From an uncultured Gammaproteobacteria bacterium (GTDB lineage Bacteria; Patescibacteriota; Patescibacteriia; SG8-24), in NCBI GenBank assembly GCA_964626205.1, contig CAZVED010000002.1:23708-87707 (forward strand): a stretch of DNA of 64,000 bases, written 5' to 3'. Under the pieces are notes generated by a model. It saw nothing but the letters and a program-made list of their open reading frames with translations, made no database searches and was not told the origin of the DNA. Each line of letters opens with the position of its first letter. The stretch's first letter is position 1. This document shows, piece after piece, positions 1-64,000 of this stretch. The position numbers were made by a program, and so were the translations under genes.

Positions 1-401
1 ACTATCTGCGGACGACAAAGCGTCCGGAGATTTCCAAACGTATCGAAGCGGCGAAAGAGCACGGCGACCTCAAGGAGAATGCCGAGTACCACGATGCCCG
101 CGATGAAGCCGCGTTCGTCGACGGACGCATCTTGGAGCTCGATGACATGCTGCGGAACGCGCTCCTCATCGGCGAAGGTGCAAAGGACCAGGTCACGGTC
201 GGTTCCACCGTGTCCGTCGCCTACGACGGAAAAGAGAAGACGTTCACCGTCGTCGGTTCTCACGAGGCAGACCCGATTGGTGGGCGTATCTCCAACGAAT
301 CACCCATCGGCAAGGCGCTCCTCGGTAAGAAGGTCGGGGAGTCTGCCACAGTCACGCTCCCCAAGAACGACGTCACCTACACCATCACCGCAATCCGCTG
401 A
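1..401 (+). CDS. greA: Transcription elongation factor GreA, C-terminal part (5' end lies outside the window)
   Basis: Frame-3 translation from nt 3 reads ...KEHGDLKENAEYHDARDEAAFVDGRILELDDMLRNA...VTYTITAIR, typical of the GreA coiled coil plus C-terminal FKBP-like domain. Stop codon TGA at 399-401. Confidence 0.8.
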   Translation, partial: YLRTTKRPEISKRIEAAKEHGDLKENAEYHDARDEAAFVDGRILELDDMLRNALLIGEGAKDQVTVGSTVSVAYDGKEKTFTVVGSHEADPIGGRISNESPIGKALLGKKVGESATVTLPKNDVTYTITAIR

Positions 402-402
402 T

Positions 403-1911
403 ATGTCCGAACAAAAAGAACTCAACCCCATCGAAGAACGCCTCGTCCGCCTGGAGAAACTCCGCGCCACGCGCACGGACGGTATCAACCCGTACCCGTC
501 GGAAAGTACCCGCACCCACACCGTCGAGCATCTGCTCAGTGATTTCGATGCGCTCGCGGAAAAGAAGGAATCCGTCACGGTATGCGGACGTCTCAAGACC
601 GTGCGCGGCCATGGCGGCGCCTGCTTCGCGGACCTCGAGGACGGTTCGGGAAAAGTGCAGCTGCATCTCAAGGTGGATGTACTCGGCGCGAACGCATACG
701 ACTTCTTCACCTCCCGCGTGGATCATGGCGACTTCCTCCAAGTGACCGGAACGGCATTCGTCACCAAACGCGGAGAAAAGTCCGTGGAGGCGACATCACT
801 GACACTGCTCACCAAAGCGCTTCGTCCGCTTCCGGACAAGCGCCATGGTGTCACGGACGTCGAGATCCGCTACCGCAAGCGCCACCTCGACCTCATCGCG
901 AATCCGGAAGTACGTGGCATCTTCAAGAAACGCAGCCTCATGGTGCAGGCCATCCGCGAGTTCTTCACGGAACTCGGCTTCATGGAAGTGGAAACGCCGG
1001 TGCTGCAGACCATCGCCGGCGGAGCGTCCGCACGCCCGTTCGTCACGCATCACAACGCGCTCGACATCGACCTCACTCTCCGCATCGCGACGGAACTCCA
1101 CCTCAAACGCCTCGTCGTCGGAGGTTTCGAGCGCGTCTTCGAACTCGGCCGCTGCTTCCGCAACGAGGGTATCGACCATTCGCACAACCCGGAGTTCACC
1201 TCCATCGAGGCCTACCAGGCCTACGCCGACTACCGCGAACACATGGAGATGACGGAAAAGCTCCTCGCCTGTGTCGCTGAGCGCGTCAACGGCTCCACGA
1301 CGGTGGAGTTCGACGGCATGACTGTCGACCTCGGCGGCGTGTATCCGCGCATCACATTCCGCGACGCGATCCTCCAGCACGCCGGTATCGACATCGAGTC
1401 CTTCGCCGACCGTGCCGAACTCGCTAAGGCCGCGCAGGAGAAAGGCGTGAAGGTGGAATCTGCGGACGATCGCGGCGTCATCCTCGACAACCTCTACAAG
1501 AAGGCCGTCCGCCCGAACATCGTGAATCCGACCTTCATCACCGACCATCCGACGGAAATCCTCCCGCTCGCCAAGCGGAAGGTGACTGACGCGCGCTACG
1601 TGGAAAGCTTCCAGCTCGTCATTGCGAAGGGGGAGTACGTGAAGGCGTTCTCCGAACTCAACGACCCTATCGACCAGCGCGAGCGCTTCATGGAGCAAGA
1701 ACGGCTCCGTGCTGGCGGCGACGAAGAAGCTCAGCCCATGGACGAGGACTTCATCGAGGCGCTCGAGACCGGCATGCCGCCCACCGCAGGGTGGGGGTTG
1801 GGCGTGGACCGCCTCGCAGCCCTCCTGACAGGCTCCCACAGCCTCAAGGAGGTCATCCTGTTCCCGACCATGCGCCCTGAGCAGGAGGGGTCCGACTCCG
1901 CCTTAAAATAG
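403..1911 (+). CDS. lysS: Lysyl-tRNA synthetase, class II
   Basis: ATG at 403 lies 1 nt after the greA stop. Product starts MSEQKELNPIEERLVRLEKLR. Class II motifs are present (FRNEGIDHSHNPEFTSIE, GGxGxGxDR). The track ORF from 79 is a frame run-through that overlaps greA. Confidence 0.9.
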   Translation: MSEQKELNPIEERLVRLEKLRATRTDGINPYPSESTRTHTVEHLLSDFDALAEKKESVTVCGRLKTVRGHGGACFADLEDGSGKVQLHLKVDVLGANAYDFFTSRVDHGDFLQVTGTAFVTKRGEKSVEATSLTLLTKALRPLPDKRHGVTDVEIRYRKRHLDLIANPEVRGIFKKRSLMVQAIREFFTELGFMEVETPVLQTIAGGASARPFVTHHNALDIDLTLRIATELHLKRLVVGGFERVFELGRCFRNEGIDHSHNPEFTSIEAYQAYADYREHMEMTEKLLACVAERVNGSTTVEFDGMTVDLGGVYPRITFRDAILQHAGIDIESFADRAELAKAAQEKGVKVESADDRGVILDNLYKKAVRPNIVNPTFITDHPTEILPLAKRKVTDARYVESFQLVIAKGEYVKAFSELNDPIDQRERFMEQERLRAGGDEEAQPMDEDFIEALETGMPPTAGWGLGVDRLAALLTGSHSLKEVILFPTMRPEQEGSDSALK

Positions 1912-1940
1912 GCTTGTACATACATCCCGCGAGGGGTATC

Positions 1941-3260
1941 ATGAACGTGTTCGAAACGGACACGTTTTTGTTTATGCTCGACATCAAATACATCAGAGAA
2001 AACTCGGACAAGGTACGCGAAGCCTGCAAGAACAAGAACGTCACAGCCGACGTCGACGCCATCCTGAAGATGGATGCCGAACGCCGTGAGCTTTCCGTTC
2101 AGGTAGAAGACCTCAATCGCCAGCGCAACGAGGCCGCGAAGGCCAAGGATATCGAGAAGGGGAAGGCGCTCAAAGCGACCGCATCCGAAGTGGAGGCGAA
2201 GCTCGCCGAACTCGACGCCGCGCTCACCCCAATGCTCCTCACGCTCCCCAACATCCCGAGTGACGATACGCCAGTAGGTCCCGACGAATCCGGCAATATC
2301 GTCATCCGCAAGGTCGGCGAGCCAACGCAGTTTTCGTTCCCCGTGCGCGATCACGCCGACATCGGCAAGATGTTCAATCTCATCGACAACGAGCGCGGCG
2401 CGGATGTCGCGGGTGCGCGCTTCACCTACCTCAAGGGCGACCTCGTGTTGCTACAGTACGCGCTCGTGCATTACGTGTTCGGCCTCCTCACCAACCGCGA
2501 GGCTTTGGCCGCGCTCATCGAAAAGGCCGGCCTTTCCGTCGCTGCGACGCCATTTGTGCCGGTCGTACCGCCGCTCATGATCCGCCCGGAAGTGTTCCAA
2601 CGCATGGCCCGTCTCGAACCGCGCGATGAGCGTTACCACATCCCGAGTGACGACCTCTATCTCATCGGTAGTGCAGAGCACACGCTCGGGCCATTGCACA
2701 TGGACCAGACGCTCAAGGAAGCCGAACTCCCGTTGCGCTACGTGGCGTTCACCGCCGCGTTCCGCCGCGAGGCAGGAAGCTACGGCAAGGACACCAAGGG
2801 TATTCTCCGTCTCCACCAGTTCGACAAGATCGAGATGGAATCCTTCTCGCTCTCCGAAACCTCCCAGCAGGAGCAGGACTTCTTTGTCGCCATTCAAGAG
2901 CACATCCTCCAGGCGCTCGGCGTGCCGTACCAGGTCATGCAGGTCTGCACCGGCGACATGGGTGGCCCTGATGCCCGCCAGATCGACATCGAGTGCTGGA
3001 TGCCGGGGCAGCAGAAATACCGCGAGACACACACCTCCGACCTCATGACGGACTATCAGGCCCGCCGCCTCAACACGCGCGTGAAGCGCGCGACGGGAAG
3101 CGAGTTCGTGCACACCAACGATGCCACGGCACTCGCCATCGGCCGCATCCTCATCGCCATCATGGAGAACTTCCAACAAGAGGACGGCTCCGTCCGCGTG
3201 CCGGAAGTGCTGGTGCCGTACATGGCCGGCCGCGCGGTCATCGGACCGCCACACGCATAA
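1941..3260 (+). CDS. serS: Seryl-tRNA synthetase
   Basis: N-terminal coiled coil (MLDIKYIREN...). Class II core is present (RFTYLKGD, FRREAGSYGKDTKGILRLHQFDK, GRILIAIMENF). The RBS-like GAGGGG sits before the ATG at 1941, and there is an alternative ATG at 1974. Confidence 0.88.
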   Translation: MNVFETDTFLFMLDIKYIRENSDKVREACKNKNVTADVDAILKMDAERRELSVQVEDLNRQRNEAAKAKDIEKGKALKATASEVEAKLAELDAALTPMLLTLPNIPSDDTPVGPDESGNIVIRKVGEPTQFSFPVRDHADIGKMFNLIDNERGADVAGARFTYLKGDLVLLQYALVHYVFGLLTNREALAALIEKAGLSVAATPFVPVVPPLMIRPEVFQRMARLEPRDERYHIPSDDLYLIGSAEHTLGPLHMDQTLKEAELPLRYVAFTAAFRREAGSYGKDTKGILRLHQFDKIEMESFSLSETSQQEQDFFVAIQEHILQALGVPYQVMQVCTGDMGGPDARQIDIECWMPGQQKYRETHTSDLMTDYQARRLNTRVKRATGSEFVHTNDATALAIGRILIAIMENFQQEDGSVRVPEVLVPYMAGRAVIGPPHA

Positions 3261-3272
3261 GGAGCGAACCCC

Positions 3273-4412
3273 ATGCAGGCCGTGACGCCCACAACTTGGG
3301 TCGACGTCTCCGCAAATGCGCTTCGTGGCAACATGCGGGAATTACGACGTCTCGTCGGTCAGGGCGTGAAGCATATGGCTGTCGTGAAAGCGAACGCCTA
3401 CGGCCACGGCCTCATCGAGGTCGTCGGTGCGGTCAATGAGGAAGCCGACTGGTTCGGTGTCTTCTCGTTAGAGGAAGCGCTCATGGTCCGCTCCGTAACG
3501 AAGAAACCCATCCTCATCCTCGGCGGCACCGTCAAGGAGAACCTGCCGTTCGTCGTGGAACATGGTTTCAGTCAGACCTGCTCCACGCTGGAAGCCCTCA
3601 CTGCGATGTCTGCCGCGGCGACCGCGGAGCGTCCGGCAAAAGCGCATCTCAAGATCGAGACCGGCACTTCGCGCCAAGGCATCCATGTACAGGATCTTCC
3701 TGCGCTCCTGGGACGTGCCAAGGAACTTCCGCATCTGGAGATTGAAGGCGTCTTCACGCATTTCGCCAACATCGAGGACACCACCGACGATACGTACGCG
3801 ATGCAGCAGCTTGCACGTTTCGATGCCGCGCTTGAGGCCTTCGCGGCAGCCGGCATGCCGCAGCCGCTCACGCATACCGCCAGCTCAGCTGCGGCAATGC
3901 TCTACCCGGCGACGCACCGCTCCATGGTCCGCACCGGCATTGCGCTCTACGGCCTCTGGCCCTCCGACGAGACGAAGGTCTCCTTGCGCTACCTCGAACG
4001 CGACGTCACGCTCGTGCCCGCGCTTACCTGGAAGACGCGCGTCATCCAGGTGAAGCCGCTCGCCGCCGGCACGCCCGTCTCCTACGGCCTTACGGAGAAG
4101 GTGACGCGGGACTCCCGCATCGCCGTGCTTCCCACGGGCTACTGGGACGGTTACGACCGTGGACTCTCTTCGGTCGGCGAGGTCCTCATTCGCGGCAAGC
4201 GTGCGAAAGTACTCGGCCGCGTCTGCATGAACATGACGGTCGTCGACGTCACGGACATCCCGGATGCCGCAGACGGTGACGAAGTCGTGCTGCTGGGCCG
4301 GCAGGGGACGGAATCCATCTCCGCGGACGAGCTCGCACGCAAGCTCGGCACCATCACCTATGAGGTCGTCACGCGCATCAACCCGCTTTTGCCGCGCATC
4401 ATCGTCGCATGA
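3273..4412 (+). CDS. alr: Alanine racemase (PLP-dependent)
   Basis: Contains VVKANAYGHG, the PLP-lysine motif. The 379 aa length fits the family, and GGAG precedes the ATG. Confidence 0.9.
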   Translation: MQAVTPTTWVDVSANALRGNMRELRRLVGQGVKHMAVVKANAYGHGLIEVVGAVNEEADWFGVFSLEEALMVRSVTKKPILILGGTVKENLPFVVEHGFSQTCSTLEALTAMSAAATAERPAKAHLKIETGTSRQGIHVQDLPALLGRAKELPHLEIEGVFTHFANIEDTTDDTYAMQQLARFDAALEAFAAAGMPQPLTHTASSAAAMLYPATHRSMVRTGIALYGLWPSDETKVSLRYLERDVTLVPALTWKTRVIQVKPLAAGTPVSYGLTEKVTRDSRIAVLPTGYWDGYDRGLSSVGEVLIRGKRAKVLGRVCMNMTVVDVTDIPDAADGDEVVLLGRQGTESISADELARKLGTITYEVVTRINPLLPRIIVA

Positions 4413-4415
4413 CCT

Positions 4416-5477
4416 ATGACGAACCACACCAAAACGACCATCGCCGTCATCCATGGAGGCCGCTCCGGAGAGCATGAGATCTCCCTGCTTTCGGCGCGCT
4501 CAATCATGGACGCGTTGGATAAGGAGAGGTACGACGTCCTCCCGATTCTCATCGGTAAAGATGGCGTGTGGACCGTCGGCGGCGAGACGCGCTTGCTGTC
4601 TCCGGATGCCAAAGGAGGGAACTTGCTCCGTGAAGACGGGAGTCTCGCCGAACGGTTCGATGTCGCTTTCCCGATCGTTCACGGGACAGACGGCGAGGAT
4701 GGCGCGCTCCAAGGCATGCTCCGGCTGGCCGATATTCCGTTCGTGGGGAGCGACGTGCTCGGATCCGCCATCGGCATGGATAAGGTCATGCAGAAACGCG
4801 TGCTCCGCGACGCCAAGATCCCTGTCGCCGCATGGGTCGATTTCCGCGCGCACGAATGGGAAGCCGATCACGAGGCCGTCGTCGGCCTCATCGAGGTCAG
4901 CCTCAACTATCCAGTCTTCATCAAACCCGTGAGCCTCGGTTCCTCGGTCGGCATCAGCAAGGCGCGCAACCGCCAAGAACTGCTCGATGCCATCGCCTTG
5001 GCGCTGCGCGTCGATACGCACGTCATCGTGGAAAAAGCGGTTCCCGCCGCACGCGAGATCGAATGCGCAGCGCTCGGAAACGTCGACCACGCCATCTCCG
5101 TCTTCGGGGAAATTTTCCCGAGCAACGAATTCTACGACTACGCCGCGAAATATCTCGATGGCACGTCAACAACCGCGATTCCCGCGGACCTCCCGTCGAC
5201 CCTGGAGGAAAAACTGCGAGGAATGGCGGAACGCGCCTGCGCCGTGCTGAATGTGGAAGGTATGGCGCGTGTGGACTTCCTCATCTCACGCGATTCCGGG
5301 GAAGCGGTCCTCAACGAAATCAACACGCTCCCCGGATTCACCGCAATCAGCATGTATCCCAAACTCTGGGAAGCATCCGGTATCGCGTACCCAGCACTTC
5401 TGGACCGCCTCATCACGCTCGCTATCGCGCGGTACGGGGAACAGGAACAGCTGGAACGTGACTTCACCGCCCTATGA
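4416..5477 (+). CDS. ddl: D-alanine--D-alanine ligase
   Basis: Starts IAVIHGGRSGEHEISLLSA and has an ATP-grasp C-terminus (GMARVDFLI...NEINTLPGFT). It lies immediately downstream of alr. Confidence 0.9.
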   Translation: MTNHTKTTIAVIHGGRSGEHEISLLSARSIMDALDKERYDVLPILIGKDGVWTVGGETRLLSPDAKGGNLLREDGSLAERFDVAFPIVHGTDGEDGALQGMLRLADIPFVGSDVLGSAIGMDKVMQKRVLRDAKIPVAAWVDFRAHEWEADHEAVVGLIEVSLNYPVFIKPVSLGSSVGISKARNRQELLDAIALALRVDTHVIVEKAVPAAREIECAALGNVDHAISVFGEIFPSNEFYDYAAKYLDGTSTTAIPADLPSTLEEKLRGMAERACAVLNVEGMARVDFLISRDSGEAVLNEINTLPGFTAISMYPKLWEASGIAYPALLDRLITLAIARYGEQEQLERDFTAL

Positions 5478-6490
5478 GCGCCCCTTGGACACCCACCGCG
5501 TCCGCAAAACGTCGGGTGCGCGACTATCACAAGCGTCAGTACGGCAACCCGCTCTTCCGCCGCGATCAACGCACGAGTCGTCGTTCCACGCGCGAACCCG
5601 GAGCCTGGAAACGGTATGCCATCGCCGGCATAACGCTCTTCGCGGCAGGTACCGGAGCATGGTATCTGTTCTGGAGTCCGACCTTCACTATCGATGTCAT
5701 CGAAGTGAACGGCGCGACACCATCGACGGAGCGCCAGGTCCGCGACATCCTTGATGCGGAACTCGCGCGCAAGACTGCATGGATCGTCCCGCGAAGTTCA
5801 GTCTTCCTTTTCGATAAGCACTCGGCGGAAGCAGCGATTGCAGGGGACTTCCATTTCGAGTCCCTCCAGCTCGCCAAAAAGCTGCCTCGTACGCTCGTTG
5901 TCGATGTGACCGAAATCCCCAAACGCGCAGTCCTCTATGCCGACGGACGCTTCTTCGCGGTGAGCAGTACCGGGGCAGTCATTCGCGACCTCACGGAACG
6001 GGAACAACGGGAGCTCGGTGACATGCCGCCGGACATCGCCGCAACCGCCCTCGGCGATGCGGATGCGGAACTCGTCGAGCTCACGACGCTCATGCCGAAC
6101 GACGCTCCGGAAGCCGCCAAACAGAACGGGAACGGCACTCCGCTGCTCTTTGATGAACGCCTGCGCGAAACCGCACCGACACCCGGCGACGCGCTCTTCT
6201 CGGAGGTCACCTTGGCGCTCATCCTCCAAGCGAACGTCCGTCTGCCGGATATTGCCGGCAACGCCGTGCGCTGGTTCACTGTCCGCGAAAACGATGACGC
6301 CGTGGACGTGACCATGGAAGGGGATTGGCACCTCTATCTCACCACCACGCTGCCCTTTGAAGCCCAAGGGGAACGGCTCGGCCTCATTCTCCGGGAGAAG
6401 GTCGGGGATGACCGTTCTCGTCTCGACTATATCGACCTCCGATACAACGAGCGCGCCTATATCCGGTACAAGGACGACCCCGCCCCCTGA
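5474..6490 (+). CDS. ftsQ: Cell division protein FtsQ/DivIB-like (POTRA domain)
   Basis: Basic N-terminus, one TM segment (YAIAGITLFAAGTGAWYLF), then a POTRA-like fold (FTIDVIEVNGATPSTERQVRDIL...TLVVDVTEIPKRAVLYADGRFFAV). The start overlaps the ddl stop (ATGA). Confidence 0.7.
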   Translation: MSAPWTPTASAKRRVRDYHKRQYGNPLFRRDQRTSRRSTREPGAWKRYAIAGITLFAAGTGAWYLFWSPTFTIDVIEVNGATPSTERQVRDILDAELARKTAWIVPRSSVFLFDKHSAEAAIAGDFHFESLQLAKKLPRTLVVDVTEIPKRAVLYADGRFFAVSSTGAVIRDLTEREQRELGDMPPDIAATALGDADAELVELTTLMPNDAPEAAKQNGNGTPLLFDERLRETAPTPGDALFSEVTLALILQANVRLPDIAGNAVRWFTVRENDDAVDVTMEGDWHLYLTTTLPFEAQGERLGLILREKVGDDRSRLDYIDLRYNERAYIRYKDDPAP

Positions 6491-6572
6491 CAGCTTGCCC
6501 TTTGGGTGCCTTTTCGCATAAGGTGGGGAAGCGACCCTTTGCCCTTTTTCCAGTATCGAAAGGAGGCGCTCC

Positions 6573-8372
6573 ATGGACAAGAAACGGATGCTCATGACGG
6601 GATTCCTCGTCGCAGGCCTCGTCGCCATCGCAACGGTCGTCATGACCGAGCAAGCGCGCCCCAGCGTCAAACATGTCGACTTCGGCACGTTCAGCGGGAT
6701 GATCGATAGCGGCAAGCTGTCGGAGATCGTCATCTCTGGCACTGAGGTCGGCGGCAAGGGGGCGGGAAGCGACACGACGTACTACCGCTCCGTCGGCAAT
6801 GCGCCGGCCATCGAGATCCTCCTCCGCAAGGCGGAAGAGAAAAAAGTGCCGTACCGCATCGTCGAACCTGCGGACACGGGGTTCATCTGGACGATCGTGA
6901 TGTTCGGCATCCTGGGCTTCTGCCTGATCAGCTTCATGAGGTCAGCCGGAGGAGCAGGGAAGCAGATCACCTCGTTCGGACGCAGCAAGGCACGGCTCCT
7001 CAGCCCAAACACCAACGTCGTGAAGTTCACCGACGTGGCTGGTGTACCTGAGGCTGTCGAGGACTGCCGTGACCTCGTGGAGTTCCTCAAGAATCCGAAG
7101 AAATTCCAGAAGCTCGGCGGCAAGGTACCGAAAGGCATCCTGCTGATGGGTCCTTCAGGAACCGGTAAGACGTTGCTTGCGCGCGCGATCGCCGGAGAAG
7201 CGAATGTCCCATTCTTCTCCATCTCCGGCTCTGACTTCGTCGAGATGTTCGTCGGTGTGGGTGCATCCCGCGTCCGCGACCTCTTCGAACAAGGAAAGAA
7301 AAACGCGCCATGCATCATCTTCATCGACGAGATCGATGCGGTCGGCCAAAAACGCGGCCAAGGAACGAGCGGCGGCGGGCATGACGAGCGCGAGCAAACG
7401 CTGAATCAGCTGCTCGTGGAGATGGACGGCTTCGAAGGGAATGTCGGCATCATGATCGTCGCAGCGACGAACCGTCCGGACACCCTCGATCCCGCATTGC
7501 TCCGTCCCGGTCGCTTCGACCGAAAGGTCATCGTACCGCGGCCGGACCTCAACGGACGTGTCGCGATTCTCAAGGTTCACGCGAGGAAGATCCCGCTCGC
7601 TCCCGATGTCGACCTCTCTGTGACCGCTCGGGGCACGCCCGGATTCACCGGCGCGGACCTTGAAGACCTTCTCAACGTGGCAGCGCTCAAGGCGGCCAAG
7701 CTGGGCAAGGATGTCGTCGGGACCGACGACCTGGATGCGGCTCGCGACAAGATCGTGATGGGCGGCGATCCGCGCAAGGGCGTCGTCATGACGGAGCCTG
7801 AGCGCCGGATGACAGCCGTGCACGAGATGGGCCACACCATCGCGGCATGGTTCGAGCAAGATGCCCATCCGGTTCACAAGGTGACCATCATCCCGCACGG
7901 CCCGGCTCTTGGCGTCACCATGTTCCTTCCGGAAGGCGATCAGCGCAGCTACAGCGCGGAACAGATCATCAGTCAGATTCGTGTCGCCGTCGCAGGACGG
8001 GCGGCGGAAGAGCTCGTAATCGGACAGATCACGACCGGAGCAATCAGTGACTTCGAGCAAGCTACCGCCGCCGCGCGAGCCATGGTCATCAACTATGGCA
8101 TGACCGATGTCGGCATGCAGACCTTCGGCTCGAAACACCACGGCTTCCTCGGAACGGAAGAAGGTGTGCGCACCTACAGCCAAGCTACGGCGCGACGTAT
8201 CGACCGGAAGATCGAGTCGATCATCCAAGAGGCGTACGCGCACGTGAAGGCGTTGCTAACGACGCACCGCGCCTTGCTCGATGCGGGCGCGCAAGCCCTG
8301 CTCGAGCACGAGACGCTCGACGCCGCGCAACTCCGCGCCATCCTCGGCCCTCCGGTCTTCCGGATGGCCTGA
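6573..8372 (+). CDS. ftsH: ATP-dependent zinc metalloprotease FtsH
   Basis: N-terminal TM, AAA module ([23 protein letters not shown], Walker [32 protein letters not shown]) and M41 zinc motif [10 protein letters not shown]...GGRAAEE. Confidence 0.95.
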
Positions 8373-8377
8373 CCCCC

Positions 8378-8404
8378 GACCCCTCCTCACGGAGGGGTCT
8401 TTTG
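8378..8404 (+). terminator. Rho-independent terminator after ftsH
   Basis: GACCCCTCC-tcac-GGAGGGGTC hairpin followed by TTTTG. Confidence 0.6.
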
Positions 8405-8426
8405 TATCCGGTTTTGTCCGACATCC

Positions 8427-8470
8427 TTGACAAAACTGCCGGAATATGATATGGTCATGAGCGTACCTCA
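8427..8470 (+). promoter_or_regulatory. Sigma-70-like promoter TTGACA-N17-TATGGT with conserved downstream CATGAGCGTACCT
   Basis: TTGACA at 8427-8432 and TATGGT at 8450-8455. The same -10-to-+13 string recurs at 39584-39602. Confidence 0.45.
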
Positions 8471-8502
8471 ACGACCTTCGAACGCCCCGCCAAGGGGCGT
8501 TT

Positions 8503-9366
8503 ATGCTATGCTGGACGCCTATGAGCCTTACCGTCCTCGCGCTCGTCCTCCTTTCCGCCGTCATTCATGCCGGCTGGAACTTCCTCTCCAAGAAGGCGGG
8601 GGGTGACCTTGCCGTACTCACCTTGGGGGCCGCGGTCGCAGGCATCGTTTCCGTCCCGCTCGCGCTGCCGTTTCTGCCAAGCATGGAAGCCCTCCGCGCT
8701 GGCGCGCCCTACATGGTCGCCACCGCCGTCGTGCACTTCTTCTATTTCACCGCACTCGGACGCGCCTACGAGCACGGCGAGATTTCCGCGGTCTATCCGG
8801 TAGCACGCGGAGCGGGTGTCGCCCTTACCGGCCTCCTTGCCGTGCTCCTGCTCGGCGACCATGTCACGCTCGTGGGCGGCGCCGGCATCGCCGCTGTCAC
8901 CATCGGCGCGCTTCTCATTCGTTCGGTCGGGAGCGGTGAAGCGCGCCACGACCACGCCATGCTCATGGCGCTTGCCGTGAGCGTCCTCATCGTCGCGTAT
9001 TCGCTCATCGACAAGCTCGCGGTCGGGGTGCTACACCCGACGGTCTACAATGGCGCACTCTTCGGCGGTGCAGCCATCCTCCTTTCGTCCTACCTCGCCT
9101 GGCGCGAACCCGGACGGCTCACCGCGACCTGGAACAAGAACCGCAACGCCATCCTCACAATCGGCATCGGCCAAGTCGCGAGCTACCTCATCCTGCTCTT
9201 CGCTCTGCGGATGTCCCAGGTGAGCTATGTCGTCGCCGCACGCGAGCTCTCCGTCGTCTTCGGGGCGCTGCTCGGCGTGAAGCTGCTCGGGGAGCGCATG
9301 ACCGAAAAAAAGGCGTTCGGCATCGCGGTCATCGTAGCAGGGCTCGTCCTCGTGAAACTGGCCTAG
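8503..9366 (+). CDS. EamA/DMT-family transporter
   Basis: Ten predicted TM segments in two homologous halves. HAGWNFLSKKAGG sits at the start of helix 1. An alternative start MSLTV is at 8521. Confidence 0.7.
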   Translation: MLCWTPMSLTVLALVLLSAVIHAGWNFLSKKAGGDLAVLTLGAAVAGIVSVPLALPFLPSMEALRAGAPYMVATAVVHFFYFTALGRAYEHGEISAVYPVARGAGVALTGLLAVLLLGDHVTLVGGAGIAAVTIGALLIRSVGSGEARHDHAMLMALAVSVLIVAYSLIDKLAVGVLHPTVYNGALFGGAAILLSSYLAWREPGRLTATWNKNRNAILTIGIGQVASYLILLFALRMSQVSYVVAARELSVVFGALLGVKLLGERMTEKKAFGIAVIVAGLVLVKLA

Positions 9367-9381
9367 TGTCTGCACACAAAT

Positions 9382-9417
9382 AAAACACCCCCGAACGTCG
9401 AACGTTCGGGGGTTTTC
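9382..9417. terminator. Bidirectional intrinsic terminator between convergent genes
   Basis: AAAACA-CCCCCGAACGT-cg-AACGTTCGGGGG-TTTTCGG. The perfect stem is flanked by A and T runs on both strands. Confidence 0.65.
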
Positions 9418-9419
9418 GG

Positions 9420-9995
9420 TCACATCGCGATGACCATCGGGTTGCCGGGGATGTTGCGGACCAAGACAGTCCACATGTTTGGGCGCCCGGGGAGCTGGCT
9501 CACCGGGACCGCGCGCACGAACGACATCGCGAGTCGACTGAACATCTGCGCGGATGCCGCATCGCCAGCCATCGAGAAGCCAGCGTAGTAGAAGAGCACC
9601 TTCGCGGCTGAGCGACGCGCTGCAGCGAACGGATCTTGGAGCGTATCGAGGAGCGCGACCGGGACATCCGACTGGAACGCCGACTGGAGCGCATTGTACC
9701 GGTCGGCACCCAACGCCATGAGCAGCTTGAACCCGTACCGCCGATCGAGGGTGTCCGCAAGGTTCTCCTGCTTCTCGCCCAAGCGACGCCCGAACACCTC
9801 GTGCTCATCCAAAGCCTCCTCGACGCTCACGCACATCGTCTGGATACGCTGGGCGCTGAGGATGGCCGTGAGCGCCTGCTCGACCTCTTCGATGTCCACC
9901 TCCGTGATCTCCTCGAGCGTAGCGTCACGCATCACCGAAAGGATTGGCGTCATCGTTTTCACGATTTGTCGCCGGATGAACTCACCGTATACCAT
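9420..9995 (-). CDS. Hypothetical protein (191 aa, soluble, no recognised motif)
   Basis: Clean ORF that ends 3 nt after the bidirectional terminator. No signal peptide. Confidence 0.5.
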   Translation of the reverse strand: MVYGEFIRRQIVKTMTPILSVMRDATLEEITEVDIEEVEQALTAILSAQRIQTMCVSVEEALDEHEVFGRRLGEKQENLADTLDRRYGFKLLMALGADRYNALQSAFQSDVPVALLDTLQDPFAAARRSAAKVLFYYAGFSMAGDAASAQMFSRLAMSFVRAVPVSQLPGRPNMWTVLVRNIPGNPMVIAM

Positions 9996-10087
9996 GTCCT
10001 GCCTCCTGGAAAAAAGACCTCGTCATTTCTGACCGCTCAACATAGCAGAAAAACGGCACCCTGTCAACCCTCTGCGACCAGGGCAGC

Positions 10088-10115
10088 AAAAACCCCGCTG
10101 TTTTCATCAGCGGGG
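10088..10115 (-). terminator. Intrinsic terminator of the 10120-10509 gene
   Basis: CCCCGCTG-atgaaaa-CAGCGGGG followed by TTTTTGC on the minus strand. Confidence 0.55.
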
Positions 10116-10119
10116 TCGT

Positions 10120-10509
10120 TCAAAGTCGGAGCGAACGTGCGAGCTCCTGCGGGTCCACGACACTGCGTGCAGCCGAGGGGATCGAGAAGTTATCGATAAG
10201 GAGCACGTATGCCGATCCGGTGTCCGTGAGAACGAACCCGATGACATCGATGCGTACCGGCGCAAGGAGACGCAACAGGCCGGTCTCATGGAACGGCATC
10301 TCGTGCGGATCCCTGCCACGCTCCGGTACCCGGAGTGGACGATCACGCGTCACGACCTCAAGGTACGGCGTCGGTGCAAGACGGCTTGGCATCACAAGGG
10401 AAGCGGCGACACGGCGCTCCATGGCGGCGACGCGGTCGTCGGCCGTTGCCTGGGAGGCTGCGGAAGCGACGATGAACGCCGTTGCCACGAGAACGAAGCG
10501 TCGCGACAT
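10120..10509 (-). CDS. Small secreted protein (signal peptide)
   Basis: Starts MSRRFVLVATAFIVASAASQATA, with a predicted signal peptide and cleavage near A-x-A. Confidence 0.5.
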   Translation of the reverse strand: MSRRFVLVATAFIVASAASQATADDRVAAMERRVAASLVMPSRLAPTPYLEVVTRDRPLRVPERGRDPHEMPFHETGLLRLLAPVRIDVIGFVLTDTGSAYVLLIDNFSIPSAARSVVDPQELARSLRL

Positions 10510-10593
10510 GACATCCTCCTTCGGAGCGACAGGGCGACCCTAGCATCCGTATACCTAAAAAACAACCCGCCTCGTCGGAGGCGGGTAGCGCAT

Positions 10594-11193
10594 TCATTCT
10601 TGCGCGGTCGTGACCGTGTAGTCGAGCGAGGCATTCATCGCGTCGATGTCGGGAAGCGTTGCTTCATGCGCCGCGAGCGGCCACATGGCCTGCACGATGA
10701 GCGCGATGGGGAGGTTCGGCTTCCGGAGGATGTACGTTTTTCCACGCACCTCGGAACCGTAGGCTTCGAAAAAGAACGACGCGTTCATTCCGTCTGCCGA
10801 GACCTGCATCTCTGAGGTTTCGATGCCGACATCAGCAGCCTCCATCAACACCTTTTCGGTGAGCGCGCGCGTGTCCATCGACGAAGGGACGGGGACGGCT
10901 TGGATGAGGTACGCGCTGCGCAACGCGGCATGACGAAGCTTGGCGACCACGCGCGAGGATTGCTCATCGGCGGTCAGCTCTTGGGGAATCCAGAGTTGCG
11001 ACGCGCGGTCAAGCCCGAACTCGAGATTGAACGTCGGAGCTGTAGGAGCTTCTGGCGGCGAAGGCTCCGGTGTCGGCGAAGTCGCGACGGGCGGAGACTC
11101 CGGTGGCGCGACCGGCGTCACGGATGACGGAGGCGGCTTGGAGGCGCATGCGAACAAGACGAACGAAAGGGCGAGAAGTGCGATACGGTGCAT
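10594..11193 (-). CDS. Lipoprotein, paralog family member 1
   Basis: Start chosen at MHRIALLALSFVLFAC (lipobox LFAC) because AAGGAG precedes it. A Pro-rich linker (PPESPPVATSPTPEPSPPEAPTAPT) is followed by a C-terminal domain ending ...IVQAMWPLAAHEATL. Confidence 0.6.
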   Translation of the reverse strand: MHRIALLALSFVLFACASKPPPSSVTPVAPPESPPVATSPTPEPSPPEAPTAPTFNLEFGLDRASQLWIPQELTADEQSSRVVAKLRHAALRSAYLIQAVPVPSSMDTRALTEKVLMEAADVGIETSEMQVSADGMNASFFFEAYGSEVRGKTYILRKPNLPIALIVQAMWPLAAHEATLPDIDAMNASLDYTVTTAQE

Positions 11194-11302
11194 TGAGGAC
11201 TCCTTCAGTGCAGGAAAACGGCACCGAAGGAGCTTACCGGGAGAGTACCGGGAACGCAAGATGGGCATAAAAAAGCTCCCCGGAGGGGGAGCAGAACACG
11301 GT

Positions 11303-11839
11303 TCAGGGAACCACGCGGAGATAGGTCGCGATACCGTCGAGCTCGAGACCCATGGTATCCTCGGCATCGTTCAGAAGGTCCCAGCTTCCGGTGACGACGA
11401 GCATCCATTCCGGGTGATCGCGGTCATGGAAGACCATGACCTGACCAGCCATGGAGCGACCATATAAGAAGATGAAGAGCCCCCAACGGTCGCCGTGCGG
11501 ATCCTTGGCATAGCCGCCGACCCGTGCGCCGGAACGGTCGCGAGCGCGCATCTCTTCCGCAGCGATGTCGGCTGCCGTGCGACCATCCGCACGACGAAGG
11601 CTCACGAGGACGACGGCCTGTGTCACGCGGTGGCGCAGGATGAGCGCCACGGAGCGGTCAGTCGTTGCGGCGTCCTGCTCCCACAAGTCGCTGGGCAGCT
11701 CGAAGGTGACCGTCGGCCTCGACGGAAGTGCCGATGGCAAGGGTGCCGCCTGCACAGGAGGAACCGTTGCACAGGCGACGATGCCGTATGACGACAGAAC
11801 GAACATAAGGATGGAAAGGAGTGGTCGTCGGTGTGGCAT
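11303..11839 (-). CDS. Lipoprotein, paralog family member 2
   Basis: Starts MPHRRPLLSILMFVLSSYGIVAC (lipobox IVAC). The C-terminus ends ...MLVVTGSWDLLNDAEDT. A terminator lies at 11265-11290. Confidence 0.6.
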   Translation of the reverse strand: MPHRRPLLSILMFVLSSYGIVACATVPPVQAAPLPSALPSRPTVTFELPSDLWEQDAATTDRSVALILRHRVTQAVVLVSLRRADGRTAADIAAEEMRARDRSGARVGGYAKDPHGDRWGLFIFLYGRSMAGQVMVFHDRDHPEWMLVVTGSWDLLNDAEDTMGLELDGIATYLRVVP

Positions 11840-11928
11840 GGAAACCCTTTCGAAAAAGACCGTCCGCAAAAACCTAGCAGAAAGTTACTGGATTGAAAAG
11901 ACCCCCGACCTACGTCGGGGATCATGTA

Positions 11929-12552
11929 TCACAGCGGCGGAAGACGAATGACGTTGGGATCCTCCTCGCGGAACCAATCCTCAAAGTCCGGCTCTGGCGG
12001 AGGTGACCCTTCGATGTAAATCGCGGAGACGACATCTTGGAACTCGGAGAGCATCGTGGCGGTGGCCTCGGCAGGCCAGCGGCCGATGATAACCGCGAAA
12101 TACGAGGAATCGGGAAGCTGGCGCACGATGACCGCTCCGCCGTAAATGGTACCGTCATCGGTCGTCTCGATGGTCCGGAACCCCGCGAAAGCCATGCCTT
12201 CGTGGACGCCTTTTTCCATAGGAGACGTCGCCATGTCCTCGCGAGCATCCATGGCTTCCGCAAGACCGGCAGCGATCACTTCGATACTGGACTCCGCAGG
12301 AGCGATGTCAGCGAACGTGAGGGCCGGCGTCACGTACGCATGGCGTAGGACGACATCGACCATCTCATCGTCGGACGGCTCGTGCAGCCAGAGCGGAAGA
12401 TCTGCGACCGCGAGGCGTGGCGGCTCCGGTACTGCGGATTCCGTCTCGACCGTAGCGGATGGCGACGGCGTCGTCGGTGGCGCATGCCCGGCGGAAGCGC
12501 AAGAAGCGATGATGGCGAGGAACGGGAGGATGAACAGGGTCGGCATCCGCAT
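11929..12552 (-). CDS. Lipoprotein, paralog family member 3
   Basis: Starts MRMPTLFILPFLAIIASC (lipobox IASC) with AAAGGAG 7 nt upstream. The C-terminus ends ...FAVIIGRWPAEATATML. Confidence 0.6.
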   Translation of the reverse strand: MRMPTLFILPFLAIIASCASAGHAPPTTPSPSATVETESAVPEPPRLAVADLPLWLHEPSDDEMVDVVLRHAYVTPALTFADIAPAESSIEVIAAGLAEAMDAREDMATSPMEKGVHEGMAFAGFRTIETTDDGTIYGGAVIVRQLPDSSYFAVIIGRWPAEATATMLSEFQDVVSAIYIEGSPPPEPDFEDWFREEDPNVIRLPPL

Positions 12553-12638
12553 GGCGATGCTCCTTTCGTAGCGAGGAAAGAACACCAGAAGAGGCTAGCA
12601 CGGATAGAAAAAAGAGGGTACTCGACCCTCTTGTATCG

Positions 12639-13277
12639 TCATTCCGATCTGCGAATCGTGATACCGCGTAGCACGGCAAGGAATGCCGCCGCGCACGCTT
12701 CGTCATCGGCCTCCGGCCAGACGGCGAAGATCTCGATCTTCGCGCCGGTCGCCGCATCCACGGCAGCGAAGGTCATACCAGTCCCTGCAACACCATCGAC
12801 GACGCCGCCGAACCGGAACCCGATCCATGGGCGCCCGACGGTCGTGAACGTCTCAATAGGGGAGACGTGGACACCATCGATCCGCTCGAACCGATCACGC
12901 GTCCTCCCGACGATTTCCGTCGGTGGGACGTCCGTCGTGACATCCATGACGGCGACACGGAGGATCATGTCCGATCCTGCACGGCTGAACACGTGTATAT
13001 CCATGCCATCTCTTTGCGCCGTCATCACTTCGGTCCACGCGTCCGCGGCAGCGCCGAAACCGATCTCCCAGCGAGGGACCTCGACGGACACGTCGTCGCT
13101 GCCGGCATCCTCATCGTTCGTTACGCCTGGCGCGACAGTCGCACGAGGTGGAGCGACGAGCGATTGCGCGTCCTGCTGCCGCCGAGCGACATCCTGCAGG
13201 ATATGCGTGGAGAACCACCAGCCGCACACCCCGACAGGGATCGCGACAATTATGGCGATGAAAAAGAGCTTCTTCAT
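12639..13277 (-). CDS. Membrane-anchored or lipo-protein, paralog family member 4
   Basis: Starts MKKLFFIAIIVAIPVGVCGWW with GGAGGTG upstream. The C-terminus contains ...EIFAVWPEADDEACAAAFL. Confidence 0.55.
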   Translation of the reverse strand: MKKLFFIAIIVAIPVGVCGWWFSTHILQDVARRQQDAQSLVAPPRATVAPGVTNDEDAGSDDVSVEVPRWEIGFGAAADAWTEVMTAQRDGMDIHVFSRAGSDMILRVAVMDVTTDVPPTEIVGRTRDRFERIDGVHVSPIETFTTVGRPWIGFRFGGVVDGVAGTGMTFAAVDAATGAKIEIFAVWPEADDEACAAAFLAVLRGITIRRSE

Positions 13278-13338
13278 GGAGCACCTCCGCATGACAACCT
13301 TAACAAAAACCCTCCCCTTGGCAAGGGGAGGGAAGCGA

Positions 13339-13890
13339 TCACCGCATGCGCGTGTTCAGGATGATTGCGTCGACACGAGGCAACAGGTCGCGCATGTTGC
13401 CGGGCGGCCACTCCGCGAGGAACAATAGGATCGTGTCCGGACGTTCATAGCTCTCGCGCGCGACGAGCGTACCTTCCTCGTCGTCGCCGTCCGACGTGAC
13501 GCCCGAGAAGGTCACCGACGCGAAGGTGTCACCACCGTCGTAGACCGGTGTATGCGTTGGACGGAACCCTTGATGGATCATGGAGAACCAGTACGCAACA
13601 GCGACCGAAGCGACGTCGAGGCCACCCTCACGCGGAACGATCATGACCGTGATGGTGGCACCCGTCTCCGCATGGTGCATGAGAGCGGCGACACCGCTCT
13701 CCGGCCGTTCCGCAGCACGCGCAGTCCATCCTTCAGGGAGGTAGGGGCGGACCGGGAGGCTATCGAGTGCGCTCGGTGACTCCGGCGATGCCTGCGTCGG
13801 TGAGACGTCGGGTGCCGGGACAGCGGGGGTTGGCGCGACATGTGCGCAAGCGACGAGGACGAAGAACGGCAGTAGGGCGAGCTGTCGCAT
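13339..13890 (-). CDS. Lipoprotein, paralog family member 5
   Basis: Starts MRQLALLPFFVLVAC (lipobox LVAC) with AAGGAG upstream. The C-terminus contains ...ILLFLAEWPPGNMRDLLPRVDAI. Confidence 0.6.
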   Translation of the reverse strand: MRQLALLPFFVLVACAHVAPTPAVPAPDVSPTQASPESPSALDSLPVRPYLPEGWTARAAERPESGVAALMHHAETGATITVMIVPREGGLDVASVAVAYWFSMIHQGFRPTHTPVYDGGDTFASVTFSGVTSDGDDEEGTLVARESYERPDTILLFLAEWPPGNMRDLLPRVDAIILNTRMR

Positions 13891-13969
13891 CAGGGACTCC
13901 TTGCAAAAAGGGCGGTTGACGCGATTCACCGTACGAAAAAAGCCGCCCTTACGCAAGGGCGGCTGTACA

Positions 13970-14572
13970 CTACCGATATTCGATACGGACTGTGCCGAGA
14001 ACGGCCTCGAAGTGCGGTCGCGCTTCCTCGTCGAGCGATGGATGCCACTCTCCGCGGACCGTCATGACGTACGGCGTCTCCGCATCAGTCAACCGACCGA
14101 CGAAGACCGTTCCGTGGACCGGACGTGTCGATCGGCATGCGGTACCGTCGTCCATGCAGTCGGTGCGATCACCGACATACTCGAACCGTGCCCATGAGCC
14201 GTAAGGGTCGTACCGCAGCGGGGACACCGTCCATCCCGGGCCGGCATACGCCATGCGGATCGTCCCTGCGGCGATCTTCGGCGGCGAGACGCCTTCCGCC
14301 GAGCGGACGGAAATCTCGATGACGGCGAAAGTGTCGGACCGGGCGACAAGCCGAGCAGTCATGGGATCGTCCGTCGCCTGCGCCGTGAACATGCCGCTCG
14401 GATCGGTCGCGACGACGGTCGGAATCGACGCACGTGACGTCGTGGCAACCTCCGAGGGAGCAGGGTCGAGATGACCCTTCGGCGGAAGATCGGCTTCCAG
14501 CATGGGTGGGGGTAACGGCGTCGTGGCGCACGCCATAAGGACGAGGGAAAGGAGCAACGATAGCTGACGCAT
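13970..14572 (-). CDS. Lipoprotein (lipobox LMAC), Cys-containing C-terminal domain
   Basis: Starts MRQLSLLLSLVLMAC. The protein is 200 aa and has its own terminator at 13936-13960. Confidence 0.6.
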   Translation of the reverse strand: MRQLSLLLSLVLMACATTPLPPPMLEADLPPKGHLDPAPSEVATTSRASIPTVVATDPSGMFTAQATDDPMTARLVARSDTFAVIEISVRSAEGVSPPKIAAGTIRMAYAGPGWTVSPLRYDPYGSWARFEYVGDRTDCMDDGTACRSTRPVHGTVFVGRLTDAETPYVMTVRGEWHPSLDEEARPHFEAVLGTVRIEYR

Positions 14573-14705
14573 GAGAACCTCCTGTCATCAGGACAAAAGA
14601 ACTCTATACGCGTGCCACGAAACGTCAATCACGGCTTGACCCACGCCCTCCAGAGGGCTACCCTGAGACCGTACACACCGCTCCTTTTGAAGGAAGGACT
14701 GCTCC

Positions 14706-15281
14706 ATGAAAACCGTACTCTTGAGCATCGCGATGGTCGTCGCGCTCGCGACATCCTACGGTCTCGGCTACTACCACCGTGGCAGCTCCGGCCCGCCAAA
14801 CGCTAGCGAGCTCCGCATCAGCATCGACGGCGCAGAGGACGAGCTCACGCTCGCCCCGCTTGCAAAAGGGGAGACGCTCTCCGTCGGCGCCATGGAAGTC
14901 GCGGTCCGTAACGAAACCGCTCCGGACGCCAATGCGCAGTTCCCACATGCCTACGGCGACATCTGTCCGCTCAAGGAGCGCGACCCAGTGCGCGTCGCGG
15001 CACGCTCCGACGATGCGGTGCTCCTCGAGGTCACGGAACGCTCCCCGGACGGACTCTTCGATTCCGGAGACCGTATCGTACGGCACGACCTCGGCGACGG
15101 CGTCACGCGGACCGTCTTCTACTGCCCAGTCGGCACACTGTTCCTGCTCGACCGCCGCCACGCGGACATCGAACGCGTACGACACCTCTCCACGACGGCG
15201 TCCTATCGCCAGCAACGACGCGTCAACGAAGGGGAGCGCACGCTCATCCGCGGTATGCTCCGCGAGAACGGAGGAAGGTAG
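14706..15281 (+). CDS. Secreted or membrane-anchored hypothetical protein
   Basis: Starts MKTVLLSIAMVVALATSYG. A TTGACC-N17-TACCCT promoter candidate lies at 14634-14662. Confidence 0.5.
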   Translation: MKTVLLSIAMVVALATSYGLGYYHRGSSGPPNASELRISIDGAEDELTLAPLAKGETLSVGAMEVAVRNETAPDANAQFPHAYGDICPLKERDPVRVAARSDDAVLLEVTERSPDGLFDSGDRIVRHDLGDGVTRTVFYCPVGTLFLLDRRHADIERVRHLSTTASYRQQRRVNEGERTLIRGMLRENGGR

Positions 15282-15282
15282 C

Positions 15283-15660
15283 ATGATGAACCGTATCCTC
15301 ATCGCCCTGACGACCGTTGTCGTCAGCGTCGCCGCCATCCTCTTCATCGACCGCGCCATGGGCTACGCCTTCTCCGTGGGAGTGACCCTGCCGATGATCA
15401 TCTACCACTACGCCACGCGTTCGGCGTTCGCAATCATCATCGTGCATCTCACCCGGAACAAGACCAAGCTCTGGCATGCTCTCCTCTTCGCCTTCCTCTA
15501 CAGCTTCGTGACAAGCATTCCTAAGACGCTCATGGGATTCCCTCCGGACGGACTTCCGGACGGAGCCTTCCTCCACGACCTTACCTTCGTCCTCCTGATC
15601 ATGGTCGTCTACGCGCGATTGAATCCGCACGTAGAACCGCCGACAGATCAGCCAACGTGA
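15283..15660 (+). CDS. Small integral membrane protein (about 4 TM, 125 aa)
   Basis: Starts MMNRILIALTTVVVSVAAILF with GGAGGAAGG upstream, 1 nt after the previous stop. It is the true 3' part of track ORF 14779-15660. Confidence 0.55.
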   Translation: MMNRILIALTTVVVSVAAILFIDRAMGYAFSVGVTLPMIIYHYATRSAFAIIIVHLTRNKTKLWHALLFAFLYSFVTSIPKTLMGFPPDGLPDGAFLHDLTFVLLIMVVYARLNPHVEPPTDQPT

Positions 15661-15667
15661 CCGCATG

Positions 15668-15695
15668 CCTCTCCCTGAACGGGAGAGGCTTTTTC
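15668..15695 (+). terminator. Intrinsic terminator
   Basis: CCTCTCCC-tgaac-GGGAGAGG followed by CTTTTTC. Confidence 0.65.
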
Positions 15696-15698
15696 ATT

Positions 15699-15748
15699 GT
15701 CACGTTACCCATAGGAGACCGTTTCGTAGTAGAGTATGGGTAGTGACA
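15699..15748. promoter_or_regulatory. Inverted repeat (candidate operator or leader structure) in front of the ECF sigma gene
   Basis: TGTCACGTTACCCATA ... TATGGGTAGTGACA. The 14-16 nt arms are separated by 20 nt and the element ends 10 nt before the ATG at 15759. Confidence 0.4.
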
Positions 15749-15758
15749 CTCCCGACCA

Positions 15759-16331
15759 ATGACCGCCGAAGAGCGACAACTTGCGGAGCGCAGCAGGGCA
15801 GGAGACCGCGAGGCCTTCGCCGGCCTTTACGATGCCTACGCGCAAAAAATCTACCGCTACCTCTATTACCGCATCCAGAACCGCCACACTGCCGAAGATC
15901 TTACGAGCACCGTGTTCCTGAAAGCACTGAATGGTATCGGTAGTTTCGACCCAGAGAAGGGAAGTGTCTCCGCCTGGTTCTACACTATCGCCAGAAACGC
16001 GCTCACCGACCACTTCCGGACGCAAAAGGCGACCGTCGACCTAGAAGACGTCTGGGATGCGCTCGTGGACGGCACGGACCTTGTCCGCGATGCCGATACC
16101 GCCGAACGCCTCAAAGACGTGGACAAGCACCTCATGACGCTCACTGCCGCTCAGCGCGATGTCGTCATCATGCGCCTCTGGGACGGGCTTTCCTACGCCG
16201 AGATCGCAGAAGCGACCGGTAAGAGCGAAGCCGCCTGCAAGATGACGTTCTCTCGTGGAATAACGACGCTTCGCTCGGTCATGCCACTCACCGCCTTCCT
16301 CCTGTTCCTCATTACACGCCCCTATGCATGA
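15759..16331 (+). CDS. ECF-type RNA polymerase sigma factor (sigma-70 family, group 4)
   Basis: Region 2 (FAGLYDAYAQKIYRYLYYRIQNRHTAEDLTSTVFLKAL) and region 4 HTH (RDVVIMRLWDGLSYAEIAEATGKSEAACKMTFSRGITTLR) are present. Confidence 0.85.
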   Translation: MTAEERQLAERSRAGDREAFAGLYDAYAQKIYRYLYYRIQNRHTAEDLTSTVFLKALNGIGSFDPEKGSVSAWFYTIARNALTDHFRTQKATVDLEDVWDALVDGTDLVRDADTAERLKDVDKHLMTLTAAQRDVVIMRLWDGLSYAEIAEATGKSEAACKMTFSRGITTLRSVMPLTAFLLFLITRPYA

Positions 16332-17910
16332 ACGAACAAAAAACCTGCTCATCGAGCTTTACGCGCTCGACCCCTCGCTGAAGGAGCATGAACCTGCCCT
16401 CGTCGCGGTCCTCGAACGCATGACCGCTGCGAAACCCGATGTTCGCATCGACCAAGCCTTCCTTGCAGAACTCCGAGAAACCTTGCTCGCGGTACCAGCA
16501 ACCACTCCTCCTCGCTATCACAACATTATCACTAACCTTTTCGACACTATGTCCAAAACACCTTTCATTCTCGGTGGCCTCGCCATGACCGCCGTCCTCG
16601 TCGCCGTCGTTGCGACGCTTCCGGGACAGGCCCCTTCCGGCACACCGACCGGTTCACAGCTTGCCATGCTCGACGGCATCGTCGACACGGCACCAGGTGC
16701 ATTCGGAAACATCGGTGCGCTCGGCCTACAGGGCGTCGAAGCTCCGTCCGTTGAGTCAGTATCTACGGACACCTCTGCGCCCGCCGCAGAACCGATCGCC
16801 GTCCTCGGCACACCAGCAGCCATCTCCGCACGTCCGCAATCCGGCGGCGGGGGAGGGCTCGGCATGGGAAGCGACGCCAAGATGAGCATCCTCCCATGGT
16901 ACCCGTCTCCCGCGTACGACATCGTCTACGAAGGAGCCGAGCCGATCGAGATCGCCGAGCAGTCGGTCTACCGCCGGAGCACGGACCAGCAGACGCTTAC
17001 AGCATTCGCCGCAGCGGTCACCGGACGTCAGAACGGTCTCATCGACCTCTCCCGTTTCCGCGACCTTCGCATCGAGCGCATCTCGCTCTTCGAGGACCGT
17101 GCAGGCGGGTACCAAACGGAGCTCAACCTCTTCGACGGCTCCCTCTACATGAACCTCGACTGGCGCCACCAGCAATATGACCCGGCAATGGACCGACAGA
17201 TTCCTCTGTCCGAACTGCCGTCGGACACGACGTTCATCGACGCAGCAAACGCTTTCATGGACCGCTTCGGCATCGACCGTGCGGTCTACGGGGAACCGGT
17301 CGTCGACACCAGCTGGCAGCGCTACGTCATCATGGCCGATAGCGCAGAAGCATCCTACGCACCTTCCATGGTGAGCGTGGTCTACCCGCTCCTCGTCGAT
17401 GACATGCAGGTCACGGAGTTCGGTGGAGAAATCGCCGGACCGCGCGTCCACATCCGCGTCCAGGACCTCACGGTGATGAACCTCGGCAATCTCACGACGC
17501 GCCGCTTCGAGCGGTCCGCATACGCCCTCGAACTCGACGTCGTGCGTCTCGTCGCCTTCGCGGAAAAGGGCGGCATCCGCGGCTCCATCCATCAGCCGAT
17601 GAGTTACGACGACCAGGGGAATCCGGTCACACCGACGGAGCCCATGGAGGCCCTGCGCCTCGGGGAGCCTGAGCAGGTGCTCATGAAGATGTATCACTCA
17701 ATCGACAACGTCTCGGTGGAGCTCTATCTCCCGGCCCTCCGCTTCCCGATCCTTAACGTCCCGCAAGGCCCCGATTACTACGGCCCGCGCGATGTCATGG
17801 TGCCGCTCGTGAAGGACATCCTCGATGAAGCCGAGCGCATGATGGACCAACAGCCCGTCCCTATGCCGCTCGACCTCCCGGCCGTCAGTGAACCGGCTGT
17901 CCTCCGGTAG
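16324..17910 (+). CDS. Putative anti-sigma factor or ECF-associated membrane protein
   Basis: Start overlaps the sigma stop (ATGCATGA). A short cytoplasmic N-terminus is followed by one TM (ILGGLAMTAVLVAVVATL) and a large external domain. Confidence 0.5.
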   Translation: MHERTKNLLIELYALDPSLKEHEPALVAVLERMTAAKPDVRIDQAFLAELRETLLAVPATTPPRYHNIITNLFDTMSKTPFILGGLAMTAVLVAVVATLPGQAPSGTPTGSQLAMLDGIVDTAPGAFGNIGALGLQGVEAPSVESVSTDTSAPAAEPIAVLGTPAAISARPQSGGGGGLGMGSDAKMSILPWYPSPAYDIVYEGAEPIEIAEQSVYRRSTDQQTLTAFAAAVTGRQNGLIDLSRFRDLRIERISLFEDRAGGYQTELNLFDGSLYMNLDWRHQQYDPAMDRQIPLSELPSDTTFIDAANAFMDRFGIDRAVYGEPVVDTSWQRYVIMADSAEASYAPSMVSVVYPLLVDDMQVTEFGGEIAGPRVHIRVQDLTVMNLGNLTTRRFERSAYALELDVVRLVAFAEKGGIRGSIHQPMSYDDQGNPVTPTEPMEALRLGEPEQVLMKMYHSIDNVSVELYLPALRFPILNVPQGPDYYGPRDVMVPLVKDILDEAERMMDQQPVPMPLDLPAVSEPAVLR

Positions 17911-17943
17911 ACTTCTGGAAGCGGAATAGACCGTCCTACCATC

Positions 17944-18034
17944 CTGTCATTGCGAGTGGGTCGTACTCGACCCCGAAGCAATCCCGAACATGACGGGATT
18001 GCTTCAGGCCTAAAGGCCCTCGCAATGACAAAGG
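17944..18034. repeat. Composite palindromic element: two inverted copies of a ~36-nt unit also found at 43068
   Basis: Outer arms are TGTCATTGCGAG / CTCGCAATGACA. The inner hairpins are GGGTCG-tac-tCGACCC, GAAGCAATCCCG-aacatga-CGGGATTGCTTC and GGCC-taaa-GGCC. Confidence 0.7.
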
Positions 18035-18121
18035 TGGCGGGACGGTTTTTCGCTAGTTGACACTATCGGGCCCGGAGGCAAAGATAGGGGGACGCACCTT
18101 CTAGCGTCCTCAGAAAGGATC

Positions 18122-18757
18122 GTGCCCGTGGACGAAAATCCCAAGACTCCGCCATCCGCCTCCTACGTCCCCATGGTCGTCTTCGGTGATCGTGGTCACG
18201 AACGGGCAGCAGACATCTTCTCGATGCTGCTCGCCAAGCGCATCATCTTCATCCAGAGCGAGATCGAGCCATACATGGCCGCCGCGGTCGTGGGACAGCT
18301 CATCTATCTCGACTTCGAGGATCCCGACAAGGAAATCTGCATGTACATCCAGAGCCCGGGCGGCCAGATCACTTCCGGCCTCGCGATTGTGGACACCATG
18401 CGGTTCATCAAATCGCCGATTCGCACAGTCTGCGTCGGACAATGCGCCTCCATGGCCTCCTGGATCCTCGCGGCAGGCACCAAAGGACGGCGCACGATTC
18501 TCCCGAACGCGGAAGTCATGATCCACCAGCCTATCGGCGGCGTACGTGGTCAGGCAACGGACATCGAGATCGCGAACACCCACATGCAAGCGACCAAGCG
18601 ACGTATGAACGAGCTCTTCGCAGCCTTCACCGGCAAGAGCATCGAGGAGGTCCGGAGGGACACCGACCGCGACAACTACCTTACCGCCGAACAGGCGAAG
18701 GAGTACGGCATCGTCGACCAGATCATCCCCTGGAGTGTCCCGATCCTCGGCAGCTAA
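18122..18757 (+). CDS. clpP: ATP-dependent Clp protease proteolytic subunit
   Basis: GTG start with GAAAGGA upstream. Catalytic Ser (GQCASMASW), His (MIHQP) and Asp are in ClpP positions. Confidence 0.9.
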   Translation: MPVDENPKTPPSASYVPMVVFGDRGHERAADIFSMLLAKRIIFIQSEIEPYMAAAVVGQLIYLDFEDPDKEICMYIQSPGGQITSGLAIVDTMRFIKSPIRTVCVGQCASMASWILAAGTKGRRTILPNAEVMIHQPIGGVRGQATDIEIANTHMQATKRRMNELFAAFTGKSIEEVRRDTDRDNYLTAEQAKEYGIVDQIIPWSVPILGS

Positions 18758-18835
18758 ATGCGGACGCTTCTGCATACCAACGGCTTCCTCGTCATGAGGG
18801 GCCGTTTTTTGTTCGCGGTGCTATACTGACCGCAT

Positions 18836-20158
18836 ATGCAGCAAAAGAAGCGCCTCATCATCGTCGCGGTCGCCGCAACTGTGACTGTTGCAGCCATTCT
18901 CGCTGCCATCCTCATCGTCATGCGTCCCGTCCGGCAAGCGGACATCGTCCCGCCGCTCCTTACCTCGAACGAGGTTGCAGAACTCGGGATCCGCGAAGAA
19001 TCCTTCACGCTACCGCCTCCTGAGCCGATGCCGACAGGGGAGTATGGTCCGCCCGCTCCGGAAGTCGTGCGCCAACCCTACCTCCCGCCGCCATCCATGA
19101 ACCTCACCAGCTCGCGTCTTGGCACACAACGCGTTCCTGGGAGCGAAGACGTCGGTGATGTCTATCAGATTCTTTTCCATGCGCGTGCATCCGCGTTGTT
19201 CATGGCAGTCATCGAGCCCACGGGGCTGCGCGCCATCTGGAAGCTGGATCAGCACGGGGCTTTCGAACGTGTCTTCGCGGTGAGCGAAGCGCAAGGGGAG
19301 ATACGCCTCTTCATGACGAGCGGAGGAGTGATGTACGTACAGGCGCATGGCGTCAAAGGCATGCTCCGTACCGACGATGCCTTCGCGACCATCCACCAGG
19401 TCGACGGCGACTTTGGGATGTTCTGGCAGATGACCGACAACGGTAGGGGAACGGTCTGGGGGACGCAGCATGAGTTCAACTCCGCCGTTCTGTTCCGCAG
19501 CACGGATAACGGCCTTACCTGGGAACCGTGGGTAGACTTTCATCAGCTCCTTCCGCAGGAAGCGCGGCGCTATGCGCAAGGTGACGAACGATTCCGGCTC
19601 CGCCACCTGCACGGCATCATCTTCAACGACAAGACGCAGGAACTCGTCGTAGGAACGGGCGATGTCGCACGCTACGCGCTCCGGACGCGCGACGAAGGAT
19701 TCACCTGGGAGCAGATCTGGGACGAAGGCTTCACCGCGTGGGCGCCGGTCCCCGGAGGAAGTCGCTACGTCCTCGGTCCGGATAAACTTGCAGGTCCAGG
19801 AATCGTCCTCTATGACGCCTGGGCAGACACGGTCCGCACGGTCTGGACGCCGTGGAAGCACGGCTATGCTGGGTACACCTACTCCATCATCAGCGCGGAA
19901 GGCATCCTCTACGCCGCGTTCCACACCGAAGCGAACGAGGTCGAGGAGCGGACGCCGCTCTTTGGTATCGTCGTCTCACCGGACGCTGAAACCTGGTATC
20001 CGTTCCTCCAATGGGGTCCGCTCGGCAACCATGCGCGCACGGACATTTGGCTCGCTCCGTCGCCCAGTGCAATCTACGCAAGCGTCAACGGCGCGCTCTA
20101 CGCCTTCAGTCCACTCGACCAGGAGTGGTTCACGAACAAGACTCCGTTCATGGAATGA
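18836..20158 (+). CDS. Membrane-anchored BNR/Asp-box repeat protein (sialidase-like beta-propeller)
   Basis: N-terminal TM (LIIVAVAATVTVAAILAAILIV). Asp-boxes are STDNGLTWEPW and RTRDEGFTWEQIW. The -10 TATACT at 18823-18828 is only 7 nt from the ATG, so the mRNA may be leaderless. Confidence 0.55.
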   Translation: MQQKKRLIIVAVAATVTVAAILAAILIVMRPVRQADIVPPLLTSNEVAELGIREESFTLPPPEPMPTGEYGPPAPEVVRQPYLPPPSMNLTSSRLGTQRVPGSEDVGDVYQILFHARASALFMAVIEPTGLRAIWKLDQHGAFERVFAVSEAQGEIRLFMTSGGVMYVQAHGVKGMLRTDDAFATIHQVDGDFGMFWQMTDNGRGTVWGTQHEFNSAVLFRSTDNGLTWEPWVDFHQLLPQEARRYAQGDERFRLRHLHGIIFNDKTQELVVGTGDVARYALRTRDEGFTWEQIWDEGFTAWAPVPGGSRYVLGPDKLAGPGIVLYDAWADTVRTVWTPWKHGYAGYTYSIISAEGILYAAFHTEANEVEERTPLFGIVVSPDAETWYPFLQWGPLGNHARTDIWLAPSPSAIYASVNGALYAFSPLDQEWFTNKTPFME

Positions 20159-20191
20159 AAAACGGCTCCCTGAAAGGGGAGCCGTCGTCGT

Positions 20192-20845
20192 TTACTCGAA
20201 GGTCAGACTGTTCATGACCTGCAGCATCTCGCGACGCCGCATGTCTTGCCGGGCCTTTGGCCACTCGGCACGGATGACCACCGTGTACTCCTGCGGCTGT
20301 TGTGGTAGACGCATGACCGCGAAAAAGACCTGTCTGGTTCCGCGCTCCGTCACCAGCACGCTCGTGAACCACGCCTTCTCGTCGTTCGACGTCTTGGTAG
20401 GGTATGCGCGAGTCATCCTCGCTCCATCGGCCTTCTCTTTCTCGAAGATGGCGTGCAACAAGTCTGGAACCGATGCCACATCGCTCGAACGACGGATGTC
20501 GATGCGGATCTCCGCGTCGCGATGCCCGTTCGTAAACAGGACGTCCGTGTTCGCGGCGAAGGAGACGTTCTTGAGGAACGACCCGCTCCAATCGGAGGAC
20601 GTCTCGTACCGCAGACGTACCGGTCGTGGCGCGGCGGGGTTGCCGTACGCGGTCGGGTTCCGGAAGACCTCGCGCTCCGTCATGAGCGGCGGGTCACGAA
20701 GCGGCTCGTCGCGCGTCACGGTACGGGTCACCACAGGAACCGTTCCTGCGGCCGCAAGCGGGTCCGTGGGCGAGTCCGCACTGGCTGGCAAAACTGCCGC
20801 CAGGATGGCAAAGACCGAAAGAACGCTGTTGGTTCTCATGCGCAT
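20192..20845 (-). CDS. Secreted protein, distant paralog of the lipoprotein family (AEWP motif)
   Basis: Start taken at MRMRTNSVLSVFAILAAVLPASA (signal peptide) with AAGGAGGAG upstream. The C-terminus ends ...VVIRAEWPKARQDMRRREMLQVMNSL. Confidence 0.55.
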   Translation of the reverse strand: MRMRTNSVLSVFAILAAVLPASADSPTDPLAAAGTVPVVTRTVTRDEPLRDPPLMTEREVFRNPTAYGNPAAPRPVRLRYETSSDWSGSFLKNVSFAANTDVLFTNGHRDAEIRIDIRRSSDVASVPDLLHAIFEKEKADGARMTRAYPTKTSNDEKAWFTSVLVTERGTRQVFFAVMRLPQQPQEYTVVIRAEWPKARQDMRRREMLQVMNSLTFE

Positions 20846-20934
20846 GAGTATCTCCTCCTTCGCAGCAGCGGGATGCCCTGCGAACATCTAGACCTACCAT
20901 GCCCGCCCATTCTTGGCAAGGATAAGGCTCAGGA

Positions 20935-20967
20935 TAAAAAAGGGGGCAGACCGAGTGTCTGCCCCCT
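20935..20967 (-). terminator. Intrinsic terminator of the 20978-21934 gene
   Basis: GGGGGCAGA-ccgagt-GTCTGCCCCC followed by TTTTTTATCC on the minus strand. Confidence 0.6.
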
Positions 20968-20977
20968 CACGAAAGGT

Positions 20978-21934
20978 TCAGTGATTCATCGACTCGTCGA
21001 CGACGATCGGGCCGTCCTCGCAGTGGACGGGGCCGTACTCGCCGTTATTGTACGCGTCGAGCATCGCGCCGAGCATCTTTGCGTTCGCGCTCGCGAGCGC
21101 GCCAGCGCCGCGATTCGACGTGCGGTAGGGAAGCTTGCCGTCCGCATCGGCGTTCGCGCTCATCCATGCCTGGGCGGCCGCAAGGTCGTCCATGAACGCG
21201 TCGGTACCGCCGGCCCCCGCAGCGACGTTGAGCATCGCAGCAATGAGCTGGTGGCCGAGAATGAGGCTCGCGTCGCCGCGTGTCGGGGTCTTCAGGATGA
21301 CCAACAGCTCCGCCTTCGTGTACGTACGGTTCCCGAGCGTCAACTCGTCGACCGGCCATGCCTCCGGATGGTTCTTCCAGAAGCCCTGCGTCAGCGTGCA
21401 ACCGTAGTCGGTCCCGGCATCCGGCTCCTCATCGCAGAGGAACGTGTATGCCACGAACTGGTACTGGCCGCCGACGCCCGTGAAGTGCAGGGACTGCGTC
21501 TGAACGTGCAGGAACTTCGCCATGATCTGCATCATGAGCGCATCACCGCACGCCGGCTCGCCGATCGCTTCGAACGGGATGACCACGGTCGAGGTCGTCG
21601 CGGTAGACGAAAGACCGAAGTTCTGGACGTACGGGCACTGCCACGGATCCGTAGACGTGACGGCACCGAAGGTCGCGCAGATCGACGTGTACACGATGAC
21701 GAATCCGGGAGATGCCGTGAACGTGACCGTCACTGCCGCATCGTCGGAAGACACCGTCGCCATGCCGGCCTGGACGGGGAAACCGTTCAGTGTCGACATG
21801 AGCGGATAGTCCGCCGCCGGGATGCTGAGCGTCTGCCGTTGCCCGGCGACCTCGTTCGGCTGCTCCGCCACGGCGCAAGCCCCGACCATGAGTGTCGCTG
21901 CGACCAGGAAACTCCATCGAACGATACGTGTCAT
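20978..21934 (-). CDS. Lipoprotein with conserved CTLTQGFWKNHPEAWP motif
   Basis: Starts MTRIVRWSFLVAATLMVGAC (lipobox VGAC), with RBS AAAAGGAGGA. The mature protein is Thr/Ser-rich and contains the GCTLTQGFWKNH motif and several Cys. Confidence 0.55.
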   Translation of the reverse strand: MTRIVRWSFLVAATLMVGACAVAEQPNEVAGQRQTLSIPAADYPLMSTLNGFPVQAGMATVSSDDAAVTVTFTASPGFVIVYTSICATFGAVTSTDPWQCPYVQNFGLSSTATTSTVVIPFEAIGEPACGDALMMQIMAKFLHVQTQSLHFTGVGGQYQFVAYTFLCDEEPDAGTDYGCTLTQGFWKNHPEAWPVDELTLGNRTYTKAELLVILKTPTRGDASLILGHQLIAAMLNVAAGAGGTDAFMDDLAAAQAWMSANADADGKLPYRTSNRGAGALASANAKMLGAMLDAYNNGEYGPVHCEDGPIVVDESMNH

Positions 21935-21959
21935 TGTGCGTCCTCCTTTTGGGTGGTTG

Positions 21960-22700
21960 TGAGACGCGGTCGCATGCTACAAGATTCCATGGATATGTCA
22001 AGGAGGTCGTAGCGCTATGCATCTTCGATGAAGCATTTTTTGGCTTTGTTAAGCTAAAAAATGCTTATTATCCTTAAAATTGGCTTAATCTAGCAAAAAA
22101 ACGACACTGGCGGTTATCGATAAATTTTGAACAAGCACGGCAAGAACATCTGCAAAAGATCTCTGACAAGTCTCAACAAGAGAGCTGGCTGCTCCATATC
22201 TCGCTTCGCCACGCCAGACACTTGCTGAACAAGCACGGCAAGAGAAAAGCATTTTTAGGGGGCCTCCCCCCGATCCCAGCCTTATTAAGTGTCGTCTAAG
22301 ATATATTGTGCGACACAGTAGAGACCACTCCTGGGCCGCTTCCCTCGCGCTCCTAGAGGTCAACGCCCCCGTACTGCTCTGGTGTATTTTCCCTGGGTGC
22401 TCTGGCCATGAAGTTCCATCCCTTGGCGCACACGCGACACAAGTCACTGGGACGAGACCCGTGCGCACATCATGGCGCTACCCCATCGTTGCCTTCTGCT
22501 GGATCGCCGGGCGCGCGGACTCAGTCCCCGACCATGGGATACTCAGTCGCACATGACATGGTTCCCCATCCTCCATTTTGGTCGTTTCTGAATGTGGACG
22601 AAAGTCCCTCGATGTGTCGTAAAATGTATATCCTGCGCCCTGCGTCCATTGACCAGCAATCCGCCTGCCGTATACTGACCGCACCGCCCTTTGCCATGGA
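21960..22700. other. AT-rich non-coding island with direct repeats
   Basis: No convincing ORF on either strand. GC drops sharply, visible for example at 22040-22140. TGAACAAGCACGGCAAGA occurs at 22128-22145 and 22226-22243. It ends in a TTGACC-N16-TATACT promoter (22657-22684) for the next gene. Confidence 0.5.
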
Positions 22701-22703
22701 GGC

Positions 22704-23270
22704 TTGCTAATGACGCCGACGCATGCACGCGCACTCGCCCACGAGAGCGGTCACGCCCTCGTCGCCTGGTTCTCGCCCAACTGCGAAAGTGTCGCGGAAG
22801 TCATCGCTCGCGAGGACGGATCCGGTATCGTCGCGAGTCACTGGCCTCCCGAAAAACCCGTCCGCGTGCTCTGGGAACGGACGTCCCAGATTCTCGGCGG
22901 CATCGCCGGCGAGTACTGCGCGCTCGGGTCGTACCGAGCCGGCGGCGCAGCGGATGACCTCATGAAAGCGATCAACGTCGCGCGACGCATCGTCCTCCTG
23001 CAGGGAGCGGACACCGTGCCATGGCAGGGCGATGCCTATGCCGAAAAACTCACCCACGTGGAGCGCGCATTCGCGAACGGTATCACCGACGACGAGGCGC
23101 TCGTCCTCAACCGTTCCCTGCGGCATGCGATCCACATGATCGAGCGGCAACGGACAGGCTTCGACGCGCTCCAGGCGCATCTCGCAACGCAGCGCCTCGT
23201 GTACGGTCACGAACTCGAAGCGCACTTCGGGAATCGAAAACTCATCCGCCTGTTCAGCATCTTCCGCTGA
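22704..23270 (+). CDS. Stand-alone FtsH-type (M41-like) zinc metallopeptidase domain protein, no AAA module
   Basis: AHESGHALVAWFSPN and LGGIAGEYCALG align with Fts[12 protein letters not shown] and [12 protein letters not shown] (zinc ligands H, H, E). The protein is 188 aa and GGAGG precedes the ATG. Confidence 0.6.
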   Translation: MLMTPTHARALAHESGHALVAWFSPNCESVAEVIAREDGSGIVASHWPPEKPVRVLWERTSQILGGIAGEYCALGSYRAGGAADDLMKAINVARRIVLLQGADTVPWQGDAYAEKLTHVERAFANGITDDEALVLNRSLRHAIHMIERQRTGFDALQAHLATQRLVYGHELEAHFGNRKLIRLFSIFR

Positions 23271-23278
23271 GCTTCTCC

Positions 23279-23306
23279 CCGCCGCATATGCCTGCGGCGG
23301 TTTTTT
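23279..23306 (+). terminator. Intrinsic terminator
   Basis: CCGCCGCA-tatgcc-TGCGGCGG followed by TTTTTTC. Confidence 0.6.
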
Positions 23307-23348
23307 CTTTACGCATATACCAAAAACGCCGCCCTTACCGGACGGCGC

Positions 23349-24596
23349 TCACGGAGCCACGAGATACTTCATCGGATCAACGGGGATGCCGCTCTTTCTG
23401 ACCTCGAAGTGCAGGTGGGGGCCGGTCGTCATCGTTCCTGCACCCGGCGTGCCCGGCATGCCGCCGCTGTAGCCGATGACCTCGCCCCGCTCGACGAACG
23501 TATCCTCCTTCACCATGATGCGTGAGATATGTCCGAACACCGTGGAGATGTTGTTGTTGTGCAGCAACATGATGTACGAATATCCATATCCCGCATCCTT
23601 CGCACGCGCCACGATGCCGGACGCCGGAGCGCGGACAGGCGTGCTTTGGTACGCGCGAATATCGAGCCCTGGATGCTCGTAGACATAGCGGAACGGGTAT
23701 TCCGGATCATGGAAGCGCGTGGAAATGCCGCGAGTCGGCACCACCGGCCACGAGAGCACGGTATCCCCTCCTCCGAGCCGGTCCGCGGTCTCGATACGTT
23801 CGCGCAACGTCCGCTCCAGCCGCCCGATGTCCGCGTCGGCTTCCTGTAACTCGCGCTGGAGTTCCGCGACCATATAGCGGTACCGAAGCTCCGACGATTC
23901 CGTCTCGACCAACACTGCGTTCTTGAGAATGCGGTCATCCTCAAGCAGCTCGCGCTCTGCGACAAGCTCCTGCCGTTTCACTGCGAGCGCGTCTTGGACC
24001 CTGCCGCGCTGCTCGCGTTCCATCGCGAGCGAGGCATGCATGCCCTTGATGGAGGCAAGCGACTTGTTCATGCCTGCCTGCATGTCGGACATCGCGCGGA
24101 TGTCGTCGAAGAATGCGGAGAACGTGTCGTGCGAAAACAGGATCTCGAACGCCGACCGGTTGAACTTCGCCCGATACAGCTTGCGCGAAAGTCCTGCCAT
24201 GATGACCTTCTCACGCTCCATCTGCTCCTCTTGCTCCACGATCCGCTCATCGAGCATCTTCACCTCGAGCTCCAACACCTGAATCTCCTGTCCAGTGATG
24301 TCGATGGACAACTGCGTCCGCGCGATCTTCGACTCGAGCAGGTTGATCTGATCGGCGAGCTCGGCGCTCTCGCCGCGCTTCTCGAGCACAAGGTTCTTGT
24401 AGCCGTCGATGCGGCTCGACAGCGACGAGAGATCGCGCTTTTTGTCTGCCACCTGATGGTTGATTTGTTCGATTTGTGTGCGCACGTCGGAGCCGTTCGA
24501 CGCCGTCTGCGCCGACACTGACACTGCCGCGAATGACGCCGCAGCGATGAATGCAGCGACGACGATGAGCGACCGATGCGATGACGCGAACCTCAT
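23349..24596 (-). CDS. M23-family murein endopeptidase with N-terminal coiled coil (EnvC-like)
   Basis: Signal/TM, then long heptad-rich region, then a C-terminal LytM domain (GLDIRA...HLHFEVRKSGIPVDP). Confidence 0.8.
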   Translation of the reverse strand: MRFASSHRSLIVVAAFIAAASFAAVSVSAQTASNGSDVRTQIEQINHQVADKKRDLSSLSSRIDGYKNLVLEKRGESAELADQINLLESKIARTQLSIDITGQEIQVLELEVKMLDERIVEQEEQMEREKVIMAGLSRKLYRAKFNRSAFEILFSHDTFSAFFDDIRAMSDMQAGMNKSLASIKGMHASLAMEREQRGRVQDALAVKRQELVAERELLEDDRILKNAVLVETESSELRYRYMVAELQRELQEADADIGRLERTLRERIETADRLGGGDTVLSWPVVPTRGISTRFHDPEYPFRYVYEHPGLDIRAYQSTPVRAPASGIVARAKDAGYGYSYIMLLHNNNISTVFGHISRIMVKEDTFVERGEVIGYSGGMPGTPGAGTMTTGPHLHFEVRKSGIPVDPMKYLVAP

Positions 24597-26104
24597 AGCA
24601 GCGTGATAGCAGTACGTAAACGCGCAATCGTCGCGTCTTTACCGAGCACGCAAGCAAGCTCAAATGGGCCGGGTGATGCCGCGCGGCCGGACAACGCTAC
24701 GCGCATAGGCCATAACGTTTCCGCGTTCGTCCACCCACGCTCCTTGATGTGCGCGATGCCTGCGGCTTCGAGCGTCAGACGATCTTCGAATTCACCGTCC
24801 GTACGAGCGGAAAGCCAGGCAACCATACCTTCCAATCGGTCCTTCGCGACCTCGGGCGTCGCCTTCTTGCCGGGAAGGAGTGCTGCATCGACCGCCACCG
24901 CTGCCGTGAACATGTAGCCTACCGCTGCTGGCAGCTCCGCGAGGACCGCGATGCGTTCCCGCTCGGAAGCGACCGCACGTTCGGCCTTTTTCCAGTCGAC
25001 CATAGTACCGTCTTCCGCGATAAACCCACCTTCCGCGTGACGCAACGTTCCTGCATGCTCGAGGAACGGCAATGCGCGCTGGAACAGCTCCGCCGGCGAT
25101 AACGCACGAAGGTACTGACCGTTCATCCAATCGAGCTTTTCTTTCGCGAACACCGCGCCCGCAGAATTGACCTTCGCGAGATCGAACGCGTCGGCAAGCT
25201 CCTGCTTGGCATAGATCTCCCGGTCCCCTGTCGGGTTCCAACCGAGCAGCGCGACGAAATTGACGAGCGCTTCCGGAAGGTATCCCTTGTCGAGGAAATC
25301 CTCGGCAGCGACGTCGCCTTGCCGCTTGGAGAGCTTCGACTTGTCCGGATTGAGCAGCAGCGGAATATGCGCGAACTCGGGCGGTGTCCAACCGAACGCC
25401 TTATACAGGACGACATGCTTCGGCGTGGACGGCAACCACTCCTCGCCACGGATGACATGCGTGATGTCCATGTGGTGATCATCGACGACGTTCGCGAGAT
25501 GGTACGTCGGGAACCCGTCCGTCTTGATGAGCACCTGATCGTCGATGAGCGCGTTCTCGAACGAAACGTCGCCACGCACAGCATCCATGAACGTCGTGAC
25601 GCCTTCTTTCGGCATCTTCATACGGATGACGTACGGCGTACCCTTGGTAATCTCCGCTTCTGCCTCGTCCTGCGGAAGATTGCGGCATTTGCCGTCGTAC
25701 ATCATGGGAAGCTTTGCCTCGGCCTGGGCCTTCTTCACCTCTTCGAGACGTTCGACCGAGCAGAAACAGCGGTAGGCACCACCCTTCTCAAGCAGCAGTT
25801 CTGCGTGCTCCTTATACAAAGCAGTCCGTCGGGATTGGACATACGGGCCCTTGTCGCCGCGCTCCTGGATAGAACCGTCCTCCGTAAGGTACGGACCTTC
25901 GTGCGGAACAATGCCGCAGCGCGACAACGTGCGCAGCAGACTCTCTACCGCTCCTTCGACGTAGCGCGTCTGGTCCGTGTCTTCGATACGTAACACAAAC
26001 GTTCCGGCGTGTCGCAATGCGAACAGCTCGTTATACAAAGCAGTCCGGAGTCCTCCGACATGCAAAAATCCCGTGGGTGATGGTGCGAACCGTACCCGTA
26101 TCAT
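24593..26104 (-). CDS. gltX: Glutamyl-tRNA synthetase
   Basis: Starts MIRVRFAPSPTGFLHVGGLRTALYN (HIGH-type motif). KLSKRQGD is the KMSKS motif. Confidence 0.9.
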   Translation of the reverse strand: MIRVRFAPSPTGFLHVGGLRTALYNELFALRHAGTFVLRIEDTDQTRYVEGAVESLLRTLSRCGIVPHEGPYLTEDGSIQERGDKGPYVQSRRTALYKEHAELLLEKGGAYRCFCSVERLEEVKKAQAEAKLPMMYDGKCRNLPQDEAEAEITKGTPYVIRMKMPKEGVTTFMDAVRGDVSFENALIDDQVLIKTDGFPTYHLANVVDDHHMDITHVIRGEEWLPSTPKHVVLYKAFGWTPPEFAHIPLLLNPDKSKLSKRQGDVAAEDFLDKGYLPEALVNFVALLGWNPTGDREIYAKQELADAFDLAKVNSAGAVFAKEKLDWMNGQYLRALSPAELFQRALPFLEHAGTLRHAEGGFIAEDGTMVDWKKAERAVASERERIAVLAELPAAVGYMFTAAVAVDAALLPGKKATPEVAKDRLEGMVAWLSARTDGEFEDRLTLEAAGIAHIKERGWTNAETLWPMRVALSGRAASPGPFELACVLGKDATIARLRTAITLL

Positions 26105-26119
26105 AGTGTCCGTAGTGTA

Positions 26120-26872
26120 TCAGTTTTTGGACCTTAAAGCCAGGAACGGAAACACAACCGTTGCCTTGAGAATACGACCAATACGATGCGGCTCCCGAAG
26201 AAGTCGCCATGCCCATTCAAGCCAAAGACGGCGCATCCACGCCGGAGCGCGCTTGGCGCGACCAGCGATGAAATTGAACGCCCCTCCCACGCCGATTGCG
26301 ACACGCACGCTCGGTAACGACAGCAGATTGGTATGAATCCATGTCTCCTGCTTCCCGTGCCCGAACGCCACCAAGAGCACCTCTGGTGCTGCCTCACGGA
26401 TTGCGACAAGCACCGCCTCTTCCGTTCGCCAAACGCCATCCGCTCCACGAACCAGTCTTCCACCCTCATGGACGCCCACGATACGGATTCCCGGATGCGT
26501 GATGCGTAACGACTCCGCCGCCTCGGCAGCCTCCCCATCCAGGCCGCCCAACAAAAACACCCCGCTCCCCTGTTCCGCCGCCAATGCGGCGACATCTTGC
26601 ACGATATCGGTCCCGGTGACGCGCTCAGGGAGGCGTTTGCCTTTGAGTCGGGCCACGAAAAGAAGGCCGTGGCCATCCGGAATCGCCAAATCCGCGCTCC
26701 GCAAGGCAGCCGTGAAGGCGGGGTCACGTCGTGCATCGACCAGCATTTCCGGGTTCGGCGTGGTCACAAAGCGACCCTTCGGTCCACGGTCATGAAGAAA
26801 GCCACGGAGAGCCTCCACGGCCTCGGCCCGTGTCACCGCGTCGATCGGAATACCCATGAGCGTCAGGCGCAT
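26120..26872 (-). CDS. WecB/TagA/CpsF-family glycosyltransferase
   Basis: Start taken at MRLTLMGIPIDAVT. The core sequence is ...RFVTTPNPEMLV...VFLLGG...VAFGHGKQETWI. Upstream in-frame residues on the track look non-coding. Confidence 0.7.
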   Translation of the reverse strand: MRLTLMGIPIDAVTRAEAVEALRGFLHDRGPKGRFVTTPNPEMLVDARRDPAFTAALRSADLAIPDGHGLLFVARLKGKRLPERVTGTDIVQDVAALAAEQGSGVFLLGGLDGEAAEAAESLRITHPGIRIVGVHEGGRLVRGADGVWRTEEAVLVAIREAAPEVLLVAFGHGKQETWIHTNLLSLPSVRVAIGVGGAFNFIAGRAKRAPAWMRRLWLEWAWRLLREPHRIGRILKATVVFPFLALRSKN

Positions 26873-26957
26873 ATGGGCATACTTTACTCCGAGCCGCTCC
26901 TCTGGTACAGTCGCCGGTCCCGCATACGGCGGGAAACGTTCCTTGCAGGGAGGCCCC

Positions 26958-27536
26958 ATGGCACCGATTACCTTCATTACGGGCGGCGATGGCAAATATC
27001 GTGAAGCCTTGTCGATCATCCCTACCCTCCTTCGGCGGAAGCTCGACCTCACGGAAATCCAAGAGCTCGACCCCCGGAAGATCGTCGAAGCGAAGCTGCG
27101 GGAAGCGCGATTGCACCAAGACGGCGACATCATCGTCGAAGATACGTCGCTCTACCTCGAAGCCTTCGGCGGCAAGCTCCCCGGCCCGCTTGTGAAGTGG
27201 TTCATCCACGGCATGGACGGATGCGCTGAAGCCTATCGGCTCATCGAGCGCATCGGACGCTTCGGCGCCGAAGGACGTTGCGTCGTGGGCTACATGAGCG
27301 CTGACGGGGAGACCATCGAGTACTTCGAAGGTTTTGTCCGCGGCACCATCGTGCGCCCAGCGCAAGGACGGAACGGCTTCGGGTGGGATCCCATTTTCCA
27401 ACAGGAAGGATACGATCGCCCCTACGCCGACATGACGCTCGAGGAAAAGTGCGTCGGCTCCCATCGCGCACAGGCGTTCCGGCTGCTCAAGGACTCCTTG
27501 GACGCCGACGCCGTGGCAACGAAAGGTGCGCCATGA
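26958..27536 (+). CDS. Non-canonical purine NTP pyrophosphatase (Ham1/RdgB/ITPase family)
   Basis: Start taken at MAPITFITGGDGKYRE. The C-terminal signature is GFGWDPIFQ. Confidence 0.75.
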   Translation: MAPITFITGGDGKYREALSIIPTLLRRKLDLTEIQELDPRKIVEAKLREARLHQDGDIIVEDTSLYLEAFGGKLPGPLVKWFIHGMDGCAEAYRLIERIGRFGAEGRCVVGYMSADGETIEYFEGFVRGTIVRPAQGRNGFGWDPIFQQEGYDRPYADMTLEEKCVGSHRAQAFRLLKDSLDADAVATKGAP

Positions 27537-28255
27537 GCAACTACCCACGAGACAGGACCGCGCTGCGGACATGCATCATCGCCTTCCTCACAGCGCATGG
27601 CGGGCACGCGAAGGCGAAAACGATCCATGCCGCCGTCGTGGCAGCAGGACACCGATGCCACGAACGAAAGCTCGTCTATCACCTGAACCTGCTCATTTCC
27701 CAAGGACACCTCGTCCGTGCAGGGACTGGCGACTACTGGCTTCCGGACGCGCTGGAGCGGTCAGGGGAAAAGACGCTGGCACGCTTCCCGTTTGGCACCA
27801 CGCTCAAGGGACGCATCCTCTTCGCCATGGTCGGGCGCGGCATCACGCGCACAGACGAGCTTCTGCACCACCTGCTCACGAAAGGCGTCATCCGCAAGCG
27901 TCCAGCACTCAATAACGCGCTCTCCGAACTGCGGAAGGAAGGCTACGTCACCCCTGTTGGGTACGGCGTGAACGCGCCTTCCGCGAAAACGTACGCGCAT
28001 GTCGGCATGGTACCAAAACCGGCCGTGGAGCCGAGATTCACGGAACGTGTACGACCGTCCATCATGAACTATCTCAAGGAACACGGGTCGACACGAAGCA
28101 TCGTCCTCATCCGCGCTTTCGGGGATCCGAAGATTAACCAGAGCCGATTCGCCATCTATGCAGCGCTCGACGGCCTGAAACATGACGGGTACATCGCACA
28201 AATCGCGCGCGCGACATGGGATGTGACCGACAAGCCGTATCTGAAGCCGGCATGA
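27533..28255 (+). CDS. Hypothetical protein with three winged-helix-like repeats
   Basis: Start MSNYPRDRT overlaps the previous stop (ATGA). Three ~70 aa segments each resemble a wHTH (...LISQGHLVRAGTGDYW..., ...LLTKGVIRKRPALNNALSELRKEGYVTP..., ...LDGLKHDGYIAQIARATWDV). Confidence 0.45.
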   Translation: MSNYPRDRTALRTCIIAFLTAHGGHAKAKTIHAAVVAAGHRCHERKLVYHLNLLISQGHLVRAGTGDYWLPDALERSGEKTLARFPFGTTLKGRILFAMVGRGITRTDELLHHLLTKGVIRKRPALNNALSELRKEGYVTPVGYGVNAPSAKTYAHVGMVPKPAVEPRFTERVRPSIMNYLKEHGSTRSIVLIRAFGDPKINQSRFAIYAALDGLKHDGYIAQIARATWDVTDKPYLKPA

Positions 28256-28369
28256 CCAACGACTGCCATCTCCGGGCGGTCGTTTTTTTCATCCGATGGA
28301 CGGACTTGTAGCCCATTGACCGGCTCGCCTCATCATGCTGAGATTCCCGCGCAACAAGGAGACCCTCCG

Positions 28370-28780
28370 ATGGACAGCGGACTGTTCTATTGCATCGCCA
28401 CCGCCCTCTGCTTCGGCTCCTGGCCGCTCATCACCCGCGCCGCGGGAGATACGAGCAGCTGGGCAATGCCGATTGTGCTCATCGCCTGCATGCTGACATC
28501 TTTCCTTGCACGCATCGGCGCAAAGGATGCGTTCCCGACGAAGACGGCCGTGCTCATCCTTGTCACGGCCGGCGTCGTGAACGGCTTGGGCGCGTTGGCA
28601 TACGGTCGCCTCATCACCTCGACCTCACAGTCGATGTCCGCACTCCCCTCTGCCGCGCTCACCGCGATGATCGTCTTCATGGCCTTCGGAGGATTCGTCT
28701 TCTTCAAGGAAGCGGTCACGCCGACGAAGCTCGTCGGCCTCGCGTTCGCGTCTGTCGGCTGCTGGCTACTCACGAAGTGA
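28370..28780 (+). CDS. Small 4-TM membrane protein (SMR/EamA-half-like)
   Basis: Starts MDSGLFYCIATALCFGSWPLITRAAG. It has four hydrophobic helices and a terminator at 28787-28815. Confidence 0.5.
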   Translation: MDSGLFYCIATALCFGSWPLITRAAGDTSSWAMPIVLIACMLTSFLARIGAKDAFPTKTAVLILVTAGVVNGLGALAYGRLITSTSQSMSALPSAALTAMIVFMAFGGFVFFKEAVTPTKLVGLAFASVGCWLLTK

Positions 28781-28857
28781 ACCTTGCGACCACCCAATCG
28801 GGTGGTCGTTTTTTGTTCCGCTACAAACAAAAAACCGCCTCCATAGAAGCGGTCCTT

Positions 28858-29031
28858 TCAGCCGTGTCGCTGCTTTTCTTTTTTGAGACGCATCAGCCCA
28901 AGGAGCTCCCGCGTTTGCGCCACGACGGTCGCGACACCCCAGAAACAGGCGACGAGTCCGGTATACGGAGTGAGGCAGGCAATCGCCAGGCTGACAGCGC
29001 CAGCGATGAAAAAGAGCGTGTTCGTCTTCAT
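28858..29031 (-). CDS. Small hydrophobic peptide 1 (57 aa), not on ORF track
   Basis: Reverse-complement translation is MKTNTLFFIAGAVSLAIACLTPYTGLVACFWGVATVVAQTRELLGLMRLKKEKQRHG. GAGGAGG lies 7 nt upstream and a terminator hairpin follows. Confidence 0.5.
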   Translation of the reverse strand: MKTNTLFFIAGAVSLAIACLTPYTGLVACFWGVATVVAQTRELLGLMRLKKEKQRHG

Positions 29032-29048
29032 GGAAACCTCCTCATGCC

Positions 29049-29216
29049 TCAGTCAGGCCCATTGATGAGCAAGTAGACTTGCCGGATCTGCAGGAAGACG
29101 ACGACCGAGATGAGAAAGATCGCCGCGGCACCAAACCCGCTCTGGATGCCGCAGTACCACAACGCGATGCACAAATTGGCTGAACCGACGATACTGAAGA
29201 AAAGACCCTTCTTCAT
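29049..29216 (-). CDS. Small hydrophobic peptide 2 (55 aa), paralog of peptide 1, not on ORF track
   Basis: Reverse-complement translation is MKKGLFFSIVGSANLCIALWYCGIQSGFGAAAIFLISVVVFLQIRQVYLLINGPD. AAAGGTGG lies upstream. It is divergent from clpB. Confidence 0.5.
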   Translation of the reverse strand: MKKGLFFSIVGSANLCIALWYCGIQSGFGAAAIFLISVVVFLQIRQVYLLINGPD

Positions 29217-29300
29217 GGATGGCCACCTTTCTGAAGGAGCGCCACTCTTATGTACCAGGAAGATGGGCTCGCGTCAATCTTCCACAACCCGTTTGACAAG

Positions 29301-29327
29301 TTAGCACTCTCTTGTTTAGACTGCTAA
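29301..29327 (+). promoter_or_regulatory. CIRCE element (HrcA operator) in the clpB promoter
   Basis: TTAGCACTC-tcttgttta-GACTGCTAA versus consensus TTAGCACTC-N9-GAGTGCTAA (8/9 in the right arm). TTGACA at 29294-29299 lies immediately upstream, and the element ends 23 nt before the clpB ATG. Confidence 0.75.
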
Positions 29328-29349
29328 TGATAAGCATATCCCCTATCCT

Positions 29350-32016
<2,667 letters not shown>

Positions 32017-32020
32017 TGCT

Positions 32021-33631
32021 ATGCGCGAGCGCCTCCTCCCCCACCATCGCGGCATCATCATCGCCGGAACTGCCGGAAGCGGGAAAACGACGCTCGCAAA
32101 AGCCCTGACGCGCCGCGTCGCCGATGCGCGCGTCATCGAAGCCTCAGCCTGCGTCATCGGGCCGGCTTTGATGATGGCAACGTTCCCGAAAAGCGCGGAT
32201 GCCTTCGTCATGAAACTCCTCCGTGCGCAGAAGCGCCGGGTCGCCGCCCATGAACGCGAAGCTGCGAAGACGCTCAATCAAGAGCTGCGCCGAGCGTACG
32301 GACCAAGCATTATCGGCCTTGCGCTTCATGCCATGGCGCTCCGTGACGCGAAAGGTGGCATCCCGATCATCACCGGTGTGCGTGGCAATGACACCATGGA
32401 GGTCCTCCGCGCACTCGGCTACATCACGGTCTTTGTGGATGTGACGGAGAAGACTGCCGTCCAGCGTCTGATGCGGCGCGACGGCGTCTCCCGTTCTGAG
32501 GCACTAGCCGAAGTGCGCCGCGAACGACAACTGTTCGAGGTAGCGGATGCGAAGAACCATGCCGATATCCATCTCGTGCTCCCGGATGGCGCGGTTGATT
32601 CTGCGCTCGCGACGATTCTTGACCATATCGCCGTACGTGAATGCTCTCGCTGTATCAACGACACCGCAAACCCGACCATCACCATTGGTGCTGACGGACG
32701 CTGTTCCGTCTGTTCGTGGTACAAGAAGCATTTCAGCGAGACCCGGCTCGAAAAAGAACGGACCCTTTTCAAAAACCTCCGCGGAACGGGCGTGGGAGAA
32801 TATGACATCGCGGTCGGTATCAGCGGAGGCAAGGACAGCACGGCCATGCTCGCGACCGTCCTCGAGCTGGGCTTCACGCCGCTCGCCTTCACGCTCGACA
32901 CCGGCTACTACCCGGCGCACAGCTTTGCGCGCGCGAAGGCGGTCGCGAAAAAGCTCGGCGTGGACTGGGTCCGCGCCGACATCCGTGGCTATGCGCGCGC
33001 CTGCGACAAGGCATCCTTCCGCATGACTGCGAACCTCTACGACCTACCGGAAACCCCCGATGTCGCAAGCCTCTTCCGCGGCATCTACGCGCACAACCGC
33101 GAGCACTACGCCATCACCTGCAAGCATCCCATGCCGTTCGTTCGGAGCTGCATTCTCTGTCGTCGGCTCGTCATCCGCGCGTACCATGCCCTTGCTACGG
33201 AACATGGCATCAAGACCGTAGCATTGGGCATGAACGAATGGACCGGCCTCAGTAGCATCGGCACAAAGGCCGGTATCAGCGCGATGCGCGAACTCCGTCC
33301 ATCGAAAAAAGGACCGTCCGTGACTATCGTCCATGTCCCGTTCCTCTTCCGTCGCAAGCGCAAAGACACCGCGAAGATTCTCAAGAAACTCGGCTGGAAA
33401 GCGCCCATGAAGGAGTCCTTTGTGGAATCAAACGCCAATTCCTGCTTGCTTGCGTTCGCCATGGAAGCGAAGGCTGCACGTCTGCTCGGCTTCCATCCGG
33501 ATACGACACGCCTTGCGCGCGAAGTCACAGCCGGCTTCCTTACAAAGACCGAAGCACGGCATGCACTCGCTACAACGCATCCGTCTCCTCACTCCGCACG
33601 TGCGATCCTCCGAAAGGCGGGGTTGCTCTGA
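32021..33631 (+). CDS. Fusion protein: N-terminal P-loop kinase-like (dephospho-CoA kinase-like) domain plus zinc ribbon plus TtuA/NcsA-like PP-loop ATPase
   Basis: Walker A is IIIAGTAGSGKTT. The CoaE-like tail is ...QRLMRRDGVSRSEALAEVRRERQ. Then comes CSRC...CSVC, the PP-loop VGISGGKDS, and further Cys (CDKAS; CKHPMPFVRSCILC). ATG at 32021 is 5 nt after the clpB stop. Confidence 0.55.
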   Translation: MRERLLPHHRGIIIAGTAGSGKTTLAKALTRRVADARVIEASACVIGPALMMATFPKSADAFVMKLLRAQKRRVAAHEREAAKTLNQELRRAYGPSIIGLALHAMALRDAKGGIPIITGVRGNDTMEVLRALGYITVFVDVTEKTAVQRLMRRDGVSRSEALAEVRRERQLFEVADAKNHADIHLVLPDGAVDSALATILDHIAVRECSRCINDTANPTITIGADGRCSVCSWYKKHFSETRLEKERTLFKNLRGTGVGEYDIAVGISGGKDSTAMLATVLELGFTPLAFTLDTGYYPAHSFARAKAVAKKLGVDWVRADIRGYARACDKASFRMTANLYDLPETPDVASLFRGIYAHNREHYAITCKHPMPFVRSCILCRRLVIRAYHALATEHGIKTVALGMNEWTGLSSIGTKAGISAMRELRPSKKGPSVTIVHVPFLFRRKRKDTAKILKKLGWKAPMKESFVESNANSCLLAFAMEAKAARLLGFHPDTTRLAREVTAGFLTKTEARHALATTHPSPHSARAILRKAGLL

Positions 33632-34592
33632 ACAGATCGTCCACAAGGCGGCTCGCCTGCGCGAGCCGTTCTTCGTGCGTCCCGCGCAGCAACGCCCACG
33701 GCACGTTGCGTGTCGGTAAGAGCTCTTCAAAACGCCGGTGCATCGCGTGACGCCGAGGTCCGCCGTCCCGTAACCCGTCCTGCTCGAACGGGATCTCGTC
33801 GCCGGTCAAAAGGTACAAGTCCGGTTTCCGAGTAGCATTCGCCACGGCCTGCACGGCCGGAGACGACGCCCCCATATAGTGCTCATGCCACAACGTCGTG
33901 GCGAACGCATCCGTGTCGCAGAACAACACCTTGTTCGCGGACCGCGCCAGCATCTCCGTCATGCGCGTCTGCGTTTCCGCAATGAACGTGAACTCGTCCG
34001 TGCGCCAGCAATAGCCTGCATCGCCGTACTTCCCTTCCGCATATAACCGCCCGTATTCCGGCACCCACGCCGTCCGATACTTCGCGGCAAGCGCCTTCGT
34101 GAGCGTCGTCGTGCCAGTCGACTCCGCACCAAGGACGACCACGCGTTTCGCGAAGTGCGCGCGCACCGGCGGCTCGATGAATTCCCATTGCGCGAAAGGA
34201 TCCTTCCGCACCGCCGTCCCTGAGACTGGAAACGTCACGCGCGGCGCGTCCACGGAGACATGCTCGCACCCCATCGCCGCGGCATACGGCACGCCGTAGT
34301 CCTCGGAGCTGAACACCGCGTCTGGTGCCGCACCAAGAAACGCGACCGTATGTTCCGCCCACGCGACAGAATCATCGTCCTTCCAGATATCCGGAATGAT
34401 TCGCACGTCCGCGTCCGGATGGACCTCCTGCAACCACGAAGCGCGTGTCTCTGCCGGGATTACCTGCAACGGGTCGCCGACAACGAGCACGATGACGCGT
34501 TCGCAAGCTGCCTGCGCTGACCCGACGAGATGATGATGCCCTTTGTGGGGCGGAACAAACTTACCGACCACCAATCCCGTCCGGTACCGCAT
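33570..34592 (-). CDS. nadR: NadR-like bifunctional NMN adenylyltransferase / ribosylnicotinamide kinase (no HTH domain)
   Basis: GKFVPPHKGHHHL is the nucleotidyltransferase (H/T)xGH motif. Second-domain Walker A is VVLGAESTGTTTL. The 3' end overlaps the convergent gene by ~60 nt. Confidence 0.7.
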   Translation of the reverse strand: MRYRTGLVVGKFVPPHKGHHHLVGSAQAACERVIVLVVGDPLQVIPAETRASWLQEVHPDADVRIIPDIWKDDDSVAWAEHTVAFLGAAPDAVFSSEDYGVPYAAAMGCEHVSVDAPRVTFPVSGTAVRKDPFAQWEFIEPPVRAHFAKRVVVLGAESTGTTTLTKALAAKYRTAWVPEYGRLYAEGKYGDAGYCWRTDEFTFIAETQTRMTEMLARSANKVLFCDTDAFATTLWHEHYMGASSPAVQAVANATRKPDLYLLTGDEIPFEQDGLRDGGPRRHAMHRRFEELLPTRNVPWALLRGTHEERLAQASRLVDDLFRATPPFGGSHVRSEETDAL

Positions 34593-35262
34593 AGGCGTTC
34601 TTTTCAGAGATGACCGCTCCCGCAAGAATCTTCCGCCAGCTCAGAAGACCCCATGTCGCCATGGCGAGGAAGATGACATACTCCAACGCGATGAACCGCA
34701 CACCCTTCACGAAGTACAGCCAAATACCAATGACATCCACGATAATCCAGTATGTCCAGCAGTCCACGCGACGGCGCATCATGAGCACCGTCGCCGTGAA
34801 GCTCATGACAGTCGTGAGCGCATCAAGGAACGGGTAGTCTGCCGGAGCCGGAAAGGCTGCGGGCAGCAGCACATGAATGCGCGACATCAGCGTGCTGAGT
34901 ACCAGCGTTCCAACTGCGGTAATCGCGATTGCCGACACGGCTTCCATACGAGGAGAGCGTGTCACCGGAAGCTCCGTGCCTGGCTTCTTCTCCCCTTTCG
35001 GATGCGTCCACATCCACCACCCCCAGAACCCCGTCACGAAGAACCATGCCTGCTCGATCATGTCGGAGTACAAACGAATCTGGTAGAACAGGATGAAAAA
35101 CAGCACCACAGCAACGATGCCGACCGGCCAAGTGAGCACCTTGTTACGTGCCGCCAACCAAACACAGACAAGATTGAATACTGTTCCGAAGAACTCGATA
35201 TAGCTCATGGGATAGCCCATGACCGTGAAAAAGACGGTGTTGATGTCGAGCAGAGCGGTCAT
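34561..35262 (-). CDS. pnuC: Nicotinamide riboside/NMN transporter PnuC
   Basis: Starts MTALLDINTVFFTVMGYPMSYIEFFGTVFNLVCVWLAARN and contains WPVGIV...FWGWWMW. It has 7-8 TM segments and overlaps nadR by 32 nt. Confidence 0.85.
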   Translation of the reverse strand: MTALLDINTVFFTVMGYPMSYIEFFGTVFNLVCVWLAARNKVLTWPVGIVAVVLFFILFYQIRLYSDMIEQAWFFVTGFWGWWMWTHPKGEKKPGTELPVTRSPRMEAVSAIAITAVGTLVLSTLMSRIHVLLPAAFPAPADYPFLDALTTVMSFTATVLMMRRRVDCWTYWIIVDVIGIWLYFVKGVRFIALEYVIFLAMATWGLLSWRKILAGAVISEKNAYAVPDGIGGR

Positions 35263-35361
35263 AACCGATAATCATCAGTGGGGCGAATCCGTCCCTTTGC
35301 TGCACCGTACGCCTTACTTTGTGTACTGTCAACACTAAGTAATCCACAGGCGGCAACAAAC

Positions 35362-35395
35362 GAAAAAACGCTCCGGTTTTCCGGAGCGTTTTACC
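35362..35395. terminator. Bidirectional intrinsic terminator (ends the lexA transcript, insulates pnuC promoter)
   Basis: AAAAAACGCTCCGG-tttt-CCGGAGCGTTTTACCTTTT. Confidence 0.6.
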
Positions 35396-35537
35396 TTTTC
35401 CAGGGCCACTTATGCCGTGAGAAAAGCATCGGAAATGGTGCCGAGAAATTGCCGGTAAAAACCGCGAAGCTTGCGCTTAAGCATAGGGTTGTTGGGTAAA
35501 CCTTTATTATCGAAGTTGGTTGTGACCTCGTCTGCCG

Positions 35538-36167
35538 TTACGCTGGTAGCGTCGCCCTGAAGTTCCTGATGACCGCACACACCACGCCTTGGACGATGAG
35601 ATCCTTCACGTAGAGCGGCTTCATGGCGCTGTTCGCCGGTTGCAACCGTATGCGTCCCTTTTCCCGATAGAACCGTTTCAGCGTGGCGTAGGTGTTCTCA
35701 AGGAGCGCTACGACCACGTCTCCGTCCCGTGGTGAGGGGTTTCGTTGTACCACCACGTAGTCGCCAGAGAGGATGCCGTCCTCGATCATGGACTGACCTT
35801 TGACGCGGAGGACATACGTGTTGATGCCGTCCATGGCGAGGTCAGCGGGCACTGCAATCGTTTCGTTGGATTCCATGGCCTCGATGGGCTCTCCTGCCGT
35901 GATGAGTCCTAGGAGCGGTAGCTGGACAGCCTTCGCGACCATGTTCACTGCCTTGTCGAGCTCGATGGACCGTGGCCCGTCGGAGTCTCCGCGCAGGTAC
36001 CCTTTGCTCTCGAGGTTCTTGATGTGCTCGTGCACCGTTGCGGTCGACGAGATGCCGAGGTGGTCGGCGATTTCTCGATACGACGGCGAGTACTCATGCT
36101 CTTGGATGTACCCGACCACGAAGTCGAGGATCTCTGATTGCTTCTTGGTGAGTTTATCGAGGGTCAT
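35538..36167 (-). CDS. lexA: LexA repressor
   Basis: N-terminal wHTH (LTKKQSEILDFVVGYIQEHEYSPSYREIADHLGISSTATVHEHIKNLESKGYL), cleavage site AGEP, and S24 peptidase with catalytic Ser (GQSM) and Lys (TLKRF). Confidence 0.9.
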   Translation of the reverse strand: MTLDKLTKKQSEILDFVVGYIQEHEYSPSYREIADHLGISSTATVHEHIKNLESKGYLRGDSDGPRSIELDKAVNMVAKAVQLPLLGLITAGEPIEAMESNETIAVPADLAMDGINTYVLRVKGQSMIEDGILSGDYVVVQRNPSPRDGDVVVALLENTYATLKRFYREKGRIRLQPANSAMKPLYVKDLIVQGVVCAVIRNFRATLPA

Positions 36168-36215
36168 GGGCGTTGGGGTTATCCACACTCGTTGTCTGAT
36201 AGGTTCAGTATACCC

Positions 36216-36230
36216 GAACAAAAACCGAAC
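36216..36230 (-). promoter_or_regulatory. Candidate LexA box, direct repeat GTTC-N7-GTTC
   Basis: Minus-strand sequence is GTTCGGTTTTTGTTC, about 50 nt upstream of the lexA ATG. An overlapping GTTC-N9-GAAC inverted repeat sits at 36203-36219. Confidence 0.4.
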
Positions 36231-36300
36231 GTCCAGATGGAGTCATCCACAGGGTGGTTTCTCTCGCAAAACACCGCTTATTGTGCTATCATTTTGAAAT

Positions 36301-37095
36301 ATGGCCCTCGTCTTCTCCTGCATTGCAAGCCACACCCCCCTTCTCATGCCAACCATCGGCAAGACTAATTTGGCAACTATCGCCAAAACAGAAGCTGCCA
36401 TGAAGCGGCTTGAGCAGGAGCTCTACACCACGCATCCGGAAACGCTCATCGTCATCACGCCGCACGGCAACCAGTTGCCGGACGCGATGACCATCAACCT
36501 GAGCGCCACGTACCGCACGAACTTCCAGGAATTCGGCGATCTCACCACCAAGCTCGCATGGAAGCCGAACACGATGCTCATCGACCGCATCCGCGAGGAC
36601 TCCAAAGATAAGCACCTTCCGCTCGTCCTCGACTCCCAGGAAGACCTGGACTACGGCACGGCGGTCGCGTTGTGGTACCTCACCCAGCACCTGCCGAACG
36701 TGAAGATCATCCCAGTCGTCACCTCTGGCCTCGACATGAAGGCGCACATGGAGTTCGGGCGCGAACTCAAGGACGAAATCCTCTCCTCCACCGAGCGTAT
36801 CGCGGTCATCGCCTCTGCAGACCTTTCGCACACGCTCTCCGAAAAGGCTCCTGGCGGTTTTTCTCCGCGCGGTGCGGAACTCGACGCGCTCGTGCAAAAG
36901 CTCGTCACGGAACAGAACATGGAAGGCTTCCTCCAGCTCGATGATGCCTGGATCAACGAAGCGCAGGCATGTGGTGCAAAGGTGCTCGGCGTACTTGCCG
37001 GCATCTTGGGCGACTCCCGCCACACCACCGAGGTCTTCTCCTATGAGAGCCCGTTCGGTGTCGGCTACTTGGTCGCCGAAATGAAGAACCTTTGA
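36301..37095 (+). CDS. LigB/Memo-like class III extradiol dioxygenase family protein (AmmeMemoRadiSam system protein B-like)
   Basis: Has ...LIVITPHGNQ...DYGTAVALWYL...IASADLSHTLSEKAPGGF (His/Asp metal ligands typical of the fold). An extended -10 TGcTATCAT lies at 36284-36292. Confidence 0.5.
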   Translation: MALVFSCIASHTPLLMPTIGKTNLATIAKTEAAMKRLEQELYTTHPETLIVITPHGNQLPDAMTINLSATYRTNFQEFGDLTTKLAWKPNTMLIDRIREDSKDKHLPLVLDSQEDLDYGTAVALWYLTQHLPNVKIIPVVTSGLDMKAHMEFGRELKDEILSSTERIAVIASADLSHTLSEKAPGGFSPRGAELDALVQKLVTEQNMEGFLQLDDAWINEAQACGAKVLGVLAGILGDSRHTTEVFSYESPFGVGYLVAEMKNL

Positions 37096-37156
37096 GCGAT
37101 GTTCCGGTCTTCCCTGAAGACCTTTGTTCTGCTAGGGTAAGCCAAGATTCTACCCT

Positions 37157-37465
37157 ATGGACGACCTCAAAGACGCGCTCGCTAAGCGGGTGCAGCCGAA
37201 AAAACGCAACGTGAAGATCCACTCCGAAGCCCACGCGCTTGCGGACGAGATTAGCACCGCCTTCCAAGAACGGAAGCGTTTCGCCATGTACCTCGGCACC
37301 ATCAACCGTGTCGGCGTCCCGGAAGCGCGGCGCATCTTCACTCAACTGCAGCAGGAGAGCAAAGGACACTTCGGCAAGCTCTTCATGTTCCTCTGCAGCA
37401 AGAAGGCGAAAGAGAAAAAAGTCGCGGAGGCGAAAGTGACCCCGCCTCTCAAACCGAAATCCTGA
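37157..37465 (+). CDS. Small basic hypothetical protein (102 aa)
   Basis: Clean ORF directly upstream of def. Lys-rich C-terminus. Confidence 0.45.
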   Translation: MDDLKDALAKRVQPKKRNVKIHSEAHALADEISTAFQERKRFAMYLGTINRVGVPEARRIFTQLQQESKGHFGKLFMFLCSKKAKEKKVAEAKVTPPLKPKS

Positions 37466-37475
37466 CGAGCCGCAT

Positions 37476-37943
37476 ATGGCCATCCACGAGATCACCAAAA
37501 AAGGAGAACCTGTCCTGCACCGCCGCTCCAAAGACGTCACGGAGGCGGAGTTCGGCACCCCGAAACTCAAGAAACTCATCGCGGACATGGTCGAAACCAT
37601 GATTCATGCCAATGGCGTGGGTATCGCCGCACCGCAGATCGGCGTCGACAAGCGCATCTTCATCGCGGAATCCGATGCGGGTCCTATCGCGGTCCTCAAT
37701 CCGAGCATCGTGAAGTATTCCAAGAAGCTGGTGCGTGGCGAAGAAGGTTGTCTTTCCATCCCCGGCAAATACGACAAACTCATGCGCGCCAAAGAAGTGA
37801 CCGTCGAAGGGTGCACGGTGGACGGTAAAAAAATCAGTTTCGTTGCCAAGGATTTCTTCGCGCGCATCATGCAGCATGAAATCGATCACTTGGAGGGTTT
37901 TCTGTACGTGGATCGGGTGGAGGAACAACGAAAAGAAAAGTAG
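37476..37943 (+). CDS. def: Peptide deformylase
   Basis: The three canonical motifs are GVGIAAPQIG, EGCLSIPG and HEIDHLEG. Confidence 0.92.
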   Translation: MAIHEITKKGEPVLHRRSKDVTEAEFGTPKLKKLIADMVETMIHANGVGIAAPQIGVDKRIFIAESDAGPIAVLNPSIVKYSKKLVRGEEGCLSIPGKYDKLMRAKEVTVEGCTVDGKKISFVAKDFFARIMQHEIDHLEGFLYVDRVEEQRKEK

Positions 37944-37948
37944 GCCAT

Positions 37949-38593
37949 ATGTACTCCGAGCGCCATCACGTCCCTGCTCCAGACCAGGAAAACCGGCTGG
38001 AAAAAGAACAACTGGCTCAAGACTATAAAGAACAGGCGCTCGATCTGCAGCGGCGTATCGCGGCCATGGAAACCCCGCTAGGGCACGGCACGACATCCGA
38101 GTATCTTGCAAGCATCCTGGAAAAAGAACTCGGCGGAATCCAGCCCGAAAAGGCATTCGCCGGAACGAAGAGTGCGACGGACCTGCGCGTTCCTGACGGC
38201 CTTCTTGGCGCGTACCTTTTTTCCCGCTTCACTACAGAGTCCTTGGAAGTGACCTCTGAACAGCTTTCAGGAGAGGACGCCATCGCCCGCTATGCGCGAC
38301 TGAATCCCGACATCACCGAGGAACGGCTTCGCGAAGCTTTCGCTGCGTATGTCGAAAAGCGCAAACCAGAAGGGTTCCCTGTCCTGTTCGTCTACGACGG
38401 TGGTAAGGATGCGATGATCCGGAACGTGAACCCTCGTGTACCGAGCGAGGTGGAGTTCGAAGGAAGTCTGACGACGGACAAGCTCCGCATTCTCCTGGTT
38501 CCGAAAGCGAAGATGGCAGAAACTGCTGCACGGCTCAAAGAACTTGGAATCTCGGCCGAAGTGCGTCCAATAGAAACGATGGAAGTATCCTGA
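37949..38593 (+). CDS. Hypothetical protein between def and fmt
   Basis: 214 aa ORF, acidic, no recognisable motif. It is co-oriented and tightly packed within the def-fmt operon. Confidence 0.45.
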   Translation: MYSERHHVPAPDQENRLEKEQLAQDYKEQALDLQRRIAAMETPLGHGTTSEYLASILEKELGGIQPEKAFAGTKSATDLRVPDGLLGAYLFSRFTTESLEVTSEQLSGEDAIARYARLNPDITEERLREAFAAYVEKRKPEGFPVLFVYDGGKDAMIRNVNPRVPSEVEFEGSLTTDKLRILLVPKAKMAETAARLKELGISAEVRPIETMEVS

Positions 38594-38599
38594 AATACC

Positions 38600-39538
38600 A
38601 TGATCCGCATTGTCTATTTCGGAACCTCGCGCTTCGCCGTGACTCCCTTGCTCCGTTTGCTCGAACAGCCGGACGTTTTCAAGGTGGTTGCCGTCGTTTC
38701 GCAACCGGACCGTCCGGTCGGACGTAAGGCCGTCCTCACGCCCACGCCGGTTTCCGTCGCGGCGCTGGAAAAAAGTCTGCCGCTCTTCCGCTACGAAAAG
38801 ATCCGTACGCCGGAGATACTTGAGGAGCTCCGCTCGTTCGAAGCGGACGTGTTCGTGGTCGCGGCGTACGGCCGCATTATCCCGCAGACCATCTTGGACC
38901 TGCCGCGCATTGCGCCTATCAACCTCCACGGTTCATTGCTGCCGAAGTATCGTGGCGCCTCCCCTATCCAGGCCGCCATCGCCAACGGCGACGCCGTGAC
39001 CGGCATTTCGTTGATGCAGATGGACGCGGAGATGGATCATGGACCGGTGTATGCGATGATTGAAACGCCGATCGTCGCCACGGACACCTTCGAGACGCTC
39101 GAAGCGAAACTCGCCGACGATGCCGCAGCAATGCTTTTGGGAAAGCTTCCCGCCATCGTCGACGGAACGCTCGTCGCCGTCGAACAAGATCACGCTGCCG
39201 CGACCTCCACCGGACTCATCAAGAAAGAAGACGGTGTCATCGACCCGCTCACCATGTCTGCCGTGCAAATCGAGCACCGTCTTCGCGCCTACACCCCATG
39301 GCCCGGCATGACGTATGTGTGGAGCCGAGGCGACGAGGTGCTCAACCTGAAGCTCCTCTGTGTCGGAGTAACGGACACACCCCTCCTCGCACCTGGAGCG
39401 CACGGCATCACCGCCGACGGCTACCCCGCGCTCGGTACGCGCGAAGGCACGCTCGTGCTCAGCGAGGTACAGCCTGCGGGGAAGAAGTCTATGGATGGAA
39501 AGATATTCCTCAACGGGTACGCGGATTTCATGAAATAA
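38600..39538 (+). CDS. fmt: Methionyl-tRNA formyltransferase
   Basis: Starts MIRIVYFGTSRFAV. Contains NLHGSLLPKYRGASPIQAAI (formyltransferase SLLP motif) and the C-terminal domain. Confidence 0.9.
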   Translation: MIRIVYFGTSRFAVTPLLRLLEQPDVFKVVAVVSQPDRPVGRKAVLTPTPVSVAALEKSLPLFRYEKIRTPEILEELRSFEADVFVVAAYGRIIPQTILDLPRIAPINLHGSLLPKYRGASPIQAAIANGDAVTGISLMQMDAEMDHGPVYAMIETPIVATDTFETLEAKLADDAAAMLLGKLPAIVDGTLVAVEQDHAAATSTGLIKKEDGVIDPLTMSAVQIEHRLRAYTPWPGMTYVWSRGDEVLNLKLLCVGVTDTPLLAPGAHGITADGYPALGTREGTLVLSEVQPAGKKSMDGKIFLNGYADFMK

Positions 39539-39554
39539 GCTCAATGAGGCCAAA

Positions 39555-39602
39555 ACACCCTTGACAAAAGGGTGTTTTTGTGGTATGGTCATGAGCGTAC
39601 CT
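39555..39602 (+). promoter_or_regulatory. fmt terminator hairpin overlapping a TTGACA-N17-TATGGT promoter plus conserved CATGAGCGTACCT
   Basis: ACACCCTT-gacaaa-AGGGTGT-TTTTG hairpin whose loop holds the -35 TTGACA (39561-39566). The -10 TATGGT is at 39584-39589, and the downstream 13 nt are identical to 8456-8468. Confidence 0.5.
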
Positions 39603-39640
39603 GAGTGATTTTTTCTCCTGTTCCTTTTGAGGAGGTTTCC

Positions 39641-39949
39641 ATGTCCCATCCCATTCCGACCGGTCCCGTACACACCATCAAGACGCTCCTGCGTGGCGGC
39701 AAGAGCCTCGAGGAGTCGCTCGCCATCATCCGGCGCGCCGCCGACGAGCTCAACATGAAGGTCGGCCTCCCGACCGCCGACGAGGTGCATGCGTACCTCG
39801 CGCACCGCCGCGACGTGCTCAACGACGTCGCGCTCATGTGCGCGACGACGGAGCCGGACTTCGTCATCGAACCGCCTCCGCCCGGCACGCCGAGCCCGGT
39901 GGTCCGCATCGCGGAAGCCATGCTCGAGCTGCGGCACGAGATCAACTGA
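39641..39949 (+). CDS. Small hypothetical protein (102 aa)
   Basis: Starts MSHPIPTGPVHTIKTLLRGGKSLEESLAIIRRAADELNMKVGL. GAGGAGG lies 8 nt upstream and a terminator at 39967-39994. Confidence 0.5.
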   Translation: MSHPIPTGPVHTIKTLLRGGKSLEESLAIIRRAADELNMKVGLPTADEVHAYLAHRRDVLNDVALMCATTEPDFVIEPPPPGTPSPVVRIAEAMLELRHEIN

Positions 39950-40000
39950 ACTCGCCGCACAACAAGCGACCCCGCACCATACCGGTGCGGGGTCTTTCAT

Positions 40001-40603
40001 TTACTCGCCACGGATGAGTGCAACAAGCTCCGGAAACTCTTCTTGCAAAAAGTGCCCGCGATCCGTGAATGTCACGATCTTCGCGGACGGAAGACGTGTG
40101 GCATAGACCTCCTTATGCGCGAACGGGATGCAGAAATCATCCTGGCTGAAGAACAGCGTGATCTTCCCGCCCCGCTCCGCGAAACGCGACATGTCTTCCG
40201 GTAGCGCGAAGTCCGCGAGCGAATCCTCTGGTCCGGTTGCGCCTGCAGGCGGAGCGACGAGAGCGGTCTGGCGGATGTGTTTCGGAAAATCGCGCTCGGA
40301 AAGATACTGCGCCAAAAAGATGCCGCCGAGCGAATGACCGACGAGCGTCACGTCGTCATGGAGGTACGGAACATATTTCTCGAACCAAATCCTCCACTCC
40401 GCGTACTTCGCATTGAGCTTGTTGGGCATACTCGGCTTCACGATGGCGAAATCGTCACCGAGACGTTCCGCCAACGTATCTTTCCAGCCTTTCGGTGACG
40501 GAACGGACGGATCATCGACCGTGCAGCCGCGCAGGAACGCGACGTACTGCTCGTACGTCGCGAAGGTCTCTCCCCCATGGATGACGACGACCTGACGCGG
40601 CAT
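40001..40603 (-). CDS. Alpha/beta hydrolase (YdeN/RBBP9-like serine hydrolase)
   Basis: Starts MPRQVVVIHGGETF. The nucleophile elbow is LVGHSLGG. Product is 200 aa. Confidence 0.65.
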   Translation of the reverse strand: MPRQVVVIHGGETFATYEQYVAFLRGCTVDDPSVPSPKGWKDTLAERLGDDFAIVKPSMPNKLNAKYAEWRIWFEKYVPYLHDDVTLVGHSLGGIFLAQYLSERDFPKHIRQTALVAPPAGATGPEDSLADFALPEDMSRFAERGGKITLFFSQDDFCIPFAHKEVYATRLPSAKIVTFTDRGHFLQEEFPELVALIRGE

Positions 40604-40604
40604 A

Positions 40605-42185
40605 TCAGGCCTTCACGTCTTCTTGCCGCTCCCCGTACGCGAAAGCCGCCACGAGCATGAGGATACCGATACCGAGCGGATGATTGAGGTACGGACTGAA
40701 GACGTTCGTAGCGAGCAACGCGATGAGTCCGGCCACGACGCCTAACGCGACGACCGGCGCCATGTTGTGCGGCGGGTCAGCCTCGATATGCGGTCGCTTG
40801 AAGGCACCGAGCCCATCGCGGACTTTGCGGACCCATGGCGTGATGATGACGGCAAGGAACCAGGCGTAGACCGCAAGACCGAGCGCACCGAGCTTCACCC
40901 AAAGGTCATGATAGCCCCACTCGAAAGCGAAGGTGGTGTACTCGCCTGTAGGGTTGTCTGCCAGGAGACGTGGATCTTCGGTGCGATACGTCACCTCCTT
41001 GCCGAAGCCGGAGCCGAGAATGGGATATTCCTTGCCAGCAGCGACAAGCTCCGGAAGCAGAATCCAGCGGCTATTGGCCGCAGACTCGCCAGAGAACGAG
41101 AACGCGCGCTTACCGAAGAGCTCTCCAAACGCCACATCCGAGCCTTTCTTCGGGAACGGAAAGGAGTACGTCAGCAAGATCACGGCCATGCCGCCCGCGA
41201 TACCAACGACACCAATGACCGCGAGTCGCTTCCAGACTGCAAGAGACGCGCGAGAAACTGCGAGCACGGCAACGATACTCAGCACGGCAAGCGCTCCCCC
41301 GAACCAGAAACTGCGCGAGAGCGACAGGAGCATTGCCGTTCCCGTCGCGAGCACGAGGGTGAAAAGCACCTTGGGAGCCTTCCCGCGCCACGACGGCATG
41401 AAAGCGAGCTGGAGCACGGCAGTGAACAAGAGGAAGATCGCGAAGACGTGCGCCTGGAAGAAAATGCGGTAAAAGTCGCCGGTCTGGATAGTAATCTCCC
41501 CCACCCGCGTGTCACGGATCCAGATGTATAACGGAGAGGCGGCATAGAACAAACGATGCGAAAAGATGAACTCCACGAAAAGCGCTTTCGCAGTCGTCGT
41601 GAAGATGCTGGCAACGACGACTGCAACGGACGCCATCCGTGCCTCGTGTGAACGAATGACTGTCACGAAGACCGGCAGGAGCGCGAGGTACAGGTACCCG
41701 TTGGCATCGAAGAACACGTTCGCAGCGCCGTTGCCGAGGAGTACACCGCGCGTCACGGCGATAGCGAAGACGGCCACGAGACTGACGGTCGGCGCAAAGA
41801 GCGGATGCTTCGGCAGCGCGCGCCATGCCGCAACCTCGCGCGAACGAGTCGCGGAGTCGAGGATGGCTGCGATACGCTGGGCGACCCAAACACCGACGAC
41901 CGTAAGGAACAACCCCATGCGAAGCGACAAATTGAGGCCGTCCATGAGGCCGTACGAAACAAGATACCCGCCTTGGGAACCAATGCAGAGCTCAGCTAAT
42001 AGCACGAGGAAGGCGAGCGTAAGGTCTTTCGCAGCGAGGAACAACGTCATCGCGAGAATGACGAGGAAAACAATGTCGGAGAAAGCTGGGTACACAAACG
42101 CGCAAAACGACAAGATTTCGAACAGCGTGATGAAGAGCACGCTTGTCGTCAGGACGCGGGAGAAAGATGGTAATGGTTCGTTCAT
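40605..42185 (-). CDS. O-antigen ligase/polymerase-like (Wzy_C) polytopic membrane protein
   Basis: Start taken at MNEPLPSFSRV. At least 10 TM segments. The large external loop carries ...SRSFWFGGALAV... (Wzy_C-like). Confidence 0.55.
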   Translation of the reverse strand: MNEPLPSFSRVLTTSVLFITLFEILSFCAFVYPAFSDIVFLVILAMTLFLAAKDLTLAFLVLLAELCIGSQGGYLVSYGLMDGLNLSLRMGLFLTVVGVWVAQRIAAILDSATRSREVAAWRALPKHPLFAPTVSLVAVFAIAVTRGVLLGNGAANVFFDANGYLYLALLPVFVTVIRSHEARMASVAVVVASIFTTTAKALFVEFIFSHRLFYAASPLYIWIRDTRVGEITIQTGDFYRIFFQAHVFAIFLLFTAVLQLAFMPSWRGKAPKVLFTLVLATGTAMLLSLSRSFWFGGALAVLSIVAVLAVSRASLAVWKRLAVIGVVGIAGGMAVILLTYSFPFPKKGSDVAFGELFGKRAFSFSGESAANSRWILLPELVAAGKEYPILGSGFGKEVTYRTEDPRLLADNPTGEYTTFAFEWGYHDLWVKLGALGLAVYAWFLAVIITPWVRKVRDGLGAFKRPHIEADPPHNMAPVVALGVVAGLIALLATNVFSPYLNHPLGIGILMLVAAFAYGERQEDVKA

Positions 42186-43057
42186 ACGGTGGTACGTTTT
42201 TTGCGGAGACCGAACCATTGTATCAACCAAGCGAGGAGCATGGAAACCGGATGTACAAAGGCGATAATTGCCGCCGCAAGGTCGCCGTGATGGATGCGCG
42301 TGTAGGTCCGGAGGCTCGTGTTGTAGTACCTCTGCTTCTTCACGCCGAATTCCTTCGCGAAGGACGCTCCCCCGTGATGGACCACGGACACTTCCGGCAA
42401 GTACCACGTCTGAATTCCCTTATCTGCCGCGCGCTTGCAGTAATCGACCTCCTCGAACCAAATGAAGTACCGCTCGTCGAGCATGCCAACGTCGCGGATG
42501 ACGGAGCCACGAATGAGGAACGCTGCGCCCATGATCTGCTCCACGCGCTGTGCGGTCCCGTAGTCCATGTCGTCCATGAAGTATCGCGCAAACACCGCGC
42601 TCCGTCGCACGCGCGGCACGTGGTGCGCCTTGAGCATGAGCGGAACCTGCGAAGCGAGCGTAGGAAACCGGCGTACGGACGGCTGCAGGGTCCCATCCGG
42701 GTTCATCATGCGCGGCCCCGCAATGCCGACGTACGGCCGCGCGCGCATAGCCGCGACGAGCGCAGAGATGGCATCCTCACGCAGTTCCGTATCCGGATTG
42801 AGCAGCAGGATGAATTCCCCCTGCGCGCGGCGGATACCTTCGTTGCAAGCGGCGGCGAACCCAGTGTTCCGCGAATTCGCCACGAGCGTGACATGCGGGA
42901 ACTCGGAGGCGACCATCGCCGCAGAACCGTCCGAACTGGCGTTGTCCACGACGAATACTTCGAACGAGACACCTTTCGTGTACTGCGCAACCGAAAGCAA
43001 GCACCGCCGCAGCAGTTCCTTGCCGTTCCAACTCACGATGATAATGCTCACGTCCAT
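42182..43057 (-). CDS. Family 2 glycosyltransferase
   Basis: Starts MDVSIIIVSWNGKELLRRCLLSV. Has DNASSDGS, DxD and QxxRW-type motifs. Confidence 0.8.
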   Translation of the reverse strand: MDVSIIIVSWNGKELLRRCLLSVAQYTKGVSFEVFVVDNASSDGSAAMVASEFPHVTLVANSRNTGFAAACNEGIRRAQGEFILLLNPDTELREDAISALVAAMRARPYVGIAGPRMMNPDGTLQPSVRRFPTLASQVPLMLKAHHVPRVRRSAVFARYFMDDMDYGTAQRVEQIMGAAFLIRGSVIRDVGMLDERYFIWFEEVDYCKRAADKGIQTWYLPEVSVVHHGGASFAKEFGVKKQRYYNTSLRTYTRIHHGDLAAAIIAFVHPVSMLLAWLIQWFGLRKKRTTV

Positions 43058-43067
43058 AGGTACGCCG

Positions 43068-43103
43068 TGTCATTGCGAGGCCCGAAGGGCCGAAACAATC
43101 CCG
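43068..43103. repeat. Single copy of the palindromic repeat unit filling the GT2-GT2 intergenic gap
   Basis: TGTCATTGCGAGG-CCCGAAGGGCC-GAAACAATCCCG matches both arms of the 17944-18034 element. Confidence 0.65.
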
Positions 43104-43105
43104 TG

Positions 43106-43816
43106 CTAATCAGGTAAGTAGTGCTTCTTTTTGAGCACCTCCCGCGCAACATGGAACTTCTCCACCGTCGGAATGGTGATACCGAACCGCTTCCACGGGA
43201 TACGATACATGATGCCCGGCACCCACGTGCTGATGCCGCCCTTGTGCGGAATCGCCCGGAACATGACCCGCGGCACCCACACGCCGGTATGGCCTGCCGC
43301 GAGCATGGTGAGCCACAAGTCCCAATCTTGGAGCCGCCGGATCGATTCGTCGAACCCGGGAAAATGCTCCCGACGGATGAGCGAAGTCGTATGGATGTAA
43401 TTCATGCGGCGAAGGATATCCGCATCGAACGACCAGAGATGAAACGTCTTCCAACCGAACTTGAAGGATGCATAGGCATAAGATGCTTCCGGATGCGCCT
43501 TGAGCGTGTCGAGCATGGTCTGAAGGAAATCCTTCTCCATGACGATGTCCGCATCGCAGAACAGGAGAAAGTCCCCTTGCGCGTCCTTGGCGCCGCGATT
43601 GCGGGCGTGATTGCCGCCATGGTTCTCCTGGCTGATGTAGCTGATGCGATTGAGGTACGGCTGCACGACCTCTTCCGTGCCATCCGTGGATCCATCGTTT
43701 ACCACGATGACCTCGAAGTCCGTGAACGTCTGCGCGAAAATGCCGTCCAAGCACGCCGGAAGCTCCTTGGCGTGCTGGTACGACGGGATGATAATGCTGA
43801 TAACAGGCTTGCTCAT
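43106..43816 (-). CDS. Family 2 glycosyltransferase
   Basis: Starts MSKPVISIIIPSYQHAKELPACLDGIFAQTFTDFEVIVVNDGSTDGT. Has DAD and DxD motifs. Confidence 0.8.
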   Translation of the reverse strand: MSKPVISIIIPSYQHAKELPACLDGIFAQTFTDFEVIVVNDGSTDGTEEVVQPYLNRISYISQENHGGNHARNRGAKDAQGDFLLFCDADIVMEKDFLQTMLDTLKAHPEASYAYASFKFGWKTFHLWSFDADILRRMNYIHTTSLIRREHFPGFDESIRRLQDWDLWLTMLAAGHTGVWVPRVMFRAIPHKGGISTWVPGIMYRIPWKRFGITIPTVEKFHVAREVLKKKHYLPD

Positions 43817-44967
43817 ATGCGCTTTTCGATGATGGCGTCGAATGCTGCCTGCAAACGCTTTACTTCGCGATCCCAGCCGAACGCATCGAGCACGCGAGCG
43901 CGGCCGTCCGCGCCAAGACGTGCAGCAAGCGCCGGATCGTCCATGAGCCGAGCGATTGCCGCCGCCAACGCGTCTGTATCCCCCGGCTCCACGAGCAGGC
44001 CAGTCTTGTCATGCAACACCGCCTCCGGCACACCGCCGGTCCGTGCGCCGATGACCGGCTTACCAAACAGGTTCGCCTCCAAGTACACGGTCCCGAATCC
44101 TTCCACGTCCGCGCCCTCGCTCTTTGACGGCGCTACGAGCGCGTCACAGGCCGCGAAATATGCCGGAAGCTCCTCGCGTCCGACACTCCCCCGAAAAACG
44201 ACGCGGTCGCTCACACCAAGCGTATCGCTCAGCTCCTCAAGACGCTCGCGATCCGGACCGTTGCCGACGATGAGGTACTGCGCAAGCTTCCCTTGCTGCT
44301 TGAGTGCCGCAACCGAACGGATGACGTCGTCATACCCCTTTCGCTTCACAAGACGCCCCGCCGACAGCAGCAGGAACCCGTCCTCCATGCGGTTCTCCCT
44401 GCGGACGCGTCCAGCGACATCGGGTGCAACAACGGTATCCGTCGGAAAGCTTGGGGATGGGTGCACGATCATGATGCGATCTTTTGGAACGCCGAACGCC
44501 TCCGCGAACCCTGCGGTGTATGCGCTGTTCGCCACGACGAGCGCGGCCTCACGCACCACCCGCTTTGCAGCCTCACGCTTACGCGGTGCAGCAACGGAGG
44601 CGAGCGCGATATCCATGCCATGGATGACGACGACATACGGAATGCCACGCTTCCGCTTCTGCCGCAAGGCAATCTGCCCGATAGGCAACAGGTGGCTCAC
44701 CAAGAGCAGGTCCGGCTTTTCCTTGCGACAGAGCCAGTCCGTCCAGAAGAGCGCCGGAAGCCAGCGTGGGCGAAGCCAAGCGGTCTCAAGGTGACGGCGA
44801 TAGGTCGGAACAGGAGAAACGACATCGAACTCGTGTGCACCAGGTTCGTCCGGTGCAAGCACGTTTACCTGCTCTGGCGGCAAGCGCGAAACGACGTTCC
44901 GGAGGTATTCGGCAATGCCTCCGATCCGTGGCGGGTAGTCGAGCGTGACAAGGAGGACGTTCTTCAT
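43813..44967 (-). CDS. Family 4 (GT-B) glycosyltransferase
   Basis: Start MKNVLLVTLDYPPRIGGIAEY. C-terminal EGFG/E-x7-E region is ...SKSEGADVEGFGTVYLEA. Confidence 0.75.
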   Translation of the reverse strand: MKNVLLVTLDYPPRIGGIAEYLRNVVSRLPPEQVNVLAPDEPGAHEFDVVSPVPTYRRHLETAWLRPRWLPALFWTDWLCRKEKPDLLLVSHLLPIGQIALRQKRKRGIPYVVVIHGMDIALASVAAPRKREAAKRVVREAALVVANSAYTAGFAEAFGVPKDRIMIVHPSPSFPTDTVVAPDVAGRVRRENRMEDGFLLLSAGRLVKRKGYDDVIRSVAALKQQGKLAQYLIVGNGPDRERLEELSDTLGVSDRVVFRGSVGREELPAYFAACDALVAPSKSEGADVEGFGTVYLEANLFGKPVIGARTGGVPEAVLHDKTGLLVEPGDTDALAAAIARLMDDPALAARLGADGRARVLDAFGWDREVKRLQAAFDAIIEKRI

Positions 44968-46430
44968 GGCTGCGCAACGATATCGCTGACACCACCTTTC
45001 CGCAGCAGGATACGCGCGAGCGTCCGCATTTCCCCCACCGTGAGCGCGCCGGTCAGGAAGACCGCGCCGACGTACACCGCGACGCCAATAGGGACGAGCA
45101 GGATGAAGTGCGCGAACGGCGCGAGCAACAGCAGCACGGCCCACATGGCAAGAGCGGAGGCGACAATGCGTACCGCCGAAGACGCGAATGCCTTGCCATC
45201 AAACGGTGTCACGTTGCGCGCATACGCGAACGCTCCTGCGAAGAGGACCATATTGCCCACGAGCGCAGCGACAGCGGCACCCACTGCACCCAAGCGCGGC
45301 ACAAGGAGCAGGTTCAAGACGACATTCACGACCATAGTGACACCCATCACTGTCGTGTTCTTCGCCTGGCGGTCAGCAGCATTCAAAAGCGAACCTGCCG
45401 GCCAGTAGAGGAACGCGAAAACGAGCGATAGCATGAGAATCTGCAACGGAAGGATGGAGCCCAAGAACGGCTCACCGTAGACCGTCAGGATGAATGGTCG
45501 CGCAATGGCTGCAACACCCAACGCCAACGGCATTGCGATGACGAGGAGATACTGCAACGTCGCGGTAAAGATCCGTCCAAGCTTGGCATGGTCAGCGATG
45601 TAATACTCGCTCATGGCCGGGTACACGGCCGCGGCGAACGCCATCGGCAGGAACTGGAACGAGAACGCGACCTTGTAGGCGACGCTGTAGATACCAACGG
45701 CGGCCTCTGAGATGATCTTCGAAAGCAAAATAGCATCGATGTAGGAATAGATGCGCGAGAAGATACCAGCGAGCGCGAACGGTACCGTCACGGACCAAAG
45801 AAACCGCACGATGACCGGATCGAGCGACAAGGAGAATCCGACGCCAAAGTGACGACGCATCGCCCATGCCGACCAGATGACGTTCCATGTGGAACCGACC
45901 AAGAGCGCCACCACGAGGAACGGCAGCGGCAGCCCGAATACGATGAAGAGGCTTCCCGCGACGATGGTGCAGGCCTGACCCGTCACGACACCGACAGCCT
46001 CATGCTTGAGGTCCTGGAACCCGCGCATGACCGCGTAGAAGACGAGGTGAATGGAATCGAGCACCATCACGATGGAGGCGATTGCGATCATGACGCGCGT
46101 CTCCACAGGGTAACCGATGAGCCAAGAGGTCAAAAGCGCGGCAATGACCGACCCGATAGCGAAGAGCACCTTGAGGCCAAGGACGTTCGCAAGAAGCGTT
46201 CCTGCCTTCTCGCGATGCTTCGCGACTTCGCGAACGAGGACGTTCGCTAACCCTAAGTCCACGAACACGGACCAAATCGTAGTGAACGAGACCGCGATAA
46301 AGTAGCGCCCCGCGCCCTCCACGCCAACTTGCCGCGCGATAATGCTGAAATACAAAAAGGACAGGAGCTTCTGTCCTACGAACGCGGCGGTAAGATAAGC
46401 GGTATTCCGTGTAACCTGCTCTGCTGCCAT
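44964..46430 (-). CDS. Polysaccharide flippase (Wzx/MOP superfamily)
   Basis: Start MAAEQVTRNTAYLT. About 12-14 TM segments. Overall similarity to RfbX/Wzx polysaccharide biosynthesis proteins. Confidence 0.65.
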   Translation of the reverse strand: MAAEQVTRNTAYLTAAFVGQKLLSFLYFSIIARQVGVEGAGRYFIAVSFTTIWSVFVDLGLANVLVREVAKHREKAGTLLANVLGLKVLFAIGSVIAALLTSWLIGYPVETRVMIAIASIVMVLDSIHLVFYAVMRGFQDLKHEAVGVVTGQACTIVAGSLFIVFGLPLPFLVVALLVGSTWNVIWSAWAMRRHFGVGFSLSLDPVIVRFLWSVTVPFALAGIFSRIYSYIDAILLSKIISEAAVGIYSVAYKVAFSFQFLPMAFAAAVYPAMSEYYIADHAKLGRIFTATLQYLLVIAMPLALGVAAIARPFILTVYGEPFLGSILPLQILMLSLVFAFLYWPAGSLLNAADRQAKNTTVMGVTMVVNVVLNLLLVPRLGAVGAAVAALVGNMVLFAGAFAYARNVTPFDGKAFASSAVRIVASALAMWAVLLLLAPFAHFILLVPIGVAVYVGAVFLTGALTVGEMRTLARILLRKGGVSDIVAQP

Positions 46431-46544
46431 ATCCTCACTAGTATAGGCTGGAATAAGGGGGAAAGCAATCAGCGGGTGATGAAAAAACGGGGCGGCCACA
46501 ATGGCCGCCCCTTGGTCACCTCCTTTCTCTGTCACGAGCCGACA

Positions 46545-46682
46545 TCAGGGTCCGAAACCGTAGTCGCGGAACCCATCAACGAGGTCGTCGATGCCGTCGT
46601 TACCATCCTTGTCGTCGCCGTCACTGGGGCCGGCAAGGAAGAGCGTCGGGTGCGGGTCGTTGGGAATGAGCGTCGGGTGCAT
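46545..46682 (-). CDS. Candidate small acidic peptide (45 aa), not on ORF track
   Basis: Reverse-complement translation is MHPTLIPNDPHPTLFLAGPSDGDDKDGNDGIDDLVDGFRDYGFGP. GGAG lies 8 nt upstream. A GGGGCGGCCA-caat-GGCCGCCCC hairpin followed by a T-run is immediately downstream. Confidence 0.3.
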   Translation of the reverse strand: MHPTLIPNDPHPTLFLAGPSDGDDKDGNDGIDDLVDGFRDYGFGP

Positions 46683-46868
46683 ATCGTTTCTCCTTGGAAG
46701 CGAGGTTGATTGGTCGCTTCCACGCCGGATAGCTACAGCCTCAACGGAAATGGGTCAAATCCCCTCTTTTCTGCCTTATTTTCCTAGTTATCCACAGGCT
46801 TCATCAAAGTTCCCTTCCGCATTGCCAAGGAGGCGTTTCCGGGGTATGGTGGATGGAACCTCAAGCCT

Positions 46869-47252
46869 ATGGAAAACCCTTGGAAAGACCTCGGAGGCCC
46901 TACCTACCGCATCGAGAACCTCGGTCGTCCGGCCGTGTTCCTGATCCCCTCCGTCAAACTCCGCTCCCCAACGCCCTCCGGGAAGACGATTGAGGACGAC
47001 CTCCACGCCTTCCTCTCGGAGACGTTCGGCGCGTTCACCACGACGACCGTGCCGTTCTTCGGTTTCTGGCAGAACGACCACGAACAGCTCGTCTACGACG
47101 AGTGCCGCATGTACGAGGTCTCCTTCGACGGCAAGCACCTCATCCCCCAGCTGCTCACCAAGCTCGCGGAGATTTGCTCCCTTATTGGCGAGGAATGCCT
47201 CTACGTGAAGGCGGGGCAATATTCGGGGCTTTTGTATCCGGAGAAGAAGTGA
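46869..47252 (+). CDS. Hypothetical protein (127 aa)
   Basis: TTGCCA-N17-TATGGT promoter at 46822-46850. A bidirectional terminator follows at 47264-47300. Confidence 0.45.
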   Translation: MENPWKDLGGPTYRIENLGRPAVFLIPSVKLRSPTPSGKTIEDDLHAFLSETFGAFTTTTVPFFGFWQNDHEQLVYDECRMYEVSFDGKHLIPQLLTKLAEICSLIGEECLYVKAGQYSGLLYPEKK

Positions 47253-47314
47253 GTGTGGGGAAACGAAAAGACGTCCCATAAGGGACGTCGTTTCTTGTTT
47301 GCAGGGTCGGCGCC

Positions 47315-47800
47315 TTAGCGCTTTGCCCACTGAGATGCCTTACGAGCCTTCTTGAGACCCGGCTTCTTGCGCTCCTTCTTGCGCGCGTCGCGCGTGAGGA
47401 AGCCAAGCGGCTTGAGCGATCCGCGATAGGTCGGATTGTAGACCAAGAGCGCGCGGGAGATGCCGAGGCGGGATGCTTCGGCCTGGCCGCGGAGACCGCC
47501 TCCGGAAACCGTGAGCGCGACGTTTGCCGACTCGTCGAATCCGACGGCGCGGAGCGGTGCGAGCACCTGCTCCTGGTATTCGAACGTCGGGAAGTATTCC
47601 TTCATCGGACGCTCGTTGACCGTGATCTGACCCTTGCCGTCCATCCAAAGGCGCGTCTTCGCGATGGCGTTCTTGCGGCGGCCGACGGCGTAGACGTACT
47701 CGTCCTTCTTCAGCTTCTTTGCGGCGGACGCGTCGACGACCGGAGCCGTGGCGACGACGACCTCCTCGGTTGTTTCCTGCGTTGTCGTGGTTTCTTCCAT
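47315..47800 (-). CDS. rpsI: 30S ribosomal protein S9 with acidic Thr/Glu-rich N-terminal extension
   Basis: Core is YVYAVGRRKNAIAKTRLW and the C-terminus is GGLRGQAEASRLGISRALL...KKARKASQWAKR. Confidence 0.9.
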   Translation of the reverse strand: MEETTTTQETTEEVVVATAPVVDASAAKKLKKDEYVYAVGRRKNAIAKTRLWMDGKGQITVNERPMKEYFPTFEYQEQVLAPLRAVGFDESANVALTVSGGGLRGQAEASRLGISRALLVYNPTYRGSLKPLGFLTRDARKKERKKPGLKKARKASQWAKR

Positions 47801-47801
47801 A

Positions 47802-48173
47802 TCAGTCGTTGTGAACGGTGAGCCGCTTAAGACGAGGTGCCCGGTGGGTGTTCATAGGGATCATGTTCTTGACCGCCATCTTGAGCACCTTGGACGGATC
47901 CGTGGCCATCATCGTGGTGAGCTTGGTGCTCGTGATGCCGCCCGGGTGGCCGGAGTGCCGGTGGTACACCTTCGTGGCAAGCTTCGTGCCGGTGACCTTC
48001 ATCTTGGCGCAGTTACGCACCTCGACGATGTCGCCCATGTCGAGATGGGCCTGATAGGCAGGCTTGTGCTTACCCTGGAGGATAAGCGCGATTTCGGAGG
48101 CGAGACGACCCGAGCTCTTGCCCGTGGCGTCAATCACCTTCTTCTCGCGGGTAATGTTTGGAATGCGTGGCAT
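47802..48173 (-). CDS. rplM: 50S ribosomal protein L13
   Basis: Start MPRIPNITREKKVIDATGKSSGRLASEIALILQGKHKPAY. The track ORF is extended upstream by a run-through. Confidence 0.9.
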   Translation of the reverse strand: MPRIPNITREKKVIDATGKSSGRLASEIALILQGKHKPAYQAHLDMGDIVEVRNCAKMKVTGTKLATKVYHRHSGHPGGITSTKLTTMMATDPSKVLKMAVKNMIPMNTHRAPRLKRLTVHND

Positions 48174-48183
48174 AGACGTGCGG

Positions 48184-48537
48184 TTACACCAGTTCGATCT
48201 GCACCATTTCCGCCGCGTCGCCCTTGCGGGTGCCGAGCTTGGTGATGCGAACGTAGCCGCCAGCGCGGGACTTATACCGCGGCGCAAGCTCTTCGAGAAC
48301 CTTCTTTCCGACGTTCTCGCTATAGAGACGCTGCACGATAGTACGACGCGCAGTGACGGCATCCTTGGTCTTGCCGGTGGTGATGATGCGCTCCACGAGC
48401 GGGCGGACAGCCTTGGCCTTGGCCTTGGTCGTCTTCACCTTCTCGAAGAGGATGATGCTCGCCGCAAGGTTGCGAAGCAGGGCTTCGCGAGGTGCCTTCT
48501 TACGGTCGAGGATGACTCCTGATTTACGATGACGCAT
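48184..48537 (-). CDS. rplQ: 50S ribosomal protein L17
   Basis: Starts MRHRKSGVILDRKKAPREALLRNLAASIILFEKVKTT. Confidence 0.92.
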   Translation of the reverse strand: MRHRKSGVILDRKKAPREALLRNLAASIILFEKVKTTKAKAKAVRPLVERIITTGKTKDAVTARRTIVQRLYSENVGKKVLEELAPRYKSRAGGYVRITKLGTRKGDAAEMVQIELV

Positions 48538-48547
48538 AAGTGTACGG

Positions 48548-49273
48548 TTACTCAGCCGATGCAGCCGGCGCTTCCGAAGCGGATGCTCCCCTGTTCAGGA
48601 TGAGGTTGAAGTGGTCGAGCAAAATGCGGACCGTCGCGTCGACCGCCTCTTCCGGGGTGATCGTACCGTCCGTCTCAATGTCCATGATGAGCTTGTCGAA
48701 GTTCGTGATATCGCCGACGCGGACGTTCTCCACCTTGAAGCCGACCTCCTTGACCGGCGTGTAGACGGCGTCCATGACAATGACGCCGAGCTCGGCCTTC
48801 TCCTTGGCGCGCTCCTCGACCGTGTCGTACCCACGACCCTTCGCGACGAAGATCTCCATCGAGAGCGTGGACTTGTCGTCCGTGATGGTCGCGATCTCGA
48901 GGTCCGGGTTCGCAATCTCGACGTCGGAGTTCGCTTCGATGTCCTTCGCCTTCACAGCGCCCTTGCCCTTCTTCTTGAGGATGAGGCGCATCGGCTCGTC
49001 GGTGTGGAGACGAAGACGGAGTGCCTTGAGGTTGAGGACGATCTCGAGCACGTCTTCCTTGACGCCGTCGAGCGCGTCGAATTCATGCGTGACGCCGTCA
49101 ATCTTCACCGCCGTCACCGCCGCACCCGGCAGCGAGGAGAGCAGCACGCGACGAAGCGCGTTGCTGAGCGTGGTGCCGTACCCGTGGAAGCAGGGGCTGA
49201 TCGTGAGCGTGGCCCGGTTCGCGGTCTCACCGGGAGTGATCTCGATCTTGGACGGGAGTAAGAGTTCTTGCAT
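48548..49273 (-). CDS. rpoA: DNA-directed RNA polymerase alpha subunit, N-terminal domain only (241 aa)
   Basis: Has alpha-NTD dimerisation and beta/beta' assembly motifs (...DGVTHEFDALDGV...TDGTITPEEAV...). The ORF stops about 10 aa after the NTD, only 10 nt before rplQ. Confidence 0.85.
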   Translation of the reverse strand: MQELLLPSKIEITPGETANRATLTISPCFHGYGTTLSNALRRVLLSSLPGAAVTAVKIDGVTHEFDALDGVKEDVLEIVLNLKALRLRLHTDEPMRLILKKKGKGAVKAKDIEANSDVEIANPDLEIATITDDKSTLSMEIFVAKGRGYDTVEERAKEKAELGVIVMDAVYTPVKEVGFKVENVRVGDITNFDKLIMDIETDGTITPEEAVDATVRILLDHFNLILNRGASASEAPAASAE

Positions 49274-49294
49274 AGTGGTGTCGGCAATGAGCGA

Positions 49295-49924
49295 TTAGCG
49301 AGAGTAGAATTCGACGATCAGGCGCGGGTCGAAGCCCTGCTTGAGGTCCTCACCGGACGGCAGGCTCACGACCTTGCCGGAGTGATCCGCGAGGTCGACG
49401 TGGAGCCAGCCTGGGGCCTGGTGCTTCTCCATGCGCTGCGCATCGTTCGCAAGGAGCTTGCTCTTGAGCGCACCCTTGGAGAGCGAGACGACATCGCCAG
49501 GCTTCACCTGGTAGGACGCGATCGTCACGCGGGAGCCGTTGACGAGCACGTGGCCGTGGCTGCAGAGCTGGCGAGCGAGGGCGCGGGACTTGCCGAAGCC
49601 AAGGCGGTACACGACGTTGTCGAGACGCGACTCGAGCTTGCGGACGAGGATTTCACCGGTGTTGCCCTTCATGCCGATAGCCTTCTCGAAGTAGCCGCGG
49701 AACTGGCGCTCCATGAGGCCGTAGGTGTTGCGGGCTTTCTGCTTCTCACGAAGCTGAGTGCCGAACGGGGTCGGGCGCGTGCGCGAAGTCGGACCGTGGA
49801 CACCCGGTTTGAAGGGGCGCTTCACCATGCCGCACTTGGTCGTGAAGCAGCGCTCTCCCTTGAGGTAGAGCTTCTCGCCTTCACGGCGGCACTGCTTGCA
49901 TTTCGGTTCAAGACGTTTAGCCAT
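49295..49924 (-). CDS. rpsD: 30S ribosomal protein S4
   Basis: Zn-ribbon-like N-terminus CKQCRREGEKLYLKGERC and S4 RNA-binding domain. Confidence 0.92.
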   Translation of the reverse strand: MAKRLEPKCKQCRREGEKLYLKGERCFTTKCGMVKRPFKPGVHGPTSRTRPTPFGTQLREKQKARNTYGLMERQFRGYFEKAIGMKGNTGEILVRKLESRLDNVVYRLGFGKSRALARQLCSHGHVLVNGSRVTIASYQVKPGDVVSLSKGALKSKLLANDAQRMEKHQAPGWLHVDLADHSGKVVSLPSGEDLKQGFDPRLIVEFYSR

Positions 49925-49935
49925 AGTGGTGGTGA

Positions 49936-50406
49936 TCAGACGCGGCGCGGCTTCGGAGCGCGGCAGCCGTTATGCGGGATAGGAGTCATGTCCTTGATGC
50001 CAGTGACGGCGATGCCGTTGGCGTGCAGGGCGCGGACCGCGGCCTCGCGGCCGGAACCGATACCTTTGACGTAGACGGCGACCTCCTTGAGGCCGGACTC
50101 CTTGATCTTGTCGCAGACGTCCTTCACGATCACGCTCGCGGCGTATGGAGTGGCCTTCTTCGGGCCACGGAACCCTACTGCGCCTGCTGAGGACCAACCG
50201 AGCACGTTGCCGTTGGCGTCAGTCATCGTCACGATGGTGTTGTTGTAGCTGGCGTGCACATAAGCGCGGCCAGACGACACCTTCTTGATGGCCTTCTTCT
50301 TACCACGGCGTGCGGCTGCCTTGGCAGCGCTCACGCCCTTCTCCTCCGCGGAAGCTGCAGCCGGAGCCGCAGTATCCGTCGGGATTGTCATGTTAAGCTC
50401 ATCCAT
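49936..50406 (-). CDS. rpsK: 30S ribosomal protein S11 with N-terminal extension
   Basis: Core is GRAYVHASYNNTIVTMTD...GSGREAAVRAL. Confidence 0.92.
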   Translation of the reverse strand: MDELNMTIPTDTAAPAAASAEEKGVSAAKAAARRGKKKAIKKVSSGRAYVHASYNNTIVTMTDANGNVLGWSSAGAVGFRGPKKATPYAASVIVKDVCDKIKESGLKEVAVYVKGIGSGREAAVRALHANGIAVTGIKDMTPIPHNGCRAPKPRRV

Positions 50407-50409
50407 AGA

Positions 50410-50796
50410 TTACTTCTTTTCGATCTTGGTCTTACCGGAGCCCATGGTCTTGCGGACGTTGCCGCGGACCGTACGGGAGTTCGTCTTGCTGCGCTGGCCG
50501 CGGGCCGGAAGACCGAGGGCATGGCGCGAGCCGCGATAGCTGCCGATGTCGCGCAGGCGCTTGATGTTGCTTGCGACGAGACGGCGGAGGTCGCCTTCCA
50601 CGCGGAAGTGCTTTTCGATCTCGGTGCGGAGGTCGCCGACCTGCTCGACAGTGAGGTCGTTCGCCTTGATGGAACGGTCGATCTTCATCTTGTCGAGAAT
50701 CTCGTGCGAACGGCTCAGGCCGATGCCGTAGACGTACGTGAGCGCGATCTCGATGCGTTTGTTGGGGAGCGTGACTCCCGCGATGCGTGCTGCCAT
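50410..50796 (-). CDS. rpsM: 30S ribosomal protein S13
   Basis: Starts [26 protein letters not shown]. Confidence 0.92.
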
Positions 50797-50801
50797 AGGG
50801 C

Positions 50802-50915
50802 TTATCCCTGACGTTGCTTATGCTTCTTGATCTTGCAGTTCACGACGACGCGGTTGAACCGGCGCGTGACGATGCAGTTGCGGCAAATCTTCTTGACGGA
50901 TGCTCGGACTTTCAT
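50802..50915 (-). CDS. rpmJ: 50S ribosomal protein L36 (37 aa), not on ORF track
   Basis: Reverse-complement translation is [37 protein letters not shown]. The C-x2-C...C...H zinc ribbon is conserved, and it lies between rpsM and infA as usual. Confidence 0.85.
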
Positions 50916-51026
50916 GGTAGTCGGATTACGGACGGTAAATAACAGAGAACCACCTCTTTCGAAGGTGGGAGCAGCTGCCACGCCAAGAAGCGTGTCGACT
51001 GTCCTACTCTGATTCGGTTTCCCAAA

Positions 51027-51326
51027 TCAGTATCGAAAGACAATTCTTCCTTTCGTCAGGTCGTACGGGGTCATCTCCACTTTCACTTCATCGCCAGGAA
51101 GGAGGCGGATGCGGAACATCCGCATCTTTCCTGCCAAGTGACACAGGATGACCTGACCGTTAGTCAGCCGGACCCTGAAGGTCGCAGCTGGCAACGATTC
51201 CTCGATCGTCCCGTCCATTTCGATGAAGCCTTTGGAGAGCTCTTGGGCTCCGGTTTCGGAGACCTCCGCCTTGTCCTGCTTCTTCTTTCTTTTTTTACGC
51301 GGTGGGCGTTTTCGGTATCCAGCCAT
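51027..51326 (-). CDS. infA: Translation initiation factor IF-1 with Lys/Arg-rich N-terminal extension
   Basis: Start [19 protein letters not shown], then the S1-like core ...[65 protein letters not shown]. Confidence 0.85.
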
Positions 51327-51448
51327 AACGGCGTTACTATACCGAATGGTACGAAAATCATCAAGGGCCTGGCCAAGGGTCGACAAGGCTCTTGAAACGC
51401 GGTCACCTTAGCCCTAATCTCGGAGGCCGTCAAGACCCCGAATTAAGC

Positions 51449-53305
51449 TTAATCCGGAACAACGGCCTTGATGCGCCGGATGCCGGAGGAGGACGCTTCT
51501 TCCTTCTTAATGGAGAATCCCTTCACAATGCCGGTGTGCTCCACGTGCGGACCGCCGCAGATTTCCTTGGAGAAGTACCCCTGTGCATCATCGCCAACGC
51601 GGTAGACCTTCACCTGATTTCCGAGGGCGGCGTACTTGTCATCGAAGAGGCCAATGACGCCTTCGGCCTTGGCCTCGTCCACCGTCATGGTGGTGAAGGT
51701 CATGGGAAGGTCTTTGCGGATTTGCTCGTTGACCATCTCCTCCACAGCCTTCACTTGTTCTGGTGTCATTTTTTCGCCGTGGGCGAAATCGAAACGGAGG
51801 CGCTCCTGCGTGATGTTGCTCCCCTTCTGCTCAACGTGCGGACCGAGTACGTTGCGAAGCGCCTGGTGCAACAAGTGCGTCGCCGTGTGCATACGGACCA
51901 CTTTCTCTGAGTGGTCGGCGAGACCGCCCGCAAACTTCTGCTCCGCTCCTTTGCGGGACAGGTCCTGATGCGCCTTCATGGCCGCGTCCCATCCGGCAGA
52001 GTCCACCTTCTTGCCGGTCACCTCTTCGGTGAGCTCCTTCGGGAAACCGAACGATTCATATAAATAGAACGCCTTGTCGCCGGGTATGACGTCTCCCGCG
52101 CTCTCGCCGAGCACCTTCTGCGCTTCCTTGAGGCCACGCTCCAGGGTGGCAGAGAACTTCTCTTCTTCCTTGGCGAGCTCGTCCATGATGCGCGCGCGGT
52201 TCGTCGCGAGCTCGGAGTAGTGCGCCTCGTACATGGCAACGACCGCCTCCGCGACCTTCGGCGTGAACACGCCCTCGATACCGATCTGGCGACCGAAGCG
52301 CACCGCACGACGAATGAGCCGGCGGACGATGTAGCCCTGGTCGGTGTTGGACGGTCCGACACCGCGAGCATCGCCGATGATCATCGTCGCGGTCTTCACG
52401 TGATCCGCGATGATGCGCATGGCGCGGATATCGTCTGGTGCGGCGCCGATGTACGTCTTGCCGGAGAGGCTTTCGATTGTCGCGAGAATACTCGTGAATA
52501 CATCGGTCTCGAACACCGTCTCCGCCTTCTGCAGCATCATCGCCATGCGCTCCAAGCCCATGCCAGTGTCCACGTTCGGCTTCGCAAGCGGCTCAAGCGT
52601 ACCTTCCGCCGTCTTGTTGAATTGCATGAACACGTCGTTCCAGATCTCGACGTACCGGCCGCAGTCGCAGTTCGGGTGGCAGGCTTCCTCGCCGTTCCAT
52701 CCCTGTGCGTGCGTCTTGGAATCCGCGAGATCCAACGTGTCATAGAACATCTCCGTATCTGGACCACATGGACCCGTGAGCCCGGCCGGACCCCACCAAT
52801 TCTTTCCCTTCGGATAGGCAAAGATGCGCTCCCCGACCTTGGCCTCGATGCCGGCCTTGGCGAACTGCGCCTGCCAGATGCGGATGGAGTCTTCGTCGAG
52901 CGGAGCAATCTCGTCACCCTCGAAGACAGAGACGTACAAGCGCTTCGGGTCGAGACCGAACCCGTCCGGCTGCGCGCCAGTCAGCAACTCAAAGCTCCAA
53001 GCGATGGTGTCGTCCTTGAAGTAGTCGCCGAGTGACCAGTTACCGAGCATCTCGAAGAACGTGAGGTGACGATTGTCGCCCACCTCGTCGATATCGCCGG
53101 TACGCACGCACTTCTGCGCGTCTGCCAAGCGTTTGCCCTGCGGATGCGGCTCACCGAGCAGATACGGGACGAGCGGATGCATGCCCGCCGTCGTAAACAG
53201 CACGGTCGGATCATTCTCCGGAATGAGTGAAGCCGACGGGATCACCGAATGACCACGCTGCTCGAAAAAGCGCAAAAAGGTTGAGCGGATCTGGTCACCC
53301 GTCAT
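51449..53305 (-). CDS. alaS: Alanyl-tRNA synthetase, short form lacking the C-terminal C-Ala domain
   Basis: Catalytic core (FTTAGMHPLVPY...RHLTFFEMLGNWSLGDYFK) and editing domain (HTATHLLHQAL...CGGPHVEHTG). Length is 618 aa. Confidence 0.88.
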   Translation of the reverse strand: MTGDQIRSTFLRFFEQRGHSVIPSASLIPENDPTVLFTTAGMHPLVPYLLGEPHPQGKRLADAQKCVRTGDIDEVGDNRHLTFFEMLGNWSLGDYFKDDTIAWSFELLTGAQPDGFGLDPKRLYVSVFEGDEIAPLDEDSIRIWQAQFAKAGIEAKVGERIFAYPKGKNWWGPAGLTGPCGPDTEMFYDTLDLADSKTHAQGWNGEEACHPNCDCGRYVEIWNDVFMQFNKTAEGTLEPLAKPNVDTGMGLERMAMMLQKAETVFETDVFTSILATIESLSGKTYIGAAPDDIRAMRIIADHVKTATMIIGDARGVGPSNTDQGYIVRRLIRRAVRFGRQIGIEGVFTPKVAEAVVAMYEAHYSELATNRARIMDELAKEEEKFSATLERGLKEAQKVLGESAGDVIPGDKAFYLYESFGFPKELTEEVTGKKVDSAGWDAAMKAHQDLSRKGAEQKFAGGLADHSEKVVRMHTATHLLHQALRNVLGPHVEQKGSNITQERLRFDFAHGEKMTPEQVKAVEEMVNEQIRKDLPMTFTTMTVDEAKAEGVIGLFDDKYAALGNQVKVYRVGDDAQGYFSKEICGGPHVEHTGIVKGFSIKKEEASSSGIRRIKAVVPD

Positions 53306-53320
53306 ACGGCCGCGAGACGG

Positions 53321-53947
53321 TTAGTTGCACTCGCCGGACATGTCGCCGTGGCAGCGCCAGGCGGACTCCGAACCGTTCAGGAGCACGCGGAACGTCGGTT
53401 TGAAGCGGCGAATCGTCCCCTCGATCTGCTCCTTGATGCGCGGGTCGTCACAAGCCCCACCGGAGACGATGTTGCCTGTGATACGAACTTCGGTCGTGAT
53501 GCCGTCCGGACTGCGGATGTCGTCCACCGCGAGCTCGGAATACGCCAGACTGTTATGCAGGCCTCCGACGTTGGAATCGCGTACGGCGAAGAGCGTCGCA
53601 AGCGCGTCGAGCATGGTGTTGCCCGTAGCGGTCTCGCGCGTCATCTGCACGACGACCGGACGGTCGTTGCAGCCGATGACCTCGCCAGGCAGGACGCCAG
53701 TCGGGGCTTCGGCGCCTTCGGTCAGAATCATGACCACGCCGACCTCGTTCGTCATGCGTTCGTTTTCCTCGTTCGCGCGAGCACGCTGCTCGGCAGAGAG
53801 GTCGCCGGCCTTCTCAAGCGCTTCGAACGGAACCGTAACGGGACGCAAGGCGTCGTCAACAACTTTGTCTGCGGCAGGCACGCAACCGGCACCGACGAAC
53901 AAAAGGGTCGTAAGGAGAGCGGAAAGACGCGAAATAGTGATATGCAT
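53321..53947 (-). CDS. Lipoprotein, possibly GerMN-domain-like
   Basis: Starts MHITISRLSALLTTLLFVGAGC (lipobox). Confidence 0.45.
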   Translation of the reverse strand: MHITISRLSALLTTLLFVGAGCVPAADKVVDDALRPVTVPFEALEKAGDLSAEQRARANEENERMTNEVGVVMILTEGAEAPTGVLPGEVIGCNDRPVVVQMTRETATGNTMLDALATLFAVRDSNVGGLHNSLAYSELAVDDIRSPDGITTEVRITGNIVSGGACDDPRIKEQIEGTIRRFKPTFRVLLNGSESAWRCHGDMSGECN

Positions 53948-53984
53948 ATGCTCCTAGGGTACCGCAGGTCCCGGGGAATTTCAA

Positions 53985-54012
53985 CAAAAAAACCGCCCGT
54001 GGAAAACGGGCG
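53985..54012 (-). terminator. Intrinsic terminator of the 54022-54300 gene
   Basis: CCGCCCG-ttttcca-CGGGCGG followed by TTTTTTTG on the minus strand. Confidence 0.55.
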
Positions 54013-54021
54013 GAAATAAGG

Positions 54022-54300
54022 TCAGGAAATGTCGGCGAGTACGGAAATGTCACGAAAGGCATAGTACCCGAACAGCGCAAGCATGACGATGGCGATGAGA
54101 CTCACACCGCCCAAGACGATACTTGCGCCGGAGATGACGCAGAGCATCAACTCGCCGATGATGGCGAACCGCAGGGCGAGCTTCGCTTTGCGGACATCGC
54201 CTGCAGGAAGGAACTTCTTGTACGCCAGAACATGCCCGCCGAGTGCGAGTAAGAACCACAACGTCTGCATGCCAAGTATGAGCTGAATGAGTGATCCCAT
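54022..54300 (-). CDS. Small 3-TM membrane protein (92 aa)
   Basis: Hydrophobic throughout (MGSLIQLILGMQTLWFLLALGG...). Confidence 0.45.
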   Translation of the reverse strand: MGSLIQLILGMQTLWFLLALGGHVLAYKKFLPAGDVRKAKLALRFAIIGELMLCVISGASIVLGGVSLIAIVMLALFGYYAFRDISVLADIS

Positions 54301-54383
54301 ACCATACCTCTCTCGAAAGAACGGAGTTCCGTAACCCTAGCGCACCTCCAAGATAAAGAAAACCGTCCTAGAATAAGGCGGTT

Positions 54384-55478
54384 TCAGGCAATGACTCCCC
54401 CACCAAGGCAGATATCACCATCGTAGAGCACGGCGAACTGACCCGAAGAAACCGCGCGTTGACGTTCAGTGAAGACGAGGTCGTAGCCGTCATCGCTCCA
54501 CTGCACGCGAACGTCTTGCAGTGGCTGGCGGTAGCGAATGCGCGCCTGGCAGGTAAAAGGGGCCTCCGGAGCGGTTCCGCTCACCCAATGCATGTCGTCG
54601 AGCATGACGACGTCGCGATACAGCGCCTCCGGATCCTCCCCGCGTGCCACGACGAGCGTATTGGTGGCAGACTGTTTGTCCACCACGTACGCCGGTTCCC
54701 CGCCACCGAGGCCGAGCCCATGGCGCTGCCCAACGGTGAACGGCGCAATGCCTTCGTGCCGACCAATGACCGCACCAGCGGTGTCCACGATGTCGCCCGG
54801 CCGCTGCGCGACATGCGGCGCAAGAAACGTCTTCATGTCCACTTTGCCGATGAAGCACAACCCCTGACTGTCCTTCTTTTCCGCGGTCGGTAAGCCCGCC
54901 TCGCGCGCCAAGCGGCGCACGTCCGGCTTCTCCAAGTGCCCGATCGGAAAAAGTGCGCGCGACAATTGCTCCTGATTGAGGCGGTGCAGGAAATACGACT
55001 GGTCCTTATTGAGGTCGGTGCCCGCCAGCAATTGCACCTTACCGTCGGCACCCTTGCCAATGCGCGCGTAATGCCCGGTCGCGATCATGTCTGCTCCGTC
55101 TGCAAGCGCACGCTCGAGGAACACGTCGAACTTCACGAGATTGTTGCAAAGCACGTCCGGATTCGGCGTGCGACCTTCGGCGTATTCACGAATCATGTAC
55201 GCGAAAACGCGCTCGCGGTACTCGGCCTCAAGGTCATAGGTGAGGAACGGAATATCCAAGTGGGCCGCGACCCGCATGGCGTCCCGGCGTTCCAGTTTCC
55301 AACCACATTCCTCACCCGCAGCATCTGCCGCCTCATCCGACCAGTTCTTCATGTAGACACCCGTGACCTCGTAGCCATCACGCATAAGCAAAAACGCAGC
55401 GACAGATGAGTCGACGCCGCCAGAGAGTCCGACGAACACTTTTTGCTTCTTGTTCTCCATAACGCACGACGATACCAT
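54384..55478 (-). CDS. mnmA: tRNA-specific 2-thiouridylase MnmA
   Basis: PP-loop VFVGLSGGVDSSVAAFLL and catalytic Cys (...GLCFIGK...). An alternative start is at 55460. Confidence 0.88.
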   Translation of the reverse strand: MVSSCVMENKKQKVFVGLSGGVDSSVAAFLLMRDGYEVTGVYMKNWSDEAADAAGEECGWKLERRDAMRVAAHLDIPFLTYDLEAEYRERVFAYMIREYAEGRTPNPDVLCNNLVKFDVFLERALADGADMIATGHYARIGKGADGKVQLLAGTDLNKDQSYFLHRLNQEQLSRALFPIGHLEKPDVRRLAREAGLPTAEKKDSQGLCFIGKVDMKTFLAPHVAQRPGDIVDTAGAVIGRHEGIAPFTVGQRHGLGLGGGEPAYVVDKQSATNTLVVARGEDPEALYRDVVMLDDMHWVSGTAPEAPFTCQARIRYRQPLQDVRVQWSDDGYDLVFTERQRAVSSGQFAVLYDGDICLGGGVIA

Positions 55479-55516
55479 GTCCGACCTACCCTTTCAAGCA
55501 GTGGGCCGGGACACGG

Positions 55517-56080
55517 CTACTTGCGTGCGCCGATGAGGTCGCGAACCTGGGACCAATCCCCTGCCACGTCGTATCCTTCTTCGATGCTCAGCTGAGGGCT
55601 CACACCATGATGGTCGAGCAGAACGCGCTTCATGCGCGGTGAAAGCGACTGTAGCACTTCGAGCTGGTCGTCGACGAATGCGGTGATGCCGAGACGGTCA
55701 CAAATCGCGCGCTTGTCTTTCTTGGATTCACAGAAAAACATCCGCTCGGCAGGGATGATGTCGAACACGCCGTGCTTCATGAGCCACTGCTGCGCGTACC
55801 GGACGGACTTGAGCCGTCGTGCGGAGACGATGTACGGCTCACCGTCGAGCGCGGCAAGATGCTCTAACGCGCCTGGGATAGATGGCGCGTCCCCTGTCAT
55901 CTTGAGATACACCTCGTCAAGCAGCGTCTCATGGTCCTGCTGCGCCATGACGCCGCGCAGGATGTTGGAGTTCGTCTGCCAAGGTTCCAGGGAATACCCA
56001 AGTCGCGCGGCCACCGCGAGCTTATGCGCCGTGTGGTCGATAAGCACCCCGTCCAAATCGATGCCGATCCTGCGTGACAT
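55517..56080 (-). CDS. HAD-superfamily 5'(3')-nucleotidase-like hydrolase
   Basis: Motif I is GIDLDGVL. Motif III/IV is KRAICDRLGITAFVDD. Confidence 0.6.
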   Translation of the reverse strand: MSRRIGIDLDGVLIDHTAHKLAVAARLGYSLEPWQTNSNILRGVMAQQDHETLLDEVYLKMTGDAPSIPGALEHLAALDGEPYIVSARRLKSVRYAQQWLMKHGVFDIIPAERMFFCESKKDKRAICDRLGITAFVDDQLEVLQSLSPRMKRVLLDHHGVSPQLSIEEGYDVAGDWSQVRDLIGARK

Positions 56081-56127
56081 AGGCGTATCTCCTTTCCTTT
56101 CCAGTATAGCCCCTCACGCGAAACCGG

Positions 56128-57543
56128 TCACGTTCTTGGCCGCAAAGGCTCGATAGCCTTCATCGCGGCAGCGACATGCTCCGGTAAGACGTACAGGTTT
56201 GTGAGGTCGATGACCTCGTTGTATTTGTTGAGCAAGGACGAGTGCCGCTCGATTGGCTCATACACCGCCGCCCCGAATACCTTCTTGCGGACGAGCATGG
56301 CCGTTCCTTCCGGATCCGGCGGAGCAGTCGCACCGAGCATCTTTGAAAGGGTCTGACGCGCATCCATGGTGAAGTATGGGACAGCGGCTTCCATAAGCAT
56401 GGCGACAGTTTGCTCCATGAGTGTGCGATCCTCTGCAATCGCATTCGCGGACTGGAGCAGTAACTTCGGCGGACGCCGTTCCGTGAGCCGCCGCGCCCAG
56501 ACGTTCGCAGGGTCCTTCGCTGCACCGAACAACCGTTCGATGAGCGTGGAGTCGCGCAGCTCGGCGTACTCCTCCGCCGTCCCGGGCACGACGAGACTAA
56601 ACTCGCCGTGCTGGAGTGCCTGGTCCAGGTAATGATCGAACGCGGTCGTGGTCTTGTGCATGTAGACCTGGATGAACATGTGATACCGCGCGAGAAGGAA
56701 GTCCTCGAACGTCCGGACTGCCGTCGCATCGATGGTGAGCCGGAGGCCCATCTCATCATGATCGACGACACCAAGATTACCGACCAAATGATCGATGTCG
56801 TGTGCACCATACGCAGCGCCGGTGTGATACGCATCGCGCAGGAGATAATCCATGCGATCGCAATCAAGCTCGCCGGAGATGAGCGAACGCAACAGGCGAC
56901 GGATGCCCTCACGACCTTCCCAGCCGGCACCTGGCGTCACGCCATGGTGCACGAGCGAGGCAATATCCCGCGCTTCGTCTTCTGACAGTGCCGCATCTGG
57001 CCCCTTCGCGAGCGCAGCGATGAGCACGACGGAATAATCCTCATGTTTCGCCTGACGATCCTGGTCGGGATGCTCGAACCAGCCGATAGGAATCTCCAGC
57101 TCGGAGAACGACGGCATGAACTGTTCGGAGACATGGGAAAACGGCGGATGCCCGAGGTCGTGCAGGAGTCCGGAGAGACGGAGTAAGCGACGGAATCGCG
57201 CGAGATCCTCTTCGCTGAAACGCTTACGAAGCACGTCACCGGATGTCGAAACAATACCGTCCCAAAGTCGGCCGGCAACATGCATCGCGCCTAACGCGTG
57301 CGAGAACCGATCATGCGTCGCGCCAGGATAGACAAGGTAGCTCAACCCGAGCTGCCGCACATGACGGAGGCGCTGGACGTACGGATGATCGATAACGCGC
57401 TTCTCGGACTCCGAGAAGCTGATTGTGCGGTGAATGGGGTCGCGAATCTCGAACATAGAAGGAGGCTTAGCGTGAGCTTGAGTATCGTCATCTCGTACCA
57501 TGACACAACCGTAGCATCCGACCAGCGCCTGACAAGAACCCAC
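56128..57543 (-). CDS. HD-domain dNTP triphosphohydrolase (dGTPase/SAMHD1-like)
   Basis: Starts ...IRDPIHRTISF. HD motif is THDRFSHALGAMHVAGRL...LLHDLGHPPFSH. Start is ambiguous among 57543, 57501 and 57456. Confidence 0.75.
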   Translation of the reverse strand: MGSCQALVGCYGCVMVRDDDTQAHAKPPSMFEIRDPIHRTISFSESEKRVIDHPYVQRLRHVRQLGLSYLVYPGATHDRFSHALGAMHVAGRLWDGIVSTSGDVLRKRFSEEDLARFRRLLRLSGLLHDLGHPPFSHVSEQFMPSFSELEIPIGWFEHPDQDRQAKHEDYSVVLIAALAKGPDAALSEDEARDIASLVHHGVTPGAGWEGREGIRRLLRSLISGELDCDRMDYLLRDAYHTGAAYGAHDIDHLVGNLGVVDHDEMGLRLTIDATAVRTFEDFLLARYHMFIQVYMHKTTTAFDHYLDQALQHGEFSLVVPGTAEEYAELRDSTLIERLFGAAKDPANVWARRLTERRPPKLLLQSANAIAEDRTLMEQTVAMLMEAAVPYFTMDARQTLSKMLGATAPPDPEGTAMLVRKKVFGAAVYEPIERHSSLLNKYNEVIDLTNLYVLPEHVAAAMKAIEPLRPRT

Positions 57544-57553
57544 TCAATACGCC

Positions 57554-58498
57554 TCACTCCTCGCCGATGCGACCCGTGCCGGCGTAATACTGATCGAGAA
57601 AGCCGTCAACGACGCCCGCAGAAACGATGAACCCGAGGCTGCCTCCAATATCGCCCGAAACTGCCGCGGTCGCTACGCCGATATACCTTCCACGAAGGTC
57701 GAAAACCGCTCCGCCGGAAGTACCGGAATCGATAAGCGCAGAGGTCTTGATGAGGTCAGGACCGACGTGTCCGCTGACCACACCCTGGGTGAACGTGAGC
57801 GTTTCCGCACCGATGCCGGGATACCCGCCGATAAAGACCGTCTCGCCAAGCAGCGGAGAAACAAACGACAGCGCTCGGTCCCCGAGTGTGATGGCCGGGA
57901 ATACGGCCGGAAGGTCGCGACCGTCGAGATGCTCCGTGATGCGCAGGATGGCGAGATCTGCCTCCGCATGGACTGCCGCGACTGCGGCGACATAACTAAT
58001 CATCGGCGCACGGCGGAGGTCATCCGTGAAACCGACGCCGCAGTACCTGATGAGCGACCCGTCCAGGCTCGACAACGCATGACTGTTCGTGAGGATGAGA
58101 CCGCTCTCGTCGATGACCGTCCCCGTCGACGTGAAGAACGTCTTGTCATCGCGATTGTCGATGCACACAAGCTTCACAAGCGAAGGAACGACCGACTCCA
58201 ACGGGAACGGCGTCTCCACAGATGTGGCAGAAGCATTCCCGTCGTTCGCCAAGAATGCCTGCTGCAGTCCTTCCAAGATGCCGATTGCTCTGTCGCTTTC
58301 CTGTTCGACCTTGGCGACACGTTCCTCGAGCGCGGCTTGGCGCACGAGCATATCACTCCGATCGCTCACGCGCTCGCTTCCACGCAAGATGACGTCCGCA
58401 AGCAATGTCCCGCTGAACGTCAATACCGCAGCGACGAGCATGATGAGCAGCGTCGTGCGAAAATGGCGGCGGAAGAGGTGGAGAACGCTCTCAAGCAT
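57554..58498 (-). CDS. Trypsin-like serine protease (S1C/HtrA-like, no PDZ) with N-terminal TM and coiled coil
   Basis: Catalytic His is TNSHAL. Catalytic Ser is DSGTSGGAVFD. N-terminal TM is TLLIMLVAAVLTF. Confidence 0.75.
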   Translation of the reverse strand: MLESVLHLFRRHFRTTLLIMLVAAVLTFSGTLLADVILRGSERVSDRSDMLVRQAALEERVAKVEQESDRAIGILEGLQQAFLANDGNASATSVETPFPLESVVPSLVKLVCIDNRDDKTFFTSTGTVIDESGLILTNSHALSSLDGSLIRYCGVGFTDDLRRAPMISYVAAVAAVHAEADLAILRITEHLDGRDLPAVFPAITLGDRALSFVSPLLGETVFIGGYPGIGAETLTFTQGVVSGHVGPDLIKTSALIDSGTSGGAVFDLRGRYIGVATAAVSGDIGGSLGFIVSAGVVDGFLDQYYAGTGRIGEE

Positions 58499-58505
58499 GG
58501 GGGTG

Positions 58506-60671
58506 TCAGAACGTTACGGTCTCACCTGGATCGAGCGGCCTTGGTCCATCCGATGGTGTGGAAGGAGCAGGTCTCGGCGGCTTCGGTTCCGGTGGCAATT
58601 GTCGTTGTTGCAGCTGCGGCTTCGCTTGCTGCTCCTTCATGAAGCGGATCTTGTCTGCATTCGGACTATCAGCGGCTGGTATCGATTGCTGTGGTGGACG
58701 TTGCCGCTGCTGTTGTGGCGGTTGTTGCTGCTGCGGCTGCGGCTGCGGGCGGGGTGCCGGACGTTCCGCGCGCGGTGCCTCTTCGCGACGCGGAGGCGGC
58801 GCCGGACGTTCGGTATCCGCGGACTTCTTCTTGTCGCCCAGCAACATATCGAGGCGCACATCGTCATCACCGCTATCGCGAATGATGACCGGCTTTCCGG
58901 AACCCAGCGGTGGCACGACGGCCGTACGGTCAGCGCGCGGCTGTGGCGGACGTTGCCGTTGTTGTTGCTGCGGCTGCGGGCGGGGCGCCGGACGTTCCGC
59001 GCGCGGCGCCTCTTCGCGGCGCGGAGGTGGTGTTGATGGACGGTCATCGCGACGCGGCGGAGGTGGTGAAACTGGACGGCGCGGAGGCGGCGGAAGTTTG
59101 TCCTTCAAGTCGAGATGGTCCTTACAGAACCACGGTCGGGATTTGTCCGGCTCGAACGTAAGCTTGGAAATGTTCGGGCAGTCAGGAACAGAGCACGCCA
59201 TCTCGTACTTCGCCTCCTTCTTCGGCTTATCACCAGGGCCACCGACGGGGCCGGAAATCGACGGAGAAGATTTTGCGAGCTCCTCGAGCTTCGTGGCAAT
59301 GGACTTCTCGAGATCTGAAGCATCATCTTCAGTTACAGTATCATCGCCCGCGAATCCGCTCCAACGGTTCACGTTCAGCTCGACGACCGAACGAGGAGTC
59401 GCGTACCGCTCGCGCGAGACGCGGATGACCTTGTCCGCACTGCCGGTGCGCTGCGAAATCTGCGGCAACGTCGTCGCGGAGAACGGTGCGGATGCGGCAC
59501 CGTTAATCATGAGCTTGAGATAGATGTCGTACTTCTGGAGATTTACGATGTCCTCTTCCGTAAACTGTGGCGCGAACTCCTTACCAAGCAGCTCGGCATC
59601 TACCGCGCCGACACGGAACGCGATGATGGTGCCAACGTTGCCGAAAATGGCCGCCCGGACGAGCTCGTCGAGCTGTTCCACGTACTGATGCGCGACGATG
59701 AGGTTGAGGCGGTACTTGCGCGCCTCGGAAAGGATGTTCGCGAACGATTCGGTGGCGAAGTTCTGGAATTCATCGACATAGAGGTAGAAATCCTGCCGAT
59801 CCTCTTCTTTCGGGATATCCACGCGCTCCATCGCCGCGAGCTGGAGACGTGTGATGATCATGGCACCGAGCAGGCGGGCGTTCTCTTCGCCGATGAAACC
59901 CTTCGAGAGGTTCACGATGAGAATCTTGCGGTTATCCATGATGTCACGCACGTCGATGGTCGACTTCGGCTGCGCGACGATGTTGCGGATGAGCGCAGTG
60001 GAGAGGAACTGACCGACCTTGTTCTGCACCGGCGCGACGGCCTCAGTGGCGTACTTCTCCTGCCACGACGCGAATTCCTTGACCCAGAACGTCTTCACGA
60101 TGGGATCCTGGATGACCGCGACGACGCGCTGACGGAACTCCTTGTCCGACAGGATGCGCGTGATGCCGAGCAGCGTCGACCCTGGGTAATCCAAAAGCGC
60201 ATTGATGGTGTTCAGCAGGATGTACTCCATGCGCGCCGACCATACGTCCGGCCAGATCTTCTTGAACACGCCCATGAGACCCGCGGAGATGAGATGCTTC
60301 TGGTTCTCCTTGACCTGTTCAAGAATGTTGAAGCCTACCGGGTGGTCCAGGTCGCCAGGATTGAAATACACGACGTCGTTGATGCGATGCGGCGGGATGA
60401 AGTCCAAAAACCGCTGCGCGGTATCGCCGTGCGGATCGATGTAGCAGACGCCGTGACCCGCGTTGATGTCGTTCACGAACATGTTCTCGAGCAAGGTCGT
60501 CTTGCCCATGCCCGTCTTTCCGATCACGTACGCATGACGGCGGCGATCATCCGTCTTGATACCGAACTTGCGACGACGATTGCGAAAGTTCGTCTCGGCG
60601 AAGACGTTGATTTCGCTATCGTGGTCGTGATCGTACGGCAGTGGAGCTGCAGGGGGCATCGACATAGGCAT
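58506..60671 (-). CDS. VirD4/TraD/TrwB-like P-loop ATPase with C-terminal zinc finger and repetitive Pro/Gln-rich tail
   Basis: Walker A is VIGKTGMGKTTLLENMF. Walker B is FYLYVDEFQNF. The sensor is RKYRLNLIVAHQYVEQLD. A C-x4-C...C-x2-H motif follows (CSVPDCPNISKLTFEPDKSRPWFCKDHL), then about 220 aa of PPPRR/PQPQ repeats. Confidence 0.65.
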   Translation of the reverse strand: MPMSMPPAAPLPYDHDHDSEINVFAETNFRNRRRKFGIKTDDRRRHAYVIGKTGMGKTTLLENMFVNDINAGHGVCYIDPHGDTAQRFLDFIPPHRINDVVYFNPGDLDHPVGFNILEQVKENQKHLISAGLMGVFKKIWPDVWSARMEYILLNTINALLDYPGSTLLGITRILSDKEFRQRVVAVIQDPIVKTFWVKEFASWQEKYATEAVAPVQNKVGQFLSTALIRNIVAQPKSTIDVRDIMDNRKILIVNLSKGFIGEENARLLGAMIITRLQLAAMERVDIPKEEDRQDFYLYVDEFQNFATESFANILSEARKYRLNLIVAHQYVEQLDELVRAAIFGNVGTIIAFRVGAVDAELLGKEFAPQFTEEDIVNLQKYDIYLKLMINGAASAPFSATTLPQISQRTGSADKVIRVSRERYATPRSVVELNVNRWSGFAGDDTVTEDDASDLEKSIATKLEELAKSSPSISGPVGGPGDKPKKEAKYEMACSVPDCPNISKLTFEPDKSRPWFCKDHLDLKDKLPPPPRRPVSPPPPRRDDRPSTPPPRREEAPRAERPAPRPQPQQQQRQRPPQPRADRTAVVPPLGSGKPVIIRDSGDDDVRLDMLLGDKKKSADTERPAPPPRREEAPRAERPAPRPQPQPQQQQPPQQQRQRPPQQSIPAADSPNADKIRFMKEQQAKPQLQQRQLPPEPKPPRPAPSTPSDGPRPLDPGETVTF

Positions 60672-62110
60672 CAGGCAAACGGGAGATCATCGGGGATATC
60701 GCTATCCTCCTCGGCAAGCGCACCTGAGCGCGGTGCTTGCGCGGTCGGTGCCTGGAAGGCTGGCTTGATGACGTCGAACGGACGACCGTCGAGCATACCC
60801 TCCACCGGCAGACCTGCCGGAGGTTCGGAACGCTTCGCTTCGGTCTTCTTGAGCGACGGCGTCTTGATGCCGAGCATCGGGAAGTGGTAGAGCGTCGCAA
60901 GCTCCTCGATGTTGAGAATAAACGCGTCCGCTCCTTTGCCGCTGCGCTTCTTGTAGTTGCGCACGATGGCCGACTCCTTGTCGTGCATGGACCAGCGCTG
61001 CCAGAAATAATCACCTTTCGGCGTGACCTTGCCGTAGCCCGTGAGCGTATTCATGTTGAGCGCGTTGAACTGCGCGAGCGCGCCCTTGAACGACGACATC
61101 ACGCGACCCTTCGCGAACTTGTCGCGCTTCGCCGCATAGACGATGCGCATCTTCGTCTTGAACGCGATCTTGGAGAGCTTCTGCTGCATGGCCTTGAGCG
61201 TCTCCGTCTCGCCGGGAGAGAGCTTCTGCATGACCGGCGTTCCGTCGGCCTTCTTCGGCGCATCATCGCCACCCCCAAGGATGGGTGACCCTGCGACCTG
61301 TGTCGACAGCTCGTTCATGAGGCCGATTGGGATGTCCGTCACCCAGCCGAAAGACGATTTCTTCGCTGGAGGCGTGATACCGAGGATCTTCTTCACCTCC
61401 GCCTCCCCCTTTTCCTTCCAGTCGTCGCCGAGCGGCGTGATGATGAATTGCAGCCACAAGTGTTCGCCCGGCTGGAGGCTTGAGAACACCTCAAGCACCG
61501 CGGACATCGGATCTTTGAACATGACCTCCTCGGAGGACTTGTCCTCGAATGCGGAATACGTGCGGATAGGGATGTGCGTCGGCTTCTTCAATACGAACTC
61601 CGTCCCGAAGACCTGCCATTCGGCGTCGGGATACTGCGACGGGATCTTATCGACGTAATCGGCAATCTCGACAATCTCCGCACCAGGATACTGCGAGTAA
61701 AACGCGGACTCGACGAGGTCACGATACTTGGTGTTGGTACGCACGACGAACTGCACGTAGCCGCCGATAGAGACGATCTCGAAACTGAAGCTCGACGGCC
61801 CCATGCCGTACCAGTACTTCTCGATGTTGTCGAAACCGCCGTATGCACCGGAAAGGTGGCTGAAAATCTGCTCGACAGCCTTTGGGGTCTGTTCGTTGTC
61901 GCGTGGAACATCGATGGCAAGAACGCAGAACGTCTGTTGCGCACCGAACTTCGCCTGGCGGGATTCGACCCAAAGGAACCAGAGGACCTGCGAGAGCAAC
62001 GCCACCACGAACACCCATCCTCCGTCCAAAAAGACCCGCCACAGCATGAGCGGGAACGGCAAATTCCCTAATTCGAGGAAATAATTAAGGTTGACGTGGA
62101 TTGTCGGCAT
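60671..62110 (-). CDS. Membrane protein partner of the VirD4-like ATPase (479 aa, single N-terminal TM)
   Basis: Its stop overlaps the ATPase start by 1 nt. TM is LMLWRVFLDGGWVFVVALLSQVLWFLWV. No recognised domain. Confidence 0.5.
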   Translation of the reverse strand: MPTIHVNLNYFLELGNLPFPLMLWRVFLDGGWVFVVALLSQVLWFLWVESRQAKFGAQQTFCVLAIDVPRDNEQTPKAVEQIFSHLSGAYGGFDNIEKYWYGMGPSSFSFEIVSIGGYVQFVVRTNTKYRDLVESAFYSQYPGAEIVEIADYVDKIPSQYPDAEWQVFGTEFVLKKPTHIPIRTYSAFEDKSSEEVMFKDPMSAVLEVFSSLQPGEHLWLQFIITPLGDDWKEKGEAEVKKILGITPPAKKSSFGWVTDIPIGLMNELSTQVAGSPILGGGDDAPKKADGTPVMQKLSPGETETLKAMQQKLSKIAFKTKMRIVYAAKRDKFAKGRVMSSFKGALAQFNALNMNTLTGYGKVTPKGDYFWQRWSMHDKESAIVRNYKKRSGKGADAFILNIEELATLYHFPMLGIKTPSLKKTEAKRSEPPAGLPVEGMLDGRPFDVIKPAFQAPTAQAPRSGALAEEDSDIPDDLPFA

Positions 62111-62446
62111 GTATCCCCAGTATAGCAGGAAATAGGCTCAAGGGGTAGATGTGCTTACGACGGGAGCGGCTGGATTTGCGCGATGCCGTCGTTGTCGCGT
62201 CTCATGGGTGCGCTGCACCCATTTCGCCGCTCCGCCTAGGCCTCGCGCAAACCAGCTCGCTCCGGGGTTTACCCCAGGCGGGTCGCCAGAGCACATCCGC
62301 GATGACACCCCGACCCGGCACCCCGCCACACGCTCACCGTTCATGTTCCCGGCCCCGGACCGGGGCCGGGATGCCGAGAGAGCGTCAAGACGCAAAGAGC
62401 GGCGCTTTGTGGCGCCGCTCTTTGCAACAAGGGAATGACCGCTAGC
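62111..62446 (-). ncRNA. Candidate structured RNA (RNase P RNA-like motif order), unverified
   Basis: The 336-nt GC-rich intergenic region has many hairpins. In minus-strand order it reads GGGGUGCC...CCUGGGGUAAACCCC...GCGAAAUGGGUGCAGCGCACCC...AAAUCCAGCCGCU, resembling the order of conserved bacterial RNase P RNA regions. Confidence 0.2.
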
Positions 62447-63373
62447 TTACCGTACGGACTTCTTTTGCATCACCACGAGGAGCGGTGCTGCGAGGAAGAT
62501 GGACGAGTACGCACCGGCGATCATACCGATGATGAGCGCGAGCGCGAAGTATTTGAGCGACTCCCCTCCCCAGAGATAGATCGCGACGAGCGGGATAAGG
62601 GTCGTGACCGTCGTGTTGATGGAGCGTGCGAGCGTCTCGTTCACGCTGCGCTCGACGATATCCTCGAAGACGCCTGTGGACTTCTGGAGATTCTCACGGA
62701 TGCGGTCGAATACGACGATGGTGTCATGCACCGAGAAGCCGAGAATGGTAAGGATGGCCGCGATGAACCCGGAGTTCAGTTCGACGCCATACCATGTTCC
62801 GAGCAGCGCGAACGCGCCGAGCGGTAAGAGCACGTCATGCGCAACAGCAGCAAGGAGCGTGACGAGACCGTACTTCCAGGATGCAACCGGGCGGGACACC
62901 TTACGGAAGGCATACGCGACATAGAGCGCGATCGCCAGCAAGACGGCCGAAAGGGACCACACGGCGTTCCGACGAAGCTCGTCGCCGACCGATGGTCCAA
63001 TGGATTCGAAGCGCAATTCCTGCGCGTCTGGATGCGCGGCAAGGATGACATCGAGGACGGCCTGATGCTCCGCTTCGTCCATATGACGCATGCGAATGAG
63101 GACAGTGTCGTCGCCAGCGGTCTGCACGAGCACTTCACCGAGCTCGCCGGATGCCAACGTGGCGCGCAATGCCGACACATCAGGACGTTCTGTGAACGCG
63201 ACTTCCATGAGCGAACCACCTGTGAAATCGATACCGAATTTCAGCGGGAACATGACCAACGCGGCGACACAGGCAGCAATGAGAAGACCAGAGATGGTGA
63301 ACCAGACGCCGCGCTGCTTGATGATGGGAAGATACATAGGGGTGGTGAGATCAGGATTTGGACTCCGTCGCAT
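62447..63373 (-). CDS. secF: Protein translocase subunit SecF
   Basis: Six TM segments. Contains ...IKQRGVWFTISGLLIAACVAALVM...GIDFTGGS. An alternative start MYLPIIK is at 63337. Confidence 0.88.
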   Translation of the reverse strand: MRRSPNPDLTTPMYLPIIKQRGVWFTISGLLIAACVAALVMFPLKFGIDFTGGSLMEVAFTERPDVSALRATLASGELGEVLVQTAGDDTVLIRMRHMDEAEHQAVLDVILAAHPDAQELRFESIGPSVGDELRRNAVWSLSAVLLAIALYVAYAFRKVSRPVASWKYGLVTLLAAVAHDVLLPLGAFALLGTWYGVELNSGFIAAILTILGFSVHDTIVVFDRIRENLQKSTGVFEDIVERSVNETLARSINTTVTTLIPLVAIYLWGGESLKYFALALIIGMIAGAYSSIFLAAPLLVVMQKKSVR

Positions 63374-64000
63374 CCTTCGGCATACGGTGCAGACCGGACA
63401 AGTACAGCGTCGGCGACGACAGCCACGACCACCCTACTGCAAGGCGAAGTAGTGTGCGGCTGACCGTGATTGCCGAGAACATCGAGACGATCACGCCGAG
63501 ACCGAGCGTCAACGCGAAGCCCTTGATAAGGCTCGTGCTCGTGTAGAAGAGGATGACGCAGGAGATAAGCGTCGTGAAGTTCGAGTCGCGGATGGAGAGC
63601 CAAGCGCGGCGGAAACCTTCATCAACCGAGGAGCCGAGCGTACGTCCGCGAAGGATCTCTTCTTTCATGCGCTCGAAGATGAGGACGTTCGCATCTACGG
63701 CCATACCGACGGAGAGGATAAAGCCAGCGATGCCGGAGAGTGTCAGCGTGACCGGGATAACCTTGTACAATGCGAGGTTGATGGTGGAGTACAGGACCAA
63801 CGCGAGAACGGCGATGAGGCCGGCTAAGCGGTAATAGAGCAGCATGAACGCCGCGACCGCGAAGAAGCCGAGCATGCCAGCGCTCAACGAAAGATCCAGA
63901 GACTCCTTGCCAAGCGTGGCGCCGACGGACTGCTGGCTCTCCAAGCGAATTGGGACTGGGAGCGCACCAGCGTTCAGGCGGCGAACCAGCAACTTGCCCT
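63351..64000 (-). CDS. secD: Protein translocase subunit SecD (C-terminal part; start lies beyond the window)
   Basis: Contains ...SAGMLGFFAVAAFMLLYYR...VDANVLIFERMKEE... Confidence 0.88.
   Translation of the reverse strand, partial: GKLLVRRLNAGALPVPIRLESQQSVGATLGKESLDLSLSAGMLGFFAVAAFMLLYYRLAGLIAVLALVLYSTINLALYKVIPVTLTLSGIAGFILSVGMAVDANVLIFERMKEEILRGRTLGSSVDEGFRRAWLSIRDSNFTTLISCVILFYTSTSLIKGFALTLGLGVIVSMFSAITVSRTLLRLAVGWSWLSSPTLYLSGLHRMPKDATESKS

What the first reader, a model, noticed from the sequence alone, without database searches (positions are those of the whole stretch)
58506..62110. Two-gene module: membrane protein plus VirD4/TraD-like ATPase with zinc finger and disordered PQ-repeat tail
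The 721-aa protein has the Walker A / Walker B / sensor arrangement of type IV coupling proteins (TrwB/VirD4/TraD; FtsK-HerA clade). It lacks their N-terminal membrane anchor. Instead, a 479-aa single-TM protein with no recognisable domain is translationally coupled upstream by a 1-nt overlap, as if the anchor were a separate polypeptide.

The ATPase ends in a Cys2-Cys-His zinc knuckle and an unusually long Pro/Gln/Arg-rich low-complexity tail. No relaxase, VirB4/VirB11, pilin or integrase gene is nearby, so this is not an obvious conjugative element. It sits between secDF and a periplasmic HtrA-like protease.

It could be a minimal DNA or protein translocation device, for example for uptake or host interaction in a reduced-genome organism, or an unrecognised defence ATPase.
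Basis: partly seen in the sequence, partly recalled or inferred. Interest (0 to 1): 0.75.

Follow-up and report, generated by a model that had tools for sequence, protein, structure and literature searches.

The report
Split membrane-anchored coupling-protein-like ATPase of Patescibacteria
This is a real two-gene module, conserved across the ultra-small Patescibacteria (CPR), in which a soluble motor ATPase of the type IV coupling-protein kind pairs with a separate membrane protein folded like the front half of VirB4; its cargo is unknown and it sits away from any secretion-system genes.

Summary
There are two ORFs on the minus strand joined by a TGATG overlap. The 721-aa ATPase has no membrane segment. 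The 479-aa partner has one hydrophobic N-terminal helix. The ATPase also carries a Cys3-His zinc ribbon and a 196-aa Pro/Arg/Gln tail.

The ATPase passes Pfam's thresholds for coupling-protein families (TrwB_AAD_bind, TraG-D_C). Its nearest solved relatives by sequence are DotL and TrwB.

Three points are new here:
- A paralog in related genomes fuses the partner-like domain and the ATPase into one 852-aa protein.
- The partner gene is followed directly by the ATPase gene in 67 of 78 related loci. The pair usually lies beside secDF, and the partner family was not found on viral contigs.

The literature already reports orphan VirD4-like genes in 96% of Patescibacteria genomes, rarely near virB4. 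I found no paper describing the partner or the split/fused architecture.

The module is most likely a two-subunit membrane translocation motor. Whether it serves the distant T4SS or acts independently, for example on DNA, is unresolved. I rate it a new variant of a known kind.

The parts
60671..62110 (-). Partner gene: a 479-aa membrane-anchored scaffold protein. Its homologs carry Pfam PF26449.
   Evidence: ORF. 2171 homologs, all from Patescibacteria. 3259 clusters at 50% identity. AlphaFold model with pLDDT 79.9 and pTM 0.74.
61961..62050 (-). N-terminal hydrophobic helix of the partner (about residues 21-50), the predicted membrane anchor. Positive residues (R51, K55) follow it.
   Evidence: Hydropathy maximum of 1.88 at residue 30. 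The model shows one long helix at residues 19-58. A cytoplasmic location for the rest of the protein is inferred from the fused paralog, which has no second membrane segment before the ATPase.
60881..61930 (-). Globular alpha/beta region of the partner (residues 61-410) with a VirB4 N-terminal-domain-like fold.
60674..60880 (-). Partner C-terminal region. It holds the conserved KKTEAKRxEPPxxLP stretch, then a disordered acidic tail ending in the conserved motif P-x-[ND]-L-P-F-A.
   Evidence: pLDDT below 50. Conservation shown in alignment A1. [LIVM]P[FILVTM] occurs within the last 6 residues in 214 of 267 homologs.
60669..60673 (-). TGATG junction: the partner's stop and the ATPase's start share one base, consistent with translational coupling.
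   Evidence: Sequence. ORF coordinates.
59352..60671 (-). ATPase core (residues 1-440): a FtsK-HerA superfamily P-loop domain of the coupling-protein (VirD4/TrwB/TraD) type. It includes an invariant N-terminal Y-D-H-D-H-E-N-E motif and a helical insert at residues 122-233.
60498..60521 (-). Walker A motif, GKTGMGKT (residues 51-58).
   Evidence: G51, K52, G54, G56 and K57 are invariant.
59769..59786 (-). Walker B motif, YLYVDE (residues 296-301).
   Evidence: D300 and E301 are invariant.
59103..59207 (-). Zinc ribbon / treble-clef-like module (residues 489-523): C493-x4-C498 ... C516-x2-H519.
   Evidence: C493, C498 and C516 are invariant in 25 homologs. Weak matches to zf_Tbcl_2 and TIGR04272. 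Many homologs carry precomputed PF23477. Local pLDDT of 79-87 within an otherwise poor model.
58509..59096 (-). Disordered Pro/Arg/Gln-rich tail (residues 526-721) with a 21-aa internal repeat. It ends in the conserved terminal motif PGETVTF (family consensus PGQVIKF; nt 58509-58529).
   Evidence: Composition and repeat. pLDDT below 50 for residues 530-709. The tail varies in length and sequence among homologs, but PGxx[IVLM]xF occurs in the last 10 residues in 77 of 120.
62111..62446 (-). Intergenic region between secF and the partner gene. It has a perfect 14-bp-stem hairpin just after secF and a 12-nt palindrome. A TATACT box lies about 10 nt before the ATG.
   Evidence: Sequence. Inverted repeats at 62392-62405/62412-62425 and 62347-62358/62360-62371. 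No Rfam match. The promoter role is an inference only.

Best explanation
The two genes encode the two halves of one membrane-bound translocation ATPase of the VirD4/VirB4 lineage.

The partner spans the cytoplasmic membrane once with its N-terminal helix. It exposes a VirB4-N-terminal-domain-like scaffold to the cytoplasm. The soluble coupling-protein-like ATPase is made in step with it through the TGATG overlap and docks on that scaffold. It presumably forms a ring like other FtsK-HerA motors and uses ATP to hand a macromolecular substrate to a membrane channel.

The zinc ribbon, the long flexible tail and its conserved terminal PGxxIxF peptide act as a tether that recruits the substrate or an adaptor. 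This would resemble the way the F-plasmid TraD tail binds TraM.

Shown here:
- The family assignment of the ATPase.
- The fold of the partner.
- The gene coupling and the existence of a fused paralog.
- The chromosomal, housekeeping, vertically conserved context.

Inferred:
- Complex formation and the cytoplasmic topology of the partner.
- Hexamer formation and the role of the tail.
- That the cargo is a macromolecule.

Which channel the motor serves is unresolved. My split is about 45% for the Patescibacteria T4SS encoded elsewhere, about 30% for a T4SS-independent nucleic-acid route, and the rest for something else.
For: ATPase identity:
- It passes Pfam TrwB_AAD_bind and TraG-D_C.
- NCBIfam's best partial hits are TraD, TrbC and VirD4-like families.
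- The best PDB sequence hits are DotL and TrwB.
- The Walker A and B residues are invariant.

Coupling of the two genes:
- A one-base overlap.
- The ATPase lies directly downstream of the partner in 67 of 78 loci from diverse Patescibacteria.

Fusion: the 852-aa protein at L038:7193-9751 combines a membrane segment, a partner-like domain and a T4CP ATPase. The partner-like domain scores hhalign 99.6%, E 1e-24. The ATPase domain hits TrwB_AAD_bind at 47 bits and T4SS-DNA_transf at 37.7 bits. The same architecture (PF26449 + PF10412 + PF12696) appears in about a dozen database proteins and in loci L049, L058, L062 and L066.

Not mobile: the context is housekeeping and the partner family gave no hit on viral contigs.

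Literature:
- VirD4-like genes are present in 2,918 of 3,035 Patescibacteria genomes, and only 148 of 5,713 lie near virB4 (PMC12102498).
- A T4CP without a membrane domain that is proposed to be anchored by a separate membrane protein has a precedent in pIP501 TraJ/TraI (PMC12857230).
Against: - No physical interaction was shown, and I could not run a complex prediction.
- The ATPase model is poor (pLDDT 56). At the fold level it cannot separate T4CP from VirB4, HerA or DptH.
- The partner shows no sequence-level similarity to VirB4 or TrsD. The relationship rests on one predicted structure, and the aligned range in TrwK is inferred rather than reported.
- In 11 of 78 loci, mostly Magasanikbacteria, the partner has no adjacent ATPase.
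- The t4cp homolog of Southlakia epibionticum is reported as non-essential while the T4SS genes are essential (PMC12102498). This fits poorly with a role as the obligate T4SS coupling protein.
- No substrate, channel or adaptor has been identified.
Confidence: 0.6

Rival explanations
1. It is the classical coupling protein of the Patescibacteria type IV secretion system, simply encoded away from the virB4 cluster. The VirB4-N-terminal-domain-like partner slots the ATPase into the T4SS inner-membrane complex. The tail selects protein or DNA cargo for delivery to the host cell.
For: - T4CP family membership.
- A VirB4-like scaffold would naturally make VirB3/VirB8/VirB4-type contacts.
- VirB4 is present in 80% of Patescibacteria genomes, and t4cp genes are often unlinked from virB4 in other systems (PMC12102498).
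Against: - Only 148 of 5,713 T4CP homologs lie near virB4, and they occur in about 500 more genomes than VirB4 does.
- The t4cp homolog is non-essential in S. epibionticum while the T4SS is essential.
- Wang et al. 2023 found no recognisable coupling protein in the T4SS cluster.
- No T4SS gene was found in this 64-kb window.
Confidence: 0.3
2. It is a T4SS-independent nucleic-acid translocase for DNA or nucleotide scavenging. The membrane-anchored motor would pull DNA in, possibly at the ComEC channel, feeding salvage pathways in organisms that cannot make nucleotides.
For: - Near-universal presence, like ComEC (PMC6744442; PMC12102498).
- Relatives of the ATPase are DNA motors (TrwB, HerA, DptH, FtsK).
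- The ATPase has a zinc ribbon.
- Nucleotide-salvage genes recur downstream. AMP phosphorylase occurs within six genes in 20 loci and directly after the ATPase in 12, with ribose-1,5-bisphosphate isomerase and RuBisCO in 8.
- In this window a dGTPase-like HD protein and a weak NT5C-like protein lie nearby.
Against: - The synteny evidence is weak and not phylogenetically independent.
- A comEC mutation does not affect S. epibionticum viability, so DNA uptake by transformation is not an essential source of nucleotides (PMC12857230).
- Known T4CPs export rather than import.
- No DNA-binding test was possible.
Confidence: 0.2
3. It is an anti-phage defence ATPase module related to the HerA/DptH/MADS mad8-type motors.
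For: - The ATPase hits the PADLOC mad8 profile (77.8 bits, E 2.5e-22, residues 43-385) and HerA profiles.
Against: - The partner has no PADLOC hit.
- No other mad, dnd, nuclease or methylase gene is adjacent.
- The pair is near-universal, vertically conserved and sits in a fixed housekeeping neighbourhood beside secDF. This is the opposite of the patchy, island-borne distribution of defence systems.
- Pfam's T4CP families pass their thresholds.
Confidence: 0.05
4. It has a housekeeping envelope role linked to Sec-dependent export or cell division. The motor might, for example, assist secretion or quality control together with SecDF and the HtrA-like protease. Alternatively it might act as an FtsK-like chromosome pump.
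For: - SecF lies upstream, in the same orientation and within 3 kb, in 53 of 67 loci that have enough upstream sequence to show it.
- An HtrA-like protease lies downstream in this lineage.
- The PQ-rich disordered region recalls the E. coli FtsK linker (from my own knowledge).
Against: - Conserved gene order in these genomes can be purely historical.
- A strong hairpin and a 336-bp gap separate secF from the module here.
- The protease is a neighbour only in the closest relatives.
- There is no FtsK_SpoIIIE Pfam match.
- Saccharibacteria are reported to have FtsK (papers listed).
Confidence: 0.1

Closest known systems
Type IV coupling proteins (VirD4 / TrwB / TraD / DotL; Pfam PF10412, PF02534, PF12696)
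   Same: - Nucleotide-binding domain with Walker A and B motifs.
- A helical insert between the Walker motifs.
- Profile matches above Pfam's thresholds.
- A C-terminal extension ending in a conserved short peptide, as in F TraD, whose tail binds TraM.
   Different: - No N-terminal transmembrane domain.
- Not encoded with T4SS, relaxase or oriT functions.
- Chromosomal, vertically inherited and near-universal in one phylum.
- Carries a zinc ribbon and a long Pro-rich tail.
- Paired with a VirB4-N-terminal-domain-like subunit.
pIP501 TraJ (T4CP without a membrane domain) plus TraI (small membrane protein proposed to anchor it)
   Same: The coupling-protein ATPase and its membrane anchor are separate polypeptides (PMC12857230).
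   Different: - TraI is a small two-helix protein without a large cytoplasmic domain.
- That system is plasmid-borne and conjugative.
VirB4 (R388 TrwK) with VirB3, and the stand-alone VirB4-N-terminal-like TrsD of pGO1
   Same: - The partner's predicted fold matches TrwK best.
- The fused paralog reproduces the VirB3-VirB4-like order of membrane helix, N-terminal domain, then ATPase.
- TrsD shows that a VirB4-N-terminal-like protein can exist as a separate gene (PMC12102498).
   Different: - No sequence-level similarity to TrsD or to the VirB4 of pGO1, and none to any PDB chain.
- The ATPase half scores as T4CP, not VirB4: AAA_10 is below its cutoff and there is no CagE_TrbE_VirB hit.
- It is not in a T4SS locus.
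EccE / EccC of type VII (ESX) secretion
   Different: - The match is much weaker.
- No other ESX components are present.
- The ATPase is not EccC-like in domain number.
HerA / DptH (DndH) / MADS mad8 defence and repair ATPases
   Same: Same FtsK-HerA superfamily fold. The mad8 profile hit is 77.8 bits.
   Different: - No NurA, Sir2, Dnd or Mad partners.
- The distribution is core-like rather than island-like.

Membership tests
Type IV coupling protein (VirD4/TrwB/TraD) | Nucleotide-binding domain with Walker A and B motifs. The family literature names the nucleotide-binding domain as the defining motif (abstract of PMC7431656, listed). | tested here: met
   GKTGMGKT at residue 51 and YLYVDE at residues 296-301. 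The catalytic residues are invariant in 25 homologs.
Type IV coupling protein (VirD4/TrwB/TraD) | Sequence-profile match to curated T4CP families above their thresholds. | tested here: met
   TrwB_AAD_bind 39.8 bits against a cutoff of 20.5, and TraG-D_C 27.7 bits against 22. Many homologs also carry PF02534. NCBIfam equivalog cutoffs are not reached; only partial hits were found.
Type IV coupling protein (VirD4/TrwB/TraD) | N-terminal transmembrane domain, present in most T4CPs. | tested here: not met
   No hydrophobic window in the 721-aa protein. The membrane helix is on the separate partner.
Type IV coupling protein (VirD4/TrwB/TraD) | All-alpha domain inserted in the nucleotide-binding domain. 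| tested here: inconclusive
   Helices are predicted at residues 122-233 between Walker A and B, but the model is of low confidence. At the fold level, TrwB, VirB4 C-terminal domain and HerA score equally.
Type IV coupling protein (VirD4/TrwB/TraD) | Genetic association with a T4SS and/or relaxase. | tested here: not met
   None in the 64-kb window. In the literature, 148 of 5,713 Patescibacteria T4CP homologs lie near virB4.
Type IV coupling protein (VirD4/TrwB/TraD) | Couples a substrate to a T4SS channel. | not testable with these tools
   Needs genetics or biochemistry.
VirB4 (considered for the module as a whole) | N-terminal-domain fold of VirB4. | tested here: met
   [not shown]
VirB4 (considered for the module as a whole) | Sequence-profile match to VirB4 families (CagE_TrbE_VirB, AAA_10, TIGR00929). 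| tested here: not met
   The partner has no Pfam or NCBIfam hit. For the ATPase, AAA_10 scores 15.9 bits against a cutoff of 27.5 and TIGR00929 scores 19.6 against 643. hhalign against pGO1 TrsD and TrsE found nothing for the partner.
VirB4 (considered for the module as a whole) | N-terminal domain and ATPase on one polypeptide, within a T4SS locus. | tested here: not met
   The two are split here. They are fused only in the paralog. Neither form was seen beside T4SS genes in the loci examined.
Pfam PF26449 (the family's name is not available in these tools) | Profile match. | tested here: inconclusive
   116 of the 120 closest homologs listed carry precomputed PF26449.1, as do the fused paralogs. 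The local Pfam copy lacks the model, so the window protein itself could not be scored.
MADS / HerA-type defence ATPase | Profile match together with the cognate partner genes of the system. | tested here: not met
   The mad8 profile hits at 77.8 bits. No other mad, HerA-partner, nuclease or methylase gene is adjacent. The partner has no PADLOC hit.
FtsK/SpoIIIE | FtsK_SpoIIIE motor profile. | tested here: not met
   [not shown]

The most novel reading that the evidence does not exclude
The pair and its fused paralog are a third, previously unnamed branch of the VirB4/VirD4 motor lineage. This branch keeps a VirB4-type N-terminal scaffold together with a VirD4-type ATPase. It would then be either a living intermediate between the two T4SS ATPases or a recombinant of them.

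In Patescibacteria this branch would work independently of the T4SS as a core membrane translocase. One candidate role is a DNA or nucleotide import motor that feeds salvage pathways in cells that cannot synthesise nucleotides.
Probability: 0.2. Interest if true: 0.85.

Novelty: new variant of a known kind. Interest (0 to 1): 0.6.

Why it matters
Patescibacteria make up a large share of bacterial diversity. They depend on host cells, and their envelope machines are central to how they live.

A 2025 survey found VirD4-like genes in 96% of Patescibacteria genomes, almost never beside the T4SS. That survey left open whether these genes were 'exapted for other functions'.

Three results here turn that open remark into a defined two-subunit machine that can be tested directly:
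- The orphan ATPase comes with a dedicated, co-inherited membrane subunit.
- That subunit has a VirB4-like fold.
- Nature also makes the two as a single fused protein.

The tests are concrete. The complex can be modelled or purified. Partners of the two conserved C-terminal peptides can be pulled down. The genes can be deleted in the genetically tractable Saccharibacteria.

The combination of a VirB4-type front end with a VirD4-type motor also bears on how the two T4SS ATPases diverged.

Tried and rejected
- The look-up of encoding contigs with the 100%-identical database protein P0121 returned nothing.
- A literature search for PF26449 found nothing, so the Pfam name of the partner family is unknown to me.
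- A profile search of the partner alignment against all PDB sequences gave no hit even at E = 10.
- hhalign of the partner alignment against pGO1 TrsD and TrsE/VirB4 gave no signal. The VirB4 relationship is therefore structural only.
- hhalign of the ATPase alignment against single pGO1 TrsK and TrsE sequences did not discriminate between them.
- The afdb50 fold library was unavailable.
- Rfam found no RNA family in the flanks or in the 336-bp intergenic region.
- The promoter and terminator consensus scans were at chance level.
- A viral-contig scan found no relative of the partner.
- The idea that the module replaces a missing FtsK was dropped. Saccharibacteria papers report FtsK and there is no FtsK profile match.
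- The sigma-like/HARE-HTH gene that precedes the partner in 39 other loci has no remnant in this window.
- The MADS preprint gave no domain description for mad8.

Full report
OBSERVATION

Two minus-strand ORFs, 60671..62110 (479 aa) and 58506..60671 (721 aa), share one base in a TGATG junction.

The 721-aa protein has no hydrophobic window that could span a membrane. Its Walker A motif (GKTGMGKT) starts at residue 51 and its Walker B motif (YLYVDE) is at residues 296-301. The last 196 residues are 27% Pro, 14% Arg and 13% Gln and contain an exact 21-residue repeat.

The zinc site reads C493-x4-C498 ... C516-x2-H519. The three cysteines are invariant in 25 homologs, and the fourth ligand is Cys or His in most of them.

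The 479-aa protein has one hydrophobic stretch at about residues 21-50. It has no hit in the local Pfam or NCBIfam libraries.

SecF lies upstream and a Trypsin_2/HtrA-like protease lies downstream.

I screened 35 further ORFs across the window. Those with hits are housekeeping genes:
- Asp/Asn-type, Ser, Glu and Ala tRNA synthetases
- Alr, Ddl, FtsH, ClpB and MnmA
- glycosyltransferases
- RpoA and ribosomal proteins

Several others have no Pfam hit. None is a relaxase, VirB4/VirB11, pilin or integrase. tblastn with pGO1 VirB4 also finds nothing.

THE ATPASE

It passes the gathering thresholds of two coupling-protein families: TrwB_AAD_bind (39.8 bits, cutoff 20.5) and TraG-D_C (27.7 bits, cutoff 22). 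DUF87/HerA and AAA_10 fall below threshold.

NCBIfam gives only partial hits, to TraD, TrbC and a VirD4-like family. The nearest solved sequences are DotL/IcmO and TrwB.

The assignment 'coupling-protein-like' therefore rests on sequence profiles, not on fold.

The core (residues 1-440) is extraordinarily conserved. About 180 columns are invariant, including an N-terminal Y-D-H-D-H-E-N-E motif. The tail varies freely in length and sequence but usually ends in PGxx[IVLM]xF, found in 77 of 120 homologs.

THE PARTNER

An alignment of 41 homologs gave a good model (pLDDT 79.9, pTM 0.74). It shows a long helix at residues 19-58, a two-lobed alpha/beta region at residues 61-410 and a disordered tail.

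No sequence-level relationship could be shown. A PDB profile search was empty. hhalign against pGO1 TrsD and VirB4 was negative.

The tail ends in a conserved P-x-[ND]-L-P-F-A peptide. [LIVM]P[FILVTM] occurs in the last six residues of 214 of 267 homologs.

THE TWO BELONG TOGETHER

A scan of species-representative genomes found at least 591 genomes with a relative of the partner. All 80 loci fetched come from Patescibacteria-type MAGs: Uhr-, Magasanik-, Falkow-, Komeili-, Kerfeld-, Veblen- and Paceibacteria. Several are obviously mislabelled.

In 67 of the 78 loci with enough downstream sequence, the ATPase gene directly follows the partner gene.

The exceptions are mostly Magasanikbacteria, and they were informative. 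In L038 an 852-aa protein on the other strand combines three elements:
- a membrane helix;
- a partner-like domain (hhalign 99.6%, E 1e-24, residues 51-414);
- a coupling-protein ATPase (TrwB_AAD_bind 47 bits, T4SS-DNA_transf 37.7 bits, TraG-D_C 30.8 bits, residues 427-777).

About a dozen of the 49 database proteins returned by a search with its N-terminal half show the same architecture (PF26449 + PF10412 + PF12696). It also recurs in L058 and L066. In L049 and L062 it recurs alongside a split pair.

This fusion is strong evidence that the two window proteins act as one unit. Because the fused protein has no second membrane segment, it also places the partner's globular domain in the cytoplasm.

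CONTEXT

SecF lies upstream, in the same orientation and within 3 kb, in 53 of 67 loci that have enough upstream sequence to show it.

In 39 loci a protein combining sigma-70 region 4 with a HARE-HTH-like domain sits between secF and the partner. That gene is absent from this window. Here a 336-bp spacer with two perfect hairpins takes its place.

Downstream genes vary by lineage. In 20 loci they include AMP phosphorylase (TIGR03327, 553.9 bits). In 8 loci ribose-1,5-bisphosphate isomerase and RuBisCO accompany it. In this window the downstream genes include a dGTPase-like HD protein and a weak NT5C-like protein.

No relative of the partner occurs on viral contigs.

WHAT IS ALREADY KNOWN

Quinonero-Coronel et al. 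2025 (PMC12102498) surveyed 3,035 Patescibacteria genomes.
- They found 5,713 VirD4-type homologs in 2,918 genomes, of which only 148 lie near virB4.
- VirB4 itself was present in 2,417 genomes.
- They noted that the homolog in Southlakia epibionticum is not essential, and that exaptation 'cannot be ruled out'.

Wang et al. 2023 saw no recognisable coupling protein in the essential T4SS cluster.

The orphan ATPase is therefore published. About two copies per genome fits the split-plus-fused paralogs seen here.

I found no paper that describes the partner, its VirB4-like fold or the split/fused relationship. The partner family does already exist as Pfam PF26449.

A separately encoded membrane anchor for a coupling protein without a membrane domain has a proposed precedent in pIP501 TraJ/TraI (PMC12857230).

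MECHANISM

The best-supported reading is a two-subunit, membrane-tethered translocation ATPase.
- The partner is an anchor plus a VirB4-N-terminal-like scaffold.
- The ATPase is a VirD4-type motor.
- The zinc ribbon, the flexible tail and the terminal peptide recruit cargo or an adaptor.

The architecture is shown. The assembly, the ring formation, the role of the tail and the nature of the cargo are inferred.

The channel it serves is open. Arguments for the distant T4SS:
- the homology to coupling proteins;
- a scaffold that could make VirB4-like contacts.

Arguments against the T4SS:
- the ATPase is more widespread than VirB4;
- it is essentially never linked to virB4;
- it is dispensable in a species where the T4SS is essential.

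A T4SS-independent nucleic-acid route is suggested only by the DNA-motor relatives and the recurring nucleotide-salvage neighbours. That evidence is weak and not phylogenetically independent.

A defence role is suggested by a PADLOC mad8 hit (77.8 bits). It is contradicted by the core-like, syntenic distribution and by the absence of partner genes for such a system.

VERDICT

The module is a widespread variant of a known kind rather than a unique device.

Its interest lies in three things: the VirB4-like partner, the natural fusion, and the fact that a near-universal machine of a major bacterial radiation still has no known cargo.

Noticed in passing
L038:7193-9751(-); also L058:18349-20868(-), L066:6752-9241(-), L049:186-2612(+), L062:5-1993(+): A paralog fuses a membrane helix, a partner-like domain and a T4CP ATPase into one protein of about 850 aa, without the zinc ribbon or tail. 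In L049 and L062 it lies within 10 kb of a split pair. In the Magasanikbacteria loci the stand-alone partner has no adjacent ATPase.
   Followed up: yes
window 62111-62446: The 336-bp GC-rich spacer between secF and the partner gene has a perfect 14-bp-stem hairpin (62392-62425) and a 12-nt palindrome (62347-62371). There is no Rfam match. In 39 other loci this position holds a gene of about 370 aa combining sigma-70 region 4 with a HARE-HTH-like domain, and no remnant of that gene is present here.
   Followed up: partly
L025, L028, L031, L036, L037, L039, L041, L043 and others, downstream of the ATPase: AMP phosphorylase occurs within six genes downstream in 20 loci and directly after the ATPase in 12. 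Ribose-1,5-bisphosphate isomerase and form III-like RuBisCO accompany it in 8 loci. This is the archaeal-type nucleotide salvage pathway. The link could be functional or merely inherited gene order.
   Followed up: partly
window 56128-57543(-) and 55517-56080(-): A 471-aa HD-domain protein (HD + HD_assoc_2, with weak dGTP triphosphohydrolase hits) and a 187-aa protein with a sub-threshold NT5C deoxynucleotidase hit lie just downstream of the protease. Both suggest nucleotide metabolism.
   Followed up: partly
window 60674-60715(-) (partner C-terminus ...EEDSDIPDDLPFA): The acidic tail ending in D-D-L-P-F-A resembles, from my memory, the acidic 'DDD(I/L)PF' C-terminal tip of bacterial SSB that recruits DNA-maintenance proteins. 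Here one extra residue follows the Phe. I did not test this; it is a lead only.
   Followed up: no
window 60612-60635(-) (ATPase residues 13-20): The N-terminal motif Y-D-H-D-H-(E/D)-N/S-E has Y13, H15, H17 and E20 invariant across the split ATPases. It is absent from the fused paralog. It is a candidate docking or metal-binding element that replaces the covalent link.
   Followed up: partly
[not shown]
   Followed up: partly
L002, L004, L013, L017-L019 and others; L003; L006: Many of the public MAG records carrying this Patescibacteria-specific pair are titled 'uncultured Gammaproteobacteria', 'Candidatus Binatia' or 'Acutalibacteraceae'. These are probably mislabelled or mis-binned.
   Followed up: no
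window 5474-6490(+), 16324-17910(+), 18836-20158(+), 20453-22012(+), 38933-40000(-), 46788-47330(-), 53321-53947(-): Several sizeable ORFs have no Pfam hit at E <= 1e-4 to 1e-5. Some of them overlap one another (18836-20158, 19662-20891, 20453-22012), so not all need be genes.
   Followed up: no
window 58687-58733: A 21-nt tandem repeat of 2.2 copies lies inside the region coding for the ATPase tail. A separate exact 21-aa protein repeat occurs at residues 548 and 625. Both are consistent with tail expansion by duplication.
   Followed up: partly
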